A DNA stretch of 63,352 nucleotides, counting the filler. It is 11 parts of 11 records of this genome, joined end to end, with 100 filler letters (N's around TTAATTAATTAA, not from the genome) between each part and the next. Parts side by side here need not be neighbours in the genome. Positions count along the whole stretch, not along the records: positions 30,654 to 34,819 come from SRR7504441_1316; 10 more parts are not named here. One strand, 5' to 3'. This document shows positions 1 through 63,352 of this stretch, piece after piece. Within the stretch, counting starts at the first letter, position 1. The number at the start of each line of letters is the position of its first letter. A program made the translations under genes and the position numbers. Under the pieces are notes generated by a model. The model was not told the DNA's origin and ran no database searches. It was given only the letters and a program-made list of their open reading frames with translations.

Positions 1-142
1 CCCGTGCCCACCCGCTGGCTGCCCGCAACATGGGGGTGGGTGATCTAACGGCAACTTCCAAGCGGCCCGTCGGTGAACTCGAGCTCGTACACCAGCGGCT
101 TGCCGGGCGACCAGCTGGTGGTCAGCGTGGTCAAAGGGGCGA

Positions 143-1432
143 ATGCAAATTGCCCACACCGTGGTCATGATGACCCTGGTGGGGACTGCCGGAGCCTTGA
201 CCTGCGACCGCAGCAACGCAGCCACCGACATCGTGTGCTCCCGCGGCGGCGCCCACACCGTGGACCACCGCTTTCGGTACTCCGCCGGCTGCTACATTCA
301 AGGTGCTGGCGTTCGGGACTCGGCCTCTTGCCCTCGGGGCTGGAGATTCCAAGACGTGGGCGCCTTTAAACAATGCACGCTCGACCCCCCAGCCCTCGAC
401 CTCACGCACGCCCAGACTCTCAACGAGTGCGGCAGCGCCTGCAGGGTTGAGAGCGGCACGGTCGAGAGTGTGTGCTGCACAGAGATGGACGCTCACATCC
501 CCCAGGGGACCAGCGTGATGATCAATGCGCTGGTGCAGAACCAACCGACCGCGGCCGATTGCCCCCAGGGATGGCAATTCCAGTCCGAGTGGGCCGGCGG
601 CCAGTGCCTGCTGCAACCGGCCCAACCGCAGCGTCTCGCCAAGATTCCAGCATGCAAGCGTCGGACCTTGTCGTTTTGGCTCGTGATGGCGACAAACCCA
701 TCGAGAGTCCTTGCCGTGGACCGGCAGTATGAGATCAACGACGAATGGAACCTGGGTGGGGCTAGCATGGCGCTGACTGATGATCGCAGTCTCGCTGCCA
801 CCTTCAGGTTTGCTGCTGATGGACAGCACGTGAGCTTGGAAGCCGACCCTTTCCTCGGCCTTGAAGTCAACTGTGGACAAGTAGTGGAGGGCGGCTCGTG
901 CAGCCTGCTGCGGTCAAAGAACCAGCCCGAAGGAGGTAGCGGCTGGCCATGGGTTGTGAACCCAGATGGCACCCTGTCGCCTGTTGGGACCGAGCAAACC
1001 GAGCTTGTCCTAGGATTTGGTCGCATCACGTACAATTCATGGAAGAAGCAACCGCAGGAATCATACTGGGCGGCCATTGGGCTCGTCTCGCCGACGTCGC
1101 CAAATCGCCTCCTCGTTCGTGCTACGCCGTCGGGCGGGTGGCCACCCAAATCTTTGCCGACGCCACTGAGTGATGAGGGCACCGATCAGGACTCCGAAAA
1201 GAAGACCGCTCACCGTGACGGAACATCGAGCTGGCTGCCGGTGTGGGTGTATGTGGCTGCTGTGGTCTGTGCAGCGGGAGCGGGCGCAGCGTTGGGCGCG
1301 GTGTTGCACTATGTGATTGGAGGAAATCGGCTTGTGGTTCTTCAGGTCCAGATGACACCTGCGTCGCCTGTGCACACGCCCGTGCCTGTGGACGAGGTGA
1401 TGGTAGTGCCAGTGGGTCAGCGAATGAAGTGA
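143..1432 (+). CDS. Single-pass membrane protein: signal peptide, Cys-rich repeats, possible ricin-B-like segment
   Basis: 429-aa ORF; hydrophobic N-terminus; repeated CPxGWxFQ; WVVNPDGTLSP..LVLG; TM helix WVYVAAVVCAAGAGAALGAVLHYVI. Confidence 0.7.
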   Translation: MQIAHTVVMMTLVGTAGALTCDRSNAATDIVCSRGGAHTVDHRFRYSAGCYIQGAGVRDSASCPRGWRFQDVGAFKQCTLDPPALDLTHAQTLNECGSACRVESGTVESVCCTEMDAHIPQGTSVMINALVQNQPTAADCPQGWQFQSEWAGGQCLLQPAQPQRLAKIPACKRRTLSFWLVMATNPSRVLAVDRQYEINDEWNLGGASMALTDDRSLAATFRFAADGQHVSLEADPFLGLEVNCGQVVEGGSCSLLRSKNQPEGGSGWPWVVNPDGTLSPVGTEQTELVLGFGRITYNSWKKQPQESYWAAIGLVSPTSPNRLLVRATPSGGWPPKSLPTPLSDEGTDQDSEKKTAHRDGTSSWLPVWVYVAAVVCAAGAGAALGAVLHYVIGGNRLVVLQVQMTPASPVHTPVPVDEVMVVPVGQRMK

Positions 1433-1840
1433 GAACCACGAGAACGCCAACACATGGCCATGGAGCAACTATGAGTGCATTTGAGCGTGTATCTTCACAA
1501 TGCTGGTACAATCATAATTATGACATTGTACGTATGTATAACTAGTAATCATATATAGTCTAAGAATAATCTAAGAATGAACGGTTTAACATGATAACAT
1601 TATGAATGGCAACGGCGAATTGAATACACATATTTGTAGTCAGACATTCGTGATAAAATTATTTTGTTGGTCGAATTAACTACGAATTAACTGAATGTTA
1701 AATTATGGTCTTAATTGCCCACCACTCATCACTCATCACTCAAAAGCATGACGTCCTACTTAATGCACACAATGCCATGGATTCATGCTTTTGCCTTTAG
1801 TCAGCCCGGGGCGCGTACAAGCTTCACGGTACGAGTAGAG

Positions 1841-3199
1841 CTACGCGAAGCCGTCTATTTGCGGCGTGAGCTCGTTCTCCAGGATGTCCCACCAGCACTC
1901 ATCCTGTCGGCCCCGGTGCGAAGCAAGCTTCAGCAGGTCGCGCGCCTCAACGATCACATCGTCGTCGTGCCGCATCGCCTCCCAGCACGCCAGTCCGGCC
2001 TCGTGCCACTCCTTCATCGCTACCAATGCCCGAGCTCGCAACAATTCAGCCTTAGCCGCCAACGGTTGGGCTGAGCCCTTCGTCTTTGGCTGGTTCGAGA
2101 GCAAGCTGGCAGCCACGTCTGCATCCTTGAGCGCTTCTTGAGGGCAGTCAACTTCGAGCTCGGCTTCTGCTAGCCGGCACCACCACAGCGCACAACAAGC
2201 GCTCCCGCCACACAGCAGCTGCCGCAGCTCCTTGATCGCCTGCTCAAACTGGCCCTCTTGGATGGCCTTGAACGCCGACTCGGCCTGCTGCAGCTCTGCG
2301 GCCGTTGGATCCTCACTCTGATTGACCAGCACCGCAATCCTGGCCCGTTCCATCGGCGCCATTGCCTCGGCTGTCGAGGCCAGGATGAGCTGTGCCACCT
2401 CCCTGTGGCCAGAAAACGCTGCAGTCGAGGCTGCAAGGTTACCGTGCTCATCTCGAGCGGTGGCAAGCTGCTGGTCTGTCGACTCCCCAGAGGCACGGAG
2501 CAACGCACGTACGCACGCCTCATCGCCAGCGTCGGCGGCCACATGCAGCATGCTCGCAGAATTTGGGTTGTCGCTGTCCACTCGCTCCTGTGGATCCGCA
2601 CCCGCATCAAGCAGGACTTGCACAGTGGCCGCTGAGGCCTGAACCACCGCGATCACCAGAGCTGTGTTCCCACTGCCGTCGCGCATCCGCACCAGCCCAG
2701 GGGCCGATTTCAAGAGGAGCTGAGCCACGTCGCTCCGGCCTGCGGCGCACGCCCAGTGCAGAGCCGTGCCAGACTCGTCGCCGCCAGACTCACAGTTGGC
2801 CTTGTGCTCGATCAACGCCTGCACGCACTCCAGCGGGGCTTCCGCACACGCCAGGTGGAGCGGAGTGGTCGACGCTGCGTCACCCGCATTCACATCCGCG
2901 TTATGCTCAAGCAATAACCTGACTGACTGCACCTGGTCACCCTGGCACGCCGCATGCAGAGCCGACCGGCCGTCCTTATCGCACACCTCTAACAGTCCAA
3001 TTGCCTCATCGAGCTTTACGAGCGCTTCAGTCAGTTCGCTTAACCCGTTCAGAGCGGCCGTGTGGAGCGCTGACCGGCCCCGGGCATCCCGCGCCACCGC
3101 AATCATCTCCCGCAGCGGCTGGTTGACCCGCCGATCGCCGCCAGTAGGGAAGACCAAGCTCTGGTGCACAGCTGGCGTCTCCGAGATGAGCAGACCCAT
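1841..3199 (-). CDS. Ankyrin-repeat protein with C-terminal TPR-like region (5' end at contig edge)
   Basis: Repeats GRSALHTAA, GRSALHAAC, TTPLHLAC, GTALHWAC, GNTALVIAV; TPR-like EQAIKEL...EALKDADVA. Confidence 0.85.
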   Translation of the reverse strand: MGLLISETPAVHQSLVFPTGGDRRVNQPLREMIAVARDARGRSALHTAALNGLSELTEALVKLDEAIGLLEVCDKDGRSALHAACQGDQVQSVRLLLEHNADVNAGDAASTTPLHLACAEAPLECVQALIEHKANCESGGDESGTALHWACAAGRSDVAQLLLKSAPGLVRMRDGSGNTALVIAVVQASAATVQVLLDAGADPQERVDSDNPNSASMLHVAADAGDEACVRALLRASGESTDQQLATARDEHGNLAASTAAFSGHREVAQLILASTAEAMAPMERARIAVLVNQSEDPTAAELQQAESAFKAIQEGQFEQAIKELRQLLCGGSACCALWWCRLAEAELEVDCPQEALKDADVAASLLSNQPKTKGSAQPLAAKAELLRARALVAMKEWHEAGLACWEAMRHDDDVIVEARDLLKLASHRGRQDECWWDILENELTPQIDGFA

Positions 3200-3299
3200 N
3201 NNNNNNNNNNNNNNNNNNNNNNNNNNNNNNNNNNNNNNNNNNNTTAATTAATTAANNNNNNNNNNNNNNNNNNNNNNNNNNNNNNNNNNNNNNNNNNNN
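3200..3299. other. Artificial contig linker
   Basis: N44-TTAATTAATTAA-N44 (stops in all six frames). Identical linkers at 12052-12151, 19968-20067, 23962-24061, 30554-30653, 34820-34919, 40658-40757, 46610-46709, 53009-53108, 60004-60103. Confidence 0.99.
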
Positions 3300-3453
3300 C
3301 GGGCGATCTCGCGCCCCTCGTGGGGCGGCGCGCCTCCCTCGCGCCGGAGGCGAGCCAAACCGAACCCCGACTGTAGCACCGCCAACCTCCCGCAGCAGGT
3401 CGAGCCCCACTTTATTGAACCCACCCCGGGCGCGGCGGCTCCGAACCCGAGTG

Positions 3454-5308
<1,855 letters not shown>

Positions 5309-5661
5309 GAAGCAGATCTCGCGATTTTGGCAATTACTATAGCTTGGGAGATGTGCCATACTTATTGCTTGTACTTTAGTACTCGAATGAGTTACGAACA
5401 AGTAACTGAACGAAGCCGGCAACTACCATAATAACAATGTGCACATGTACATGCGTACCTTACATGTATGTATACTCGTACGTACCTTGGCATGGAATTA
5501 CCCGCTAGTGGTCAACGCACTTATATAAACACAGTTTTTTAGCTAACGAGTTTAGAATGAGCTTGGATTCATGAGTACGCAGTGTGATTTAATTAAGTAA
5601 ATTTCCATCATGAGGCCTACATGCCTACATGGGCCATCATGTCGTCGGGGTTTTAATGTTT

Positions 5662-8600
5662 CTACTTGGACACCTTTGTTGCTTCTCTTTGCGCTCGCCA
5701 TTCCTCGAGTTTGCGGGTTCTATCTGAACCGTCTCCCACGGAATTTCTACGGCGGGTTGCCCCCTGTGGTCGTGCTGAAGTTGGCCGGTCCTTTTTACGT
5801 GATGATGAGTCAACGTTGGCAGTACCACCTGATGTTCCCGGACGTGATGGATTTTCTGTAACATTAGGGGCTATCTTGTCGTTTGACCCTGTCTTCACCA
5901 ACTTGGTGCCTCCACGTGCAGCTAGCTCATCTGTTTCAACTTGAAGAATCTCACGATATGGGACCCCACGAACCATGAACACCTCATTTTGCTCGTGCTC
6001 CCATTCCTGGATTTTCTGCAGGAGTTCTATGCACAGTCTCTCATTCTTGCGCTTGAACAGTTTCCGCTCCTTCTCTTCTTTGAGCAGTTTCACTGACGAC
6101 CCCTTGAACCGATCAGGATTTGAAGCGGCAGCCTCAAACTCCTGAATTCTGTGTGTTAGCGATTCCCTAAATTCAATAGTCTTTAGAATTTCCCTCATTG
6201 AGTCCATCAGTCGCTGGACGCGAGCAGCTTCTTTCTGTAAAGCTTCAATCGCCTCCACAGGCTGTAATTTGTCTACATCGGCCAGGAAAGTGTCCTGTTC
6301 CACTCCTGGAGTTTTGGCTTCGAGCCACAACTCGACAAGTTTGCTCCGCACCTCACGCACTTTGAGTCGGACGCCAGCTTTAGCTTCGTCTATTGTGCGC
6401 TCGAGTTCCAGGATGGTGGCGAATCCACCCGTCTGAAGCTTCCCTTCAAGCCGGGCGCGCTGCTCTTCAGAGGGTTGCAATGCTTTCCATTGACTCTCCA
6501 GGGTCTCTTTCAGTTCTTGGGTGGCGTTTGCAACCTCCCCTGCTAAGGCCTCCAGTTCTGGCTTCCGCTCCTTGATTGCAGAAAAGCTCTGGATAGAAGG
6601 TTTCAGACTTTGCTCGAGCAGCTTGGCATCTATTGGACGCGAGATCCACTTAGTTGCACACTTGGCCTGTTTGCCAGCTGGTGGCTGAAGCTGTTCCAGC
6701 AACTTCACCACCGGCGTTGCCTCTGCTTCAAGCAGCTGGGCTGCTTGCTCGCGCAGAGTGACCACAACTTCATAGAGAGTCTTACCTTGGAGGCCTGCCT
6801 TGGTTGGGGATGCCAGGGCCGCATCGTAGTCAACAATACAGTTGACAAGATCTGTCATTTCGTCATTCAGGCTCTGCTTGTGGGCCATGTTCTTTTCCAT
6901 TTCTGTCATGACCAAGCGTACCGCATCCATGACAATCGAGTTTCGGAGCTGCTGCTGCTGCTCACCAGGTAGTCCAATTTGAGTCCACAACTCTCCGAGT
7001 ACCACCATTTGCTCCTGTGCCCATGTGCCTAGGCAATCATTGGCCTCCACTTCGTGGGCTGTGTCCATGACTTCCTTGGATGTGTCACTGCCGCCACCCA
7101 AAACCGGAGCGTCATGTGCGAGCGGTGACACCTCATTTTCCTGCAATTGAGCTAGCTCAGCCTTGAGATTATCCAGTTCCCTCTGCGTGTCGGTGAGCTG
7201 CACAGAGGCTGCTGCTAACTGATCTTCACCCTGCTCCACCAGAGCTTTCAAGTCAATGCTTTGCTGTTGATAGTAGTCGTGCCGCTCAGTCAACAGAGCT
7301 ATCTGCTCCTTCTGGCACTCCAACATTCGGGTGCTCGAGATCAGACTTCCCGCAGATTCAGTCTGATCGCTTGCAGATTCAACAGTGGACTCGGGTGGGC
7401 TGACCAAGCTTGTAGGCTTGCCCCCTACTTCACTGACTTCAGCAAGCATAACGAGCAGTCGTTCCTCATTGTCCTTTTGCATTACTGTAAGCTTTGCATC
7501 CCACTCTCGCTCTGCAAGCAGTAACCTCTGCTGAGTTGCTGCTAGCTGTTCATCTTTCATTGTCAATTCTTCATCAATTTCCAATCTTTCAGATTCCTTG
7601 ATGTTTGCTGTTGTTTCAAGTGCCTCTACCTTCTCAAACAGCGCCTGTATGGTGGCTTTGGCTTCCTCGAGCTCCTGAATAGTCTCTACAGTGTTCTCAA
7701 TTGTGTAAGTCCCTGCTTCAGCTCCAGGTCCCTGTACGGATACCATTTCTTCTTGCACGGCGATGATCCGCTCAGAGTCTAGATCAATTTGGGCATCAAG
7801 AGACTCGATTGCCTCGTCAAGGGTTGTTAGTTGAGACTGCTGAGCTTCAGATTGAACAGAATCACTTGCAACCTGGTTCGCTAACACGAGCCTTTCTTCC
7901 ATCATCTGCTCCATCTCTTTGACCTTCTCCTCTCTGCGTTCAAGATCTTCCTGTAATCTGGTGTTCACCTCCTTGATCTCTGCTGATTTCGCAAGCTCTT
8001 TCTCCACCCATCGCCTCTGCTTTGACAAGGAGAGTTCTTTATCGAGCATTTCTTGCTGTCCTGCAGCAAGTGCCATCTTTGAATCTACCACTTCCTGAGT
8101 CTTGCGCTTTAGCATTGCATCTTGACGTTTCGTCTTGCTCTGAAGGGCCATGGTTGCTTTCTTTGCTTCGTTATTCTTCTTGACCAGCTCTTTCTTTTCT
8201 GCTGCCCACTGTTCCCTCCGGAGTTTAAACCGCTCTGCCTCGTCTTTCATCCTTTTGGATAGCGCTTCTTTCTGACCTCTCAAGCTATCCAACTCCTGTT
8301 TCAGCTTTTTAAGCTGACCCTCTGATTGTTCTCGCACTCGTAATAGCCTAGCTTGGTCTCGCTGTTTTTTCTTTGTATGTGCTAGCTCCTGATTCAGCGC
8401 CTTCAACTTTCCTTCCAGCTCACCTTTGGACTTGCCTGGGGCAGGCTTAGGAACACTCTGGCCCTCAGCTGGCTTTTCCTCGAGGCGCGAAATCTCTGTC
8501 AGGAGACTTGCCTTGTCACTCTCAAGATTGTTTGTCACTTTTTGCAGTTCCGTCATTTTGAGATCATATTTCTGCTTCATTGCAACAAAAGCTTTGTTTG

Positions 8601-10869
8601 AACGAGTCAACTGCTGCATCAATGCCGCTTTTTCTTCCAGTGAACTATTCAATTCATCCATGTCTGCCTCCCTCTGGCGCTGCTCCCTAGCAAACTCGCG
8701 TTGTTCCTCAGCGTCGTCCTCAGCAAGTGCTTCCTCTTCATCGGAGTCCAGCTGATCCTCTGGTGGCGCTGCTGGAGAATCCACCAGTGGTATGAACATC
8801 CCGTTCTCATTAGCGCTATCAGAAAGATTGGTGGTGTTCCGGAGCATGTGCATTGTATCTTCAAGAACCTGGCCCTCAGAATCAGTGGGTGAACAAACTA
8901 AACACAGACCAAATTCATATCTAGCAGAGTTAATAAAATGTGTGGGCATAAAAGGTGTGGGCATAAAAGGGGTGGGTGCATAGAAGACCAGGCAAGTAAT
9001 TACCTGATTTTCTGCACGCAGCGACGCAATTGTTTTGAGATGTGACTCGAGGACTCCCTCTATCTCATCTCCAGCAACAGTGCCCTTGGCGACGCCCACC
9101 CCCTCAGCCTTCAGCTTAAGAATTTCAGATTTGGCTTGCAAAGTTAGCAGGTCTTCGTTGGCTTGGCGCTCACTGTTGGTCAAAGCAGTAACCTGAGCAG
9201 ACAATTCCTTGTTCTGGGCCTCAAGCTTCGAACAGCGGCTTTGGAGCAAATTCCAATCACTCCCTGTCACGCCTCCGTCAGTTGCACTTCCTGCAGTCCC
9301 TTCGCCGACGGTCCGACCCTTAAGTAATTCGACTTGTAGACGCGTTATCTCTTCCTTTAGCTGTGCTATCTGTAGAGAATGGGGATCCTTATTGACGATT
9401 GGCTTATTCTGAATATTTCGGGCCCTATTCGCATATTTGAGCGTGTTTAGGCTCTCATCAAAGTTTGAGTCAGCTGGTGAGATGCACGCAATCATCAGAG
9501 TCACAGAGTTGCCCCCCAGTGAGTCCTGCAGCAGCCTGGCACGCGCAGCCAAAGATGAATCGAATTTTCAGTCGAGATGTCTAGGCACACCGTGTGAGCT
9601 TTGAGTCTCGATAACGAACATGATCGCCTTTTCTTGCCGGATCGCCAAGCACTGCAATCACGTTTCCGAGGCAGAGTAAGCCCTGGTTGATAGCAATGCC
9701 CTCCCGAAAGCGCATACCCTCAGCTTTAGTTTTCTTAGCCCGCTCGGACCCTGCAAGGTCCACGAATCTCATCTTGGCACAGCAGAATTCGCCATCCGAC
9801 AACGATTGCTCGATTGTAATCGTGAAGACGGCGTGTGACCTGGACGAGGTAGCATTCATGTTTGTGGAGCCAGTAGTCCGGCAGAGCGAGCCCTGAAAGC
9901 CCCACATCACAAGCAGCGTCCACCAGCGGCACAGGACCTTTTCGAGCAGCTGAAGAACTTCAGCTGCAGTTTTAACCTCTTCCTCTTTGATTCCGACCAC
10001 TGTCACGCCTCCAGCTGCCCCAGGCCAATGCTCACATTCCATACGCTAGACAGTTCTCACTAGCAGGATCATCGCGCATTTGGATCGTCTTTGACTTGTC
10101 GGTAAATCCTGGGTCCAGAAGGTCATTGAAGTCTTCGTTGTAGAGCTCCAAGAACGACACAGAAACCTGCATCTGCAAGTTGGCACAAATTTGCGCAGCA
10201 TCGGCACCAGGAATTCAACGCCGTCCTTTCTCCGCTCATTCAATTGCATGAATATTGCGTGAATGCAACTGCAAGCATAAATTAATGGTGCCACAGCTGT
10301 TGACAAATACCGTGGGATAATTCCGAGGTTCTCCTCGGGCACCCCGATGCTGTTTCCACTCCCCATCGTGTAGGTCTGAGTACACACAGCAGCTCGAGGG
10401 CTGCTCTAAGGATACCAGTCGGACCTTCCCGGATCCAGTCTGCCCGTAGGCCAAGATTGTAGCGTTGAGCCCCTTGAATAAGCCGTCGAGAATCGGCAAT
10501 GAACACTCCTGACGCGGACACCGTCATGTCCGCACCGGTGGCTGGCCACACCTCACATAAACTCTTCTGGTCTGATCCCTGATCGTAGGTGTAATCATAG
10601 GTGAAGGCTTTGTCCTTCCCGATCACGACCTGGCCTCGCCTGCTCCACAACGCTGCCAGGCCAGCCACCTGTGTTTGCTCGTCAATGGTACGCACGCATT
10701 CCCGGCAACGCTCGGCTCGCTCTTTGTTCGAAAGCGGGCGGATGCGCAGTGCCTGAACCGGGTGGGCTCACTGGTGCGGGCCGGACACAGCAGCCGAATT
10801 CGATGGGAGGGGTGGGCTTGGCACCACTTTGACTTGTGAGACTGCGTCATTGGCAGCCTCGGGGTTCAT
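5662..10869 (-). CDS. Kinesin-4 family motor (KIF4/KIF21/KIF27-like) with coiled coil and C-terminal MAP65/Ase1/PRC1-like domain
   Basis: Spliced model [106 protein letters not shown]; tail [39 protein letters not shown]. Confidence 0.9.
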
Positions 10870-11366
10870 GCCGGCTCCACAGCCAGCCAGCCCGCCGCTG
10901 GCAGCCACTGCACCTCAAATCTGGCCAGGAGAGGACCGCTGCTCGCTCCTGCTCCGCTGCCAGGCAATCGCGGCAGCCGGGGCAATCGAAATCGCTCTCT
11001 CTGGACTCTCTCACCCAGGCAGCCAGGGATCAGGCAGGCGGTCGGGAGGCCGGACGAGCCTGAGCTACGTACGGCGGTACGGTAGCTGCCGTGCAGTGAT
11101 CTCAAGTGATCTTATGGGGAGTCAATCACATCATCGCATCATGGCTCTGAAAGCGAGGAGACCCAGCGGGCTTACAGCTAGCTTACAGCGGGCTGAGATA
11201 CTCGACGCGAAGCTGCTAGAGGATCACTGAATGAATCGCTTATTTGTCGATTTGTCTCGACAGAATCACGATCGATAAAGTCGTGGGCACCGTGGCAATG
11301 AATCATCCGTGTGACCATGTCACGGAAAAATATGTTTACAGGAGTTCATGGCCGCATGGCGGAGCC

Positions 11367-12051
11367 CTAGAATTTCTTCCATAGTTGGTCCATTGTGGAT
11401 TTGGTCCCGGCCATCACAGCCTCCACATCTTCAACAGTTCTGGGCACCCAAGTCATGTTCTCAATACCAGTGTCAGTGACAATCACATCGTCCTCAATCC
11501 GTACACCCCATGCGTGCTGGCTGCCTTGGTACAGCTTGAGCTTATCTTTGTTGAACAGCGGCGCTTGCTTGGCGTTGGACAGTGCCTTGCAGAGGCTATA
11601 TCTGTTAAAATAAAGCCCGGGCTCCACAGTAAGCACCATCCCAGGCTGGAGCACCCTGACCATCCTCAATGACTTATACCCAGGCTTTGTGAGCCGGACG
11701 TGGCCTTTAGGTCGCCCGCCCACATCGTGGGTGTCCAGCCCCATCAAGTGCCCTAGTCCATGCGGCATGAATACGGCTCCAAGGTTCGCATCCATGCATT
11801 CGTCGATGCTGCCCTGCTGCAAGATGCCTATTCTAATCAAACCTTCACAGATCACCTTGTACGATAGAGTGTGCATGTCCACGTAGGACACGCCCGGCTT
11901 CATCGCATCCATCACCGCGTGGCTGGCTGCGAGCACGATCTCGTATATGTCGCGCTGAGTTTGGGTGTACTGCCCGTTGACTGGGTACGAGCAGGTGATG
12001 TCACTCGTGTAGCACTGGTACTCGGCCCCGAGGTCCATCAGCAGCATCTCG
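11367..12051 (-). CDS. PEPD: Xaa-Pro dipeptidase (prolidase, peptidase M24B), 5'-truncated
   Basis: DLGAEYQCYTSDITCSYP, FMPHGLGHLMGLDTHDVGG, TVEPGLYF, GVRIEDD, VPRTVEDVE. Confidence 0.92.
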
Positions 12052-12151
12052 NNNNNNNNNNNNNNNNNNNNNNNNNNNNNNNNNNNNNNNNNNNNTTAAT
12101 TAATTAANNNNNNNNNNNNNNNNNNNNNNNNNNNNNNNNNNNNNNNNNNNN

Positions 12152-12391
12152 GAATCTAGCGAGCTGGATCAACCGGCTGGCAATTTTGATGACTTGCCAG
12201 AATTTGACGAGACTGCGTTCAACAATCCAGTTGCTGCCCAGCAAGGGTCAGATCTGCCGGAGATACCGCAGCTGATGCCGTTATCACCGTACAGTCGTGG
12301 GACTGACGGCTTGAGGCAGATGATAGACGATGCTGCCCAAGACTCCGAGGATGAGCAAGACCACGGGCCTCCTCGTCCTGCTCCCGGCTGA
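12152..12391 (+). CDS. C-terminal fragment of an unknown protein
   Basis: Acidic/Pro-rich open frame from the contig start to TGA, followed by an AT-rich 3' region. Confidence 0.45.
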   Translation, partial: ESSELDQPAGNFDDLPEFDETAFNNPVAAQQGSDLPEIPQLMPLSPYSRGTDGLRQMIDDAAQDSEDEQDHGPPRPAPG

Positions 12392-12626
12392 GTTCGGAAG
12401 GCATATTGAAGGCACATCTCAATTATAGAACCACACCATTTTCAAGATAGCCTGTATCATAGGCACCTTGAAGAATAGATGTCATACTCTAGTCAACAAT
12501 AGAATACGAACTCGTTCAAAACTAGTATAGTGTTGCCTTTATTTGCGAGTCTGTACACTTGATACAGTGATACTGTATTGCAACTGCATATCGTATAGGG
12601 CGCAATATCATCCAACCCGGCTGTCA

Positions 12627-14750
12627 TCACCTGCCTCCCGAGGTGCATTTGGGCTGTCGCTTGGATACAAGCCGGTAGCTCTCACAAAACTCATTAAGAT
12701 CGATCGTGCCAGAGTTATCGATATCTATCAGCTTGAAGATCTGGTCCGGATTAATTTGTTGCGGTTTGGGCAGCTCCTTATTGAGCTCCTGCACTGCCTT
12801 GCCAAACTCCTGCTGGTCCACCGTGCAATCGTGGTTCACATCCCATGATTCAAACACGGCCCGCAACAGCGCAAAATTATCGTACAGCTGCAACAACGAC
12901 ACAGCGTGCATCTGCTCCCGGCTGCCCAAATCGCCCAGCGTATAGTGCTCAAGGAACCGCTTGTACTCGATCCGACCACCCGGGCCTAACTCAGCCCCAG
13001 GCAAGCCGGGCCGGATCCGCGCCCAGTCCAACGGCATCTCGAGCACACCACGCATCACGCTAGCCCATTGCTGCACTGTGACTGTCCCAGTTCCAGGCTT
13101 GTCTATCTTCTGAAATCCGCCAAGCAGCCCAAACTGCCTCATCCCTATCACCTGCTCCAACCTGCCCAGATTGTTCCGCTTGCTCTCATCTGCCGATGGG
13201 AGTGGTCCGCTGGAGTACCGAAATACTTGGGGTTCGTCGCTAAGCGATTGGAACTCGAGCACGGCACCTGTGGCAGAGGCTAGTGGCGGGCCATCTAGGG
13301 CATCGGACCGCTGTTGCCGCCCCCAGAGTAGTTGCTGGCGGAGAACACCGTCCACACCCTCATTCCATCCCCAATCCCCACCCAGGAACACCCGTGCTCC
13401 ATCACCTCATGCGAGCTGCAGCCGAATCACGACAGTATAATGCACAGGCTCACCGTACTATCGCTCTGAGCTGCGTGTTCCGCAGGAAAGTGGCAGCCAC
13501 GTCCGGACCGAAAAACACCTGCAGCAGTCAGCGCAGTCAGACGAGGCCGCACCCCGGCTCCGCGGTCAGTGTTGGGCCTGACGCCCGCTTTGTCTGCTGG
13601 GTCGGACCAAGTGAGGTCTTCGACGATTTGGTCGTTATCAGGTGAGGTGCTTGGGTCGTCCTTAAACAGTGAGAGGTACTGAGACCGGTCGATTTGATTG
13701 ATCTGGCGCAGTGTGACGGACGGGTCGCTGTTAACAAAATAAGGCTCAGCCCAACGAGAGAGGCTCACCGTGGCACTCCAGCATGGACAATGAACACGCC
13801 GCCTTGTCCGCCCACCACGGCGCACAGCGGGAGAGCCGTAAAGCAGAGCAGAAACAAGTTGAAAATGCCGCACGAAAATTTGCCGATCGTCTCCCTTTCA
13901 AACCCGTACGCCGCGGCTGCCCAGCCGTCACGCCCGCACGGCGTGCTGCTCACTAGTCGGTGCGTCTTCGTGGTTGCCCCTAATCAGGAAAACGTGTCGC
14001 GGATGAACGACTTTTAGCGCCAGCAGTGTGAGCAGCACCTCGCACCCATGCTTCCCTCGGTCTACAAAATCTCCATTGAACACGTACCGCCTGCGATTGA
14101 TCGGCCAGCACGTGTATCGGGCCTAATACCTGCCGCCGACCGCTGGCATGCCCCGGAGCTGTATCAAAGTGTGCAGGTCCTCCAGGTTGCCGTGAAGGTC
14201 ACCCACCACCAGCAGCGGGTCCTCCGGGCTCGGGGCCGCCAGCTGGAGTACGGTCGGCTCCCGCTTGAGAACTCCGATCGCCTCCTTGCACAGTGCCCCC
14301 GCCGACTGCTGCGAGAGTTTGGCCCCCGCCCTATCGGCCAGGCTCAGCCGGGCGAGGCGACGGCCGGACCGGAATCCCTGGAGCAGCTTGGCCGCCGCGC
14401 CCGGCTGCAGCGGATGGACTAGGTGCATCGGGTCCCCCTGTCGCTGCGGCCAGTGTGTAATCAGTCGGGCGAGACAGTGGACGGACCGTGTGAACCTCTA
14501 GTGGCATCTTCACCTCCAGTTGGTCCGCAGCAGGCTGGCCCCGGAACCAGTGCGACGCCGGCCGGATCACCTGGGGCTGGGCTGGCGGCGGGGCCGGGTG
14601 GCGGGTGGCCTGGAGCTTGGAGAAGAACTTGGCCAGTCTGGTCTTGTCGGCCTCGTGCAGCTGATCCAGCGCACTCCACACCCGCCAGCTCTCCAGCCCC
14701 GTCTCGCCCGACACCTCCGCCGCCGGAACACTCGACGAGCCGCAACCCAT
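12627..14750 (-). CDS. PPEF: Ser/Thr protein phosphatase with EF-hands (PPEF/RdgC family)
   Basis: After removing about 8 short introns: MGCGSS start, VGDLHG, FNGDFVDRG, RGNHED, WSDP, VRSHE, TVFSASNY; EF-hands DVNHDCTVDQQEF and DIDNSGTIDLNEF. Confidence 0.9.
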
Positions 14751-15044
14751 CCTGCCCACAGCACCCGACCCGATCTATCTTAGACTCCCGATGCCTACAG
14801 TAGCTCAGTTCGATTCATGTCAGCGCTTGTCTACAATAGTACAAGCACCCCAAGGAGCTCTATATACGTGCCTACAACCCTCGATTTAGTAGGTTTGCTC
14901 AGGTGGGACCCATCAACTGATTGACAATGAGGACTGAGTAAGGATTGAGAGGACTTGATACGTACAATACTCGATCGCGACGAGTACGAGTGCAAGACAA
15001 CTTTTATGTTGTTTCAAATTGGCTTTGCTTGCTACACAACCAGC

Positions 15045-15629
15045 TCAGCTCCGCTTGACCTTGCGCCCCCCGCTGGACGCCTCTGTCCCCTCCAGCCAGT
15101 CGTCGCCGCCTTCTTCGATCCGGTCGGGCCCCCCTCGCTGGACTCTCAGACTGATCAGCAGTAGCATGCCAAGACCCGCACAGAGCCCAAACACTCGATC
15201 GAGCTGGACTGGCTGCTGTTCCCAGCCTAGCTGGACAGTTTCATTGTATATGCTCTGCACGTGGGTGGTCCCGTTCTGCTGGTACAGGAGAGCCGCGGTC
15301 AACAGGTAGGCGGCCGCATCGCTGGACGGTGGGGCGAATGGGTAGCTCAGGCTCACTTCGGACTCGCCAGTCAGGTTGGCGTCCAACGGCAGCCGGGTCA
15401 GGTTGGCGACGAGGCTGCCGTAGCTGTGCGGGTGCCGAAGCGAGCCCAGCACCTCGACCAGTCGGATTTCAGCCGCCCGGTCGTTGCGCACCGCCACCAG
15501 CAGCTCGGCCGGCCGGCCCACCCGCAGCCCGGACGGGTCGAGGAGGGCGGCCGATGCGGTCACGCTCGGCAACGGACCGAGCACCCGGCCTGACGCGAGC
15601 GCTGGGAGCAGCCACCAGACCGGCCACAT
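15045..15629 (-). CDS. SSR1: Translocon-associated protein alpha-like
   Basis: Signal peptide; ELLVAVRN..GSL..ANLT..SLSYPFAP..YNETV; one TM helix; DDWLEGT and basic tail. Confidence 0.7.
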   Translation of the reverse strand: MWPVWWLLPALASGRVLGPLPSVTASAALLDPSGLRVGRPAELLVAVRNDRAAEIRLVEVLGSLRHPHSYGSLVANLTRLPLDANLTGESEVSLSYPFAPPSSDAAAYLLTAALLYQQNGTTHVQSIYNETVQLGWEQQPVQLDRVFGLCAGLGMLLLISLRVQRGGPDRIEEGGDDWLEGTEASSGGRKVKRS

Positions 15630-15728
15630 GTGGCTCGCTTTCCTGTCTCTCATTCCGGACGGATTGTGGACGCCGTGACTCTCAACTGACGCTTCGGCGG
15701 CAGTCAGTGCCACTCACAAGTGCAGGCA

Positions 15729-18700
15729 ATGGGCTGGCTGGACAACTGGAAGCAAGACGAGCAGGTGATCTCGGAGCCGGGTCCGGGCCAGCTGGACCTG
15801 CGCCCGGCCGCGTTGGTGGCCGGGCCTGGCCGACCCACCCTCTACGCCGAGATTCTAGCGCGCGAGGTGTTCAAGCGCTCGCGTGTGGTCCTGCCGGTGC
15901 TCGAGAGCATCCCTGGCGACGGCCGCTGGGCGGTTGTGGTGCATCTTTCCGTGGAGCAAGGAAACGCCGAGCTGGGGGACGAGGGGTACCAGATCAGCGT
16001 GCGCGATTCCGGGCTGAATGGTCTAGTTCTTGTGCAGCTGCTCGCAGGTACCGACCGCGGGCTGCTGTTCAGCGTAGGCCGGCTCCTGCGGGAGATGGTA
16101 CTGGACCACCATCAGTCTTACAGCACGCCGCTCACACGCGTCTGCTGCATCGACCAGGATCTCCAAATCTCCTCCCGGCCGGCGTACTCGATGCGGATGC
16201 ACCAGGTGGCGTATCGGCCCAAGACTAACGCCTACGACGCGTTCTCGGTGGAGATGATGCGGCAGGAGGTTCTGGACTTGGCCTTGTTCGGGACCAACGG
16301 CATTGAGGTGATTCCGCCTGGGATTGACGACGCAGACCAGTCGCCCAACTTCAGGGTTGCTTGGCTCGAGATGCTGCACGAGGTCTCATCCTGGTGCCAG
16401 CAACTCGACCTTCGGCTGTCCATATGGTACCCGGCCTTCTTCAAGGACTACACCGATCCAGCCACACTGCGCAAGGCCGAGGCGGTCCGTTATAGCCCGG
16501 GATAAGGGTTAGGGCCGTGCTGCATGCATCTGACAGGCCGGGGCAGCAATGGGCGGTGGTCTTCAACAGCCTGGCCAGGCTGGACATGCTCTTCGTCCCG
16601 GGCGGCGATCCGGGCGGCCGGCCTGCCGCTGAGTTCTTTGCTGTCGTGCGCCGGCAGGCTGCGTTTGTCCGGTCTGTTCATCCCGGGTGCGAGCTGTGGG
16701 TGTCATCTCAGTACGGGCTGTCCGTGTCTGTCGACCTCGGGCTCTCGGAGCCGTGGGTGCCACTGGAGGAGGAGGAGGCTTGGTTTGAGCAGCTGGGCAC
16801 CGCCGAGGTCAGCAGTCTAGTGGACGGGGTTGTGTATGGGCCGTGGAGCTGCCTGCCGATAGACGAGTTCAGGGCCCGGCTGCCCGATAACTACCCGCTC
16901 CGAAACTACCCGGACTTGTGCCACGTGCAAACTGCCGAGATGGTGCATCCATGCTCCTGCCGGGTGCATCAGCCGGCTGCAGGCTGTTTCACATTGGGAT
17001 GTGGCGTTTTCGACGCTGAACAATCGAGAAAGCGTCAACCCTCGCCCGCTGGAGTTCTTAAATGTGTTTGCGGATCAGGCGCCGCACTCTATCGGGTGGC
17101 CTGTTTTGGCAGACCGGCGGGCTAAGCTGGTGGGCAGCTGTGGCTGTTACAGCGAGGGAGTGAATGACGATGTGAATAAGTATGTCTGGTCTGTGCTGCA
17201 CTGGGGACCTGACCTGCAAGGGCCTCTGGCGAACGCTACCCCACAGGCTACGCTGCGTGCGGGCATGCTGCAATATGCCGGGTATGCCCAGCTGCTGTGT
17301 CTTTGGCAAAGGCTTCGGGGTGCAGGCTGCTCTGTGATTTTGCTCGTGGCCGACAGTTGCTGTGCGATGCACTGTATGGGCTGGAATCCAACTGGCAAGG
17401 CGATTTGTATTCAAGCACGGCGTTGCCCCAGACCAGTCAGTTGTTCGAGAAGGTGGAGCAACAGATGACGCCGCGGCACCGCTCTAACTGGCGAATCAAC
17501 CTGCTGCTCTTTCGGCACTTCCACGATGCTTTGAGCTGTGAGCCTGGCCTTAGGCCAAAGCTCACCCAGACTTGGCAGACACGCGGCTGCGAGAGGAGCG
17601 CCAGCTGGAGCAGCGGGCGCTGATGGAACTCAAGGAGGGGCTGGACAGCGGGACTGACCAACACGACCTGCACGCGCACAGGGCGCTGCAGATGCTCCAG
17701 AGCACGCCCTACCACGAGCCTCCAATTGCGACGTCCAGTTTCCACTCCAAGTCGCTCACAAATGCGCTCAACGTAGTGCAAGCCACCCCTCAGGCCACTG
17801 TGACCCACCTGTACGGCCAATTGCTCGCCCTGGCCTCCAGTCTGCGACACCAGATTGGCTACCAGCTGTCCATAGGCTTTGGAGGCCAGCACAGGCAGCG
17901 TGGCGCCTACCTCGACCTGGTGTGCCCCCTACCAATGCGCGCCTGCTGATGGCTCGGGCTGTACAGATTTGGAGCCCGCTAGGAGACGTGCAGTCTCTCT
18001 GTCGGGCGGTGAAGGCGCGGATGCACCCAGCAGCCAGCCTCAGTTCAGTCGACCAGCACCTGCTCCAGAGGCTCAACTGGTCGCTCCGCGAGACCGGTGG
18101 GAGCAGCACCCTCTGGTACGCCTCGTTTGGCGACCCAGCAGCACAGGCGCCCGACTTGAGCTCGCATCCAGCAGCTAGAGGTGCCTCGCTGCCCGTGTGG
18201 AAGGTGCTGCCACCGTATCACGAGCTTGAGTTGGGCGAGGACCCGGTTTATTTCAAGCGGCCCCTGATTGAGTACTCGGACTTCAGCAACGATAAGATGG
18301 TCGAGCGGCTGCACGATGGGTCGATCCCGAGGGCGTGGCGATCATACCTGGTCTCCATCTGGCCACGCACCTGCAGTTACAGCCTCAAACTGCCGCTCAA
18401 TGAGCTCAATGCAGCTGAATTCGGGCCGCAAGGCAAGCTGACTGTGAGAGTCACATATATTGGGCGCGATCTCAATATACATGGTGGTGACTGGCAGGAG
18501 CTAGACCGGCAGGCGATGCCGTCGAGGCTGCTGGCTAATGGGATCGAGCTGCACCCGTTCATGGAGGCGCCAGAGATCACACACTCGCACGACTTTTGCA
18601 TCCCGGCTGCGGCATTCGCCACATCTGGCAGCCAGCTGGAGCTTACATTCGAGGGTCAAGAGCCGCGGAAGAATACTTACAGATACGTGCCGATCCCAGT

Positions 18701-18764
18701 AGCAGAAGTGTGGCTCTTGGCCGAGGATGGCAGGGGCATTGCTTCCGTGGCCTCTAAGCTCTGA
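15729..18764 (+). CDS. Uncharacterised protein with a GH20/GH67-type N-terminal domain, resembling bacterial hypothetical proteins (6 introns)
   Basis: EGYQISV..AGTDRGLLFSVGRLLR; HQVAYRPKTNAYD; FVPGGDPG; RNYPDLCH; YSEGVNDDVNK; ORF pieces join through 40-62 nt GT-AG introns. Confidence 0.75.
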
Positions 18765-19118
18765 TGACATCCAGGTCACTTGGTCCGTCAATTTTAAGTA
18801 CCTGCACAATGTACATTAATATTGCACGCGATTGCGCGCAAGCTACGTAATACTGACAAACAATTTAACTGACTGAATCATCACAGCTACTATCCACGCA
18901 CGTACGAGTACAACGAACACACAATTGTTTACAAGTTACGAATAAACACTCCAATGATGACTTAATTTGAATATGCATGTACAATCGTCGGTGCTGTAAG
19001 TATCTTATGATTGACGACCGGCTTTAGAAACACACTTGTGCACAGCATACTGATCATGAGCGCCGGCGTCATCTGCAGGGCGGGCATGTTGAGATCTCAT
19101 CATGAGTCAGCGTGACTC

Positions 19119-19967
19119 ATGCTCAACTGGGCGGACGCAGACACGCTGAGAGCGGGCATGGGCGGTGGGGCGAGCCACGGGGCGTCGAGCTGGGATCAGT
19201 TCTGCGCGAGCTGTCGCGAGGTGATTGCCGAGAACGATTGGCGCGAGCTCAAGGGCTACCTCCGGCACACAGCCAAGCTGCCCACCCACCGCAAGCAGGT
19301 CGATCCAAACCAGGAACAACGGCTGTACAACCACGCTGTCTACCTGGCCGTCGGGCTGGTGCTGCTATGGTGCTGCTATAGTTTCTCGGGCTCGGCGCTC
19401 CGCGGACTGTCTGATAGCGTCCTGGCCTGTTACACAGACGCATGGACCGACGTGGCTGGTGACTGCTGCCACTGTTCACCCGAGCCAGTGGGGACAGGGG
19501 TAGACTCCCCCGCGGCCGAGGGCCAGCTGCAGGAGGCGGCACACCGGTAGCTGAGCCCGGGGACGCTAGCCGGGAGCCTTGACAGGCGCTTCCTTGCTGA
19601 AGAGAGTGCGTACTGGCGGATTGTACGACCGGCGGTGCTGCAGAGCCATCACGGGCAGTGGGTGGCGGTGGTGGGGGGGGAAATGGTGGCCGATGGCCGG
19701 AGCATGAGCAAGGTGCCGCCAAAGCCCGGGCTCGGCCCAGTTGAGACAGGTAGCGGCCAAAGCGCTTGCGGGGACTGGCCAGGCTGTCATGTTCGTAGCT
19801 CGCGTCGGGTTCGAAGACGCTGTCATCCGAGTGCTAGCTGGCACTGTCCTGCCGCCCGGCCCGGACGATCCGACCGCTTGGTACCCCCTAGTCAGCATGC
19901 CAGTATCAAGAGCCGACGTGCCAGCGGTGCTATCTCTGATCGGCTCCACAAAACTCAGGGGGGGGGG
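19119..19967 (+). CDS. Membrane protein with a DUF5678-like domain, 3'-truncated
   Basis: TM AVYLAVGLVLLWCCYSF; after two short introns RFLAEESAYWRIVRPAVLQSHHGQWVAVVGGEMVADG..VMFVARVGFE. Confidence 0.6.
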
Positions 19968-20067
19968 NNNNNNNNNNNNNNNNNNNNNNNNNNNNNNNNN
20001 NNNNNNNNNNNTTAATTAATTAANNNNNNNNNNNNNNNNNNNNNNNNNNNNNNNNNNNNNNNNNNNN

Positions 20068-20463
20068 CGCCTGCTCCTCAATCGCCTTGGGCAGGGCCGA
20101 CTCGGGAAGCTGCAGCTCGGCCAGCCAAGGCATGGCCGCGGCCGCCTCGACCAGCACTTGCGGCTCCATGAACTCGCGGCGGACCAGCCGGGCCAACGCC
20201 ACCAACGTCCGACCGAGCCCGGCGTAGTGCAGCTGGTCCGGAGGGGCGAGCGGGTTGCCGTAGAAGTCTGCCTCGCTGACCGTGTCCAGGAGCGGCTGGC
20301 GCCGCCGGCTGGCCGGGGAGGTGAGGTCGAGGTGTGGGGCGCCCCGCTCCAGCTCGAGCGCCTTGTCGGGGGACACGCTCAGCTGTTCGAGCAGCTTGAG
20401 CGACGGACGCTGCTTGCGAAGGCCGTCGGGCGGCCCGGCCTCCCTGGGCTCTGTCTGCTGCAT
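20068..20463 (-). CDS. Hypothetical protein, 3'-truncated
   Basis: Open frame from ATG (MQQTEP) to the linker with GC3-rich codon usage. Confidence 0.5.
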
Positions 20464-20529
20464 GCTGCGCGGGTGGCGATAAGCACCGGCGCACGTGACT
20501 CGGCATAGCACAGCACAGCACTGGCAGGG

Positions 20530-20556
20530 TTTACAACGGATTCAGTTTACAACGGA
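20530..20556. promoter_or_regulatory. Tandem TTTACAACGGA motifs in a divergent promoter
   Basis: Two copies 16 nt apart between divergent genes; the same YAACGG core recurs upstream of many genes in the window. Confidence 0.55.
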
Positions 20557-20646
20557 CGATTCGTTTCGAGACCGGCTTTGTCGAGCAGCCAGTCAGCGGT
20601 GAGCCCGGCGGCGGGGGCCCGGGCGAGCGTTGGGCGTGGCCAGGAA

Positions 20647-21097
20647 ATGGCGGCCTCGGCTACTATGACCAACGATGAAGTGATCGCCGAGCTGCAGGAG
20701 ATGAAGGCAAAAGTTTACCTGCCTAGCTCCTTCGGCGACGTGGCCAACCGGTTCGCCGATCTTGTGACCAACAACCTCAACGACGATACACGGGACGCGT
20801 TCTTCGGTGCGCCGCCCGGGCCGGATTCCGGAGCGATTCGGCCGGCCAGCTGTGCTTGAGGCCGGCTCCAAGAACGTCGGCAAGGAAGAGTTCGCTTACA
20901 TGTCGACCAAGAAGATGTTCGTCACCACTTACCACAGCAAGGCGCCCCCCGCGAGCCCGGCCGGCCGCCGATGCCGTTGGACAGGCCAAGTTCCATGCCG
21001 AGCAGCAGACGCAGATCCGCGAGTGGGGCCTGCAGGTTAGCCCGTGGCCGGGCCCGGCGAGCGGCGGGCCCAGGCGGCACAGCTCCCGTACACCTAA
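20647..21097 (+). CDS. Small hypothetical protein (about 108 aa, 3 introns)
   Basis: MAASATMTNDEVIAELQEMK..DAFF/AVLEAGSK..YHSK/AKFHAEQQTQIREWGLQ/AAQLPYT*; middle intron 20942-20984 is GC-AG. Confidence 0.6.
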
Positions 21098-21360
21098 GCG
21101 GCCCGCGGCTTCTGGCTGAGCTGCAGCGCATACAGAGGGCGCGAACGTGGGATCTGTGAATTATGCAGAGGGTGGGGTCGAGCCCATTGTTGCATCGGAG
21201 GCTTGCTAAACTAGGGGGTACTCACTCGATGCAGACACATAAGTAACCTTAAAACATGAAACATAGATAGGGTAATATTGCAATGTTATTGAATTCAACC
21301 ATATGCACATTGGTTTCAGTTTTGCGTAAGTACTGGTACGTACCAGTATGAGTAGTACGC

Positions 21361-22797
21361 TTAACACCGATCCTCGTCAATTGTTCTCGAGTCAATAATC
21401 GACGGTCCCAGCACCTTGAAATGGGGGCTGTTCACATGGAGAAGCGCTTGCAGTACCGCACTTCGATCGAGCATTGCGCAGCCCGTGACGTCGAGCAACC
21501 GCAGCTCGAAACACCGTTGCGACAAGCTCACGAGCGCATTCGAGCTGAAGAAGTAATCGTGCGAGATGTCCAGAGACGTCAGTCGGGGGCAGCCACTCGA
21601 GATCGCGTCCAGCGCCACGTCGGTCAGCTTGGAGCACCGCGATATATCCAGCAGCACCATCCGAGCCCCGATCTGCCCAAAAGCTTGATCCGTGAGCTTG
21701 CTGCACTTGCCGAGCCGGAGCGCGGCCATCCTGGGGCAGCATCTGGCGATGGCGAGCACCGCCTCGTCCTCAAGCAGGTGGCAGCCGTGTAGGTCTAGCG
21801 CCTCCAGCCGAGGCAGCCGGCTCACGAGCGCACTCACTGTGAGGCTGTCCAGAGGCGACTGGCAGGCAGAGTCGGCCAGATTTAGCGCCCGGAGCCCGGC
21901 ACAGCGCTCGGCCAGCTGGAGGACAGCGCCTGGGCCGGACTCGGGCAGGTCCTGCAGGCTCAGATCAGTCAGGTTGGGGCAGAGCTCAATCAGCTTGCTG
22001 AGAGCCACGCTGTCGACCAGAATGCACTCCTGCAGAGAGAGCCGACGCAGCCGGTCTCGACAGGTCTGGGCCAGCACCTCGACCGCGCGGCTGTCGGCTC
22101 GGTACACCCTGCTGATATCCAGCGCGCTGAGCTGGGTACAGCCAGTGAGCAACTTGGAGAGGTCCGCAGAGTCTAGGAAATGCCAGTCCCGCAGGCTGAG
22201 ATCCTCCAGCCCGGCCAGCCGCGCGACGGCCGCCAGCGCCACCCGGCCCAGCCTGAAGCACAGCCCGAGGTCCAGCCGGGCCAGCTTGGGGCAGCCCGCC
22301 AGCAGCGTGGCGAGCGCCGTCTCGTCTGTGCAGAAATCCAGACGGAGCGAGCGCAGATCGGGCAGCAGCCCGGCGAGCCGGACCAGCACCGCGTCGGTCA
22401 GCCGCTTGCACTGGCGGAGGTCCAGCGAGCGCAGCCCGCGGTACGGCCGAGCCTGATCGGTGCCCAGGCCCAGGTCGGTGACTGTGGCGGCCCGCAGGCT
22501 GAGCGCCGGGAGGGTGGCGTGCGAGCCGAGGAAGGCGGCGAGGCAGTCATCGCTCAGCCCGAGCCGGCCGCGCACCAGGTCGCACCAGACCGGGACCGGC
22601 GCCGGGATGCTCACGCACCGGCGGAACTCGGCCGGGGGCGGCTGCGCAGCTGGGGCGACCCATCTATGCCAGAGCGCGCAGACCAGGGCGAGTCGATTGA
22701 CCAGCGCGTTGTGCCGCCCGGTGTGGTGCGTGGGCTCACACAGCGTCGCGGCGTGTTGCAGCGTGCTCCGGCACACCGAGTCAGGCAATTGCTCCAT
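21361..22797 (-). CDS. F-box/LRR (FBXL-type, Cys-containing LRR) protein
   Basis: EQLPDSV..ALVCALW F-box-like start; many LxxLdLxxCxxLtD repeats. Confidence 0.85.
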   Translation of the reverse strand: MEQLPDSVCRSTLQHAATLCEPTHHTGRHNALVNRLALVCALWHRWVAPAAQPPPAEFRRCVSIPAPVPVWCDLVRGRLGLSDDCLAAFLGSHATLPALSLRAATVTDLGLGTDQARPYRGLRSLDLRQCKRLTDAVLVRLAGLLPDLRSLRLDFCTDETALATLLAGCPKLARLDLGLCFRLGRVALAAVARLAGLEDLSLRDWHFLDSADLSKLLTGCTQLSALDISRVYRADSRAVEVLAQTCRDRLRRLSLQECILVDSVALSKLIELCPNLTDLSLQDLPESGPGAVLQLAERCAGLRALNLADSACQSPLDSLTVSALVSRLPRLEALDLHGCHLLEDEAVLAIARCCPRMAALRLGKCSKLTDQAFGQIGARMVLLDISRCSKLTDVALDAISSGCPRLTSLDISHDYFFSSNALVSLSQRCFELRLLDVTGCAMLDRSAVLQALLHVNSPHFKVLGPSIIDSRTIDEDRC

Positions 22798-23007
22798 CGG
22801 CGTTTCGTATGATTGTGTTACTCGACGTCATAGCATGACCGCTCGAATGTGTGCTTGTGGTTCTGTTAGAGTTACTCTTTCTGCCCAATCAGCTCCCGAG
22901 ATCTAGCACGAGTATATGATTATGTACAGAGCTGCCGTAAGAGCTGCCTTATACGCGCAGTGTCGAGCACTCAAGGCGAGCCCACTAGACATCATAGCAT
23001 ATATTGT

Positions 23008-23714
23008 TCACACGGCTAGATGGACTGGCCGCGCGTGCCGGCTCCCTACTAGCTGCTCGCATACGGCCGCCCCGGCGTGCACAAGCAAGCTAGCCAGCAG
23101 CCCCTCCCAGTGCACCGCCTGCTGGCCCGCCATCAGCAGCCCGATCGCCGACACAGCAAACGGGAATTGCCAGCGCATCATTACCACCGGCAGCCCGAAG
23201 CTCAGCACAGTCGGCTCTTTCGGGTGCTCCCAACTGGCCAGGCACACCGCCGCGAACCCGAGTTCAAAGCTCAGCCAGCGCGCCGGCTGGTAGAGCAAGC
23301 CAGCGCCCCAGGCGCCCAGACGCAGGTAGCCGCGCTGGTAGCAGCCCCAGTACTGGGCGGCCAGCAGCCCCGCGGCCGCCCCGGCCAACTTGGCCACGAG
23401 CCAGCCGGCCCGGCCGGTGGCCCAGCAGCGAGCCTCGTAGGTGGGCAGGGTGCTGTGGAGCATCATCAGGCTGATCAGGCCCGGGAGGGAGGCCCCAGCG
23501 CCCCCCAGGCAGATGAATGTGCTCAGGCAGCGGTACCACTCGCCGCGCAGCACGCTCGGCCAGTGCAGGCAGAGCCAGGGCTTGATCTCCGGCCTGCACA
23601 CCGACAGCCCGGTGCTCACCAGCAGGAGCCCCAGCCAGCCTGTCCCCCAGCTCGGCCACAGGCCACCACCCGGCGCGCACCGGTCGAGATCGGCTGCCGC
23701 CGCCAGGCGGCCAT
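23008..23714 (-). CDS. Derlin (Der1-like) family membrane protein
   Basis: MAAWRRQPISTG/WLGLLLVST (intron 23640-23680); LHWPSVLRGEWYRCLSTF; FGLPVVMMRWQFPF; several TM segments. Confidence 0.65.
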
Positions 23715-23791
23715 GAGCCCGGCCAGCGTGCTGGGAGATCGCGGCGGTGCGGGGTCAGCCCAAGGTGCTGCACCAGACAGGCCTTGGCTTT

Positions 23792-23819
23792 CCGTTAAAT
23801 CAACGGACGTTTCCAACGG
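23792..23819. promoter_or_regulatory. Three YAACGG motifs in the derlin / cold-shock divergent promoter
   Basis: CCGTTA 23792, CAACGG 23801, CAACGG 23814. Confidence 0.55.
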
Positions 23820-23904
23820 AAAAACACGTTGCAGGTCTGTTGGACGCGCGAAGCTCCTCAGCACACAGGAGACACGCTCAGCAGCCTACCGTACTCACAC
23901 CAAG

Positions 23905-23949
23905 ATGTCAAAGCAGGAAGGAGTTTGCAAGTGGTTCGACAGCAAGAAG
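23905..23949 (+). CDS. Cold-shock domain protein, first exon only
   Basis: MSKQEGVCKWFDSKK, then GT donor and contig end. Confidence 0.8.
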
Positions 23950-24164
23950 GTGCGCCCCCGCNNNNNNNNNNNNNNNNNNNNNNNNNNNNNNNNNNNNNNN
24001 NNNNNTTAATTAATTAANNNNNNNNNNNNNNNNNNNNNNNNNNNNNNNNNNNNNNNNNNNNGGCTGTTCCGGCGGATCCTGCGGCTTCACCCGTGCGAAG
24101 TCCGACCCGAGCCGGCCGAGCTGTTTCCGTTGAGAAATAACGGCAGAATCCGTCGACCACCTTG

Positions 24165-24608
24165 ATGATGTCACGGCTCGCCTGCCTGTGTGCCCTACTC
24201 AGCCTCGCTGGCGGCCTGGCGTCCGAGTCGGGCGAAGATGGATTCGTCGAGGCGCTCGGAGAGGGCTGGCCCGATCCATCCGAGCCCCCGTGCACGGTGT
24301 GCAAGCTTTGCATCTTCTGCCGACACGGCCCCATGAGCTCCGGGACCTCACCGGTCTGGGACTGCATACCGGAGGTGCCCCGGTCGCACAGTCTCAGCGA
24401 CCACTGCGACCTGTGCGGCATCTGCGGCTCTGTATGCGGCCGGGGGCCTGCCAAGGGCAGCTGCGATCCGAAGCCGGAGAGCATCCCGGCCCTGTTCGAG
24501 GCGTCCGGGGTCAGCCAGAAGCTGCGGGACTCGTTCGATCAGCTGTTGAAACACCCGGAGTTTGGCACGTTCCATCAGATCGTCAAGAAACACGGCGACG
24601 ACCTCTAG
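24165..24608 (+). CDS. Small secreted or ER Cys-rich protein
   Basis: Signal peptide; CTVCKLCIFC and CDLCGICGSVC; ends HGDDL. Confidence 0.7.
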   Translation: MMSRLACLCALLSLAGGLASESGEDGFVEALGEGWPDPSEPPCTVCKLCIFCRHGPMSSGTSPVWDCIPEVPRSHSLSDHCDLCGICGSVCGRGPAKGSCDPKPESIPALFEASGVSQKLRDSFDQLLKHPEFGTFHQIVKKHGDDL

Positions 24609-24918
24609 CACTCAACCGCCCGGCACCAGCGTCCGCCAATGTGAGCGACGATGTCAGCATAGATCTAGCTATACCTGTAGCATCGGATGTGTATCTATTA
24701 CACGTTTGTTCTGTGAGCAGTTGGTGGACCTCGCCAGCCCGGGCATTCACCGCAGGTCGCCCACGAACGAGTTCGAATTACAAAACCATCAACATACGCG
24801 TATCGAAACACGTCGAAACAAAATTTATGTACGAGTAGCTAACTCTCGAACAACCATGGTTATTCTCCGTCCGTTGAGTGAAACACTTTCTTTGGTCCAT
24901 CCACCGTCCGTTGGTTGA

Positions 24919-24953
24919 TTAGGGTTCGGCCTTAGCTTTAGGGTTCGGCCTTA
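24919..24953. repeat. 16-nt direct repeat with a telomere-like core
   Basis: TTAGGGTTCGGCCTTA at 24919-24934 and 24938-24953. Confidence 0.8.
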
Positions 24954-24975
24954 TTACCGTAGCTTTACAGGAGCC

Positions 24976-27713
24976 ATGATCAGGATCAATCACTCAAGTG
25001 GCAAGCAAGCTCGAGCCTCAGGCGAGGCGATGGGTGAGACGGCGGCGCCTTGGGCGATCCTGAAACCGGACTGCATGGAGCCCTGGGTCGGGCTGCACTG
25101 GTGGCGGGCGGACGGACACGTCGTGGACACCTGGCGGGTCGGGCCGGACGGCTCAATCGAGGGCGCGGGAGAGCAGCTGCAGCGCCGGCGGGACATTGTA
25201 GGCCGCTGGGACCCGGCGGACGGCTCGGTCCGGCTGTGCGTGACGGAGCTTGGGGGGGCGGTCGAGAGCTGCACCGAGTACGCCGGCCATTTCGAGGGCG
25301 AGGAGATGCACCAGATCAGCGCGTCCACCGGCTCGTGCGAAGCGCAGCCGTCGGTCTGGTGCCGGCTCACTCGCCAGCGGGTGTTTGGCACTCCGGGCGA
25401 GTTTGAGCCGTGCGAGCTGGGCTTGAAGTTGCACACGGAGGCGGACGAGCGGCAGGAGCGAGTGCAGGCCCTCCAGGGCAAGCTGGAGCACTGCAAGGCT
25501 CGGCTGGTTAGCTTGGAACCGCGCTGGCGCGAGCGGCAGGCGCACTTCTTCCGGACGATGGAAGAGGGGATGGGCCGGTGGCTGCCCAGAGTGGCTGGGC
25601 CGGTCCAGCAGCCGGAGCGGCCGGGGAGTGAGCTATGGGAGGATGGGAGTGGCTGGCAGCAGCTGGTTCAGGCCTGGGCGCGTGCGGCGAATGCCGCGAA
25701 CGCGATCCAGGTGGTGGCGCGGGGCTGGATGGCCCGGCGCAGGCTGCGGGAGCTGCGGATGGCCTGGGCTGAGATGGCCCCTATTTCCATGGGCTGGCTG
25801 GCTAAGGAGGAACTGCCATTCACCCAAGAAGCGGAAACTCCACGCAACAGCACTCAATGGCCGGATATGGCGGCATGCCTGGCCCAGTACAGCCTGTACA
25901 GCTACACTGACTATGTGGCCCTGGTGGTGCGGCATCAGGGCCAGTTTGACAAGGCCCATGATCAGATAGAAAAGGACCTCGGAGCTGTGGAGAACGCTGC
26001 CTCGCCCCAGGGCAGGACGACAGTGTGTGGCCAGGCAGGCGGCGCCACTCTGTTCGTCGGCGCCGGCGAGTGGCGGGAGCGCTCGCGAAGGGTGCTGCTC
26101 GCGTTCGTCCGGCGGGCGCCGCAGGAAGGCTATTGCCAAGGGACTAACTTTGTTGTTGCCTCTTTGCTCATGGCTCACTGCATGGACGAGGAGGCTGTAT
26201 TTTGGAGCTTATGTGGGCTAGCCGAAGGGCCTCTCCGGGGATTCTGGAGCCCGACGCTTGGAGGGGCGATCGATTATGCCGAGCAACTCTCGAGGGGGAG
26301 CGATAGGTGGTTGGATGGGCTTTCTGAGTACTGTGCTGGCTGCGGAATGGAGCTTGGGTACATGGTGATGGATTGGGGCCAGACAATCTTGAGCAAGTAC
26401 ATACCCCCGGGGAAGGTCAAGTGGCTAGTCAGTCAGGTGCTCACGAGCGGGCCCCAAGCGCTGCTAGCGATCAGCCTGCACTGCCTCTCTCTTGTGCGGC
26501 AGGAGATCTCTCCGGGGCACACTGGTATGGATGATTTGATGTGGATTAAGGCGAGTCCCCAGCCTCCCGGGGCACGCTGACCGCAATTACAGGCTACCGC
26601 GATGTCGCCGCTCTCATCGGAGACTTTGAAAGAGATTTGGGAGACTTCGGCGTCGAATGTGGAAGAGGAGCTGGAGATTGCACTTGAGCAGCCGATCTCG
26701 GTCGACGAGCCAGTAGCCATCCAAACGCTCGCTCGCATGGTCTTCTCCAGGTACCCACGGGTGGTGCGGGCCTGAGCCGCTCGCAGGGACGGCCTGCTAC
26801 CCCGCTTGCCGCTGAATCCCAAAGCTTTCAAATCGAAGTTTGCTCAAGCGGCTCAGATAGGCGGCTCGCACCTTCTCGCCCTGGTCACGGTGGCGCCCCG
26901 GAGCAGGCAAGGCTGACATGGTGTCAGGAGGACGCACACTGGTGCGAACAAGAGCCCCTATTTCGGCCTGTGCCGCCAAGCTTTCCTCTGGAGGATTTGG
27001 GCGACGAGCAGATCGGGCCGGAGTTTGGAGAGTTTGCACCAGCCACTGAGCAAGCTAACAGACCAACCCCGAAACCTATGCACGCCTTCACAGCCACACT
27101 GCACGACAACGCCGGTGTGACCATGGCTGCCCGTGTGCAGTGCTCGCTGGCGGTGCCGGCAATGGCAGCGTTCCTGGTGCTGCGGGCAGCGAGCGACGCC
27201 AAGACAGGAGCAATAACCGCCCCGTGCTGGATGTCCAAGGTAACACAGCGGATTGGGTCTCTGGACGATGACAGCCAAGAGCCTTGGTGGGCACTTCGCG
27301 TGGTCAACGTCTCGATGCAACTCAAGCTTTTCGCCGAGTTTGGGAAACTGGACTTTTGTTGCGCTGAGTTTGGGGGTACGCTCCATGATGAGCAGGGCGG
27401 GGCGCACCATGTGCTGGCTTACCGAAGTGTGATGCATTGGCTCTGCAGAAGCAAGCGCGGGGTGGCGAGGTGCACACTTCGGTGCGGTGGCTGGGACGTG
27501 CGTCCCAATGGGGATGACTCGTGCACAGTGGCGTTTGTACTAGTAATGGAGCCGGTCAAAGGCCTTGGCCCGCTGCCGGAGCTGCAGGCGGCGCTTGTCG
27601 AGGCCATGGGTCAGGCGATGCATGCGGTGTGCTCTGAGGCCGAAAGACATGTGAACGACACCGGTACCATGGGCAACGCAAACAACACCCAGCTGATCAC
27701 TGGGCCTCCGTAG
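24976..27713 (+). CDS. TBC (Rab-GAP) protein with an IQ motif and a C-terminal START-like domain
   Basis: AANAIQVVARGWMARRR; IEKDL, RRVLLAF, GYCQGTNFVV, EEAVFW; joined through three introns (first GC-AG 26551-26592) to ..HHVLAYRSVMH..RGVAR..GGWDVRP..CTVAFV. Confidence 0.75.
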
Positions 27714-28414
27714 GGCCTCCGCCGCGAGTGAATCTAGTGATCATGAAGTATTGTACAATCATGTGCCATGGATCATTGCATTGGTAAGCTCGATGAAATT
27801 GCATTGTATTGTGCGGGTGTACAGTAAAGTTACAGTACACTAAGTGTGCACTAAGTAAGTGTTCATACGTACTCGTACTCGAACAGTTCTACTCTGTGCA
27901 TGAGTACGTACTATGAGTACGAGTACTCGTAGTTCGTACGAGTAAGTATGATCGTGCGCCGTTTTTCACACATTTGCTACACATGTGCATCGGTTGATTA
28001 TGCTCGCTTCTTCCAGTTCGGGAGGTGTACCGCGCGATTGATTCAGATCACCTAGCCGCGCGTAGTTGTGGTGTTGGTTTTATTTGTAAAGACTTCGAGC
28101 CTTCTCATATTGATGTACAACTAAGGTTCCTATGCTTGGACTACCTACGCTATCAGACCTAGACACCACACTGGCTGTGCAGCATGTACTGCTCCCCCTG
28201 CGCTGCCAACAACTGCTCGCAGAGCCATTGCAGGCGGCATGATGAACCGCAGTGCCACACATCCATTATGGGGAGCCCGGCTGAGCTTACCGACCACTCG
28301 GCACGGCCTCCCTCCAGCTGTCGATCAGCTGTCTTAAACCTATCTTTACGACGAAAAGCGCCTCCCCCGTCCCCGTTGCCCCAGCAACCTCCGCGCGCGG
28401 CGGGCTGTGGCCGG

Positions 28415-28597
28415 TTACTTCTGGTAAGGGGCCCCCAGCGGGTTGCGACCATACCCAGCCTTGCAGTGGGCCGGCAGGAACTGGCCGTTCTGCACTCCGG
28501 GGGCTAGCGCGTGGTTCTTGACCACCGGGTCCACAGCCACCGGCGGCGAGTAGTGCATCACCGTCCGCTTCTTGGCCGAGCTCTTCTGCGATGGCAT
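28415..28597 (-). CDS. Small hypothetical protein (about 60 aa)
   Basis: MPSQKSSAKKRTVMHY..GYGRNPLGAPYQK*, divergent from the next gene across a YAACGG-containing spacer. Confidence 0.45.
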   Translation of the reverse strand: MPSQKSSAKKRTVMHYSPPVAVDPVVKNHALAPGVQNGQFLPAHCKAGYGRNPLGAPYQK

Positions 28598-28643
28598 GGT
28601 GCCTGGCGCTAAGTTGGTAAAGTCCGTTATGGAGTTCCGTTGA

Positions 28644-29069
28644 ATGCCGCGAGTGAGCTTTGGTGAGGAGGCTCCGCCCGCTCCGGTCCGTCCGGCGCAG
28701 CTGGACGCCGGGCTGCTCAAGGCGGGGCACCGTTACCTCTGCCGGCTGCCGGGGCTGCCGGGCAGCGACTGGGCGCTATCGGAGGCCGAGGCGGGTCCAC
28801 TGGAGGTGGAGCCTGCGGCCGGGGGAGGACTGCTGCTGCTCTGCCGGGCGCCCGGCCAGCAGCGCTGCCGGTGCACGTTCACGCAGGGCGGGAGCGGCCG
28901 GCAAGTCGAGCTCGAGCTGACTGCCCGCGGGATGCGGCCAGAATCGGGCACCCCTTCGCTAAAGGCTGGGGTGGAGTGCGTCGGGCGGGTCGCAAACAGC
29001 GACGACAGCGACGACAGCGATGGAGAGTGGACTAGAGAATGTAGAACAGTCTATCCGACTGATCATTGA
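28644..29069 (+). CDS. C20orf27/ADISSP (UPF0687, DUF4517) homologue
   Basis: AGLLKAGHRY and LELTARGMRPESGTPSLKAGVECVG..DSD..W match the family pattern GFLK..HRY / ARVM..GTP.L..GVKCVG; N-terminal RVSF. Confidence 0.7.
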   Translation: MPRVSFGEEAPPAPVRPAQLDAGLLKAGHRYLCRLPGLPGSDWALSEAEAGPLEVEPAAGGGLLLLCRAPGQQRCRCTFTQGGSGRQVELELTARGMRPESGTPSLKAGVECVGRVANSDDSDDSDGEWTRECRTVYPTDH

Positions 29070-29177
29070 TTCGATGCATACTCTTCTCAAGTCTACTCGT
29101 ACGGCGCATTTTATCGAGGCAACTGATTCAGTACTTACTGTATTATTACCGTGCCAAGGCCGGCCGTACATACTAGG

Positions 29178-30282
29178 TCAGTGGTCAGATTTGGCGTTGG
29201 TGAACCGATTCTTTCCGATCGATGTAATATCCGGGATCTTGTCTCTCAGCCCGTCTGGCTCCGGGACCTCAGGCTCATTAGGCTCGTCATACTCGTACAT
29301 GTCCTCGGCCACGATCATGCTGTGCTTGTACATATGCTCAGCCGCGACCATCGAATGCTTGTACATTCGGGGAAACCTATTCACGAGCTCCATCAACGCC
29401 GCGCTGTCCATCACCGGCCGATCCACCAACGGCGACCAGCCGGGATCGGCCATCTCTGGCAGCCACGGCGTGGCCAGCTGTCGCCAGCCAAACTGCGGCT
29501 CTATCTCGCCCGATTCGGGATTCTGCCGTGTGTACCGAAGCACCGACCCGTTCTCTATCCGTTCGTCTCGCCTGGCCTCGCGGGCCATGTCCATATACGC
29601 CACCTGATTCAACCGTTCAAATCGGATCCGAAATGCCCACATCAACTCGCCATGGCAGACGAGTAGCACTCGCTTGCCGGGGAGCCGCTGGTGCAGGTAG
29701 TTGAGCATCAGATCCACTCGCTGCAGCACTTGGGCCATGCTCTCCCCCCTGCCCGCGGCCTCAGCCCCAGGGCTACCGCCGGGCGCACCCGGGCGGCGAA
29801 AAGTAGAACCCGTGCCGTTTCCGGCGGGCCTCCTCCGACTTGTACAGGCGGCGGCGCTCGGCCTGCGAGGCCAGATCCCACCGGCCCCAGTCCCTCTCGC
29901 GCAGATGGGTCTCGATCCGCCACTGGGCGGCGGGCAGTCCCATCAGCGAGGCGGTCTCCATAGCTCGGATGTATTCGCTCGAGAAGAACGCGTCTGGGTC
30001 CAGCCCCTTCTCTTGCACCCACGCCCCCGCCTGGACCGCCTGCTCCTTGCCCTTCTCTGTCAGCCGCCACAGGCTCGAGTGCCGCTGCAGGAACTGGCCG
30101 CTGTAGAGTGAGTGGTCGCCTTCGATCGAACGGCGGTAGGCGATGTTGCCCTCAGACTCGCCGTGCCGCACCAGCACCAGCTCGAGAACCTGCGACGGAC
30201 GCCCGCTGTGCCCCGCCCGGGCCCAGCCACGAGCGACAGTTGCCGCCCGGACACGGCTCGCTGGGCGTGTCAGCCACAGCAT
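29178..30282 (-). CDS. Histidine phosphatase (phosphoglycerate mutase-like)
   Basis: LVLVRHGESEGN, SSEYIRAMETA, LRERDWG, PPG/GESMA (intron), LLVCHGE; C-terminal 11-aa tandem MYKHSMVAAEH/MYKHSMIVAED. Confidence 0.9.
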
Positions 30283-30659
30283 GTTCCCCTTCCAGTCGGC
30301 GGGGTGATCACAAAAGTCCGTTGTTGGGCCATGTCCTCACTGTGCGGGCCTAGGCTGAGGGTAGCCGCCCAGCTGACCCCGCCGCTGTGCGGGTGCATCG
30401 TGGTGATCTACGGGTACTTAGCCTCGCGGCACCCGGGGATGGCCCACCCCGGGCACGATTGCGAGGCCCGGCCCGAGCCGGCCTGCTGCGCCATCCGGCC
30501 GAGTGGTCAGTGGTCCCAGGCACCCGGCGGGCAGCTAGAGTGGGCCGGGCCGGNNNNNNNNNNNNNNNNNNNNNNNNNNNNNNNNNNNNNNNNNNNNTTA
30601 ATTAATTAANNNNNNNNNNNNNNNNNNNNNNNNNNNNNNNNNNNNNNNNNNNNGCAGGG

Positions 30660-33600
30660 ATGCGACGGCTGCGGCGCTGGTGGCGGGGCGAGCCCGGAGC
30701 CGCGCCAGCCCCAAAGGAGAAGCTGAAGCAGGTCCCGCTGTACCAGCCCGACTGGTTCCCCGCCCAGCCTGCGCCGGCTGACCGCCATGCCGCAGCTCCG
30801 ACGTGCCATCGCTCCACGCGCTAGTCAGCGCCCAGGCCCAGCGCACTCCGGACAGCTGCGCGCTGGTGCACGCCCCGGAGCCGGCTGCCCAGATGCTCCC
30901 GGTGTCGTACGCGGAGCTGGAGGTCCAGTCCAACCTGCTGGCCCAGCACCTGCTCGCCCTTGAGTGCGCCCAGCCCGGCGAACCGATCGGGATCTGCTTG
31001 CCGCGCTCTTTCCTCTCCACTGTAGCGATCCTAGCCGTGATGAAGGCGCCGCTGAGGTCTGTGTGGCTGGCTGACTCTGCTGGGGGCAGCTGGCCTGTCT
31101 GTATGTGCCGTTGGACCCTAGCTACCCAGCGGGCTACAAGCGGCTCATCGTCTCAGTGGCCCAGCTTCGGCTGCTGGTCACTGCCAGTTTTGTGTGGCAA
31201 ACAGAGAGCTGGATGCAGGCACGCTGACCAGTCGGACGCGGCGGCTGAGCCGGTCGCAGGAGTTTGATATTCAGGCATTCATGGCAGATGCTGACGGTGT
31301 CTTGCTCCCACCCGATGGCCAGTACAAGCAAGGGGTCACGATTCGAGGCTCGGCGCTGGCGGTAGCCAACACGGTCACCCAGGCGTTCGAGTGCTACGTG
31401 CTCTTCACCTCGGGGAGCACTGGGCAGCCTAAAGGTCGGTGCTCGCTCTGTTTTGAGAGGAGACCTCAGCCTCAGGTGTGAGGGGCACGCACAGAGGGGC
31501 GCTCAACAGGATTAATTGGATGCTCGAATTCATCCCTTTCGTCGAGGGCGAAGTGTGCTCCCCTGACAGGCCTGCTCTAGTCGCCGGCAGGTTGGCTGCC
31601 ACAAGACTTCTCTCAACTTTGTGGACCACATCTGGGAGCTTTTTGGCCCTCTTGCAGTCGGAGTGCCAGTGGTGCTGCTCGACCAAGAGTCGAGCCGCTC
31701 GCTCACCCGCACAGTGCAGGCAGCCGACCGCGCTCTGCCGGCTGAGGGCTGGCCAGTTGCTCCGCACAATGCGGGTCTCGCGGCTCGTGATGGTGCCTTC
31801 GCTGATCCGGGCGATGCTCCAGTTGCACAGGGACCTGGCCAGCCAACTTCCCCAGCTCCGGTAGTCAAATGCCGGGCAGCCGCTGACTGTGAGTCGACAG
31901 GCACTTGAGCAGCAGCGGGGAGCCACTGCCTCGTGATTTGGCTGGAGCGCTGCAGGCCGCTGCACCAGAGCTCTTGCTGCTCAACCTTTATGGCAGCACA
32001 GAGGCGATCGGCCTGTCGGTGGGCAGGCTGACTGCAGGTGCAGGTGGCGGGGGACGTGACTTGTGGCGTTTACTCCTGGCTGGGCGAGTGTCACACAATT
32101 CGAGCCGACGGCGAGAAGGAGCAGATATGGCCAGCCACAGTGTCCATCGGGCAGCAGATCTATGGATGCGAGGCGCGACCTGGTTGTTAGCGCCCGCGTA
32201 AGGGCGGGGTAGGTACTTTTAATCAACGAGCAGATGGAGGAGATCTTCCAGGTTGGGGTGACTGGCGAGATTTGGGTGATCGGCAAGCAGAACTCACCTG
32301 GGTGGTCGGACATGTGAATGCACTCAAATCGCGGGGCAGGTACTACCGCAATATCGAGGCAACTCGGGCTGCATTTCAGCCGATCAAGGCCGCGGCCAAC
32401 CAGATGGGGTTCCGGACTGGCGATTTGGGGTGGTATGACTTGGGTAAAAACCTTCATTTTGCCGGGCGAAGAGATTGCCAGGAGCGATTGTCGCTGTGTA
32501 CACTCTGACAAGTGTGGGTGCAGGTGCAGTTGAATGGATTGAGGGTTGAGCTGCCAGAGATAGAGGTGGCGCTTCGGTCCCTTGAGATGGCGCGGGACGG
32601 TGCAGCGGCGCTGATTCAGAGCAGCGAGTGGAACTCTTGCCTGGCGGTGCTGGTGGTGTGCGAGCCGACTGCACAGCAGCGCGGCCAATGCGCCTCCAGG
32701 CAGCAGGCAGTAGCTGCAAACTTCAGCAGTCTGCCAGAAGAGGACCAGCACGACACCTGGCAGAATACATGCAGCGGATCGCAACAGTATTTGTCGGAGG
32801 GCGAGCTGAAACCAGATGCTGACATAGCAGAGGAGGTCGCGACTTGCCCAGCGGAGCCTGAGGAAGATGAATCGAATCGGTTGTTTGAGAAATCTGTCAA
32901 GCAGGCACTTGCCACAATGCTGCCCAAGCCTATGGTTCCTGCTCATGTTTTCGTTGTGTCAGCACTTCCTTTCACACCAAATGGCAAACTCGACCGCAAC
33001 GCTGTCTGTGCAGAGGCTGCAAAGCTTTTCCATGGGGAACAGTCCTACGCTTTGGCAGAGCTTCCGGCCACAGAGCTTCCGCTGACCGATACCGAGACGC
33101 AGCTGACTGAAATATGGACTCAAGTGCTGCAGATTGACCGTGTCCCAGCCACGGCCAACTTCTTCAGCCTTGGAGGCAACTCGATCTTAGCGCTGCAGAT
33201 GAGTGCTGAGATTGCGGCCAAGCTCGGCAAACCCGTCGAACTGGCCGAGATCTTCCAGTGTGGTACGGTCCGTGAACTGGCTGACATGATTGACCAAGAG
33301 GCCCGCACCATGAAACGATTCCAGCCAATCATGTGCCTGCACGAGACCCAGTCCACGCATCCGCCCCTCTTCATCGCGCCACCAGCTGGAGGCTTGGCGT
33401 TTCCAATGGTGCACCTAGTCAAGTCTCTTGCATCGGAGTGGGACAGCAGCCAGGATCGATCTGTATTTGTGTTTCAGGACCCAGCGCTGGATCAGGACAA
33501 GCCGCTTTCTGACACTCTGGTGGAGCTGGCCGACACACTATTGGACGAGTTATTCCGTGTTCAGCCTACTGGCCCATACTACCTCGCTGGCTGGTCGATG

Positions 33601-34748
33601 GGCGGACTGCTGGCATATGAGATGGCCTGCCAACTAGCTGAGAGCGGCCGGGCTGCGGAGGTTGGTCTGTTAATGTTGTTCGATCCACCAATTCCAGAGA
33701 GTTCGAGCAAATTGGGCACGGTTAGGTTCTGGAAAGGAGTTCTAGGGGATGTCAAGGACCTGCAGGACGGGCTGCACCTGCTACAGAAAGCGGAAGAGCA
33801 TGATGGCAAGCGTGGTCTGGTCCGTCGAGTTTTTGGGCTGGTCAAGGGCTCAGAACAACTCAAGGGCACGGAGCTTGGGCAGGAAGCTGCCCCGCCCGCA
33901 ATGAGGCACATGGTTCGTGTACTGCACCACCACCACAAGCTGGAAGGCGAGTACGCCCCGAGGGTGTATGAAGGACCGGTGCACATTCTCCGGCCTGTCA
34001 AGCCATTCGAACAAGACCTACGGGACGCGAACTTCTGGAGCAAATTGGTACGATTCTCCCAGGTAAATCGGTGCAAGGGCGACCACATAACTATGATGCG
34101 CTCCGAAAATACGTCAGGCCTGGCCCGTACAGTTGCGCGGCTACTGAATTCAGTTCCGGCTGATATGGATCGGGTTGAAGGCGAGGTGTTGAATCCCACT
34201 GGAAAGCGGAGATTCAGCATTGGGGTGCAGGTGTGTGCGGTGGTGACTGGTCCGCCATGTGGGGGTCCGGCTGATCATGACCGTTGGGTAGCTTTGTGCG
34301 GCAGCTGAGAGTCAAAGCTAGGGTACAGGTCTGTACAACCTGCTCAACATGCACGGATGGCTGGGGCTGTGGCGGGGGCAAGCGGACATGGTATAATATT
34401 CGTGTGATGGTACACACCAAGGCCTCATCTAAGGAGCTCTGTTGGCAAGTCAAGCGGCGGTATTCCATGCCAGTGTTTAGTTGAGTGACAACCGTGGGTA
34501 GGTACAGCCACTTTTTGAGTCTGTGCCGGATAATGAAGGAAGAGATCGGCGATCAGCTCTCAGAGACTTTCACTTGGTTTCGACCCAAGTATTGGTATGG
34601 CAACAAGACAAAGAAGGTAGTCTCAGAGCGCCTCGAGCTAATCAACTCGTTCTTTCAAGCTCTCTACCCGGTGGAGTACTCCCATCCGGTGATGCAAGCT
34701 TTTTTATCGTTCCCCCACTCAGGGATAAGTCGAACGCGCCCATTATGA
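30660..34748 (+). CDS. Monomodular NRPS-like protein A-T-TE with a probable C-terminal PX domain (about 14 introns)
   Basis: YVPLDPSYP, YVLFTSGSTGQPKG, SGEPL, NLYGSTE, FRTGDL, GRRDCQVQLNGLRVEL, PFTPNGKLDR; carrier FFSLGGNSI (Ser at 33181); TE GPYYLAGWSMGG and GDHITM; PX WQVKRRYSHF..RPK..ERLELINSFF..HPVMQAFL. Confidence 0.9.
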
Positions 34749-35046
34749 CACGCTTGAAACGATTAAAATGCATGTGTGGAATTAGTGCGTAATTGGAATC
34801 ACTTTCCTTCTGAATATTTNNNNNNNNNNNNNNNNNNNNNNNNNNNNNNNNNNNNNNNNNNNNTTAATTAATTAANNNNNNNNNNNNNNNNNNNNNNNNN
34901 NNNNNNNNNNNNNNNNNNNGAAGCCGAGTCGGGCAAATACCTCGTAGATATCCATCCGGGCTCGAGCGCCGATAGACATCTACGAGCCCGTGTTCGTGTC
35001 AGTCGGGAGCATCTGGAGCCTGGTTACGATGTGGGAGGAGTATGGC

Positions 35047-35171
35047 ATCCTAGTAGTATCCTAGTAGTATAGCATGTCGAAGCCACTGCCGTGTGGGAGG
35101 ATCGTGCAGAAGCCGATACTGTCGCTGGCAAATGATTATTCTTTGCGCTAGCAAAATGATTATTCTTTGCG
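35047..35171. repeat. Short intergenic tandem duplications
   Basis: ATCCTAGTAGT twice (35047-35068); AAATGATTATTCTTTGCG at 35130 and 35154. Confidence 0.75.
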
Positions 35172-35466
35172 ATATGGAACTGCCGCAGAATAAAGATGCG
35201 GCGTTCGAGATCAAATGAAAATGAGAACACTACCGGCGATTTTTAAAAAATTACCTTGCTGAATGCGATGAAGGAGTGATAAAGAAGTATCGACTCCATC
35301 GATACAATCATGTACTATCGATATTGATGTACATGCTCGACGGAATGGCTAATCATAGATGTACTTGTTCTCGACTGTTCACGTATCAGTCTGTTGCCTG
35401 TCATCACGTCGTCAAGATCTAGTAGATTGTAAGCGGATTGACCAATACAGTGGAATGTAGTTCAAG

Positions 35467-38044
35467 CTAAGGGAGCGTGTCCAACGTGACTGGAGAGTCG
35501 AGTTTGACTGACACGTTGGCGATCAGTTCCTTGCTGTTACCATTGGATATGATGAACTGGTGAATACCGCCATACAGCATGGAATTTCCCACACTATCGA
35601 CAACTGCCAGAGCCGTTGCATTGAAGTCAAAGCTGACAGTAGTATCGGCGCCACGGCTCAGCGACACTCGGTTGAAACCCACAAGACGACGGTGAGGCAG
35701 CCGTATAGACTCATGAGCTGGCCGAGCGACAGCGACCGCCCGGTGGTAAACCAATACAACCTCGTCACCTTCCCTGGATCCTGTGTTAGCCACCCTGACT
35801 GCCATTGTAATTGTCTGTGCTGCGGATGTAATCGGCACCGATGGCGGCTGCTCCTTCCAACTCAAGCCAAACACAGTCAAGCTGAGACCATGACCAAACT
35901 CAAACGAGGCAGGCTCGCCCGTCCAGTATCTGTACGATCGACCGACCCCGGCAGTGAACGACATCTCGAGCATCGGCACCTGGGATGTGTAGGACGCCCG
36001 GTAGATCGATACCGGCAGCTTGCCCCATCTATTGTATCCTGGCAAACCGAATAGGCTGTTCGCGACAGCTGCCCCACCTTTGAGGCCGGGGTAGAAGGCT
36101 TCAACAATTGCCAGTTTGTTAGGCGGTCTGGCCAGATCGGCGAGCTTGTCGATCGCCACGATACCGCCGTTAAAAAGTACCACAACTGTAGGCTTGTTCA
36201 GCGCGATCAGAGCGAGCGCCAAGTCCTCTTGCAGACCCGGTAGAGTGATGTTGGTCCGGTCACGCCCTTCGCTCTCGATGTTTGAATCGATCCCAAGGGC
36301 AACTACGATCTGGTCAGCCGCCTTTGCTACCTGGATCGCCTGATCAAATAGAGTCGTGTTGGCGCAATCCAAGTCAACACAGCCGGCAGCATGCATGGTG
36401 CGATCCGCGCCATTGATCTGACTGACCGCGCTGAACAGCGACTGGGAGCAGCTCCAATCCAGTGCACAGAACTGCGAGTCGCTTCCTGCGCAGCACATGT
36501 TGCTACTCCCGTGGGGGCAGCAGGAATTACAGTTTTCGCTCGTACAGCGTGGTGCCCTTGGACACTCCGCTGGCAGCGGGCACGCAACATTGAAATAGCT
36601 TCCAAGCATCACGCGCTCTCCTGTAGCGTGCGGCCCGATCACGGCCGTTGTCCGCTCCGGCTCGAATGGGAGAGTGTTCAACGGATTCGCCAGGAGCACC
36701 AGCCCTTGGGAGGCGATCTCTAGAGCGAGCTGATGGTGCGCTGCGGCTCCAAGATTTTCGAGCCCAATCTTGGTGTATAGTTGATGTTCCTGCGGATCGA
36801 ACAGTCCGGTTTCCATCCGGAGTCCGATGTTCCGGCCCACAATCGCGTCTAGCTGCCCCTCCGTGGCCAGATTCGCCTTGATGGCATCAGGGATCGACTC
36901 ATAAGCAAACGCAGGCCCACCGCACTCAATGTCCGTACTGGCCGCAAGTGCCTTGGCCGCGTTCTGAGCTGGTGTCATCTTGCTCTCTGGGCCTGGCATA
37001 CTCAGTGCGGTGCAGTCAGTCACTACTGCCCCCCGGAAACCGAGCTTGTCTCTGGCCCAGTGCTGTATCCATTCAGCAGACTCACACATGGCAGTTGAGT
37101 TGATTGACGTGTAGCTGCAGCCAACGCCCGGTGAGCGCCGGGCGGGCCTGTTGCACACCTGCACATCATCCCGAGCGCGCCGCCCTCCACAATCCCGAGC
37201 TGGAACCCGGGCAGGTAGCTGTCGGCCATATCGTGCCGTGAGATCTCAGGGTTGAACCCTTGCCTAGACGCCCCGCCAGAGCTCTCCATCGAATAGGCAG
37301 TGAAGTGCTTGAGCGAGCCGAGCAGCTTGACATACCGAGGATCTTCGCCTGCCGCCCGCCGCCTCAGCCAGGCGCACAGCGAGCCACCGTTTTGGACTCC
37401 GAGCGTGACTTGTGCGCCGAGCTTGCCCGAGAGCAACGGATCTTCGCTCGGCACTTCGATGTTCCGGCCCCAACGCGGATCTCGCACCAGGCTGCCCCCT
37501 GGCTCGGCCCCCGCCGGCCGGTAGTCACTTGATGTTTGGCCCCCAGCCGTTGAGCCCCACGCTGTCCCCGGGCTGGCAGTGCCCGTTTGCATTGTTGGCC
37601 GCACGCATCTCCGTTGATATCGCTCCACCCATCGCCCGCCAGGCGCTCCTGTTGAAACCCGCCTGCCGGCCACAGGTTCCGCCCTGGCTGGCAGGTGGGC
37701 ACCGCGGCGTTGGCCAGGACGGGAAATATAGTGGGGCAATGTGGGCCAACGCACTCGATCCCGGCGCCGTGCAGGATTTCAGTGCCCCAGGTGTATGACG
37801 GGATCCCCAGCCGGGGCACCCCACCGTCCCCCGAGTCGCCCCGAGTGTAGGTGAGGCCCACTTTCTCCTGCAGTGTCATTCGGCCGAGCAGGTCGCGCAC
37901 TCGCTCGGCGATCGGGAGCCGCCAGTCGCAAAAGGGCAGCCCGGCAGTCAAGTTGTCCAGGCACGCGTGCCCAGCCGGCACCCCAGCCTCGGTGTGGAGG
38001 ACTCCAACCACCAGGATGGCGACCAGAGCCGGAGGAAGTCGCAT
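35467..38044 (-). CDS. Glycoside hydrolase family 3 beta-xylosidase-like, secreted
   Basis: Signal peptide; FCD..RVRDLLGRMTLQEK, WGTEILHG, PNINLVRDPRWGRNIE, KHF, MMCSY, VVTDC, ESEGRDR, GRSYRY, FGHGLS, Fn3-like tail; four GT-AG introns. Confidence 0.93.
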
Positions 38045-38260
38045 GTGCCCACTAAACTTCCGTTATCGATCCACGCATGCCTACTGCAAATAGCCGTAGT
38101 GACTACCTGTACCAGCTGCGCAGCTGCAGGTACGAAGCCTACGTGTAGTTCACCGATTATTCACTCAACAACATGGGCCTAGAAAAACTTGTATGAATAA
38201 ACGATTTCAACTAGGCACTGCCCACTACAATTATAAAGAGCTGCTCAATACTATTATAGG

Positions 38261-40438
38261 TCAAAACCGAAGCTCGCCGTCTATTATTCGCTGGCGTGTG
38301 AGCTCAGTCAGCTCTACGAAGCTTTGTTGCTGGTCATCGCGCACAAACACGCTCGAGCCCGGCTCGTGCCCGAACCCGAGCCGCATCAGCTGTCCCTTGG
38401 TGTGCTTGAGTGTGTGCGACGTAGCGAGCGCGGGTTGCACTCTAATAAACACCGGCCGCGCAAACTTGGCTAGATTGGCGTGAGTGAACTGCCAGACCAG
38501 CCCGAAGTCCACAGGTTTGTCCTCAATCGCGACTGCGCCGCACTTGCCTGCGGCGCCAGGGATTTCGACGCCAAACGCCACGCAGACAGGCGAGCCGAGC
38601 CCTCCGCTCCTGATGCAGACAGCTTCCACTTCGGCGGTCGACACGTTCTCGCCCTTCCAACGGAATGTGTCCCCCAGCCGGTCCACGAAGTAGATATAAC
38701 CTAGAAACCGGTCAGCAATCCCAACGGCCGCCCCACCGTCGTGGTCCCAGCGCAGCAGGTCACCCGACCGGAACCACGCGTCGCCCGGGCTGCGCACTCC
38801 TCGAAGCACCTATGCCCACCGGCTCCGCGCAGTCGGCCCATAAAACACCTTGGACTGGTTCTGGTCGGCTTGAGCATACCCGTCGAATCGCCGGGCTGGG
38901 TTGTTGGGGTCTATCAACCCGATCACCTCCCCAGGCTCGCCTCTCTCGGCCTCGATCAGTGTGCCGTTGGGCCGTCGGATCGGCTCAAGCGTGTCGGGGT
39001 CAACCTTTATGAACCGGACCTGGTAGATCGACTGCATCACTGCGGCCATGTACCCGACCGGTCCGAGTCGTCCGCGGTTGTTGAACAGGTTCACATTCCT
39101 GCCGCCCCACTCTCCCAACCCCTCCAAATGGCGCACCCTTCAGTCGAGCCATAGAACTCTCCAATGCAGGGCACCCCAAACCGACTCTGCCGGCCGGCTC
39201 GCCCTACGCCCGACGGCCGACCTACCTGGAACTGTGCGGCCGCGTCTGCGTGCAGCCCGTTGCCGATCGCAAGCCTCACTTGATGCGACTGGTCGGCCTC
39301 GCTCGAAGGGCTGGCGAGCAGGTACCGGCCGAGCTCGCCGATGTAGAGCACCACCGTGCAGCCGTGCTCGGCGCAGTCCGGCCAGAACTTTGTGGCTGAG
39401 AACTTCTCTCGCACCACGAGAGTGGCGCCGCGATGCCAGCACATGGAGACCTGCAGCCAGTCAGCCGCGCGACCAGCTGGGGCCCACCGCAGCCATGCCA
39501 GCCGAGCTGTGGTGCAGCGGCAGCGACGTATAGACTCGGTCCGACCGACGCAGCCCGTACAGCGAGGCAAAGGCCAGGCCCGCTGCGTAGAACCGCATGC
39601 TGGAGATCTTGGCAGCCTTTGGCAGACCGGTGGTGCCTGAGGTGTAGACATAAAACAGCTCCGAGCTGGCGACAGGCGCTGCAGGCACCGGGACCTCTGG
39701 CTGGCCGGCGATGGCGGCCGTCCAGGCGATCCACTCCACCCCAGCCGGCAGCTGGCCTGTGAGTGGCCCGTCGTGCAGGCAGAGCGTCAGGCCACTCCCA
39801 GCCGCACGCACCGCGTGCTCGAGCTGCATCCCAGCCGATGCCGGGTGAATTAGCGCCGCCACCGCCCCCGCCTTGGACAGTCCCACCCAGCTGGCCACCA
39901 GCGCCGCCGCCGACTCGATCCGCACCCCCACGCAGCCCTCCACCCCCCGGCCGACCGCCCAGTGCGCTACCCGGTTACTCAATCGATCCAGCTCGGCGTA
40001 GCTGAGCGCCCGACCGGTGCGCAGCTCATGGATTGCCACCCGCCCCGGCGCATCCCGCACGCGCGTGGCTAGCATCTGCAGCACCGGCGATTCGGCTCGG
40101 CGGGCGGCGAGCCGGGCGGCGAGCTGGACTCGGAGGAAGGGCACGCCCAGGTTGAAAGCATCCTGCCACAGCTCGCAGAGCACAAGACAGATGCCCCGGA
40201 GCGGCCAGGGCAGGCGGGCCAACCGCGGGTACCAACGGCGCAGGTAGTTGGCCCGGCGGGCACGCAGCAGCATGGTGACGCACTGGCGCGCGTAGCAGAC
40301 CGCCATGAAAAGAGCTCCGAGCAGCAGCAGTGGCAGCAGCACTAGCGTCAGCAGTGGCATCAGCGCGAGCGTCACCAGTGGCAGCAGCACCGGCATCGCT
40401 AACACCCCGCATGCGGCCACAAGCGCGAGTCGCACCAT
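38261..40438 (-). CDS. Very-long-chain acyl-CoA synthetase / fatty acid transport protein (SLC27/FATP-like)
   Basis: YVYTSGTTGLPKAA, LPLHHSSA, KFSATKFWPDC, YIGELGRYL, EFYGSTEGN, GDAWFRSGDLL, YFVDRLGDTFRWKGENVST. Confidence 0.93.
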
Positions 40439-40757
40439 GGCTCGTCTTGTGCGCCTGGTGCTGCGAGGAGGTGAACGAGGACGAGGCATAGGATTTACCG
40501 CGCCGGCGTTGGATTATTATTCAGGCGATCTCAACTTACAGTGTACTCGAGGTAGAGGCGGCGTACGGCAGTTGAGCAATCAGGGATGTTCAATACCGCG
40601 AGCCGGGCCCAGCAGCCGCTACTCGAAGCGCCACCGGCCGACCGGTCGCCGGAGACCNNNNNNNNNNNNNNNNNNNNNNNNNNNNNNNNNNNNNNNNNNN
40701 NTTAATTAATTAANNNNNNNNNNNNNNNNNNNNNNNNNNNNNNNNNNNNNNNNNNNN

Positions 40758-43700
40758 GCCCTGGGCGACGCCAACCAAGACGATGATGGTTGTAGTACCC
40801 AGGTGAGCTGCAGTAGCCGCCTGGTGGCCGATCGGGGGCAGGTGGGGGGGTGTCCCACGATGGGGGACAGCCTATCCCAGGCCGGGCCTGACCAGGTGCT
40901 CGCCCCCATCTCCAAACCCGCGCTTGGTCCACAATCGCCTCGAGCCGGGCGACGGGCAGCAGGAAGCGCTGCCCAAAACCGAAGTCACGTGGCTTCTGGA
41001 GGCTGGTTTGCCGGCGCCACGTCCAATGGCAACTGGGCCGTCTTCAGAGGCCACGATCCCAAGATGGCCGTCGGCTTGGATGGCGACGTGTGGTCAGCCC
41101 GCGGGGCCGGCAACAGGGGCCGCGACGGTGCAGGCTGGGTCCAGCTCAGAGTGGCCGGCGACGCCGTGGCGCTTGGCCTGCCGGAGACGGGATTGGGCAG
41201 CACTATGGAGGACTGGCGGCTGGCCGAGAGCAGCACCGGGGCGCTGCTGCTGGTGCAGGGGCAAGACGCGCCGGGGGGAGCGCATACTGTGGGGCCTCTC
41301 TACAGCCGGAGAGATGTGGACAGCAGCCATGGGCGGTGGCTGGGTGCAGAAGCGGGATGCCAGGCCTGCTGAGTCGTCTCGGGCTGCCAACTCGATGTCC
41401 ACTGTGTGGGCGAGCGCCGGAGCTGGCGTGCTGGGCGAGGTTGCTCTGGAGGTGGGGGACTGGGATCTTGGCGAGACCGAATCCGGAGACTTCGGGGTGC
41501 TTTATCAAGGCGAGCTGAGGCTGCTGGTGACCAAGCTGGGAGACTTGTGGAGTGCGTACCCACCAGGCTGGATCCGCAAGAGGAACGGCCAGGGACACGA
41601 TCCAGGCCAACTGGTTGCTGTCACGGATTGCGTGCTGGGGCCATGGCAGCCGTGGGACCTTTGTTCAGCCTGTTGCGGCGAGGGTGGTACTAGGAATCGC
41701 CGGCGCGAGGTGGTTGTGGAGCCTACAGGCGGCGGTGTGGTCTGCGAGCATCAATTGGAGACAGAGAGCTGCAACAGACACGTGTGTGCACCGGCCGAAC
41801 CGAGTGCGCAGTACGCCCAAGAGGATGACACTCTGCTGGCGCTTTGGCTGAGCACACGTGGGGCCGAATGGCGGCGGAAACGGTGCTGGATGACCGGAGC
41901 GAGTCACTGCGACTGGGAAGGAGTCACTTGCACACCTGCCGAGCCGGGATCCACAGGCCCAATCACAAGCTTGTCGCTTGAGCACAATAATCTCGATGGC
42001 GAAATACCCGACCTCTCTGGAGTTTCTTACCTTCAACACCTCTCAATAGCTCGGAATCCAAGAGCCAACCTAGCAGATGTGGCCACTTCCAGGTTCGACC
42101 AGCTCACTGGACTTTTCGCGTCTCCAGAGCAACTTCACCGCGCCTTTGTGCCCGATGTACAGTTCCAGGGTCCGCTGCGCAGAGTCAACAACCGAGGGGT
42201 CGCCCCGGTAGCTGCAGCTGCGAGGGTCCTACAGCAGTGGCCGGCTGGGGCCCGATGGTGGAGGATCCGCCAGCACAGCTACATGCAATGCGAAGAGCGA
42301 CTGACTCATTGTGGTGCTCCCTGGCGAATTCGCGAAGTCGTCTTCTCGACGGTGCCTGGTCCTCCAGGATGGGAGAGCACGGCTGACGGAGACGCTGCTC
42401 CTATCAGCGACCAAGGCACAGTGCCTGTAGGCTTCACTCAGTCTACGGAGGGTGCAACGAATGAGGGCTTCGAAGTCACCAACGCATTCGATAATGACGA
42501 GGCGACCTACTGGAGTTCACAGAAGTACTCACTTGGCTGGATCGGCCAACGCTTTGACGCTCCAACAGTTGTCAAGGCCGTGAAGCTCCTCACCTTTACG
42601 TCCAACAATAGTCTGTCTGACTTGCCCCGGTCCGTCATTCTGGAGCGCAGCCTCGATGGCAAAGTGTGGGAGATGGTGAAGCTCTTTGCCGAAGAGACTG
42701 ATCACGGTAACATGCGGAGCACTGGCTTCTCTCTAGCAGGTGCATCATCAGCAGGGAACCCGTTCCTCCTCGAGACAAACATCGATCTGGCCTCCCCAGG
42801 CGCGCCAGTTTACTTCCACCGATTGCAATCGGCGAGCACATCTGCCGGTGCTTTGACATGTACCAGCTCCGCAAACTGGACGGCGGGAGCATCCTCTTCG
42901 GCATCGTTCAACGCCAAATCTGGCATCAAGGGCGTCAGTTTCTCCTGTCCAGCTGATGCAGATGTTGTGGCTGGCTTGGCTTCTCAGGACACGATGGTGG
43001 GTCAAAATATGCATCAAGAGATTGGCTGGGGACTGCACTGCCTTAGCGGCCAACTGAGCATCATGGAAAACGGCGAAGAGAAAGTCGATGTTGGGGAGTA
43101 CTTTAATGCTTCAGTCCTTGAAGTGCGGCTCAACTCGGATCCTGGGGTGTTGCAGAGGACTGCCAGGTTGGTAGAGTATTACCGCGATGGCGAGCGGCTC
43201 TTTACCTCTTCTGCAGTCCCCTCACCGTCACAGGCCCTGCTTTTCAAAGCTGCTTGTAGCAACGCCGAAGCTACAATCAGTAACGTAGCTTGGCTGGGCG
43301 AAGATGTCTGGCGGTGGGCCAGTAACTGCAGCCAGGTGATCTCGTGCGATTCCCCGCCGAGGATGAGCTCTTGTGTGTGCAGAGTACAGGCTCGTGTGCT
43401 GGCGCGAACGATATGAGGCTCGATACATCCGCTGTGTTATCGCAGGTCCGATTTTTAATTACTAACCCGGCTGAGTCTGTCGCCAGGTGGTGGATAGCTG
43501 GATCAGCTTCGATCTTGGTAGTTGGAAGTCTGTCTCTGGTTTGAAAATGTTCAAGCCATACGATGCGGGTGCCGCTGGTGTGAAGGAATTTGTAGTGGAA
43601 AGGGGCGACGGGCTGGGAGCGAATCTATGGGAGTCTTCTGACGAGGACCAAGGGCAGTACATCTGGACCACATGGAGGACGGTGCGGTCCCTGCCTGATC

Positions 43701-44280
43701 GACTGCATGGGTGGAATAGGTAGCCGAGTTCTCTGCCCAAGAGACCTTTGAGGCCGGCTTTGCTACCTTCGCCTTTGCACCAGTCACAGCACGGTATCTT
43801 CGAATTCTCATCCGAAGCAACCACGGTAGTGTCGGAACAGTCCAGCTCTGGAGCGCGCAGTGGTAAGCCAGCAACCCGGCCTGTGTCAACTGAGATTGCC
43901 GGTTTTGTTTCAGGCGGACAAGTGCTGGGGGGGCACTGGACATCCTATACAATGTCTCAGACAGCGATATTACGCAGAGTGCAGTCTCTGCAGCATACCC
44001 ACCGTTGTTTGGCCGAGCATTGAGGAGTCACAAGGTCCTCAAGCCCAAACCATATGCTATCAACAACCACCCGGAGCCTGCACCTTATCTGACAAGCACG
44101 GCTGAAGAGGTACATCTGCCATAACAGTTGCTGCCCGCTAACTGTCATGTGTTTCAGAGTTCTCGGTTTGCGCCGCTCCAGAAGCTAGAAACTCTTATCG
44201 CTGCCAGCCCTAGTATTACACGACGACAGGACCCGCTCACGGGCCGTGGTGTGAGGCGCCGCCAATCAAACCGAGACTGA
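40758..44280 (+). CDS. Multidomain extracellular-type protein: three Trp/Gly repeats, TSP1, LRR N-cap, discoidin/F5-8-like domains (5'-truncated)
   Basis: DCVLGPWQPWDLCSACCG..GTRNRRREV..C (TSP1); L.ALWLST.G..W..CDWEGVTC..LSLEHNNLDGEIP; NAFDNDEATYWS, WISFDLG, ARYLRI; needs a 1-nt indel at the G6 run 41273-41278. Confidence 0.75.
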
Positions 44281-44374
44281 TTAATATTGTAACCAATTAG
44301 ATACCATTATAATTATATAAACCAACGTGCGCATTTCTAGCTCACAGTTTTGTAGCAACTCTGACAACGCACGC

Positions 44375-46609
44375 TCAGCAAGTGCTGCGTCTTGAAAGCG
44401 CCAAAGGCAATGCTAAGCTCTCTTCGATTTCATGTGCAGCCTTGGAAGCCTCAAGGATAGGCTGCAACCTGATCATTGGTGCGTGCCACGACTCCTTAAA
44501 GCTTTGCACCCATTCGTCGCGCTCTGCTTCTGAAGGGGCTTCAAACAAGTAGAGCCCTTGACACTCCACCATAAAGAACTTATCCAAAAACAACTTAACA
44601 GTGCACATTTCGGAGGCAACAGGTCTCCGCACCAGCCGTCGGACCTGCCAACCAATCACACGGCGGCGAGTTCGAATGCCATACCATGAACTTGGTGATG
44701 TTCTTGCTGCGGCGGCGACGTGATGCTGGGATTTGAACTTTTACTGCTTCACACATTAGTAAGGCATCGCTCAAGAGGATAAGATGACACGGATCCCAGA
44801 CGCGCTTCTTAATCTCGGAAGCATTGACCACGTTTGCCGATGCCGATCTGACAGTCAAGGCGTCGCCTTCTCGTAGTAGCCTCGTGCCCTCCACAACGAG
44901 ATATTCCGCAGGCTGATATAACGACTCCTGGACCTACAACAATCCTTGTCATTCCGATAGCAGCGCAGGGTCACCTGCTTGATCTGGCGGTAGGCCTTGC
45001 ATGCATCATCCGCTCTCTGATTCATCGTTAGAACAGCCTGGTACGATGTGTCAAGTCGTCCCATCGACACATGAGACTCCATGGTGTTCTTCTTGAGTCT
45101 TTTGAGCAGCGACGCCCAATTCGTTACTGTTTGAAGGACACCAAACAGATAGAAGTCCACGGGATTTTCCTCTCCTAGCCGGCGCTCCACCTCAAACAGG
45201 AAGTCCTTCAGCTTGGTCCCTGCGCTGTCTTCCACTGCACCCAAATCCTTGAGAAGCTTCATCACGGAACCTAAACGGTTCATGTATTGAACGAGCGGCT
45301 TGAGCACAGTTTTTGAGAGGTCTATATAGAACACGCTGATCGCCGCGATCCGATCAGCAGCGGTGTCGAGTGTGGCCTTCAGCCTTGGCAATATCTGTCC
45401 ATGTTCTCGGTGCAGACTCACGACCGCCCTGAGAAATATATCAAATTCATGTAAAAGCCAACCATTCGGATCTGCTTTGGAGCCAACCGACCGAACAAGG
45501 AACCGCTGTCTAACTGGCGTGAGGAAATCATCTGCAAGGATGTTCAGATCCGAGTCGAGCTTATCAGACACGTGCACCATCTCTGCCATCACACCTTGGC
45601 TGGTCTTCATCTTGGAGATCCGCTTCCGTAAGCCAGGCCCAGCGCTCATCAACCCCCGCAACCGCCGGCGCAACCGCCACACATTGATCCGCTTCCGCAC
45701 AAACTTGACGGCTATCGCCCATTTAGGCCCGAGCACCCGGTGGAGTTCTTGAACTCGCTCTTCGGCCGCATGTGCCTCAGCCTCAACATGGTCCAATTCT
45801 TCCTTCATCTCTTCGATTCGGGCCAGGAACACATCCCGCAGCCCGGCCAGCTCCTGTCGATGCTCCGTCAACAACAAAACCACCAAATCGGTAGTGTTTC
45901 CTACCGCCTCAAGCTTTGCCTCAAACTCGCTGGTGTCCACCCGCCTGCTTGCGCGCTGCACACTCTCGCATGCCTGGTCAGGCCCATACCGGCTCACCAC
46001 CTTCTGCCCCTCGATCTGTTCGACCACCTCCAGACCGTCTAGTCGCTCGTTCTGAATCGGCAGCTTCCACAGCCCTTCACGCACCATGCCCTTATGCCGC
46101 TCCAGCTCCTCGCGCAAACCCGTTTTTCGATTCTCTGCATCTGCCTCCCTAGCTGCCTCCTCTTCTATTCGCTGCCCCTCTTCAGCGGCTGTCCTACAGT
46201 CCTGCTCCGCGAGCCTCATCTCAGCATCGGCTAGCTGAAGCTCCAGCCCAGCCGCCCTCGCCTTCTCTTGCTCTAATTCCTCCTCTAACCTTCCGAGTTG
46301 CGCCGCAAGATCGCTCGACGCGCTAGTCCACAGCTCCAGCTCCGCCACCCGCCCGGCCAGATTGGCCTTTTCCCGCCGCTCGGCCGACAGTTCAGCCCTG
46401 CAGCCTGCGAGTGTTGCTACCAGCCGTGCATTATCATGCAGGTAGTCCTCGATCCCTGGGGCGCTCACGGGATCCTCCGCTGCCTGCGCCGGCTCCTTTG
46501 CCGCACCTGATGGGCGCGCCTTCAGCACACCGGGTGACTGGTGCGCTGCCGGCTGGCTAGTCGGGTCGAAAAACACAGTGGATCTGTTGAAATCGATCGC
46601 CAGTGGCGT
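44375..46609 (-). CDS. Coiled-coil + divergent RhoGEF (DH) + PH domain protein (5' end near contig edge)
   Basis: VMAEMV..LNILADDFLTPV; LLKRLKKNT; RLLREG, HLILLSDALL, FEAPSEAERDEWVQSF. Confidence 0.75.
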
Positions 46610-46709
46610 NNNNNNNNNNNNNNNNNNNNNNNNNNNNNNNNNNNNNNNNNNNNTTAATTAATTAANNNNNNNNNNNNNNNNNNNNNNNNNNNNNNNNNNN
46701 NNNNNNNNN

Positions 46710-48100
46710 AGAATGCTCGGTTGAAGGAGGAGCTGGCGAGCGCGTCTGAGCAGCTGCAGCATGCGAATGAGGCGAGGGGCGGCCCGCGGAGCGGCGCGGG
46801 CAAGGCAAGGATCATGGGCCGGGTGATGAAGCGGATCCAGGACCAGGGGATGAGCGCGGTTCTGATCGAGTGGTACTCGAACTTCAGCATGGCAGCCCAG
46901 CACGAGCGGCGGCGGGCGCACGGGATGAAGGTGATGCAGCGGGTGGTCAAGCAGCTGCTGCAGCACCAGCTGGCCCAGGCCAGTGCGATGCTGCTCGACT
47001 GGTACTCAAACTTCAGTCAGTTCACCCAGGGCAAACAGCTGCTGCTCCGGGCTGTCAGCAAGATGCGAGCGGCTGAGCTCAACCTGGCAGTGGGCCAGTG
47101 GACACGGGCAGTGCGGGCGGCCGGGTGGAGTGCGGCGGGGAGGGAGCGGCAGCTGCAGGCTGAGCTGGATGGCTTGCGGGATGAGCTGGCAACAGTGCGA
47201 CAGGGAGCAACTGAACAGCAGAGGAAGAATGAAGGCTTAATCACCGAGAATCAGGATTTGCTCCGGACCAACAGCGAGCTGCGGGCTCAGAGCGAGGGGC
47301 TGAGCACCGAGAATCAGGACTTGCTCCGGTCCAACAGCGAGCTGCGGGCGTTCCAGGTGCAAGCGGCCGAGAAGCTGCTAGGCTCAGAGTCGCATGCAAA
47401 AAAGCTCAAAGCGCAGCTAGAAGCGCAGGCTTCCAGTGCCGAGGCAGGGGCTGAAGTCGAGAGGCTCAAACAAGAGCTGGAAAAGAGCAACGAGCAGAGG
47501 TCAAAGGCCCAGGCACAGCTGGCAGAGTCGGAGGGCCTAGCGCAGCGGTGTGAAACGCTCGAGGCTGAACAGGCTCGGCTAAAGGCGCAGTTGACCAAGA
47601 GTAATGAGGAGTTTATGCATACCCAGACACAGCTTATGGAATCAAGCAGCCTGCAAGAGCGGCACGACAAGTTGGAGGCACAGAACAAGAGGCTGATGAC
47701 CCAACTAGGCAAGGCGAATGAGGATCTAATGAATCTGCAAATCTCCTCGGGGAAAGTCAAATCTAGAAGAGGTGTGGCGGTCAGGCCGTTTCGCTAGTCC
47801 TGACACACCTTTGGTGCAGGTTCGAAGAGCAGCCAGGCGGCACCGGAGCCATAGCAGATCAGCTATGGGTCGGGTACTGGCCAGAGCCATCCAACGCCTG
47901 TTTGGGTACAGGCGTTGGATGGTTCTGGCCAGTGCGCCGACATGTCGTCCCGGGACCGGCTGATCGCCATTTATTCTGTCCACGACCCAGCAAAGGTGCC
48001 CAAGGTGGACAAATTGCTCAATAAGTACCATGGCAAGGAGAATGAGATGTTCGCTACGCTGCAATCAAAGTACGGCGGTCTCATCGGCTCAAGAGACTAA
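46710..48100 (+). CDS. Coiled-coil protein with a short conserved C-terminal protist motif (5'-truncated)
   Basis: Heptad-rich; duplicated WYSNFS and EGLxTENQDLLRxNSELRA; last exon RDRLIAIYSVHDPAKVPKVDKLLNKYHGKENEMFATLQSKYG. Confidence 0.7.
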
Positions 48101-48240
48101 TTTAACCTGTGGGGAAGCGATTCCTCTACAATCATGTAGTAAAGAAGTGCTGGCTCAGAGCGCTATAAAACTTTCTGACGACTTTGTGGATTTAACAATT
48201 ACATTACATGTAGTGGTTGATTTCACCACTTAATCGCAAC

Positions 48241-51200
48241 TCAGACTAACTTGCCTCGATGGACGACATGTCCGTCAACGAGACGAACGTGTGTCTCGAA
48301 AGCGAGCGAGCCATTCGTGGTTGTCGTGACATCAATCACGCGACTTCCGTCCATGTACCCATCGCACTGATAGCCACCGAAGCCGGAGTGACGGCCAAAG
48401 CACAGATCTATCGACCGTTCACCTAGCTGGCAGCAAACGTCATTGCAATGATCGTGCCCCACGAAAACCGCGCGCACCTCCGGCGCCGCCTCTAGCGCAG
48501 CGAAGAGGCCTGCATTATTCAGTGTTGGTGTGATACCCTCAGTCTTGACACCAAAGCACTTTCCATGCTCATACGCCTCGGAGAATTCCGGCAGCGGGAT
48601 GTGGACAAAGACAAGCGCAGGCACAACCGCACCGAATGCTGCACGCCGTGCTGCCATGGTCTGATTGAACCAGTTCACCTGTGCTGGGGCGAGCCTTTCA
48701 GCCATGCCTCCGCCGCCGGAGTCGAGGTGGACGAGTTGGAGGGCCGGCACCGAGCTGCTTGAATTGCGGCCCATCACATCAACCACATACACTGATGCCG
48801 CCGGCCAGAGCTCTGCAGGACCAAGTGCGGAGTGAGAGTTGGGCAGAGATGCGTCATGCCGCATCAGTGCAACTCGATCAGTCTTAGCGCCGGAGCTCGA
48901 TTGGTTGCCTGTCTGTGGCTCGGCGTCGTGGTTACCTAGAATCGCCGTATGCGGAATATCCTTCTCGTCCAACAGCCCAACCAGTTCATCCCAGTAGGCC
49001 GTGGCGTTGGCGTCGATGTTCAGCCCTGTCAGCTGGTCGCCTGAGAGCACAACCAGGTCCGGTTCCTCGAGGGGCAGCACAACTGAACGGAGGCCAGCAA
49101 AGGTCTCGCTATCCTGGCGAGGCCCCCATGGCACACTCTCCCCCTCGCCCATGTGAACATCGGCGATCTGCAAGATGCGGAACGACCCATCATCACGGAG
49201 GCGCAGCGGCGCGGGTGGTGACGGAGCTGAGCCAGTCAAAGTCTGCACTTGAACAGTTTGGACAGCCCCCACCCACACCCCCCCTGGTCTGAGATCCACT
49301 GCTGGTCCCGCGCTTAGCTGCAATCGGGCAGGGCTGCCGCTGTCAGCCGCCAGCCTGATGGTCATATTGTCAGTGTCGAGCTCGAGGTCAAGGACAATGC
49401 CGTTGTATTTCAGCCGGCGGAGTGCCATGGTGGACGAGCTCGGAGGAAGCACCGGCCTGAGTTGAAGTGACTCGCGCAGCACTCTGACCCCGCCATATCC
49501 GTATATGATCGCTTGGAGGAACGAGCCGGCCGAGGTGAGGTAGCCCACGTTCCCGCCCTCGTTCGGATTCTCGGAGAAGGTAAAGTACGGCTCAAAGCAA
49601 AAGTTCTGGTAGGTGGCTTTAAACTCGGTGGCGGCCAGCTTCAGCCACTTTGGGTCTTTCGAGCGAGCGGCTCTGTCGAGCGCCAGGATGCAATGCACGC
49701 CATGCTGCATGTCCGGCCAGGACTCGGTGTGCGCAGAGTAGAAGGCCAAGTCGTTGCTGGCGACCTGCTCGCTGATGTTGGCTAGCCGGTCAAACATGAG
49801 AGGAAAGTAGAGCAGTAGCGTGTCGGCCTGCTTCGTCTGGAACTTGTCATCGAACTGCATCCCAGCGTATTGCGGGTGCATCTGCCGCTGTTGATCGAAC
49901 AGCACCACCAGCCGCTCACTCACATCCTGCCAGCGCGGATCTGGTTGTAGCCCGAGAGCAGTTGCTGCCTCGATCGCAAACTGCATGGCCGAGATTGCTC
50001 CAGCATTGGTGTATGTGTTGTCATCCACACCAGCGTGGTGCTCATCCGGGCCGTACACGTTCAGGATGGACAGCGCGTGGCTTCCGTTCACGGGCGTTGT
50101 GCGAGACACGTAGAAGTCGGCCACACCGCTCGCAATGGGGTACCCGACCGCTCGGAGCCACGTTTGGTTCCGAGTGGCCCACCAGTAGTTCCGGGCTGTT
50201 GAAGCAATGTCTGCAGAGAAGTGGATCTCGTTGGTCCCCAGCGGAGAGACCCGCCCGTCGGCTGCAGTCACTTCGGCCCCCGAGGCCGCTGACTGGCACG
50301 GAAACATTGTGCCGTTGTAACCGAGCCCGGCGGCCTTGAGCCTGGCCTCCGAGATCCGGACGTGCCGGTACCGGAGCACCCCGGCCGCAAACTCGGGCCG
50401 GAAGATCGAGATGGCCGGGTAGATCCAGTAATCAACATCCCATAACATCCCGCCCCCCCAGTGCCCGAAAGCACCCTCGCTCAACGCTTCCATTCCGCCA
50501 GGGTAGCCTGTGCTCCAGGTCTCATCGGTGGCCGATATGATATTGTAAAGCGAGGCGTTCACCGCCCTGCGCACAAACGGGTCCCCGTCCAGCTCAATCA
50601 GGTTCTCACGCCAGGCCGCTCGCCAGGCGGCAGTGTGTTCTGCCAGCAGCGAGTCCGGGGCAGCTGCTGCCTCTTGTTGGATCTGGAGCGCCGCGCCCAG
50701 AGGATCGGCCGCCAGCTGCCCAGTCTGGACTGCCCCCACAAAGAACCAGCGCCCGCCGCCCTTCGGCACGGCCAGTGGGGACCGCACAGCCGTGTGGACG
50801 TACCCGATCGTGCTGAGAGGGTATCCAGGGATCTCTGGCACCCTTGTGGTGCCCAGCCGGCAGCTCAGCCCAGGCGGGCATGAGACATTGTTGGCCCAGG
50901 CCACATCCCACTCGGGTCCGCCGTTTGGGTCCGCCACCCGCTGGCTGCCGTCGGGTTGCTCCACCGTCAGCTGGACCGGCTGGGTGACCGACCCGTCCAC
51001 CCGCAGCTCCATCACCAGCAGCGGCTTCCGGGTCCGGTGAGCGTACCAGCGCTGCTCGGCCACCCCCCCGTCGAGCACGGTCCGCCGCAGATAGGTTGCG
51101 GCCTCCAGGTCCAGCGCGCACCCGCCGGACGGGCCAGCCAGCCGGATGGCCATCCCGGAGGGCACGCGGGCCAGGTGTGAGCGCTGCGAGAGCGGGGACG

Positions 51201-51486
51201 AGGCATTGCCGGCGCCGGCGGTCGGGCCGAGCCCGGTGTAGACCCCGGCCACGAAGAGGGTGCCCGAGTCGACCAGGGTGCCGACCAGCCCGTTGGCCAC
51301 CGAGGCGTGCCGGCCCCAGACCGAGGACACCCCGTGCTGGCTCACCGTGCAGTTGGGGTTCCAGAGCATGCTGCCCGCCCGCACCCGGGCCGCCCACTCC
51401 GGCGGAATCGCCGGGTCTGCCGGCACGTGGGCCACCAGCAGTGCCAGCAGAAGCGACAGTGTGGGCGACAGTGCTACCGCCCACAT
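48241..51486 (-). CDS. Secreted GH65-like glucosidase/trehalase (PGGHG/ATHL1-like) fused to a calcineurin-like metallophosphoesterase (PAP29/DCR2-like)
   Basis: One open frame; signal peptide; WDVDYWIYP, GTMFPCQS, EIHFSAD, GPDEH, KQAD, YLTSAGSFLQAIIYGYGG; then ILQIADVHMGE, SGDQ, GNHD, FVHIPLPEF, GHDHCND, GRHSGFGGY. Confidence 0.88.
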   Translation of the reverse strand: MWAVALSPTLSLLLALLVAHVPADPAIPPEWAARVRAGSMLWNPNCTVSQHGVSSVWGRHASVANGLVGTLVDSGTLFVAGVYTGLGPTAGAGNASSPLSQRSHLARVPSGMAIRLAGPSGGCALDLEAATYLRRTVLDGGVAEQRWYAHRTRKPLLVMELRVDGSVTQPVQLTVEQPDGSQRVADPNGGPEWDVAWANNVSCPPGLSCRLGTTRVPEIPGYPLSTIGYVHTAVRSPLAVPKGGGRWFFVGAVQTGQLAADPLGAALQIQQEAAAAPDSLLAEHTAAWRAAWRENLIELDGDPFVRRAVNASLYNIISATDETWSTGYPGGMEALSEGAFGHWGGGMLWDVDYWIYPAISIFRPEFAAGVLRYRHVRISEARLKAAGLGYNGTMFPCQSAASGAEVTAADGRVSPLGTNEIHFSADIASTARNYWWATRNQTWLRAVGYPIASGVADFYVSRTTPVNGSHALSILNVYGPDEHHAGVDDNTYTNAGAISAMQFAIEAATALGLQPDPRWQDVSERLVVLFDQQRQMHPQYAGMQFDDKFQTKQADTLLLYFPLMFDRLANISEQVASNDLAFYSAHTESWPDMQHGVHCILALDRAARSKDPKWLKLAATEFKATYQNFCFEPYFTFSENPNEGGNVGYLTSAGSFLQAIIYGYGGVRVLRESLQLRPVLPPSSSTMALRRLKYNGIVLDLELDTDNMTIRLAADSGSPARLQLSAGPAVDLRPGGVWVGAVQTVQVQTLTGSAPSPPAPLRLRDDGSFRILQIADVHMGEGESVPWGPRQDSETFAGLRSVVLPLEEPDLVVLSGDQLTGLNIDANATAYWDELVGLLDEKDIPHTAILGNHDAEPQTGNQSSSGAKTDRVALMRHDASLPNSHSALGPAELWPAASVYVVDVMGRNSSSSVPALQLVHLDSGGGGMAERLAPAQVNWFNQTMAARRAAFGAVVPALVFVHIPLPEFSEAYEHGKCFGVKTEGITPTLNNAGLFAALEAAPEVRAVFVGHDHCNDVCCQLGERSIDLCFGRHSGFGGYQCDGYMDGSRVIDVTTTTNGSLAFETHVRLVDGHVVHRGKLV

Positions 51487-51558
51487 CTCCAGAAGCTTCG
51501 TCGCAAGGTGCGGTAGCCTCGCCACGGCCAGTGCTACAGACGTGCCGTTGAAACTCCA

Positions 51559-52410
51559 ATGGGGCGTACTGCCTGGATGATCCTGCTGCTTCCAGCGCTT
51601 GCCGGGTGCACGTGCCTGCCATGCTGCGAGGACCCGCCGCCAGGACAGCTCTGCTGCTGTCCGCCCGCTGGCTGCCCCATCCCGCCCAGCTGCGCCCCAA
51701 CCAGCGCGGCTGGTGGCTCGGCCAACCTCACCGGCTATGCGAGGTCGTTCGTGACCGACAACAGGCTGGCTGGGGCCACCATCACGGCCGACGGTGGGGG
51801 GGCTCAGCTCAATACCACCACCGACTCTGCCGGCCGGTTCCAGCTCCAGTGGCCGGTGGGTGAGCGGGTGGAGCTATCCATCGCGGCGGAGGGTTACCAT
51901 CCGACAACCGGCGGGGCCGTGGTGGTGCCGCCGGGGGGGCTCAGCGGCCCGCACGCCGAGTATACGTTCCAGACGCCCCGGATTGCCACCTACGAGGCGC
52001 TAAAGGCCGTTTTGATCCACTGGCAGCACCACACCATAGACCCGAGCTGCTGCCACGTTGTGACCACCGTCTGCGCCGAGAACAAAACACTAGAGGACGA
52101 TCCACAGGGCGAGCCTGGCGCCACGATCCAGCTTGACCCGGCGCCAGCTGGAGCGCCACTCGCATTCTATTTTGGGATAGTTGCTGGCAAGACCAATCCA
52201 TTCGCCCGCGGGCTGACCAACACGAGCGCTGATGGCGGCGCGGCGTTCTTCAACGTGCCGGTGCGCGATGAGCCGTACACGCTGTTTGCGTACAAGCGGG
52301 GCGTGAGCTTCAGTAATGCGAGCTTTTATTGTCGGCCGGATCGGTTGGTGAACATCGCGCCGCCTCGAGGGCCGACTGTGACTAGCAGGCGTGACGACTA
52401 TCCGGTTTAA
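51559..52410 (+). CDS. Secreted protein with carboxypeptidase-regulatory-like (transthyretin-fold) domains
   Basis: Signal peptide; Cys/Pro-rich linker; LAGATIT..TTTDSAGRF; TSADGGAAFFNVP..YTL.A.K.G; intronless. Confidence 0.7.
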   Translation: MGRTAWMILLLPALAGCTCLPCCEDPPPGQLCCCPPAGCPIPPSCAPTSAAGGSANLTGYARSFVTDNRLAGATITADGGGAQLNTTTDSAGRFQLQWPVGERVELSIAAEGYHPTTGGAVVVPPGGLSGPHAEYTFQTPRIATYEALKAVLIHWQHHTIDPSCCHVVTTVCAENKTLEDDPQGEPGATIQLDPAPAGAPLAFYFGIVAGKTNPFARGLTNTSADGGAAFFNVPVRDEPYTLFAYKRGVSFSNASFYCRPDRLVNIAPPRGPTVTSRRDDYPV

Positions 52411-52583
52411 ATGAGCTTATAATGTTATGTTCATCATGACAAACCGTCTCGCTATCTATACCGATTTCAAGACAGCACTCGTACTAAAGTACCGTCCATG
52501 TACTGTTGTTACGCGTGGGCTTGGCTTGACCACTTTCATCAACGACTCGCAAAAAGCACCGACGCCTTGAGAGCTGAGACACG

Positions 52584-53008
52584 ATGATCTGCAACATATT
52601 CGCGGGGAGCCGTGGCGTGCCCGTGGGCGATCAGGCGGTCGGCAGGCGGTCGGCGTCCGCGCTCTCCGCCCAGTCGACTGCCAGGGACCCCGACGCTTTC
52701 GTCGTGGTCACCGGCGGGGGCAGTGGAATCGGCAGGGCGCTGGTGCACCACTTCTGCCAAACACGGCCGGTGCTCACCTGCGGCCGCCGGCTGGACCCAC
52801 TCAAGGAGACCCAGCAGACCGCCACCCGGCCGGATCGTATCAGCGTGGTGGCCTGTGACCTGGCCAGTTCGTCCGGCCGCGCGCAGCTCGAAGCGGCGCT
52901 CCCCGAGCATGCGAGCGTGGCCCTGCTGTTCCAGAACGCAGCCATCGGGGAGCCGGACCCTCTGGCCGGGCTGGACCTTGGCCACCTGGAGGAGGCACTC
53001 CGAGTGAA
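52584..53008 (+). CDS. Short-chain dehydrogenase/reductase, 3'-truncated
   Basis: VVVTGGGSGIGRAL, GRR, VACDLA, LFQNAAI. Confidence 0.85.
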
Positions 53009-53127
53009 NNNNNNNNNNNNNNNNNNNNNNNNNNNNNNNNNNNNNNNNNNNNTTAATTAATTAANNNNNNNNNNNNNNNNNNNNNNNNNNNNNNNNNNNN
53101 NNNNNNNNCGACACAGCCGGACCGAGG

Positions 53128-54124
53128 ATGGGGGAGCGCTCTCGGCTGGACCAGGGGCTCCGGCTGGCTGCGGCCGGGGCGGCAGCCGGGGCGTTCACCA
53201 AGACGGCGGTGGCGCCGCTGGAGCGAATCAAAATGCTTTTCCAGCTCCAGGGCCAGCGGCTGGCGGTGGCCGGCGGCGGCTCCGAACCCTACCACTCTCC
53301 AATATCGGTGGCACGCCGGATTGTGCGGGAGGACGGGCTTGCTGCGCTGTATCGAGGGAACGGCGCCAATGTGGTGCGCTGCTCCCGCTGGGCCGAGGCG
53401 AGCCGGGCGCAGGTGCGTATTATCCCTAATGCAGCGCTGAAGTTCGCGTTCAACGACACGTTTAAGGCGATGGCGATGCGGCCAGGCCAGACCGCCCGGG
53501 ACTTGAGCGTGGCGCAGCTGCTTGGGTGCAGCGCGGCGGGCGGGCTGGTGCAGGTGGTGACCACCAACCCGATCGAGGTAGTCCGGACCAGGCTGACGCT
53601 GTCCAGCGAGATGGGCGGGGTGGGCTACCGAGGGATCTGGCACTGTGCAGTGGACACCGTGCGGCAGGAGGGCTGGCTCGCGCTGTACAAGGGGCTCAGC
53701 CCGGCTGTGCTCACTACAGTCCCGTATATAGCATGCCAGATGACATTCTACGATCTGTTTAAGAGAGTGTATCCGCAAAGGAGCGACGGCTCGTCGTCCA
53801 CGCTGTGGAGTCTGGCTGCTGGCGCCTCGGCGGGGCTGTGCGCCCAGACGCTGTGCTATCCGGGGGATACTATGCGCCGGCAGCTGCAGACTAACGGACT
53901 GGGGGGCGAAGCCAAGCTCTACTCAGGGGCAGTGGATTGCTTCAAGCAAATACTAAGACGAGACGGAGTGCGAGGTTTTTATCGAGGCTTGCCGATTAAT
54001 GTAGTCAAGTGCATCCCAGAGGTGTGCCAGGCCAGCGTTACTGCCCACCTTATTGATGTGTGTGATTCAGGCGGGATTGCAATTTGCATCATACGACTTC
54101 TTCAAAACAACGCTTCTAGAATAA
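53128..54124 (+). CDS. Mitochondrial carrier (SLC25; SLC25A42/A16-like)
   Basis: Three repeats: APLERIK, NPIEVVRTR, YPGDTMRRQ; introns 53374-53412 and 54022-54070. Confidence 0.9.
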
Positions 54125-54254
54125 AAACCTCTTCTTGTAAGATTTATTCTGTGCGCGCATCTCACGTGACTGCTTTAAGAGCAGCTCAACAGTGGCCAAT
54201 TAGAGCTAGTGTACATATTGTGCGCACGTGTAGCTCGCTTAAGCTCGCTAACTT

Positions 54255-57200
54255 TTAGTTCCAAAAATCATAGATTTGTTTGATGTCGACTCCCACAGAT
54301 TGGCAACTCCGAATCACTTCGAGCAAGCATGGTACGTCCACGCACAATGATACCGAAATTGGCGCCTTCTTGGCAGTTGGTCCCCAAGGAAACTCATATT
54401 CAAACATCACCTTGCATCCGGGCATTTTGGATTTGAGAGAATGGAGCTGAGCCTCGTCGTGCACTTCTGCCCGCACTTGAACCTGAAGCTGGTTTGAAAT
54501 CTGGAGGACCGACAAGTTGGCAACTTTAGCCAGATTGAGCAAGACTTGGGTCATCACCTTGAACGTTGGTATGATTACGGTATACAACCGAGGAATGATG
54601 ACGATGACCTCTCGAATGCGAGGGTCAATTGACTCCCAGTCAGGCTCATCGAACCCAGTTTGAATCACGAGCTGCTCGACAATATTGTCCGGATCATATG
54701 TCTCAGATCCCATGTATGCCTTCAATGGCAATGCAAGCAACTGCATCTGAGCAAAGAAGAATGCCATGGCGACCCCTGGAATCATATCGGTCAAGAAGGC
54801 CATGGAGAAAAAGGCTTTGCGTGCCCCGAATTTCTCGCTCACGATTGCACCCTCATTGAATAGTACCTTCCAGTACATGGCGAGAAACTTCATGAAAGGG
54901 AATCTAAACCATGGTTCAAAGCTCATGGAGCTCGCAAACACCTCCAAAATCTCGACTTGCATCCATTCAGAAAGCTTATACCATGTGTATTCGCCGTCAT
55001 CAGAGTGCAGTTCTCGGATTTGACCGGAAGTTTCTAACCTTTCGATTAGTGTCTGCACACGCGGAAGCAGTGCGTATGTGTCAATGGTGGCGTCAGCAGT
55101 CTCATACCACAGCAGCAGGGTGTATGTTGCTTCTGGTGTTTTACCATGCACTGCATCTTTTATGCCTCCGAATAATCCCTGCATATGAGGCGAATCAAGC
55201 AATAGCACTAAGAAAGCTAAATGGTCAGTTACCCGTGTTATTCCGCCAAACTTGTATTCGCCCCGAAGAATATCTCCAGGCTTATACCGATAACCCCTTG
55301 CAGGAGCGGGCAGCCCAAGGTTAGTCTGGAGGTGCTCCATGACCCTGTCATCAATACAAATCTCTCCGTTGTGCAGAACCGATCTCATGAAATCTGAACA
55401 ATCCAGTTCTTGCTGGACCTCTCCTTCCTCCATCACAATCCGTGCTCGCACAAGTAACGCTACGTCTTTTACGGTTCTCGATGTTTTTTCGACTAACAAG
55501 ATGGACGCATGCTGCGTATTGGTTGCGAGTGCTTTCAGGGCAGTGGTGATCTGGTTTGATTCGTGTCGTGACAACTCAGCTTGGACTGAGATGCTGTGAC
55601 GGCCTCTTCTTTCGCGTTCTTTTGCGTTTTGCTGGATTCTCATTGTATGCGCAGCTTCCCACATCTCGATGATTGGGCCTAATCCGGCCAAGTATGCCAT
55701 GGTCTTTCCTGAAGAAGTAAAATGGATTTTTGCAGAACCAAGTACGGCCATCGCAGCTTGCCACCAGGGAGACGAGCGACGATTCAGATTTCGGAAGCTA
55801 AATTCTTCATGGCCATCCTCACTCACCAGTACTTGTACTGCATCTGATAGCTCTTCAAACGCTCGCCGGTCCAAATACTCCGCTAATGAGTTTGCCACAG
55901 TAAAACGATCGGAACCCTTAAGCCTGGCGTTGATCACTGTGACTGCACGTGGCGGAAACCCTGCATGTTCCAAGACGTTTGGATCCTGTGTGAACAGCGG
56001 GTAGGCTTCGGCCAGGGACTGAAGTAGCTGCTCTACTTCTGCTGGCGTTGGGTCAGTTCCAGACCACTTTCGCTTGAGTTTCTTGACGCGGCCTGGCTCT
56101 TGTGAGCAATCATGAAATTCTTCCGCGTCTTCTGAAATCGATGCGCCAGCCTCGTCTTTTTCTTCTGAGGCGATTCCAAGCAAGGCCTGTGCCTCCTTTA
56201 TGGCAGACACTAGCGCAAGCTCCATGGCTGTTGCTTTCCCGGCAGCAGCTTTGCAAAGCAGTCCGTTGGCCACCAAGATTACCTCCTCTAGAGGCAGCTG
56301 TCCGCTTATTGCACCCTCTTTGAGATCAACGTGCTCAAACTGTGTAGCAAACCGCGCCAACAAGTCGACACAAGGGCGAAAGAACTGTGGGAGCATCTGT
56401 TCGGCATACGCTCGCTGCGCTCCAGATAAGCACGACTCTACTAGTCGTGCAAGTGTTGCCTCGAGAGCAGGCATACTTTCTTCCAGTGTTGCAAGTGTGC
56501 TCTTAATAAAGTCCATGAGACCAGCAGGGAGCTGATCCAGGAACATATCTACAGCAGCCGGGAGGACCGAAGTTGGAGGAGCTGCAATGTCAGCTTCCTC
56601 ATCGAGCGCGCTCATTTGTGGTGCGATTGCGCTATCAAATGGAGGCTTGACGAAGCACAGCATTTCATCAAATGTTGGGTCTCCTTTTTCCATCTCATAA
56701 AGCATCGAGTCGACAAACCCTGCACTTCTGATTATCTGCCGCCACTGCTGGACTGGTCTGAAGGCCCTGATTTCATTCATTTCTTCCCTCAAAGGCACTC
56801 CTGTGACAGCATTGAATACGGAGTGAGCCAGATCAAGCATTGGGATCAGATCTGGGGATGCATCGTGCTCTCTCACAATAAACAGCCCTGAAGGTCGGAG
56901 CACTCTCTTAACCTGAGCCAGAAAGGCCGAGATTCGCTCTTGAGGCAGATGGTGAAGTCCTTGGTTCATTGTCACTAGGTCTGCAGCTTCGTCTGGGATT
57001 CCCAGAAACGGGTCCACCTGCCTCCCCCAATCAGCGCAATTCAGTTTACAAGCTTCGCCTGTTGATAGTCGATCTGCTCAAACTTCCCCACAGCCTTGGT
57101 ACTTCCTCTTTCCAGCACGACAGGCAAGTCGGCTGCATCAGCAGCATCTGGATCGATATCGTGAACAACCCAACTTCTGCCTTTGAATACTCCATGCTTC

Positions 57201-59175
57201 CGAAGCATCTGCACCATCTTTCCGTTGTCGCCAATTGAGACGTATCCTATCAGGGAGTTCATTCTGCCGAGATGTCCCAGGATCGAGGACACCTCCCGCA
57301 GTAGCTCTGTCTTCTGGGCTCTTAGTTGTGAGACTTGCTTCCAAGTCTTGGAGACTCCTGCCAGCATCCCGCCATCTCTTTCACTCAGCTGTCGTTGAAT
57401 GTCTTGGAAAATCAGAGGGTCTTCGCCCTTGTTCAGCGGATCCCATGTTGATTGGACCATCATCCCATACAGCACGTGATTGTTCTCAATGTTGAATATC
57501 TGAGTCAAGAATTGCTCCATAAATGCTGAGCGAAGCTGGTGATTGTTCAGTAAATTCTTGTAAGAATCGGTGCGTCTTTCACTTACCCGTGGAACCTCGC
57601 TCAACGGAGGAAATACAGGCATAGGTATGGCAATTGTTGAAGCTCGATCGATCTGCTTATCCTCATTCCAGAACCGCTTCCCGTAACGAAGGTACCAAGA
57701 GCTTACAAACATTTGGTGCGGGTCATACTGTTGCTTCTTGGCAAAGAATTCGCCAGCAGATGGATATGCGCGGTCCATCTGCTCTGCGGTGTAGTGATGC
57801 CGATATGGCAGATAAAACGTCCCACCTGCATGCTGCTAGCTCAGTACACAATGAGATAGCTCAAAGCAAGTGGCGCACCGAGATCCAGTGTGATCTGCGT
57901 AAAGGCCTCGTGTGTCTGTTCCAGCTGCTTGTCAGCCTCTACAGTTGAATGAATCCGGTAATACAAGACGAAGGCAAACATTCCACCCTCGGCAGGACAG
58001 TAGCTGAGGAGCACCTCGTTTGAATCAGGCCACACAAACCTCACGGTTGTATTCAGTAGGTCGATGTCTGGTAAATCGGCTGCAAGTTTGTAAGCACTTG
58101 CTGCCCGGCGAACCCAAGACTTGAAGTTTTTTCTCGGCACAAAGTACTCTTGTAGCACAAAGGTGTCGTTCACTTCGTAAAACGGTGACACGAGCCTTGC
58201 AAGTGGCTGGGCCGATTCATACATGAGCAGGTTTCGTTCATTCTCATCGCTCCAGTCAACAGCCTGTCCACTGGCCCTTTCGATCTGGTATCTGAGCTCC
58301 TTGAACGCGGGCATTATCCACTTGTACAAAATCTGGGACTTGAAGCTCATCTCTCGAGGCGCCAGCCCGAGTTTTGACACAGTTCGCATCCCGCTGTGCA
58401 TCGCCCGTCTGAATACAAATAAGTCGATATTATCCAAATTGGTGATGTCCAGCCGGGCGAGTTTGATCTCCACGTCTTTATTTGGATCGAGCAAAACCTC
58501 ATCGTAAACCCTGCAGAATGTGTCCAGCTTTGTTTGCACCATCTCCATCGACAGATGGACGTTCTCGCTCACCTTGAGTTTGAACTCATGGATCACGCCG
58601 AACATCCCGTACCCACCAAGTGCCAACCCAAACAGCTCGCCGGCCTGCCCATCGGCGTCGCGCGAGCAGTTAACCTCGGAGCCGTCCCAGAGCACCATTT
58701 TGAACGACAGCACACTCTCGGCCCCACAGTGGTCAGTGGTGATCCCGTGAGCGTTCACTGCGAGCGAACCCCCCACGGAGAACGAGCTGTAGCTCTGCAT
58801 GGTCCGGGGCGAGTAGCCAAACTGGTTGAGGTACCGGATCAGGTCTGCCCACATCGCTCCTGGCTGCGTGGTCAGCACCTGGGTTTCTGGATCGAAACTG
58901 TACTTGTTCAGCCGCATCAGGTCGATTACAAAGCCGTCGGGTGCGATGGTATGTCCGCCCATCGAATGCCGCGTCCCACGCAGGGACACCGGTGTGCAGG
59001 AGCCATCCGGCGCGATGGTACTCCTGGCCAGCGCCAGCACCTGCCTGATATCCTCCACATCCCGCGCACAGAAGACCCGCGACACGTGCGTCCCATTCAT
59101 CCGAGTGACGTCGTCCACCATCGCGCTCTCGCCCGCCTTTGGCGCCGGGTCCGGCCAATCGTGGCGCGCCCTCAT
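54255..59175 (-). CDS. FAD-binding oxidoreductase fused to a class I SAM methyltransferase-like domain and a conserved C-terminal domain
   Basis: RGTRHSMGGH, MQSYSSFSVGGSLAVNAHG, GGYGMFG, LQEYFVP, GGTFYLPY, KQQYDP; SIGDNG, GLHHLP..RVLRPSGLFIVREHD; YKLSEW..FPF; two introns join three ORFs. The 5' end may extend to an ATG near 59486. Confidence 0.85.
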
Positions 59176-59538
59176 CGGCGGCCTCGGCGCTCTCGCCGCG
59201 TCCTGTGCACTGGCCGCACTGCCGTCCTGTGCACTGACCGTCTCCCCACTGGCGCCGATCGCCGGATGCTCGCGGCCGGTGCTGGCTGCTCCGGTCTCGT
59301 TGCTTTGGGTTGGGCAGTAGCCCCGGCCGGCATACCGGTAGCGAGTCTGTCAGAGCAGTCTGTTGCGGTTGGGATTCACTTCGCTCAGGGAAGCACGGCG
59401 AGCTTCAGGGGCAAGGTGCGCCCGGCTGGCTAGTATGCGTGGGCCCCGCGGGGGAAGGGGGGGGGGGGATCCGCCAGTCCGACCATACGGCCTTCTCACT
59501 TTGGCGGGACGCACGGCTGAACTAGGAGGGGCAGATAG

Positions 59539-60003
59539 ATGACCGCCCGCCCTCGGGCGGGGAGCACCCTCGGGCGCGCCGCTCCGAACAGAACGGAGGG
59601 CCGAGACGTCTCCGCGGCCAGGGGGGGAGCTGATCCAGAGGCCGGGCGCCGACCGGTGAAGCTGTGCGGCACAAGGGGCGCGGCGGTCGCGGTGAGGACG
59701 TTGGTGGCGGTCTGGTTTCTAGCCGCGGCGGTCGGCGGGGTCGAGTTCAACTGCTTTACAGCCCGCGATGCGCTGATGCAGCTGTACTACGGCATGAACG
59801 GGCCGGAGTGGCCAGCTCAGTCCCAGTCCGGCTGGGGAGAATACAGCAAGCCCGTCTGCGAATGGGAGGGGGTGACAGGCAGCTGCGCTTTTTTTCATAG
59901 TTTAATCCGGCGGCGGCGGCAAGTTCGAGGCAGCAACAAGCAAGTCGACCTTCAGTGCGCGAGAGACTGCAAGGGCTGCTCGTGGTGGAAGACAGGAGAG
60001 TGT
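59539..60003 (+). CDS. Protein with a hydrophobic leader and LRR N-cap, 3'-truncated
   Basis: RDALMQLYYGMNGPEW..W..PVCEWEGVT. Confidence 0.6.
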
Positions 60004-60147
60004 NNNNNNNNNNNNNNNNNNNNNNNNNNNNNNNNNNNNNNNNNNNNTTAATTAATTAANNNNNNNNNNNNNNNNNNNNNNNNNNNNNNNNNNNNNNNNN
60101 NNNTCGTCCAAAATCCGAGTAAGAAGATAACTTCGACCTGACAGCGG

Positions 60148-61860
60148 ATGGCACAAGGTGAGGAGGAGACCGAGCGGCGCCCCGCGGTGCGGGATGGGAC
60201 GGCGCACCAGCAGTGCGTTGAGATCATTGAGCGACTGGCGGAGGACAACGGCGGCCAGATCCCTCTACGGGAGCTCAAGATGCTGGTCAAGCTACTCGAC
60301 CACAACCTGATCGACACCCCGATCGGCGAGCTCAGTGAGCAGACCCCGCAGATCAAGGCGCTCTGCATCGCAGGGCCACGAGGTCAGGACCTGACTAAGA
60401 TGGCCACACACCTCGCCCAGGCCTACAACTCGCGCTACATCGACATGATGCATCAGTTTATGGGCCTGGGCGCTCCGCCGGCCGACTGGGAGCCCTCGGA
60501 GCCCGGGCTGTACAAAGTGTCCTGGGCCGGCGGGATCCGGTACCGGAGCTCGCCCAGCATGCGCGACCTGGCCGGGCGGGACACGTGCTTCGAGTCGGCG
60601 CCGTTCGGTATGGAATTCACAGTGGAGCAGTTTGTCGAGGGGGTGGACGGAGCCGAGTACGCTAAGCTCCAGGACTCCAACTTCTTCCTGCCGGTCCGGA
60701 TGAACAGCGGGGAGCCGGTGATTGAGCTGGTCAGATCATCCAGCTTCGAACAGTCGCAAAGCAAATGGGTCCATGGCACCATTGTGATTGAGGCTCGGCT
60801 ACCTGGCGAGCGGCACTGGCGCGTGGACCCGCGAATGGCCCAGACCGGCACCGGCGGGCTGCCCGTGGCCTGGCTGGCCGGCTCCCCACTGGACATCGAG
60901 CTCGGGGCCAACTGGGCCGACCGACCTCTGCCTGTTGACGCTCTCGGACAGCAACCGTTTCCGATGCGGCTGGCCGGGCGTGGGGCAGTGCTGCGGGGCG
61001 GCAAGTTCATCTCAGCCGCACTGGCTGGACAGCCGGAGCAGATCACGCAGGAGATGTCCGGGAGCGAGCACTGGCTGCCGTTATTTGTGCAGGAGCGGAT
61101 CCAGGAGCAGAGCCAGCTGGAGTTGCTCTGCAGCTATGTCAGGTCTGTCCAGTTGCATGGGACTGCCCGGTTCCGAGTGGGCGCTGTGGACGAGCCTGGC
61201 CAGATGGGCCGGGCGGTGGCCGAGGCGCTCAAGGAAATAGCGCTGGCACAGATGAGCGCCAACGGACGGACGGACTGGGACAGACGGCGAGGCGGGGACG
61301 TGAAGCACCAGCTGCATGAGCTGGAGCAGGCGCTCACCCACCCGTGCCAAGGGTACTGCCAGCAACCGCTGATCCCGAGCGAGGTGCCCGTGGGGGCGCT
61401 GGCGCGGATCGCGGCGGATCGGTCCGGCCAAAAGTCGCGGGTCAAGCAGATGAGTCGAGTGGCGCCGCTCTGGCTGCCGCTGACTAAAGACACGCGGGAT
61501 CGGGAAAGGGCGCGCACCCTGAAGGCGGCGGCCGGGTTGCTCCGGCTGGGACTTCAGACCAGATTCCCTGAGAAAGTGGTTGTGCTGCTCGCGCACCACT
61601 TGGTTTGCGTGAAGATATACGAGAGACCGAGTGCTTACAGCGTGAGAGTGCTAGTTCTTGGTGAGCCAGTGCAGACCGGCCCAGCTGCCGGCGCTCAAGC
61701 CCCGGCGGCGCCCGGCGAATGGAAGCAGGTCAAGAGTGCCAATGGCAAGCTTTACTATTGGAACACTCGCACCAATGAGACTAGTTGGTCGGTGCCAGCC
61801 GGAATGCAGAAACAGCTCGATGCCGACGTGAAGCGAGTGGCCGTCGGCCGGTCGCAGTAG
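60148..61860 (+). CDS. WW-domain protein with a degenerate nucleotide-kinase-like segment
   Basis: EWKQVKSANGKLYYWNTRTNETSWSVP; IAGPRGQDLTKMATHLAQAYNSRYID. Confidence 0.75.
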   Translation: MAQGEEETERRPAVRDGTAHQQCVEIIERLAEDNGGQIPLRELKMLVKLLDHNLIDTPIGELSEQTPQIKALCIAGPRGQDLTKMATHLAQAYNSRYIDMMHQFMGLGAPPADWEPSEPGLYKVSWAGGIRYRSSPSMRDLAGRDTCFESAPFGMEFTVEQFVEGVDGAEYAKLQDSNFFLPVRMNSGEPVIELVRSSSFEQSQSKWVHGTIVIEARLPGERHWRVDPRMAQTGTGGLPVAWLAGSPLDIELGANWADRPLPVDALGQQPFPMRLAGRGAVLRGGKFISAALAGQPEQITQEMSGSEHWLPLFVQERIQEQSQLELLCSYVRSVQLHGTARFRVGAVDEPGQMGRAVAEALKEIALAQMSANGRTDWDRRRGGDVKHQLHELEQALTHPCQGYCQQPLIPSEVPVGALARIAADRSGQKSRVKQMSRVAPLWLPLTKDTRDRERARTLKAAAGLLRLGLQTRFPEKVVVLLAHHLVCVKIYERPSAYSVRVLVLGEPVQTGPAAGAQAPAAPGEWKQVKSANGKLYYWNTRTNETSWSVPAGMQKQLDADVKRVAVGRSQ

Positions 61861-62110
61861 TATCGAACATAGCCTATTGTATAGTCCAGTTAGCACGTGC
61901 CCCCAGACTAGAATTATTTACATGCACATGTATTGTACGAACTAGTTGACTTACCGATACAAGTCTTGTACGCACATATCATTCATGAACTTGTCATTGA
62001 AGCTTTACGCGATACCAGTAGAACTAAGCTAGTGCGGGACTCTGGACCAGTGCAGTGTGTGAGCCTACACGGCCTGTCGAACCACACAGATATTGCATGG
62101 ACGGGCAATC

Positions 62111-62497
62111 TCAATCAGCATTCTGATCCTCGTCCTCAGCAAACCGCTTCAAGAAGCAGACAACTTGCCCGAGATGCTCGGGGGTGCGTGGCAGGTCGTG
62201 TCCGCCTGGGTGGAGGCATAGCTCGCGCACGCTCGGATCGAAGCAATCATACAGCTGGTCCATCATCGGTTTTGGAATCAGATCTCGCTCACCCTGCATG
62301 TGCAGCGCCGGCGTCCGCAGCAGCCGGCCGGACAGCGCCGCCATGATGCTTGGGGTGGTGGTCGGAAGGTAGCCCGAGCTCAGAAGCGCGAACCGGAACG
62401 TGCCCTCGCGCACGGAGGCTAGCAGCGATGCGGCAGCACAGGCACCCATCGAGTACCCGAGCAGCCCGTCGAAAGGGCCCTGGTCTCGGATCACATC
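62111..62497 (-). CDS. Serine hydrolase FSH1/OVCA2 family, C-terminal half only
   Basis: GPFDGLLGYSMG, PALHMQGERD, HPGGHDLP; the N-terminal LCLHG region is absent. Confidence 0.8.
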   Translation of the reverse strand, partial: DVIRDQGPFDGLLGYSMGACAAASLLASVREGTFRFALLSSGYLPTTTPSIMAALSGRLLRTPALHMQGERDLIPKPMMDQLYDCFDPSVRELCLHPGGHDLPRTPEHLGQVVCFLKRFAEDEDQNAD

Positions 62498-62995
62498 TTT
62501 CCCTACGGTGTTCCTGTCCTGGTAACTTCTATTCGAGTGTTGGTGCCGTTCCTCATGGTCCCTCTGTTTCTCCAAATCGAGATGCGCCAGGAGCCTAATT
62601 TGTTTTATCATACTATTGTGAGGATGTTCTTGGCAGTAGCCACCTTCTATCCCTCATGGCAGTTCATGCAGTAATTTTCAGACCCCATGCTGGTATTCTG
62701 ACCAGCTGTGTGCAGCACTAAGATGGATTGTGGACCACATCAAACCGCAGCTTCTCCGTATGACTATATTCATGACCAACTCCAGGTTGGCCCAGCGTGG
62801 CTTCGTGATATGCTGTACTACTCCACGGTCTCGACGACAACGGTTGCTTTCATCATCGCGAGTGTTTGTGTACAGCTTTATCTTAGATCTGTAAATAGGA
62901 GTCTCGATTGGAAAGTTAACGTTGCTCTCCAAACCATGATGGATGAGATGCACGACAAGAACCAATTATTACGCGCGAATGGAATCAAGTTTTAA
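62492..62995 (+). CDS. TMC (transmembrane channel-like) protein, C-terminal fragment
   Basis: Hydrophobic frame, 45-nt GT-AG intron 62671-62715 with CTGAC, then DCGPH..PAWLRDMLYY..TM helix..EMHDKNQLL. Confidence 0.55.
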
Positions 62996-63101
62996 ATCTT
63001 TAAAAACAATCAATTGATTATTGGTACATCTTTCCATCGATCTTGATGCAGGTCCCTTAGCCTAGCTTTCATTTATTTAAATGATTCAAAACTAAATAAA
63101 G

Positions 63102-63352
63102 CTAAGATGAACGCCCTGTGTTCTTAGCCCCCGCCTCGATCAGCGCGGTCGCTATCTCGGTGTAGCCTTTGTCGCCCGCCTTGATCAACGCAGTCTTGCC
63201 AGATTGATCTCGTAGGTCCAGCTCTGCCCCCGCCTCGATGAGTGCAGCTGCGATCTCCATGTTGCCCCCATCAGCTGCCTTCATCAATGCAGTCTTGCGA
63301 GTGTTATCCCGCACGTCCAACCCCGCCCCCGCCTCGATGAGCGCAGCTGCTA
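63102..63352 (-). CDS. Ankyrin-repeat protein, 3' end
   Basis: KTALMKAADGGNMEIAAALIEAGA and GKTALIKAGDKGYTEIATALIEAGA; near-identical DNA repeats with 99-bp period. Confidence 0.85.
   Translation of the reverse strand, partial: AAALIEAGAGLDVRDNTRKTALMKAADGGNMEIAAALIEAGAELDLRDQSGKTALIKAGDKGYTEIATALIEAGAKNTGRSS

Follow-up and report, generated by a model that had tools for sequence, protein, structure and literature searches.

In animals and plants, kinesin-4 motors and PRC1/MAP65 crosslinkers are separate partner proteins that organise the spindle midzone. PRC1-KIF4A is the textbook minimal system setting antiparallel overlap length, and how it behaves is governed by the ratio and the affinity of its two proteins. 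Kinesin-5, kinesin-14 and kinesin-6/centralspindlin also let one molecule hold two microtubules and move one relative to the other, by means of a motor pair at each end, a short basic tail or a partner protein; we know of no such motor that carries a whole MAP65/PRC1 module. Mitosis in alveolate protists, including the Syndiniales and dinoflagellates, is poorly understood. The C-terminus of human KIF4A (residues 1133–1232) binds PRC1 residues 1–168 (PMC10620760), and antiparallel microtubules are slid, and end-tags formed, by PRC1-KIF4A complexes (PMC6200392).

The window analysed here, meaning the whole 63,352-nucleotide stretch of DNA, contains, on the minus strand at 5662–10869, a single nuclear gene of a marine protist, probably an alveolate. 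This gene combines a kinesin-4 motor and a complete PRC1/MAP65/Ase1 module in one protein of 1546 residues, likely a self-contained counterpart of PRC1-KIF4A. The initial annotation had read the locus as encoding a single motor-crosslinker polypeptide, a proposal now supported by both halves passing family tests, by their shared open frame, and by retention of the junction in independent relatives.

Gene structure

The coding region (5662–10869, minus strand) was modelled by hand and checked by script as 11 exons with a CDS of 4641 nt and 1546 codons, beginning with an ATG at 10869 and closing with a single terminal stop. The exons lie at 10869–10825, 10752–10669, 10629–10552, 10508–10425, 10375–10311, 10268–10208, 10166–10061, 10014–9938, 9892–9591, 9535–9004, and 8868–5662. 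All 10 introns have GT..CAG ends and measure 39 to 135 nt; only that at 9590–9536 is confirmed by RNA (a spliced polyA-RNA contig), the other nine being placed by kinesin homology and GT-AG ends. The end coordinate originally given for the gene, 10869, was correct, and the remainder of the motor is spread over another nine short exons that reach to this ATG. A 19-nt intron that would excise an in-frame TGA (10770–10768) was dropped because it disrupts the frame, and a 72-nt intron at 10824–10753, the spliced product of which reads as a 22-residue peptide, was used instead.

A continuous open frame of 1301 codons (5665–9567, minus strand, stop at 5664–5662) carries the end of the motor, the stalk, and the tail, and neither a stop, nor intergenic sequence, nor a change of frame separates the kinesin and PRC1-like halves. 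The probability of 1301 stop-free codons is ~2e-30 given the base composition of the stretch. The motor end, coiled coil and tail had previously been assigned to one stop-free frame at 5662–9552; they do share a frame, which is slightly longer than claimed, but its start (9567–9536) is intron, and a second, in-frame and stop-free intron of 135 nt (9003–8869), missing from the partial relative P0001 (55% identity to the window protein), also lies inside it. The peptides quoted earlier occur where they had been placed: LGELWTQIG from 6999, an 11-residue peptide at 6357, NPDRFKGSS at 6120, and a 12-residue peptide at 6012.

The kinesin-4 motor and stalk

The kinesin motor domain (9412–10869, minus strand), delimited by Pfam and motifs, spans exons 1–9 and the start of exon 10. 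Pfam Kinesin matched the exon frames with 126.6 and 51.8 bits, the latter representing the motor end within the long open frame, and the spliced translation contains the P-loop GQTGSGKT (residue 91), switch I SSRSH (216), and switch II DLAGSE (245). The N-terminal kinesin-4 motor is predicted from sequence to be catalytically intact. For the 100-residue motor exon at 9892–9593, the best solved relative was KIF4 (3zfc, 110.4 bits, E 3.5e-31), with lower scores for KIF7 (96.6 bits), KIF18A (85.4 bits), KIF15 (80.9 bits), and KIF3B (78.3 bits). By the bit scores of this one exon, the motor resembles kinesin-4 members more than it does other kinesins.

The neck and kinesin-4-type coiled-coil stalk (7135–9411, minus strand, with the intron at 9003–8869 inside) were assigned by Pfam, PF25764 (KIF21A_4th) matching 8218–8745 with 93.5 bits (cut-off 33.1) and PF23203 (KIF21A) matching 7627–8010 weakly, at 20.8 bits, under its cut-off. 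In a search with the whole frame, KIF21A/B, KIF4, and plant kinesin-4 (~140 bits for the plant proteins) ranked after the fused relatives. The stalk is connected to the PRC1-like module by a short Gly/Ser/Pro-containing linker (7051–7134, minus strand; a 22-residue stretch was read from the translation) that is less conserved than both flanks in the alignment to P0001 and is presumably flexible. The FF pair of KIF4A is absent; the exons of the open frame encode a single aromatic pair, the YY of an HDYY sequence (7264–7275, minus strand), which lies ~90 residues ahead of the PRC1-like hairpin and recurs in P0001 and P0154. One may speculate that HDYY is related to the aromatic-pair motifs through which human KIF4A and CENP-E bind PRC1 (PMC10620760).

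The PRC1-like module

The tail matched Pfam MAP65_ASE1 (PF03999) with 55.0 bits (cut-off 26.9, E 7.8e-15, profile positions 79–433 of 477), so that this family and Kinesin (51.8 bits) are recovered by a domain scan of one frame, the combination that the initial annotation had named. All three distinct PDB sequences matching the tail at E ≤ 1 are PRC1. The AF2 model of the tail (pLDDT 86.2) likewise had PRC1 as each of its best eight Foldseek matches, in keeping with the resemblance expected beforehand. VIA-align placed residues 1–381 of this predicted fold on PRC1 5–444 (Z 13.2, 360 residues, rmsd 23 Å), and because the modelled alignment spans that much of PRC1, the earlier description of the crosslinker as apparently full-length is fair. 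The full-length fold match to PRC1 has a TM-score of 0.40 and 17–19% identity overall; the low TM-score and the large rmsd are what is expected when a long flexible rod is modelled, yet they do not amount to a tight superposition. In the model, the module is complete and ordered as in PRC1 5–444, with hairpin, rod, spectrin domain, and basic disordered tail in succession.

The N-terminal helical hairpin, equivalent to the PRC1 dimerisation domain (6826–7050, minus strand; AF2 and VIA-align), is predicted to consist of helices at residues 2–25 and 29–75 with pLDDT mostly >90, and VIA-align pairs model residue 1 with PRC1 residue 5. It contains an 11-residue peptide that matches PRC1 LREIWELIGIP and includes an LxxxWxxIG motif with the conserved Trp; the HMMER match of the hairpin to PRC1 chain positions 21–68 is non-significant by itself. 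The rod domain (6232–6825, minus strand) is a helical bundle in AF2, collinear with 4l6y/4l3i, and the sequence match to PRC1 chain positions 211–436 has an E value of 4.6e-9. A predicted complex of two copies of tail residues 1–180 scored 0.00, in a run that used no alignment and gave an uncertain fold, and so carries no information on dimerisation.

The spectrin-fold microtubule-binding domain (5908–6231, minus strand), which includes peptides of 22 and 16 residues, was assigned by PDB sequence matches, VIA-align, and a family alignment. By sequence it matched the PRC1 spectrin domain structures 3nrx (5.8e-8) and 5kmg (5.5e-8), and VIA-align superposed it on 3nrx_B with Z 10.3 and rmsd 2.9 Å over 87 residues at 31% identity. 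Residues R314, L322, E325, E326, and R329 are nearly invariant among 100 aligned MAP65-family sequences. Furthermore, an Arg and two Lys aligned with the PRC1 NRF..LLKEEK stretch are retained, which we take to be the PRC1 microtubule-contact residues R377, K387, and K390.

The module ends in a basic, low-complexity tail of 84 residues (5665–5916, minus strand; composition and AF2) with 20 K+R versus 9 D+E and a pI of 11.4. With pLDDT <50 at tail residues 391–441, it corresponds to the basic disordered end first noted by eye, and a helix is predicted at 442–461. Within an 11-residue peptide of this helix, L448, E449, W451, R452, and A453 are invariant in five close relatives; to our knowledge, this clade-specific helix has no counterpart in PRC1. 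Unlike human PRC1, the window protein has no S/T-P sites in its basic tail, and for this reason its regulation may differ from that of PRC1. By homology, the module is a member of the MAP65/Ase1/PRC1 family with a variant architecture, as it forms the C-terminal third of a kinesin in place of the usual stand-alone protein.

It could be argued that the fusion is real but that its PRC1-like part has changed its role and become a generic second tail, binding microtubules or cargo in cortical, flagellar, or other bundles of a non-mitotic kind, without acting as an antiparallel-overlap module. The low overall identity to human PRC1, the basic tail devoid of S/T-P sites, and the clade-specific C-terminal helix would all fit such a change, and plant kinesin-4 and MAP65 are also active in interphase arrays (PMC10316633). 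Nevertheless, we regard re-purposing as rather unlikely, given that every structural part of PRC1 is kept in order, including the hairpin with its conserved Trp, and that the spectrin-domain residues aligned with the NRF..LLKEEK stretch are retained. Preservation of the whole module suggests selection on crosslinking geometry.

Relatives with the same architecture

The same fusion is found in other alveolate protists, and the independent sequences that carry it include several proteins from metatranscriptomes. Stalk and tail are collinear with the window protein in five relatives (P0001, P0155, P0004, P0159, and P0022), and P0022 is a EukProt transcript (GEMP01000633.1.p1, 1478 aa) whose ORF is marked complete in its source name. 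Pfam Kinesin and MAP65 occur together in the gene models P0062 (Mesostigma viride Mv21139-RA.1) and P0162 (Amoebophrya sp. AT5.2 g11153.t1), as well as in P0023, a less reliable sequence because its ends resemble adapters. In addition, the kinesin-4 P0160 (Vitrella brassicaformis CEM37179.1) carries a MAP65-like stretch, albeit a divergent one (hhalign probability 91%, E 1e-6). P0162, P0062, P0022, and P0160 are collinear with the window protein, a KIF21A_4th stalk following the kinesin motor and a MAP65-like region occupying the C-terminus, at just 26–29% identity to the window frame. In their sources they are called 'Kinesin motor domain-containing protein' or 'unnamed protein product', or carry no more than a gene-model or transcript id, and Pfam misses the MAP65 part of P0022 and P0160, which was detected only with the window tail (phmmer) or a profile (hhalign).

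A tail-profile search of 8000 candidates of 1170–3340 residues returned no match, but this blank carries no weight, as the known fused P0022, which falls in that range, was missed too. A closer-alignment search of metagenome contigs retained one locus, L001, of 594 pattern matches, this being a 2338-nt contig of P0003 without a motor. The 1301-residue frame retrieved only kinesin-4-like clusters from the ESM Atlas, all <0.9, and no Kinesin + MAP65 cluster, a blank that indicates neither novelty nor absence.

In a tree of the MAP65 region (128 rows, most of them unnamed; LG+G4 without a mixture model, unrooted), all eight fused rows fell inside one 22-row clade (SH-aLRT 95). The identified members of this clade, which holds the window tail, are dinoflagellates and Mesostigma viride. 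Fourteen of the 22 rows have no detected motor; these comprise fragments and proteins such as those of Biecheleria (P0014) and Polykrikos (P0127), and may represent either truncated transcripts or genuine stand-alone proteins. The tree does not prove a single origin, as the 'fused' label requires seven changes on it owing to the fragments and motor-less rows scattered among the fused ones.

RNA evidence and the junction

RNA contigs 100% identical to the window were recovered from four marine metatranscriptome runs belonging to three studies. These short contigs cover part of the tail (5800–6540), the stalk next to the junction (7056–7842), and 9161–9640, one being spliced at 9590/9536 as modelled. 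None of the contigs from the four runs bridges the motor and the tail. Positions 5400–5799, 6541–7055, 7843–9160, and 9641–11100 are without contig cover in these low-depth metatranscriptomes, which does not imply absence, and the codons with which the PRC1-like module begins fall in the gap at 6541–7055.

That unbridged gap leaves room for a locus with two products, in which an internal promoter, alternative polyadenylation, or proteolysis yields a separate PRC1-like protein, a kinesin-4 lacking the tail, or both, with the fused form minor or absent. Several members of the clade are indeed MAP65-only, with a Met shortly before the hairpin (e.g., Biecheleria P0014, 575 aa). We consider this arrangement distinctly improbable, since the halves are joined without interruption or frame change, RNA contigs at 7056–7842 lie immediately upstream of the module, and the junction is conserved and collinear in all five relatives, among them the complete ORF of P0022. 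A mis-joining of two neighbouring genes during assembly or gene modelling, conceivable in that the window is draft sequence with masked stretches and the fusion was first read by eye, is scarcely credible in view of the identical RNA contigs from independent marine samples on both sides, the same order and junction in independent assemblies of other organisms, and an open frame far longer than chance would allow.

Discussion

The window protein draws on the same two families as human PRC1-KIF4A, and in both the C-terminus of a kinesin-4 meets the N-terminal dimerisation/rod region of PRC1 (PMC10620760). By analogy with the human pair (PMC6200392), antiparallel bundling, sliding, and plus-end accumulation would be expected of the fusion protein too. 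The link is covalent in the window protein, unlike in the human complex, and stoichiometry is therefore fixed at 1:1 and phosphorylating a binding motif cannot switch recruitment on or off. In contrast to human KIF4, the PRC1-like module stands where the usual KIF4 C-terminal tail would be. In plants, a kinesin-4 (moss Kin4-Ic) similarly works on MAP65-marked antiparallel overlaps (PMC10316633), the two proteins being encoded by separate genes, unlike here. The two-microtubule working principle may, by analogy, be shared with kinesin-5, kinesin-14, and kinesin-6/centralspindlin.

The fusion protein is most likely a self-contained motorised crosslinker of antiparallel microtubules, a function that, like the oligomeric state, we infer. 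The spectrin domain and basic tail would hold one microtubule while the plus-end-directed motor heads step along a neighbouring one, so that the protein would bundle antiparallel microtubules and slide them. It would also gather at plus ends and limit overlap length, with the motor-to-crosslinker ratio held at 1:1 by the fusion. Since the fusion links the C-terminus of the kinesin to the N-terminus of PRC1, the very ends that bind non-covalently in humans, the gene is best regarded as a 'Rosetta-stone' fusion uniting two partners that interact.

A more far-reaching proposal is possible, albeit doubtful: covalent kinesin-4-PRC1 would be an ancient myzozoan invention (chromerids, Syndiniales, dinoflagellates, and the host of this gene), perhaps present in other protists, that replaced the two-protein midzone module with a single-chain 'overlap ruler'. 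If two parallel kinesin dimers paired through two-fold dimerisation of the PRC1 type, they might even produce a bipolar tetramer organising the unusual spindles of these groups, and HDYY might be what is left of the aromatic-pair motif with which free kinesins dock on PRC1.

The domain architecture is real, conserved, built from two well-known families, and apparently undescribed. The initial annotation had left its novelty open; the architecture is already present, unannotated, in public protein sets (Amoebophrya, Mesostigma, and Vitrella), but we found no paper describing it. A kinesin-MAP65/PRC1 fusion was described nowhere in the full-text literature searched, a body that lies apart from the InterPro/Pfam architecture tables, which may list it. 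The main text of two kinesin surveys (PMC2867816 and PMC1434745) does not mention 'MAP65' at all, the 105-architecture list of the former standing outside that text in additional files.

In sum, a single-chain version of the PRC1-KIF4A system would provide independent evolutionary support for contact between the kinesin-4 C-terminus and the PRC1 N-terminus as the functional core of the module. As a natural fusion, it would be a ready-made reagent for examining the effect of fixed 1:1 stoichiometry on sliding, end-tagging, and overlap size. PRC1-type proteins of alveolate protists can be overlooked inside a kinesin, as Pfam fails on two of the fused relatives, and their recognition may offer a handle on spindle organisation in these organisms, including the parasitic Syndiniales and the dinoflagellates.

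Results

The gene reads on the minus strand from an ATG at 10869, and its 3′ portion is a stop-free frame of 1301 codons (9567 to 5665; stop codon 5664-5662), the chance of which, computed with the local base composition, is ~2e-30. Translation of this frame returned the peptides cited in the initial annotation exactly where that annotation had placed them. Upstream of 9567 the motor is interrupted by short introns, which were placed through kinesin homology and GT..AG ends; the model, then verified by script, has 11 exons and 10 introns (39-135 nt, every one GT..CAG), with a CDS of 4641 nt encoding 1546 residues and a single, terminal stop. Intron 9590-9536 has direct RNA support from a spliced contig in a polyA metatranscriptome, and the remaining introns are predicted from the genomic sequence. 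One of these, 9003-8869 (minus strand, 135 nt, GT..AG), preserves the frame and contains no stop, which is why the raw frame appears unbroken; its translation has no counterpart in the partial relative P0001. This intron also contains a direct repeat, ..CCCTTTTATGCCCACA.., present twice. Its neighbors are a DEAD-box helicase encoded on the opposite strand (3663-4946) and, on the same strand as the kinesin, an M24 peptidase (11367-12050); the kinesin gene thus occupies 5662-10869 with ~0.5 kb to spare upstream. Pairs of N runs (44 bases each, 12 bases between) occur at ten places in the window (e.g., 3200-3299 and 12052-12151; 880 N in total), one of which interrupts the M24 peptidase gene directly upstream of the kinesin gene.

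The N-terminal part of the product has the features of a kinesin-4. The motor motifs GQTGSGKT, SSRSH, and DLAGSE are all present in the spliced translation, and the 100-residue exon 9892-9593 best matched KIF4 (3zfc, 110.4 bits), followed by KIF7 (96.6), with other families scoring lower (KIF18A, 85.4, downwards). Pfam analysis of the open frame detected Kinesin (51.8 bits, the last 42 positions of the motor), the KIF21A_4th kinesin-4 stalk family (93.5 bits; cut-off, 33.1), MAP65_ASE1 (55.0 bits; cut-off, 26.9), and a weak KIF21A match under its cut-off (20.8 bits). A whole-frame database search returned fused relatives first, then KIF21A/B, KIF4, and plant kinesin-4.

The tail (7050-5665, minus strand; 462 residues, frame residues 840-1301, to the end of the open frame) resembles PRC1 in both sequence and predicted fold. 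A PDB sequence search at E<=1 gave three matches, all PRC1, including 4l3i (E 4.6e-9) and the spectrin domain (5kmg/3nrx, E ~5e-8). With a 100-sequence alignment as input, the AF2 model of the tail reached a mean pLDDT of 86.2, and PRC1 took all 8 of the best 8 places in a Foldseek search of the PDB. VIA-align matched model residues 1-381 to PRC1 residues 5-444 (4l6y_B; Z 13.2, 360 aligned residues) and also recovered the spectrin domain (3nrx_B; Z 10.3, rmsd 2.9 A). Over its full length the match has a global rmsd of 23 A and a TM-score of 0.40, values that reflect a long jointed rod rather than a tight superposition. On the basis of this predicted structure, the description of the module as an apparently full-length PRC1 is warranted. 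A basic segment (pI 11.4) makes up the final 84 residues, where AF2 predicts disorder except for a terminal helix (5665-5730, minus strand; tail residues 442-461), in which L448, E449, W451, R452, and A453 are invariant among 5 close relatives and for which we know of no PRC1 counterpart. PRC1 is under Cdk control; S/T-P sites are absent from the basic tail, and control of this kind is therefore not evident here.

A tail search of 1.84 billion representatives produced 372 matches at E<=1e-3. Among the best 150 of the 372, Pfam analysis of 28 (mainly the closest and longest) found a kinesin motor in three: P0022, P0023, and P0062 (Mesostigma viride). The P0023 entry, a EukProt Trinity transcript of 1119 aa, has Kinesin and MAP65 but no KIF21A_4th stalk, and it merits less trust because both of its ends read as translated sequencing adapter (..DVYKRQ.. 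and ..VSYTHL..). Eight more proteins were then scanned with Pfam. P0162 (Amoebophrya sp. AT5.2) carried Kinesin, KIF21A_4th, and MAP65; P0155 carried MAP65 with a KIF21A stalk match below threshold (23.7 bits; cut-off, 28.5); and P0159 fell 0.1 bit under the KIF21A_4th cut-off, its tail lacking a Pfam MAP65 match and being detected by phmmer only (4.9e-29). In P0160, a Vitrella brassicaformis kinesin-4 (CEM37179.1, 2188 residues), Pfam did not detect MAP65; residues 1721-1941 form a divergent MAP65-like stretch by profile comparison only (hhalign probability 91%, E 1e-6). Further alveolate kinesins may carry concealed PRC1-type modules.

Local phmmer alignments showed that stalk and tail are collinear with the window protein in relatives, covering frame residues 440-1295 in P0155, 411-1298 in P0004, 379-1226 in P0159, 10-193 and 269-1211 in P0022, and 10-466, 511-714, and 1101-1198 in P0162. 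P0001 shows 55% identity over a stretch that runs from the end of the motor into the PRC1-like hairpin. In a tree of 128 rows built on the MAP65 region (LG+G4, quick search), the 8 fused rows all fell within one 22-row clade (SH-aLRT 95), interspersed with fragments and motor-less proteins, the latter including the dinoflagellate proteins P0014 (Biecheleria) and P0127 (Polykrikos).

RNA contigs 100% identical to the window came from 4 runs in 3 studies and cover 5800-6540 in the tail, 7056-7842 in the stalk adjoining the junction, and 9161-9640, one of them being spliced at 9590/9536. None of these identical metatranscriptome contigs spans motor and tail, and 6541-7055 is without cover.

Other domain combinations were also observed. 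P0126, a Logan protein of 2045 aa, joins two N-terminal calponin-homology domains and filamin repeats to a C-terminal MAP65_ASE1 (86 bits), making it a candidate actin-microtubule crosslinker, and P0116 has MAP65 fused to a PEBP domain. Elsewhere in the window, one 1210-codon frame (48244-51873, minus strand) encodes GH65 (glycoside hydrolase family 65) catalytic and calcineurin-like metallophosphatase domains, an uncommon pairing if this is one gene. Pieces of carrier-protein-dependent enzymes, namely PP-binding plus thioesterase (32509-34305, plus strand) and an AMP-binding adenylation domain (39464-40513, minus strand), also occur in the window; nearby are a glycosidase of family GH3 (35470-37245) and a protein combining TSP1 with F5/8 type C (40807-43413).

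Discussion

The kinesin-4-PRC1 fusion is real and conserved, and it appears to be without earlier description. Within the full-text literature searched, no paper describing a kinesin-MAP65/PRC1 fusion was found; the main text of two kinesin surveys does not mention MAP65, the list of 105 architectures of one (PMC2867816) being placed in its additional files. Fused proteins are already in public sets, uninformatively named.

Motor/stalk and tail are separated by no stops, frame shifts, or intergenic DNA, and this continuity, together with the identical RNA contigs and retention of the junction in independent assemblies, argues for a single product rather than two. The gap in RNA cover between the halves counts the other way. 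The clade of fused proteins is consistent with, and short of proof of, a single ancient fusion. Since the closest named relatives are alveolates and the matching RNA is from seawater, we infer that the source is a marine alveolate-like protist.

As described in PMC10620760, the C-terminus of human KIF4A (1133-1232) carries two Phe-Phe motifs and contacts PRC1 1-168 at the dimerization/rod interface, with I25 and W26 among the predicted PRC1 contact residues. PMC6200392 describes PRC1-KIF4A as cross-bridging and sliding antiparallel microtubules and accumulating as plus-end tags that fix the final overlap. The same two ends meet in the window protein, but covalently, via a short linker, and compared with human PRC1 its hairpin retains the Trp (LGELW). 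The conserved HDYY (7264-7275, minus strand), the sole aromatic pair within the exons of the open frame, lies ~90 residues before the hairpin, and we speculate that it may be the leftover of a kinesin docking motif.

A parallel kinesin dimer leading into a two-fold PRC1-type dimer could allow dimers or tetramers, and in the simplest reading the fused protein would be a self-contained motorized crosslinker in which the ratio of motor to crosslinker is fixed at 1:1.

Follow-up and report, generated by a model that had tools for sequence, protein, structure and literature searches.

Does the 42-nt segment at 32482-32523, which interrupts the adenylation domain of an NRPS-like gene with an in-frame TGA, represent an intron, and can this intron begin with GA? 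The question was addressed using the gene itself and the window, which is the whole stretch of DNA analysed (63,352 nt). Judged from the DNA, the segment is probably a 42-nt U2-type spliceosomal GA-AG intron of an NRPS-like gene belonging to a marine eukaryote with tiny introns.

The window is composed of 11 contigs of 3.2 to 8.8 kb each, joined by spacers (Table 1). As the contigs are separate, anything that appears to cross a spacer is a joining artefact. Rfam and tRNA scans over the window gave no matches.

Table 1. Coordinates of the contig, the predicted exons, introns and domains of the NRPS-like gene, and the candidate cuts compared at its last junction
Feature	Position	Strand	Description
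Contig carrying the NRPS-like gene	30654..34819	.	4.2 kb, one of 11 joined contigs
Spacers	3200-3299, 12052-12151, 19968-20067 and seven more places		N44-TTAATTAATTAA-N44
Predicted intron J1	31046..31089	+	44 nt, GC..AG; 572.0 bits, 6.8 above the best GT (565.2; only 29 nt)
Predicted intron J3	31435..31475	+	41 nt, GT..AG, rank 1
Predicted intron J4	31553..31590	+	38 nt, GT..AG, best
Predicted intron J5	31720..31756	+	37 nt, GC..AG; GT..AG 31714-31756 (43 nt) 4.7 bits lower
Predicted intron J6	31861..31900	+	40 nt, GT..AG, rank 1
Predicted intron J8	32173..32212	+	40 nt, GC..AG; GA..AG 32170-32212 2.9 bits lower; GT 11.1 lower
Predicted intron J9	32302..32339	+	38 nt, GT..AG, rank 1
Exon 10	32340..32481	+	A-domain motifs around YYRN...FRTGD...GRRDCQ
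End of exon 10	32464..32481	+	A8 motif, first half (GRRDCQ); 32481 closes profile position 402
42-nt segment, candidate GA..AG intron	32482..32523	+	Donor cag/GAGCGA, acceptor GTGCAG/g
CTGAC, branch-point-like	32504..32508	+	A positioned 15 nt ahead of the segment's last base
In-frame TGA	32506..32508	+	Would stop translation on retention of the segment; 1 stop in the unspliced model
Start of exon 11	32524..32553	+	VQLNGLRVEL, second half of the A8 motif
Last exon	32524..34308	+	Rest of A domain, carrier, thioesterase; stop 34306-34308
Carrier domain	about 33100-33291	+	Pfam PP-binding 1.2e-14
Thioesterase	about 33364-34137	+	Pfam Thioesterase 3.1e-22
Last intron as GA, 42 nt	32482-32523		Whole-gene score 572.0 bits
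Last intron as GC, 36 nt	32477-32512		Whole-gene score 564.4 bits
Last intron as GT, 15 nt	32498-32512		Whole-gene score 557.3 bits
Last intron as GT, 48 nt	32496-32543		Whole-gene score 546.7 bits
Last intron as GT, 54 nt	32490-32543		Whole-gene score 546.1 bits
Last intron as GC, 63 nt	32461-32523		Whole-gene score 544.8 bits

The gene was compared with a profile built from the 28 of 96 homologues that include the A domain. Along the contig, the exon pieces match the profile in collinear order, with the frame changing between them. Removal of all 10 introns gives a stop-free protein of 1035 aa, which scores 572.0 bits and runs collinearly over profile positions 5-851, so the gene appears to be intact rather than decayed. 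Profile position 402 is reached at 32481, where one exon stops, and the next exon restarts at 32521 on that same position. The downstream open frame of 599 residues contains the end of the adenylation domain, the carrier domain and the thioesterase. As in NRPS adenylation proteins, the A, carrier and thioesterase domains are collinear and the A8 spacing is present, the latter solely after the 42-nt removal. Pfam AMP-binding_C was also detected in the last exon with a value of 0.0014, which is below the curated cut-off.

The closest proteins are A-T-TE proteins or NRPS fragments with 25 to 42% identity, about 30% for the best-scoring ones, and their sources, where named, are cyanobacterial and other bacterial. 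The protein search gave matches of at most 38% identity, mostly bacterial where a source was named, and no orthologue among them. Among the JGI metagenome contigs no orthologue was found either; 21 loci showed 26 to 52% identity, and the 52% match covers residues 332-392 only. Domain order and core motifs are like those of the bacterial, mostly cyanobacterial, NRPS-like A-T-TE proteins, whereas 10 tiny introns interrupt the first half of the gene analysed here, and this gene possesses a stretch of ~70 residues between the A8 and A10 regions (about 32677-32883) that does not align to the profile. This stretch is acidic and glutamine-rich. All ten introns are situated within the first 1.7 kb (30809-32523), and the final 1.8 kb (32524-34308) forms one exon. 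Codon usage of the last exon correlates with that of the other genes at r = 0.71, which falls within the range among the other genes (0.25 to 0.90) and hence gives no sign of a foreign contig.

Read in frame and unspliced, the junction gives GRRDCQ-ERLSLCTL(stop)-QVWVQ-VQLNGLRVEL. The letters which the first-pass annotation had quoted for this segment, including the in-frame TGA and CTGAC, are present at 32482-32523. The halves on both sides belong to the adenylation-domain core GR.D...G.R(I/V)E, the A8 motif. After removal of the 42 nt, 6 residues lie between GR.D and G.R, as in GRRDCQVQLNGLRVEL. When the pattern GR.D...G.R(I/V/L/M/F)(E/D) was searched in the 96 homologues, this spacing was found at 76 of 77 sites; the remaining site is an artefact, produced by the regex at a doubled GR.D, and 19 of the 96 homologues are without the pattern. 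Among the tested cuts the 6-residue spacing was obtained solely by the 42-nt removal, and the earlier claim that this removal restores an intact A8 motif is thus borne out. The segment length is a multiple of three, and the TGA might be read as a residue or bypassed with no intron at all, giving a protein with 14 extra residues. However, a 14-residue insert in this fixed-spacing motif matches none of the homologues, no in-frame stop was found in fourteen long coding stretches, and the neighbouring introns shift the frame, so they are real introns. The probability of such readthrough is negligible.

All frame-open cut pairs near the site were enumerated without assuming any splice dinucleotides, which gave 3864 cuts and 2204 distinct peptides. 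The 42-nt removal scored 57.7 bits and ranked second among the 2204 peptides, the best being 0.2 bits higher (57.9), and the top four peptides in this local enumeration were all 42-nt removals. The best canonical cut locally was the GC..AG cut of 36 nt at 32477-32512 (50.1 bits, rank 26). The 15-nt GT..AG scored 43.0 bits, and GT..AG cuts of 48 and 54 nt scored ~32 bits. In a whole-gene test, the other introns were held fixed, the last intron alone was swapped and the G-N...AG candidates were scored against the profile (Table 1). The 42-nt GA cut was the best GN..AG candidate at the last junction, exceeding the 36-nt GC cut by 7.6 bits and the 48-nt GT cut by 25.3 bits. Both tests make a 42-nt GA-AG intron the preferred model of this DNA, as the first-pass annotation had proposed. 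The further statement of that annotation on nearby GT and GC dinucleotides, namely that they lie in the wrong phase or would leave a 15-nt intron, is incomplete: the 15-nt GT candidate exists, but in-phase GC options of 36 and 63 nt and GT options of 48 and 54 nt also exist, all with worse scores.

Use of the GC-AG intron at 32477-32512 would give GRRD-LWV-QVQLNG, with a two-residue insertion in A8. This intron is in phase and stop-free, its length is within the 35-55 nt range of the organism, and other junctions of the same gene use GC donors. Apart from its lower score, it leaves an A8 spacing of 8, found at none of the 77 pattern sites; its acceptor is AAG/t where 28 of 28 catalogued introns have YAG, and CTGAC would lie only 3 nt from the acceptor. 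This option is accordingly improbable. Splicing by a canonical GT-AG intron at 32490-32543 or 32496-32543 would yield a protein with a shortened A8 hairpin. Both introns are in phase and stop-free but score 25.3 to 25.9 bits worse than the 42-nt cut, delete the conserved QV..G.R core and end in GAG/g instead of YAG, which leaves them a very slim chance. Points against the GA-AG intron include that an in-phase GC-AG alternative lies only 7.6 bits lower and that the homology on which the comparison is based is ~30% identity to bacterial proteins.

CAGG occurs as a direct repeat at both ends of the segment, so five cut positions would give identical mRNA and peptide. Among these five, only 32482-32523 ends with AG, and that reading starts with GA. 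Nonconventional introns of euglenids and hemistasiid diplonemids are removed by a non-spliceosomal route and have direct repeats and paired ends. Such removal would agree with the repeat and its five equivalent cuts, and the intron length class is like that of diplonemids (PMC12621601). Against it, the predicted fold of the segment (MFE -10.8 kcal/mol) is as stable as that of shuffles (z = -0.10) with its two ends unpaired, and CAGG is simply the exon-end and acceptor consensus of the ordinary introns of this organism. Removal of this type is quite unlikely.

The ordinary introns were collected in a catalogue of 28, comprising 17 homology-anchored introns, three of a TBC gene and eight resolved introns of the NRPS-like gene, the 42-nt segment included. 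Their lengths are 35-55 nt, all 28 end with YAG (CAG or TAG), and in 22 of them a G follows. The donors show little conservation beyond G-T/C-G. In other introns that show a YTRAY-type branch match, it is mostly situated 10 to 24 nt from the end. Catalogue examples are found at 3732-3772, 9536-9590, 38701-38736 and 57826-57878. The 42-nt segment is typical of this catalogue in its length, its acceptor CAG/g and its CTGAC at 15 nt, the exception being A at +2. It has G at +1, A at +2, an AG end, and a branch motif distance, length and acceptor that agree with a U2-type GA-AG intron. U12-type (minor) introns possess extended conserved donor and branch boxes, and both the donor GAGCGA and the branch motif CTGAC are unlike these boxes.

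Splicing of the proposed GA-AG intron at cag/GAGCGA...CTGAC...GTGCAG/g would join GRRDCQ to VQLNGLRVEL and drop the in-frame TGA. The donor signal of this organism may be minimal, little more than G/G-N-G. In that case introns would be recognised chiefly by their shortness, their branch site and the CAG/G acceptor, and an A at +2 may cost little.

The other junctions of the NRPS-like gene were scored in the same way (Table 1). GT was best at J3, J4, J6 and J9, where the leading candidate of another donor type trailed by 3.6 to 7.9 bits, which shows that the method is not biased against GT. GC was best at J1, at J8 and, with a GT candidate only 4.7 bits behind, at J5; at J8 the two exon frames fit no GT donor of normal length. 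J2 and J7 gave flat scores across candidates. A candidate GC-AG intron for J7 at 32004-32043 forms a 10-bp perfect hairpin of -22.2 kcal/mol (z = -2.99, equalled by 4 of 200 shuffles).

Outside this gene, all 17 homology-anchored introns, found in five other genes, are GT-AG. Four belong to a DDX5-type helicase, where they were placed against proteins 70-92% identical, and six to a kinesin motor, placed by Pfam coordinates and frame reading. Five are in a second AMP-binding gene, presumably a fatty-acid-transport-type acyl-CoA synthetase, and a GH3 glycosidase and an FAD-linked oxidase have one each. A likely GC-AG intron was found in the TBC gene at 26551-26592 (aag/GCGAGT...CTGAC...TTACAG/g); its removal takes out an in-frame TGA, and an open exon and then two ordinary GT-AG introns come after it, frame continuity being the sole basis of its placement.

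The first-pass annotation had proposed that the spliceosome here tolerates variation at donor +2. The GC donors at J1, J5 and J8 and the likely one in the TBC gene speak for this, while the uniform GT-AG usage of the 17 anchored introns elsewhere speaks against it, so that the proposal stands in part. Judging by the sequences, this organism does seem to use GC donors, and a GA donor gains credibility from that. Non-GT donors are nevertheless concentrated in the NRPS-like gene, at 3 of 7 clearly resolved junctions as against 0 of 17 elsewhere (hypergeometric 35/2024, about 0.017 by hand arithmetic), which weighs against the GA-AG reading. Three broader surveys of the window failed to discriminate between donor types. 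A codon-usage Viterbi finder (GN..YAG) missed most known introns and called 25 (GT 11, GC 6, GG 6, GA 2). In a window-wide ORF-flank scan, GT was enriched only 1.56-fold. Counts at +2 from a signal-only pattern were T 12, C 15, A 10 and G 10, compared with 9.0, 11.2, 9.7 and 8.8 in shuffles.

The main rival to a functional GA donor is a former GT or GC intron whose +2 base was mis-sequenced, or an allele which has mutated there and become null, its transcript keeping the stop. The base at 32483 is carried by a single low-coverage contig. Ten contig pieces from four marine/aquatic metagenome runs overlap parts of the contig, but none of them spans 32482-32523 and no joint was reported among them; one assembly is therefore the only source of the A at 32483. 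PMC7789003 describes GA donors as rare in most eukaryotes, and the uniform GT usage of the anchored introns outside the NRPS-like gene also favours an error or a mutation. On the other side, the gene is otherwise intact along its 1035 aa, and a non-GT donor is needed at J1 and J8 as well and perhaps at J5, which would demand several independent errors, all at +2. Altogether this explanation is unlikely, though it deserves more weight than any of the other rivals, and the GA-AG intron is retained as the preferred reading.

GA-AG introns processed by the major spliceosome are already known, with examples in dinoflagellates, Oikopleura and human FGFR genes, and the 42-nt segment is a probable further instance. 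Like those introns it begins with GA at +1 and +2, ends in AG and carries a branch-like motif in an otherwise ordinary gene; unlike them it is only 42 nt long and has a minimal donor context, and its splicing is predicted from the DNA. According to PMC7789003, GA-AG ranks after GC-AG and AT-AC among the non-canonical sites of animals, fungi and plants. Three columns of Table 1 in that article, presumably those of dinoflagellates, give 25 to 74% GC/GA-AG introns. The mixture of GT, GC and GA donors in one gene and the G after the acceptor AG are shared with dinoflagellates. In contrast, the introns found here are ten times shorter than the medians of those columns, and none of the 17 anchored introns from five other genes, a small sample, is non-GT. 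A dinoflagellate-like genome-wide share of GC and GA donors is therefore unsupported.

The last column of Table 1 in PMC7789003 has a median intron of 49 bp with 99.3% GT-AG, and the introns of 35-55 nt resemble this column, as a resemblance only. Section 5 of PMC12621601 gives median introns of 42 and 41 nt, with 98% GT-AG, for the diplonemids Sulcionema specki and Diplonema japonicum. In S. specki little more than G/GT is left of the donor logo; the acceptor is CAG and the habitat is marine. Tiny introns, the CAG acceptor and marine origin are shared with these diplonemids, and the minimal donor with S. specki, a resemblance of intron style only. The passages of PMC12621601 that were consulted make no mention of GA-AG introns.

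A wider reading of the locus is possible but doubtful. In a marine protist lineage with ~41-nt introns, the 5' signal may have shrunk to G/G-N-G, so that T, C and A at +2 are all tolerated by the major spliceosome. Since the non-GT donors cluster in a bacterial-type NRPS-like gene with 10 introns within 1.8 kb, introns would have been gained recently by a transferred gene, where weak donors might not yet have been improved by selection. The present standing of the 42-nt GA-AG intron is that of a well-supported annotation call and not of a spliceosome discovery. If the junction is real, gene finders restricted to GT and GC donors would truncate the gene at the TGA and miss a complete adenylation, carrier and thioesterase enzyme of an uncultured marine eukaryote, and a tiny-intron lineage would join the short list of GA-donor users. 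How new introns gain splice signals could also be studied here on a small natural test case, given that the non-GT donors cluster in a single gene that was probably transferred.

A few further features were observed in the other genes of the window. In the DDX5 gene, the best named relatives are 73% identical and two further matches, P0097 and P0098, are 90-92% identical. These two read LIKFEKNFY unbroken where the window has a 41-nt intron (3732-3772 and 4921-4961 were examined), and in one of the two the second intron is longer and in frame and is read straight through. From these sequences, close relatives seem to differ in whether an intron is present and how long it is. On the minus strand, 5665-9567 forms an open frame of 1301 residues with the kinesin motor end followed by KIF21A-like and MAP65/ASE1-like regions, and one relative of this kinesin tail was found in the protein collection with 53% identity. 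Another open frame of 1210 residues on the minus strand (48244-51873) contains glycoside hydrolase family 65 domains along with a calcineurin-like phosphoesterase domain.

Follow-up and report, generated by a model that had tools for sequence, protein, structure and literature searches.

The window, the whole stretch of DNA that was analysed (63,352 nt, filler included), is a chain of short contigs from a fragmented assembly, and a single 4.2-kb contig within it is occupied by a gene with the domain order adenylation (A), carrier (T), thioesterase (TE), Cys-rich linker and C-terminal PX, as read from Pfam matches and a spliced model. This contig is bordered on either side by N44-TTAATTAATTAA-N44 linkers, thus the rest of the window consists of other contigs and physical linkage to them is not required. 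When the model was searched against the window by tblastn (E ≤ 1e-3), the gene itself was the only match and no paralogue was seen on the other contigs, and Rfam and tRNA scans of the whole window gave no matches. The features are as follows, where motif columns refer to a column-by-column alignment to 25 bacterial A-T-TE modules.

30654-34819, strand not given: host contig of the gene, SRR7504441_1316 (N-run table and sequence)
30660-30754, +: tentative first exon, from script enumeration; inference only, without homologue or RNA support
30755-30795, +: candidate 41-nt GT..AG intron that would link the tentative first exon to the A domain
30785-32997, +: A domain, 11 exons (Pfam AMP-binding, stop-free spliced model, blastp HSPs, motif columns)
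31061-31089, +: inferred A-domain intron
31192-31259, +: inferred A-domain intron
31435-31475, +: inferred A-domain intron
31553-31590, +: inferred A-domain intron
31621-31623, +: specificity-code position 1, Val (motif columns)
31714-31756, +: inferred A-domain intron
31861-31900, +: inferred A-domain intron
32004-32043, +: inferred A-domain intron, GC..AG
32173-32212, +: inferred A-domain intron, GC..AG
32302-32339, +: inferred A-domain intron
32482-32523, +: inferred A-domain intron, GA..AG (non-canonical donor)
32986-32988, +: A10 Lys (motif columns)
33100-33291, +: carrier (T, PP-binding) domain in the long exon (Pfam PF00550, E 1.2e-14)
33181-33183, +: phosphopantetheine-attachment Ser (S in 25/25 aligned modules)
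33364-34137, +: type I thioesterase domain in the long exon (Pfam PF00975, E 3.1e-22)
33595-33597, +: TE catalytic Ser (S in 20/25 aligned modules)
33682-33684, +: TE catalytic Asp (D in 20/25 aligned modules)
34084-34086, +: TE catalytic His (H in 23/25 aligned modules)
34231-34385, +: conserved Cys-rich linker between TE and PX, split by an intron (alignment with P0002)
34258-34260, 34332-34334, 34341-34343 and 34368-34370, +: four linker Cys common to P0002
34288-34328, +: 41-nt intron through which the TE and PX frames are very probably joined, TGG|GTAGCT...TACAG|G
34386-34715, +: PX domain in two exons, 34386-34459 and 34502-34715 (Pfam PF00787, PDB profile)
34455-34505, +: PX Arg-Arg-Tyr motif, spanning an intron
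34460-34501, +: PX-internal 42-nt GT..AG intron with an in-frame TGA inside (one RNA contig)
34587-34589, +: PX Lys
34629-34631, +: PX helix Arg
34746-34819, +: stop codon TGA (34746-34748), then AT-rich 3' end (GC 0.35) up to the contig end

The spliced model is partial and comprises 1153 codons without a stop. The gene may be cut at the 5' end of its contig, which begins at 30654; in the exon at 30782, the AMP-binding profile begins at position 3, and the candidate ATG at 30660 is located 6 nt from the contig start. AMP-binding was matched on exon ORFs (Pfam, E 2.7e-9) and the AMP-binding_C match was weak, while no condensation domain was found within the contig, which may lack upstream exons. 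Motifs A3, A5, A7 and A8, the A10 Lys, the carrier Ser and the TE Ser-Asp-His are all intact when compared with the 25 bacterial modules. Bacterial A-T-TE modules gave single blastp HSPs spanning model residues ~10-984, and the nearest sequence relatives found were bacterial NRPS termination modules with 25-29% identity over A-T-TE. The closest solved relatives of the carrier-TE exon were EntF and AB3403 (PDB, E 2e-29 to 1e-25), and the NCBIfam EntF model matched this exon at E 9.5e-30, yet far under the cut-off of the model.

The PX stretch was searched against 1.84 billion representatives and gave three matches at E ≤ 0.001. The best match, P0002 (339 aa, E 5e-22), is of EukProt source with a TRINITY transcript name. 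Within one ORF it matched Thioesterase at residues 2-54 (19.4 bits, weak and under the cut-off) and PX at residues 248-327 (45.1 bits, E 1.5e-11), and thereby combines a clear PX, the linker seen in the window gene and the remnant of a TE in a single transcriptome-derived sequence. By tblastn, P0002 aligned to the TE frame with residues 1-212 (33538-34305) and to the PX frame with residues 206-337 (34329-34739), at a joint E of 1.6e-51; three exon pieces of the window covered P0002 with neither gap nor overlap, and model residues 779-1151 aligned to P0002 1-337 in one blastp HSP (E 1e-63). In the TE part of P0002, neither the nucleophile Ser nor the His is present, which makes P0002 a diverged paralogue or orthologue and not a like-for-like copy. 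P0003, a C-terminal fragment, matched PX at 23.1 bits. P0004, the third representative match, was dismissed as spurious, since it consists of a tandem repeat and Pfam finds no PX in it. Searches for longer proteins gave none with the PX exon and none with P0002 residues 180-339, and 593 pattern matches to the family alignment in JGI metagenome contigs yielded no confirmed member.

A sequence-only reading of this DNA had joined TE to PX through a donor at 34231 and an acceptor at 34304 or 34328. The sites are there, as the TE frame has a phase-0 CAG|GT at 34230/34231 and AG acceptors ending at 34304 and 34328 both open the PX frame, but the donor was placed 57 nt off and the intron is very probably 34288-34328. 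Among 96 stop-free donor/acceptor pairs scored against P0002, 34288-34328 (GT..AG|G) ranked first with a score of 191 vs 118 and 115 for the two earlier pairs, and the P0002 tblastn HSPs change frame at this intron. The 57 nt formerly called intron (34231-34287) are coding and conserved in P0002; donor 34231 with either acceptor was rejected because this conserved coding stretch would be deleted. Its combination with the first AG downstream (34290-34291) was also discarded, giving an early in-frame stop and losing the same stretch. Judged by sequence conservation, donor 34231 is very probably not in use. The junction intron measures 41 nt, and the other 11 introns of the gene 29-68 nt, nine of them 38-43 nt. 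If 34288-34328 were retained, the TE frame would meet TGA at 34306-34308 and the protein would end without PX, making a PX-less isoform possible.

RNA data consisted of contigs from four marine metatranscriptome runs, belonging to four studies and 95-99% alike to the gene, which cover portions of TE and of PX. A contig of run X3 joins exactly across 34460-34501 (194 nt with 3 mismatches, the shorter flank being 22 nt), which bears out the GT..AG intron that had been predicted there. Seven of eight differences between RNA and gene are synonymous third-position changes in the model frames, including both of those in PX. A joint of "opposite strands" in X1 (33533/33627) was set aside, as were pieces of 18-21 nt and loose ends in X5, since all of these resemble contig artefacts or other organisms.

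For PX membership, the threshold was the curated gathering score of PF00787 (21.6 bits). The read-through 34305-34745, with the intron still included, scored 22.5 bits (E 1.6e-4), marginally over this cut-off, and the last exon alone stayed under it (16.5 bits, E 0.013). Searched against PDB, a family profile found only four sequences at E < 10, which were PX domains of KIF16B and SGK3, and P0002 also had weak matches to PX domains of SNX14, SNX9 and SNX17. PX, whose fold combines a three-stranded sheet with a helical subdomain, is a module that normally docks proteins on endosome-type membranes, and from p40phox and SNX3 work, its phosphoinositide contacts are the Arg and Tyr of R-R-Y-x-x-F, the Lys of PxxPxK and an Arg of the following helix. 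All four are kept in the window model and in P0002. The Cys-rich linker could form a little zinc-binding knuckle or belong to the PX N-terminus; in P0002, zf-Sec23_Sec24 matched faintly (E 0.4). From PX family membership, it is reasonable to expect tethering to endomembranes, and the domain probably serves as a phosphoinositide membrane tether for the enzyme. Food vacuoles, named as a possible site in the sequence-only reading, would be a speculative refinement of this.

The gene is that of a marine protist and encodes a single-module, non-reducing NRPS-like enzyme that very probably ends in a PX domain. For the whole reading, i.e., one gene for A-T-TE, a Cys linker and a C-terminal PX with the function proposed below, we estimate a probability of about 0.7, and we hold with high confidence that TE and PX are truly fused. 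Two adjacent genes would be the other way to read the junction, with the NRPS-like gene ending at TGA 34306-34308 or soon past another acceptor and a separate PX gene downstream. This would fit the stop met by the unspliced TE frame, the in-frame ATG at 34407 and the RNA data, where no contig from the four runs falls within 34060-34436 and none crosses the TE-PX junction. However, the PX frame first opens at 34281 and has no ATG before 34407, its only one, which lies inside the domain, so that a start there would cost PX its first strands. The linker is conserved as protein on both sides of the intron in the transcript ORF of the relative, and GC3 runs on from the T-TE part (0.59-0.66) into the PX exons (0.61) with no AT-rich stretch separating PX from TE, GC falling to 0.35 solely downstream of the PX stop codon. 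We regard two genes as very unlikely, and the earlier claims of a single gene and of no separate PX start stand on the collinear ORF of the relative, the 41-nt intron, the continuous GC3 and the lack of a start for a complete PX. A misassembly of TE and PX or a decaying locus might be suspected from a short contig in a fragmented, linker-joined assembly and from the non-canonical GA donor of one inferred intron, but appears most improbable, as P0002 is an independent transcript that shares the domain order and the linker, the 1153-codon model is free of stops with every catalytic motif intact, and RNA contigs of four studies are 95-99% alike with mostly synonymous differences.

The fusion may also be real while its PX does not bind phosphatidylinositol-3-phosphate (PI3P), its ligand being instead a different lipid or a protein, or the domain being a degenerate remnant, in which case there would be no endosomal tether. 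Binding of other phosphoinositides or of proteins is common among PX domains, the window copy has a marginal Pfam score and lacks the PxxPxK prolines (they are present in P0002), and solved PX domains are matched weakly (E 0.01-0.9). Against this, the Arg-Tyr, Lys and helix Arg are kept in the window and P0002, P0003 keeps the Lys and helix Arg, the only two positions that this fragment shows, and both RNA variants of the PX exons are synonymous. The domain is moreover 46-48% identical among the three sequences vs ~29% for the TE part of window and P0002. We consider a PX of this other kind unlikely, though clearly less so than two genes or a chimera.

The "peptide/amide synthetase" label given by the sequence-only reading is not supported, since no condensation domain was found on the contig and specificity-code position 1 is Val. 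Of the 25 aligned modules, 24 have D at this position, and the Asp of amino-acid A domains at position 1 binds the alpha-amino group. The substrate is predicted to be a carboxylic acid other than an alpha-amino acid, given Val where amino-acid A domains have Asp, and an alpha-keto acid is the foremost candidate, at somewhat below even odds. Val at code position 1 is described as a sign of alpha-keto-acid activation in a study on quinone synthetases (PMC10316625). Code position 2 of the window gene is Asp, and with Asp directly after Val, a one-residue slip in the alignment could bring back an amino-acid-type pocket.

In the proposed function, the A domain would adenylate a non-alpha-amino carboxylic acid, which would then be loaded onto the carrier domain via its phosphopantetheine arm. 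Release of the acid could follow through the Ser-Asp-His thioesterase, by hydrolysis or by joining two units as in fungal A-T-TE quinone/furanone synthetases. PX would bind PI3P and keep the enzyme at endosomes, phagosomes or vacuoles, on the cytosolic side of their membranes, and the product would consequently be made at that organelle. More tentatively, TE, four-Cys linker and PX may form a conserved membrane-docking release cassette at PI3P-positive endosomes or phagosomes of some marine protists, with the product made at, or an acyl group moved onto, the organelle surface. That the TE of P0002 has lost Ser and His while linker and PX are kept suggests that the cassette could double as a non-catalytic membrane scaffold.

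Sites of natural-product synthesis in eukaryotic cells are little known beyond a few fungi that use lipid modification for endosomes. If the proposal is true, a phosphoinositide-binding domain of the enzyme's own would be a simple way of targeting secondary metabolism to an organelle, one that can be read from the gene, placing chemistry at endosomal or phagosomal membranes of uncultured marine protists, and a PX that can be swapped or mutated would offer a testable handle. Such an enzyme also shows that targeting modules are missed by domain searches restricted to classical NRPS/PKS domains.

The order A, carrier, TE with no condensation domain found is also that of the atromentin and polyporic acid synthetases and other fungal quinone/furanone synthetases, whose alpha-keto-acid-activating A domains likewise carry Val at code position 1. 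Unlike these fungal kin, the window gene is closest to bacterial termination modules and has Asp at code position 2. EntF, AB3403 and PvdL are the closest solved or named kin of the carrier-TE exon, but they contain condensation domains, their code position 1 is Asp (24 of the 25 aligned modules), and they have neither introns nor PX. A-carrier-TE genes ("Other(A)") are widespread across eukaryotic algal genomes according to PMC7073580. The described A-T-TE quinone/furanone and algal "Other(A)" enzymes are not reported to carry PX or another lipid-binding domain, which sets the window gene apart. No described NRPS-PX fusion was found in the literature, in agreement with the earlier reading, and none of the 120 TE relatives listed had PF00787.

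The PX domain resembles those of KIF16B, SGK3/CISK and sorting nexins in its PF00787 match and conserved Arg-Arg-Tyr, Lys and helix Arg. In contrast to them, it is located on a megasynthase-type biosynthetic enzyme and not on a trafficking, kinase or motor protein, is preceded by a conserved four-Cys linker and has a degenerate proline-rich loop. A parallel in cell biology is the Aspergillus fumigatus melanin PKS Alb1, which is recruited to endosomes by palmitoylation (PMC5120144); the PX protein Mvp1 appears in that work only as a control. As with Alb1, an enzyme of PKS/NRPS type that has neither signal peptide nor transmembrane segment would be put on endosomes for compartmentalised biosynthesis (PMC5120144). 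Whereas the anchor of Alb1 is there a post-translational lipid, the putative anchor of the window enzyme is a genetically fused lipid-binding domain.

The thioesterase (TE) and PX parts at the end of the NRPS-like A-T-TE gene very probably belong to one gene. GC3 that is continuous between them, a PX frame with no ATG before 34407 and mostly synonymous RNA differences add to the support for this. GC3 falls smoothly along the gene (T-TE part, 0.59-0.66; PX part, 0.61), and GC goes down to 0.35 only beyond the PX stop codon. The PX frame is open from 34281 and its first ATG lies inside the PX domain, which agrees with the sequence-only reading that PX has no separate start. RNA contigs from marine metatranscriptome runs are 95-99% identical to the window and show eight differences, seven of which are synonymous third-position changes in the frames of our spliced exon model, including both of those within the PX exons; the eighth changes Val to Leu. 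Splicing inside the PX domain is seen in one contig of run X3 (194 nt, 3 mismatches, with a short side of only 22 nt), which omits exactly the 42 nt at 34460-34501, the GT..AG intron that had been proposed from sequence. No contig in four metatranscriptome runs covered 34060-34436, a stretch that includes the TE-PX junction.

The window DNA is eukaryotic and its assembly is short and fragmentary. Ten linkers split it into contigs of ~3-9 kb that do not form one chromosome stretch:

3200-3299, 12052-12151, 19968-20067, 23962-24061, 30554-30653, 34820-34919, 40658-40757, 46610-46709, 53009-53108, 60004-60103: linkers, N44-TTAATTAATTAA-N44

As the window consists of joined contigs, neighbouring genes across linkers are no evidence of linkage. 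The contig at 30654-34819 (4166 bp) is filled by the NRPS-like gene, and the other contigs carry ordinary eukaryotic genes, among them a DEAD-box helicase, a kinesin, a RabGAP, EF-hand and TSP1 proteins, and glycosyl hydrolases. Three ORFs combine several domains:

5665-9567, minus strand: 1301 aa, kinesin motor end, KIF21A-like domain and MAP65/ASE1 match
40807-43413, plus strand: 869 aa, thrombospondin type 1 repeat and F5/8 type C (discoidin) domain; resembles a surface protein of the adhesin type
48244-51873, minus strand: 1210 aa, glycosyl hydrolase family 65 catalytic domain (E 5e-36) and calcineurin-like metallophosphoesterase (E 8e-11), an unusual pairing

Searching 1.84 billion representative proteins exhaustively with HMMER, we obtained three matches to the PX stretch at E<=0.001. 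The most informative, P0002 (339 aa, E 5e-22, 49% identity across the matched part), is a EukProt entry whose TRINITY transcript name marks it as an ORF from assembled mRNA. A TE remnant, which Pfam matches weakly at residues 2-54, makes up its N-terminal two thirds; PX is clear at the C-terminus (45.1 bits, E 1.5e-11), and the Cys-rich stretch separating the two is encoded in the window as well. In the TE of P0002 the nucleophile Ser (residues 17-21) is Gly and the catalytic His (about 150-160) is missing, and its linker and PX domain are well conserved; P0002 is probably an inactive TE still joined to PX. P0003 is a 72-aa PX fragment (23.1 bits), and P0004, a repeat with no PX match in Pfam, was discarded.

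By tblastn, residues 1-212 of P0002 map to 33538-34305 and residues 206-337 to 34329-34739. Between the TE and PX frames there are 96 stop-free GT/GC/GA..AG joins, which we scored by alignment to P0002; the best (score 191) was an intron at 34288-34328, 41 nt long with a GT donor and an AG followed by G. The sequence-only reading had placed this intron at donor 34231 with acceptor 34304 or 34328. The phase-0 donor CAG/GT at 34230/34231 and the AG acceptors are present in the phases described, but these joins scored 118 and 115, and 34231-34287 codes for linker conserved in P0002; donor 34231 is very probably not used. An unspliced tail past the TE scored 82. The first half of the Cys-rich stretch is thus read in the TE frame (34231-34287) and the second in the PX frame from 34329, and P0002 is tiled by three window exon pieces without gap or overlap. 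At the level of sequence comparison, P0002 settles the predicted model of the NRPS-PX gene.

The remaining introns were placed by hand from three-frame translation and conserved A-domain motifs. The resulting model is stop-free, with 13 exons and 1153 codons; its 12 introns measure 29-68 nt (38-43 nt in nine), and the AG acceptor is followed by G in 10 of them. Three inferred A-domain introns, all within 40-42 nt, have non-GT donors:

32004-32043: GC..AG
32173-32212: GC..AG
32482-32523: GA..AG, fixed by the A8 motif, which flanks it

Donors such as GC and GA have been reported in dinoflagellates. Translation may start at 30660, followed by a possible first intron of 41 nt; because the contig begins at 30654, further exons may lie upstream and the N-terminus is uncertain. 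Model residues ~10-984 match bacterial A-T-TE modules in single HSPs, and residues 779-1151 match P0002 (E 1e-63).

The last exon alone falls below the Pfam PX cut-off (16.5 against 21.6 bits), and the read-through 34305-34745, in which X replaces the stop codon of the intron, is marginal, just over it (22.5 bits, E 1.6e-4). Exon 32509-34308 contains the end of the adenylation domain, followed by PP-binding (E 1.2e-14) and TE (E 3.1e-22) matches. Searched against PDB at E<10, a profile of the three-member family found nothing but PX domains, in four sequences from KIF16B and SGK3 whose alignment near the Lys and helix Arg has the register expected. P0002 alone gave weak PDB matches to the PX domains of SNX14, SNX9 and SNX17, plus some spurious ones to NDUFB7. 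The Arg-Arg-Tyr motif, Lys and helix Arg, which we take to be the key PX residues from work on p40phox and SNX3, are conserved; the PxxPxK prolines are lost in the window copy and kept in P0002. Between TE and PX, the window (34258-34370) and P0002 (residues 195-229) share four Cys: one after Gly-Pro-Pro, two in a Trp-x-Cys-x-x-Cys knuckle and one in Gly-Cys-Gly-Gly. This linker, which in P0002 gives only a faint Pfam match to zf-Sec23_Sec24 (E 0.4), may form a small zinc-binding insert.

By sequence, the nearest relatives of the A-T-TE part are bacterial NRPS termination modules. Of 123 proteins, 25 bacterial modules matched in one HSP from model residue <=25 to >=820 and were aligned with the model. 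The core motifs A3, A5, A7 and A8, the A10 Lys, the carrier Ser and the TE Ser-Asp-His are intact. The A4-motif Asp contacts the alpha-amino group; this column is D in 24 of the 25 modules and Val in the model, which would fit adenylation of a non-amino carboxylic acid, tentatively so because an Asp directly follows the Val. The acid would then be carried as a thioester and released or condensed at the TE; in non-reducing NRPS-like enzymes, the TE condenses two aromatic alpha-keto acids (PMC9047271). A-carrier-TE genes are reported in many algal genomes (PMC7073580), so genes of this kind are already known. Another contig carries a second AMP-binding gene (39094-40513, minus strand; Pfam E 2.1e-22 and 4.6e-7 in two ORF pieces). 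It gave no tblastn match to the NRPS-like gene at E<=1e-3, and no carrier, TE or PX domain was found in the ORFs downstream of it.

The addition of PX sets the gene apart. PF00787 occurred in none of 120 long T-TE-region relatives among the matches listed (250 at E<=0.001, 8000 candidates), and only two related PX clusters were found among the 1.84 billion representatives. In line with the sequence-only reading, none of the papers that full-text searches gave for PX together with NRPS, adenylation, AMP-binding or thioesterase describes such a fusion, as judged by titles and abstract openings and in a literature that takes in only a minority of subscription journals. The PX domain may bind PI3P or a related lipid and so keep the enzyme at endosomal, phagosomal or vacuolar membranes. 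Placement of this sort has its nearest precedent in the melanin PKS of A. fumigatus, which reaches endosomes by palmitoylation; in that work, a PX protein serves only as a control (PMC5120144).
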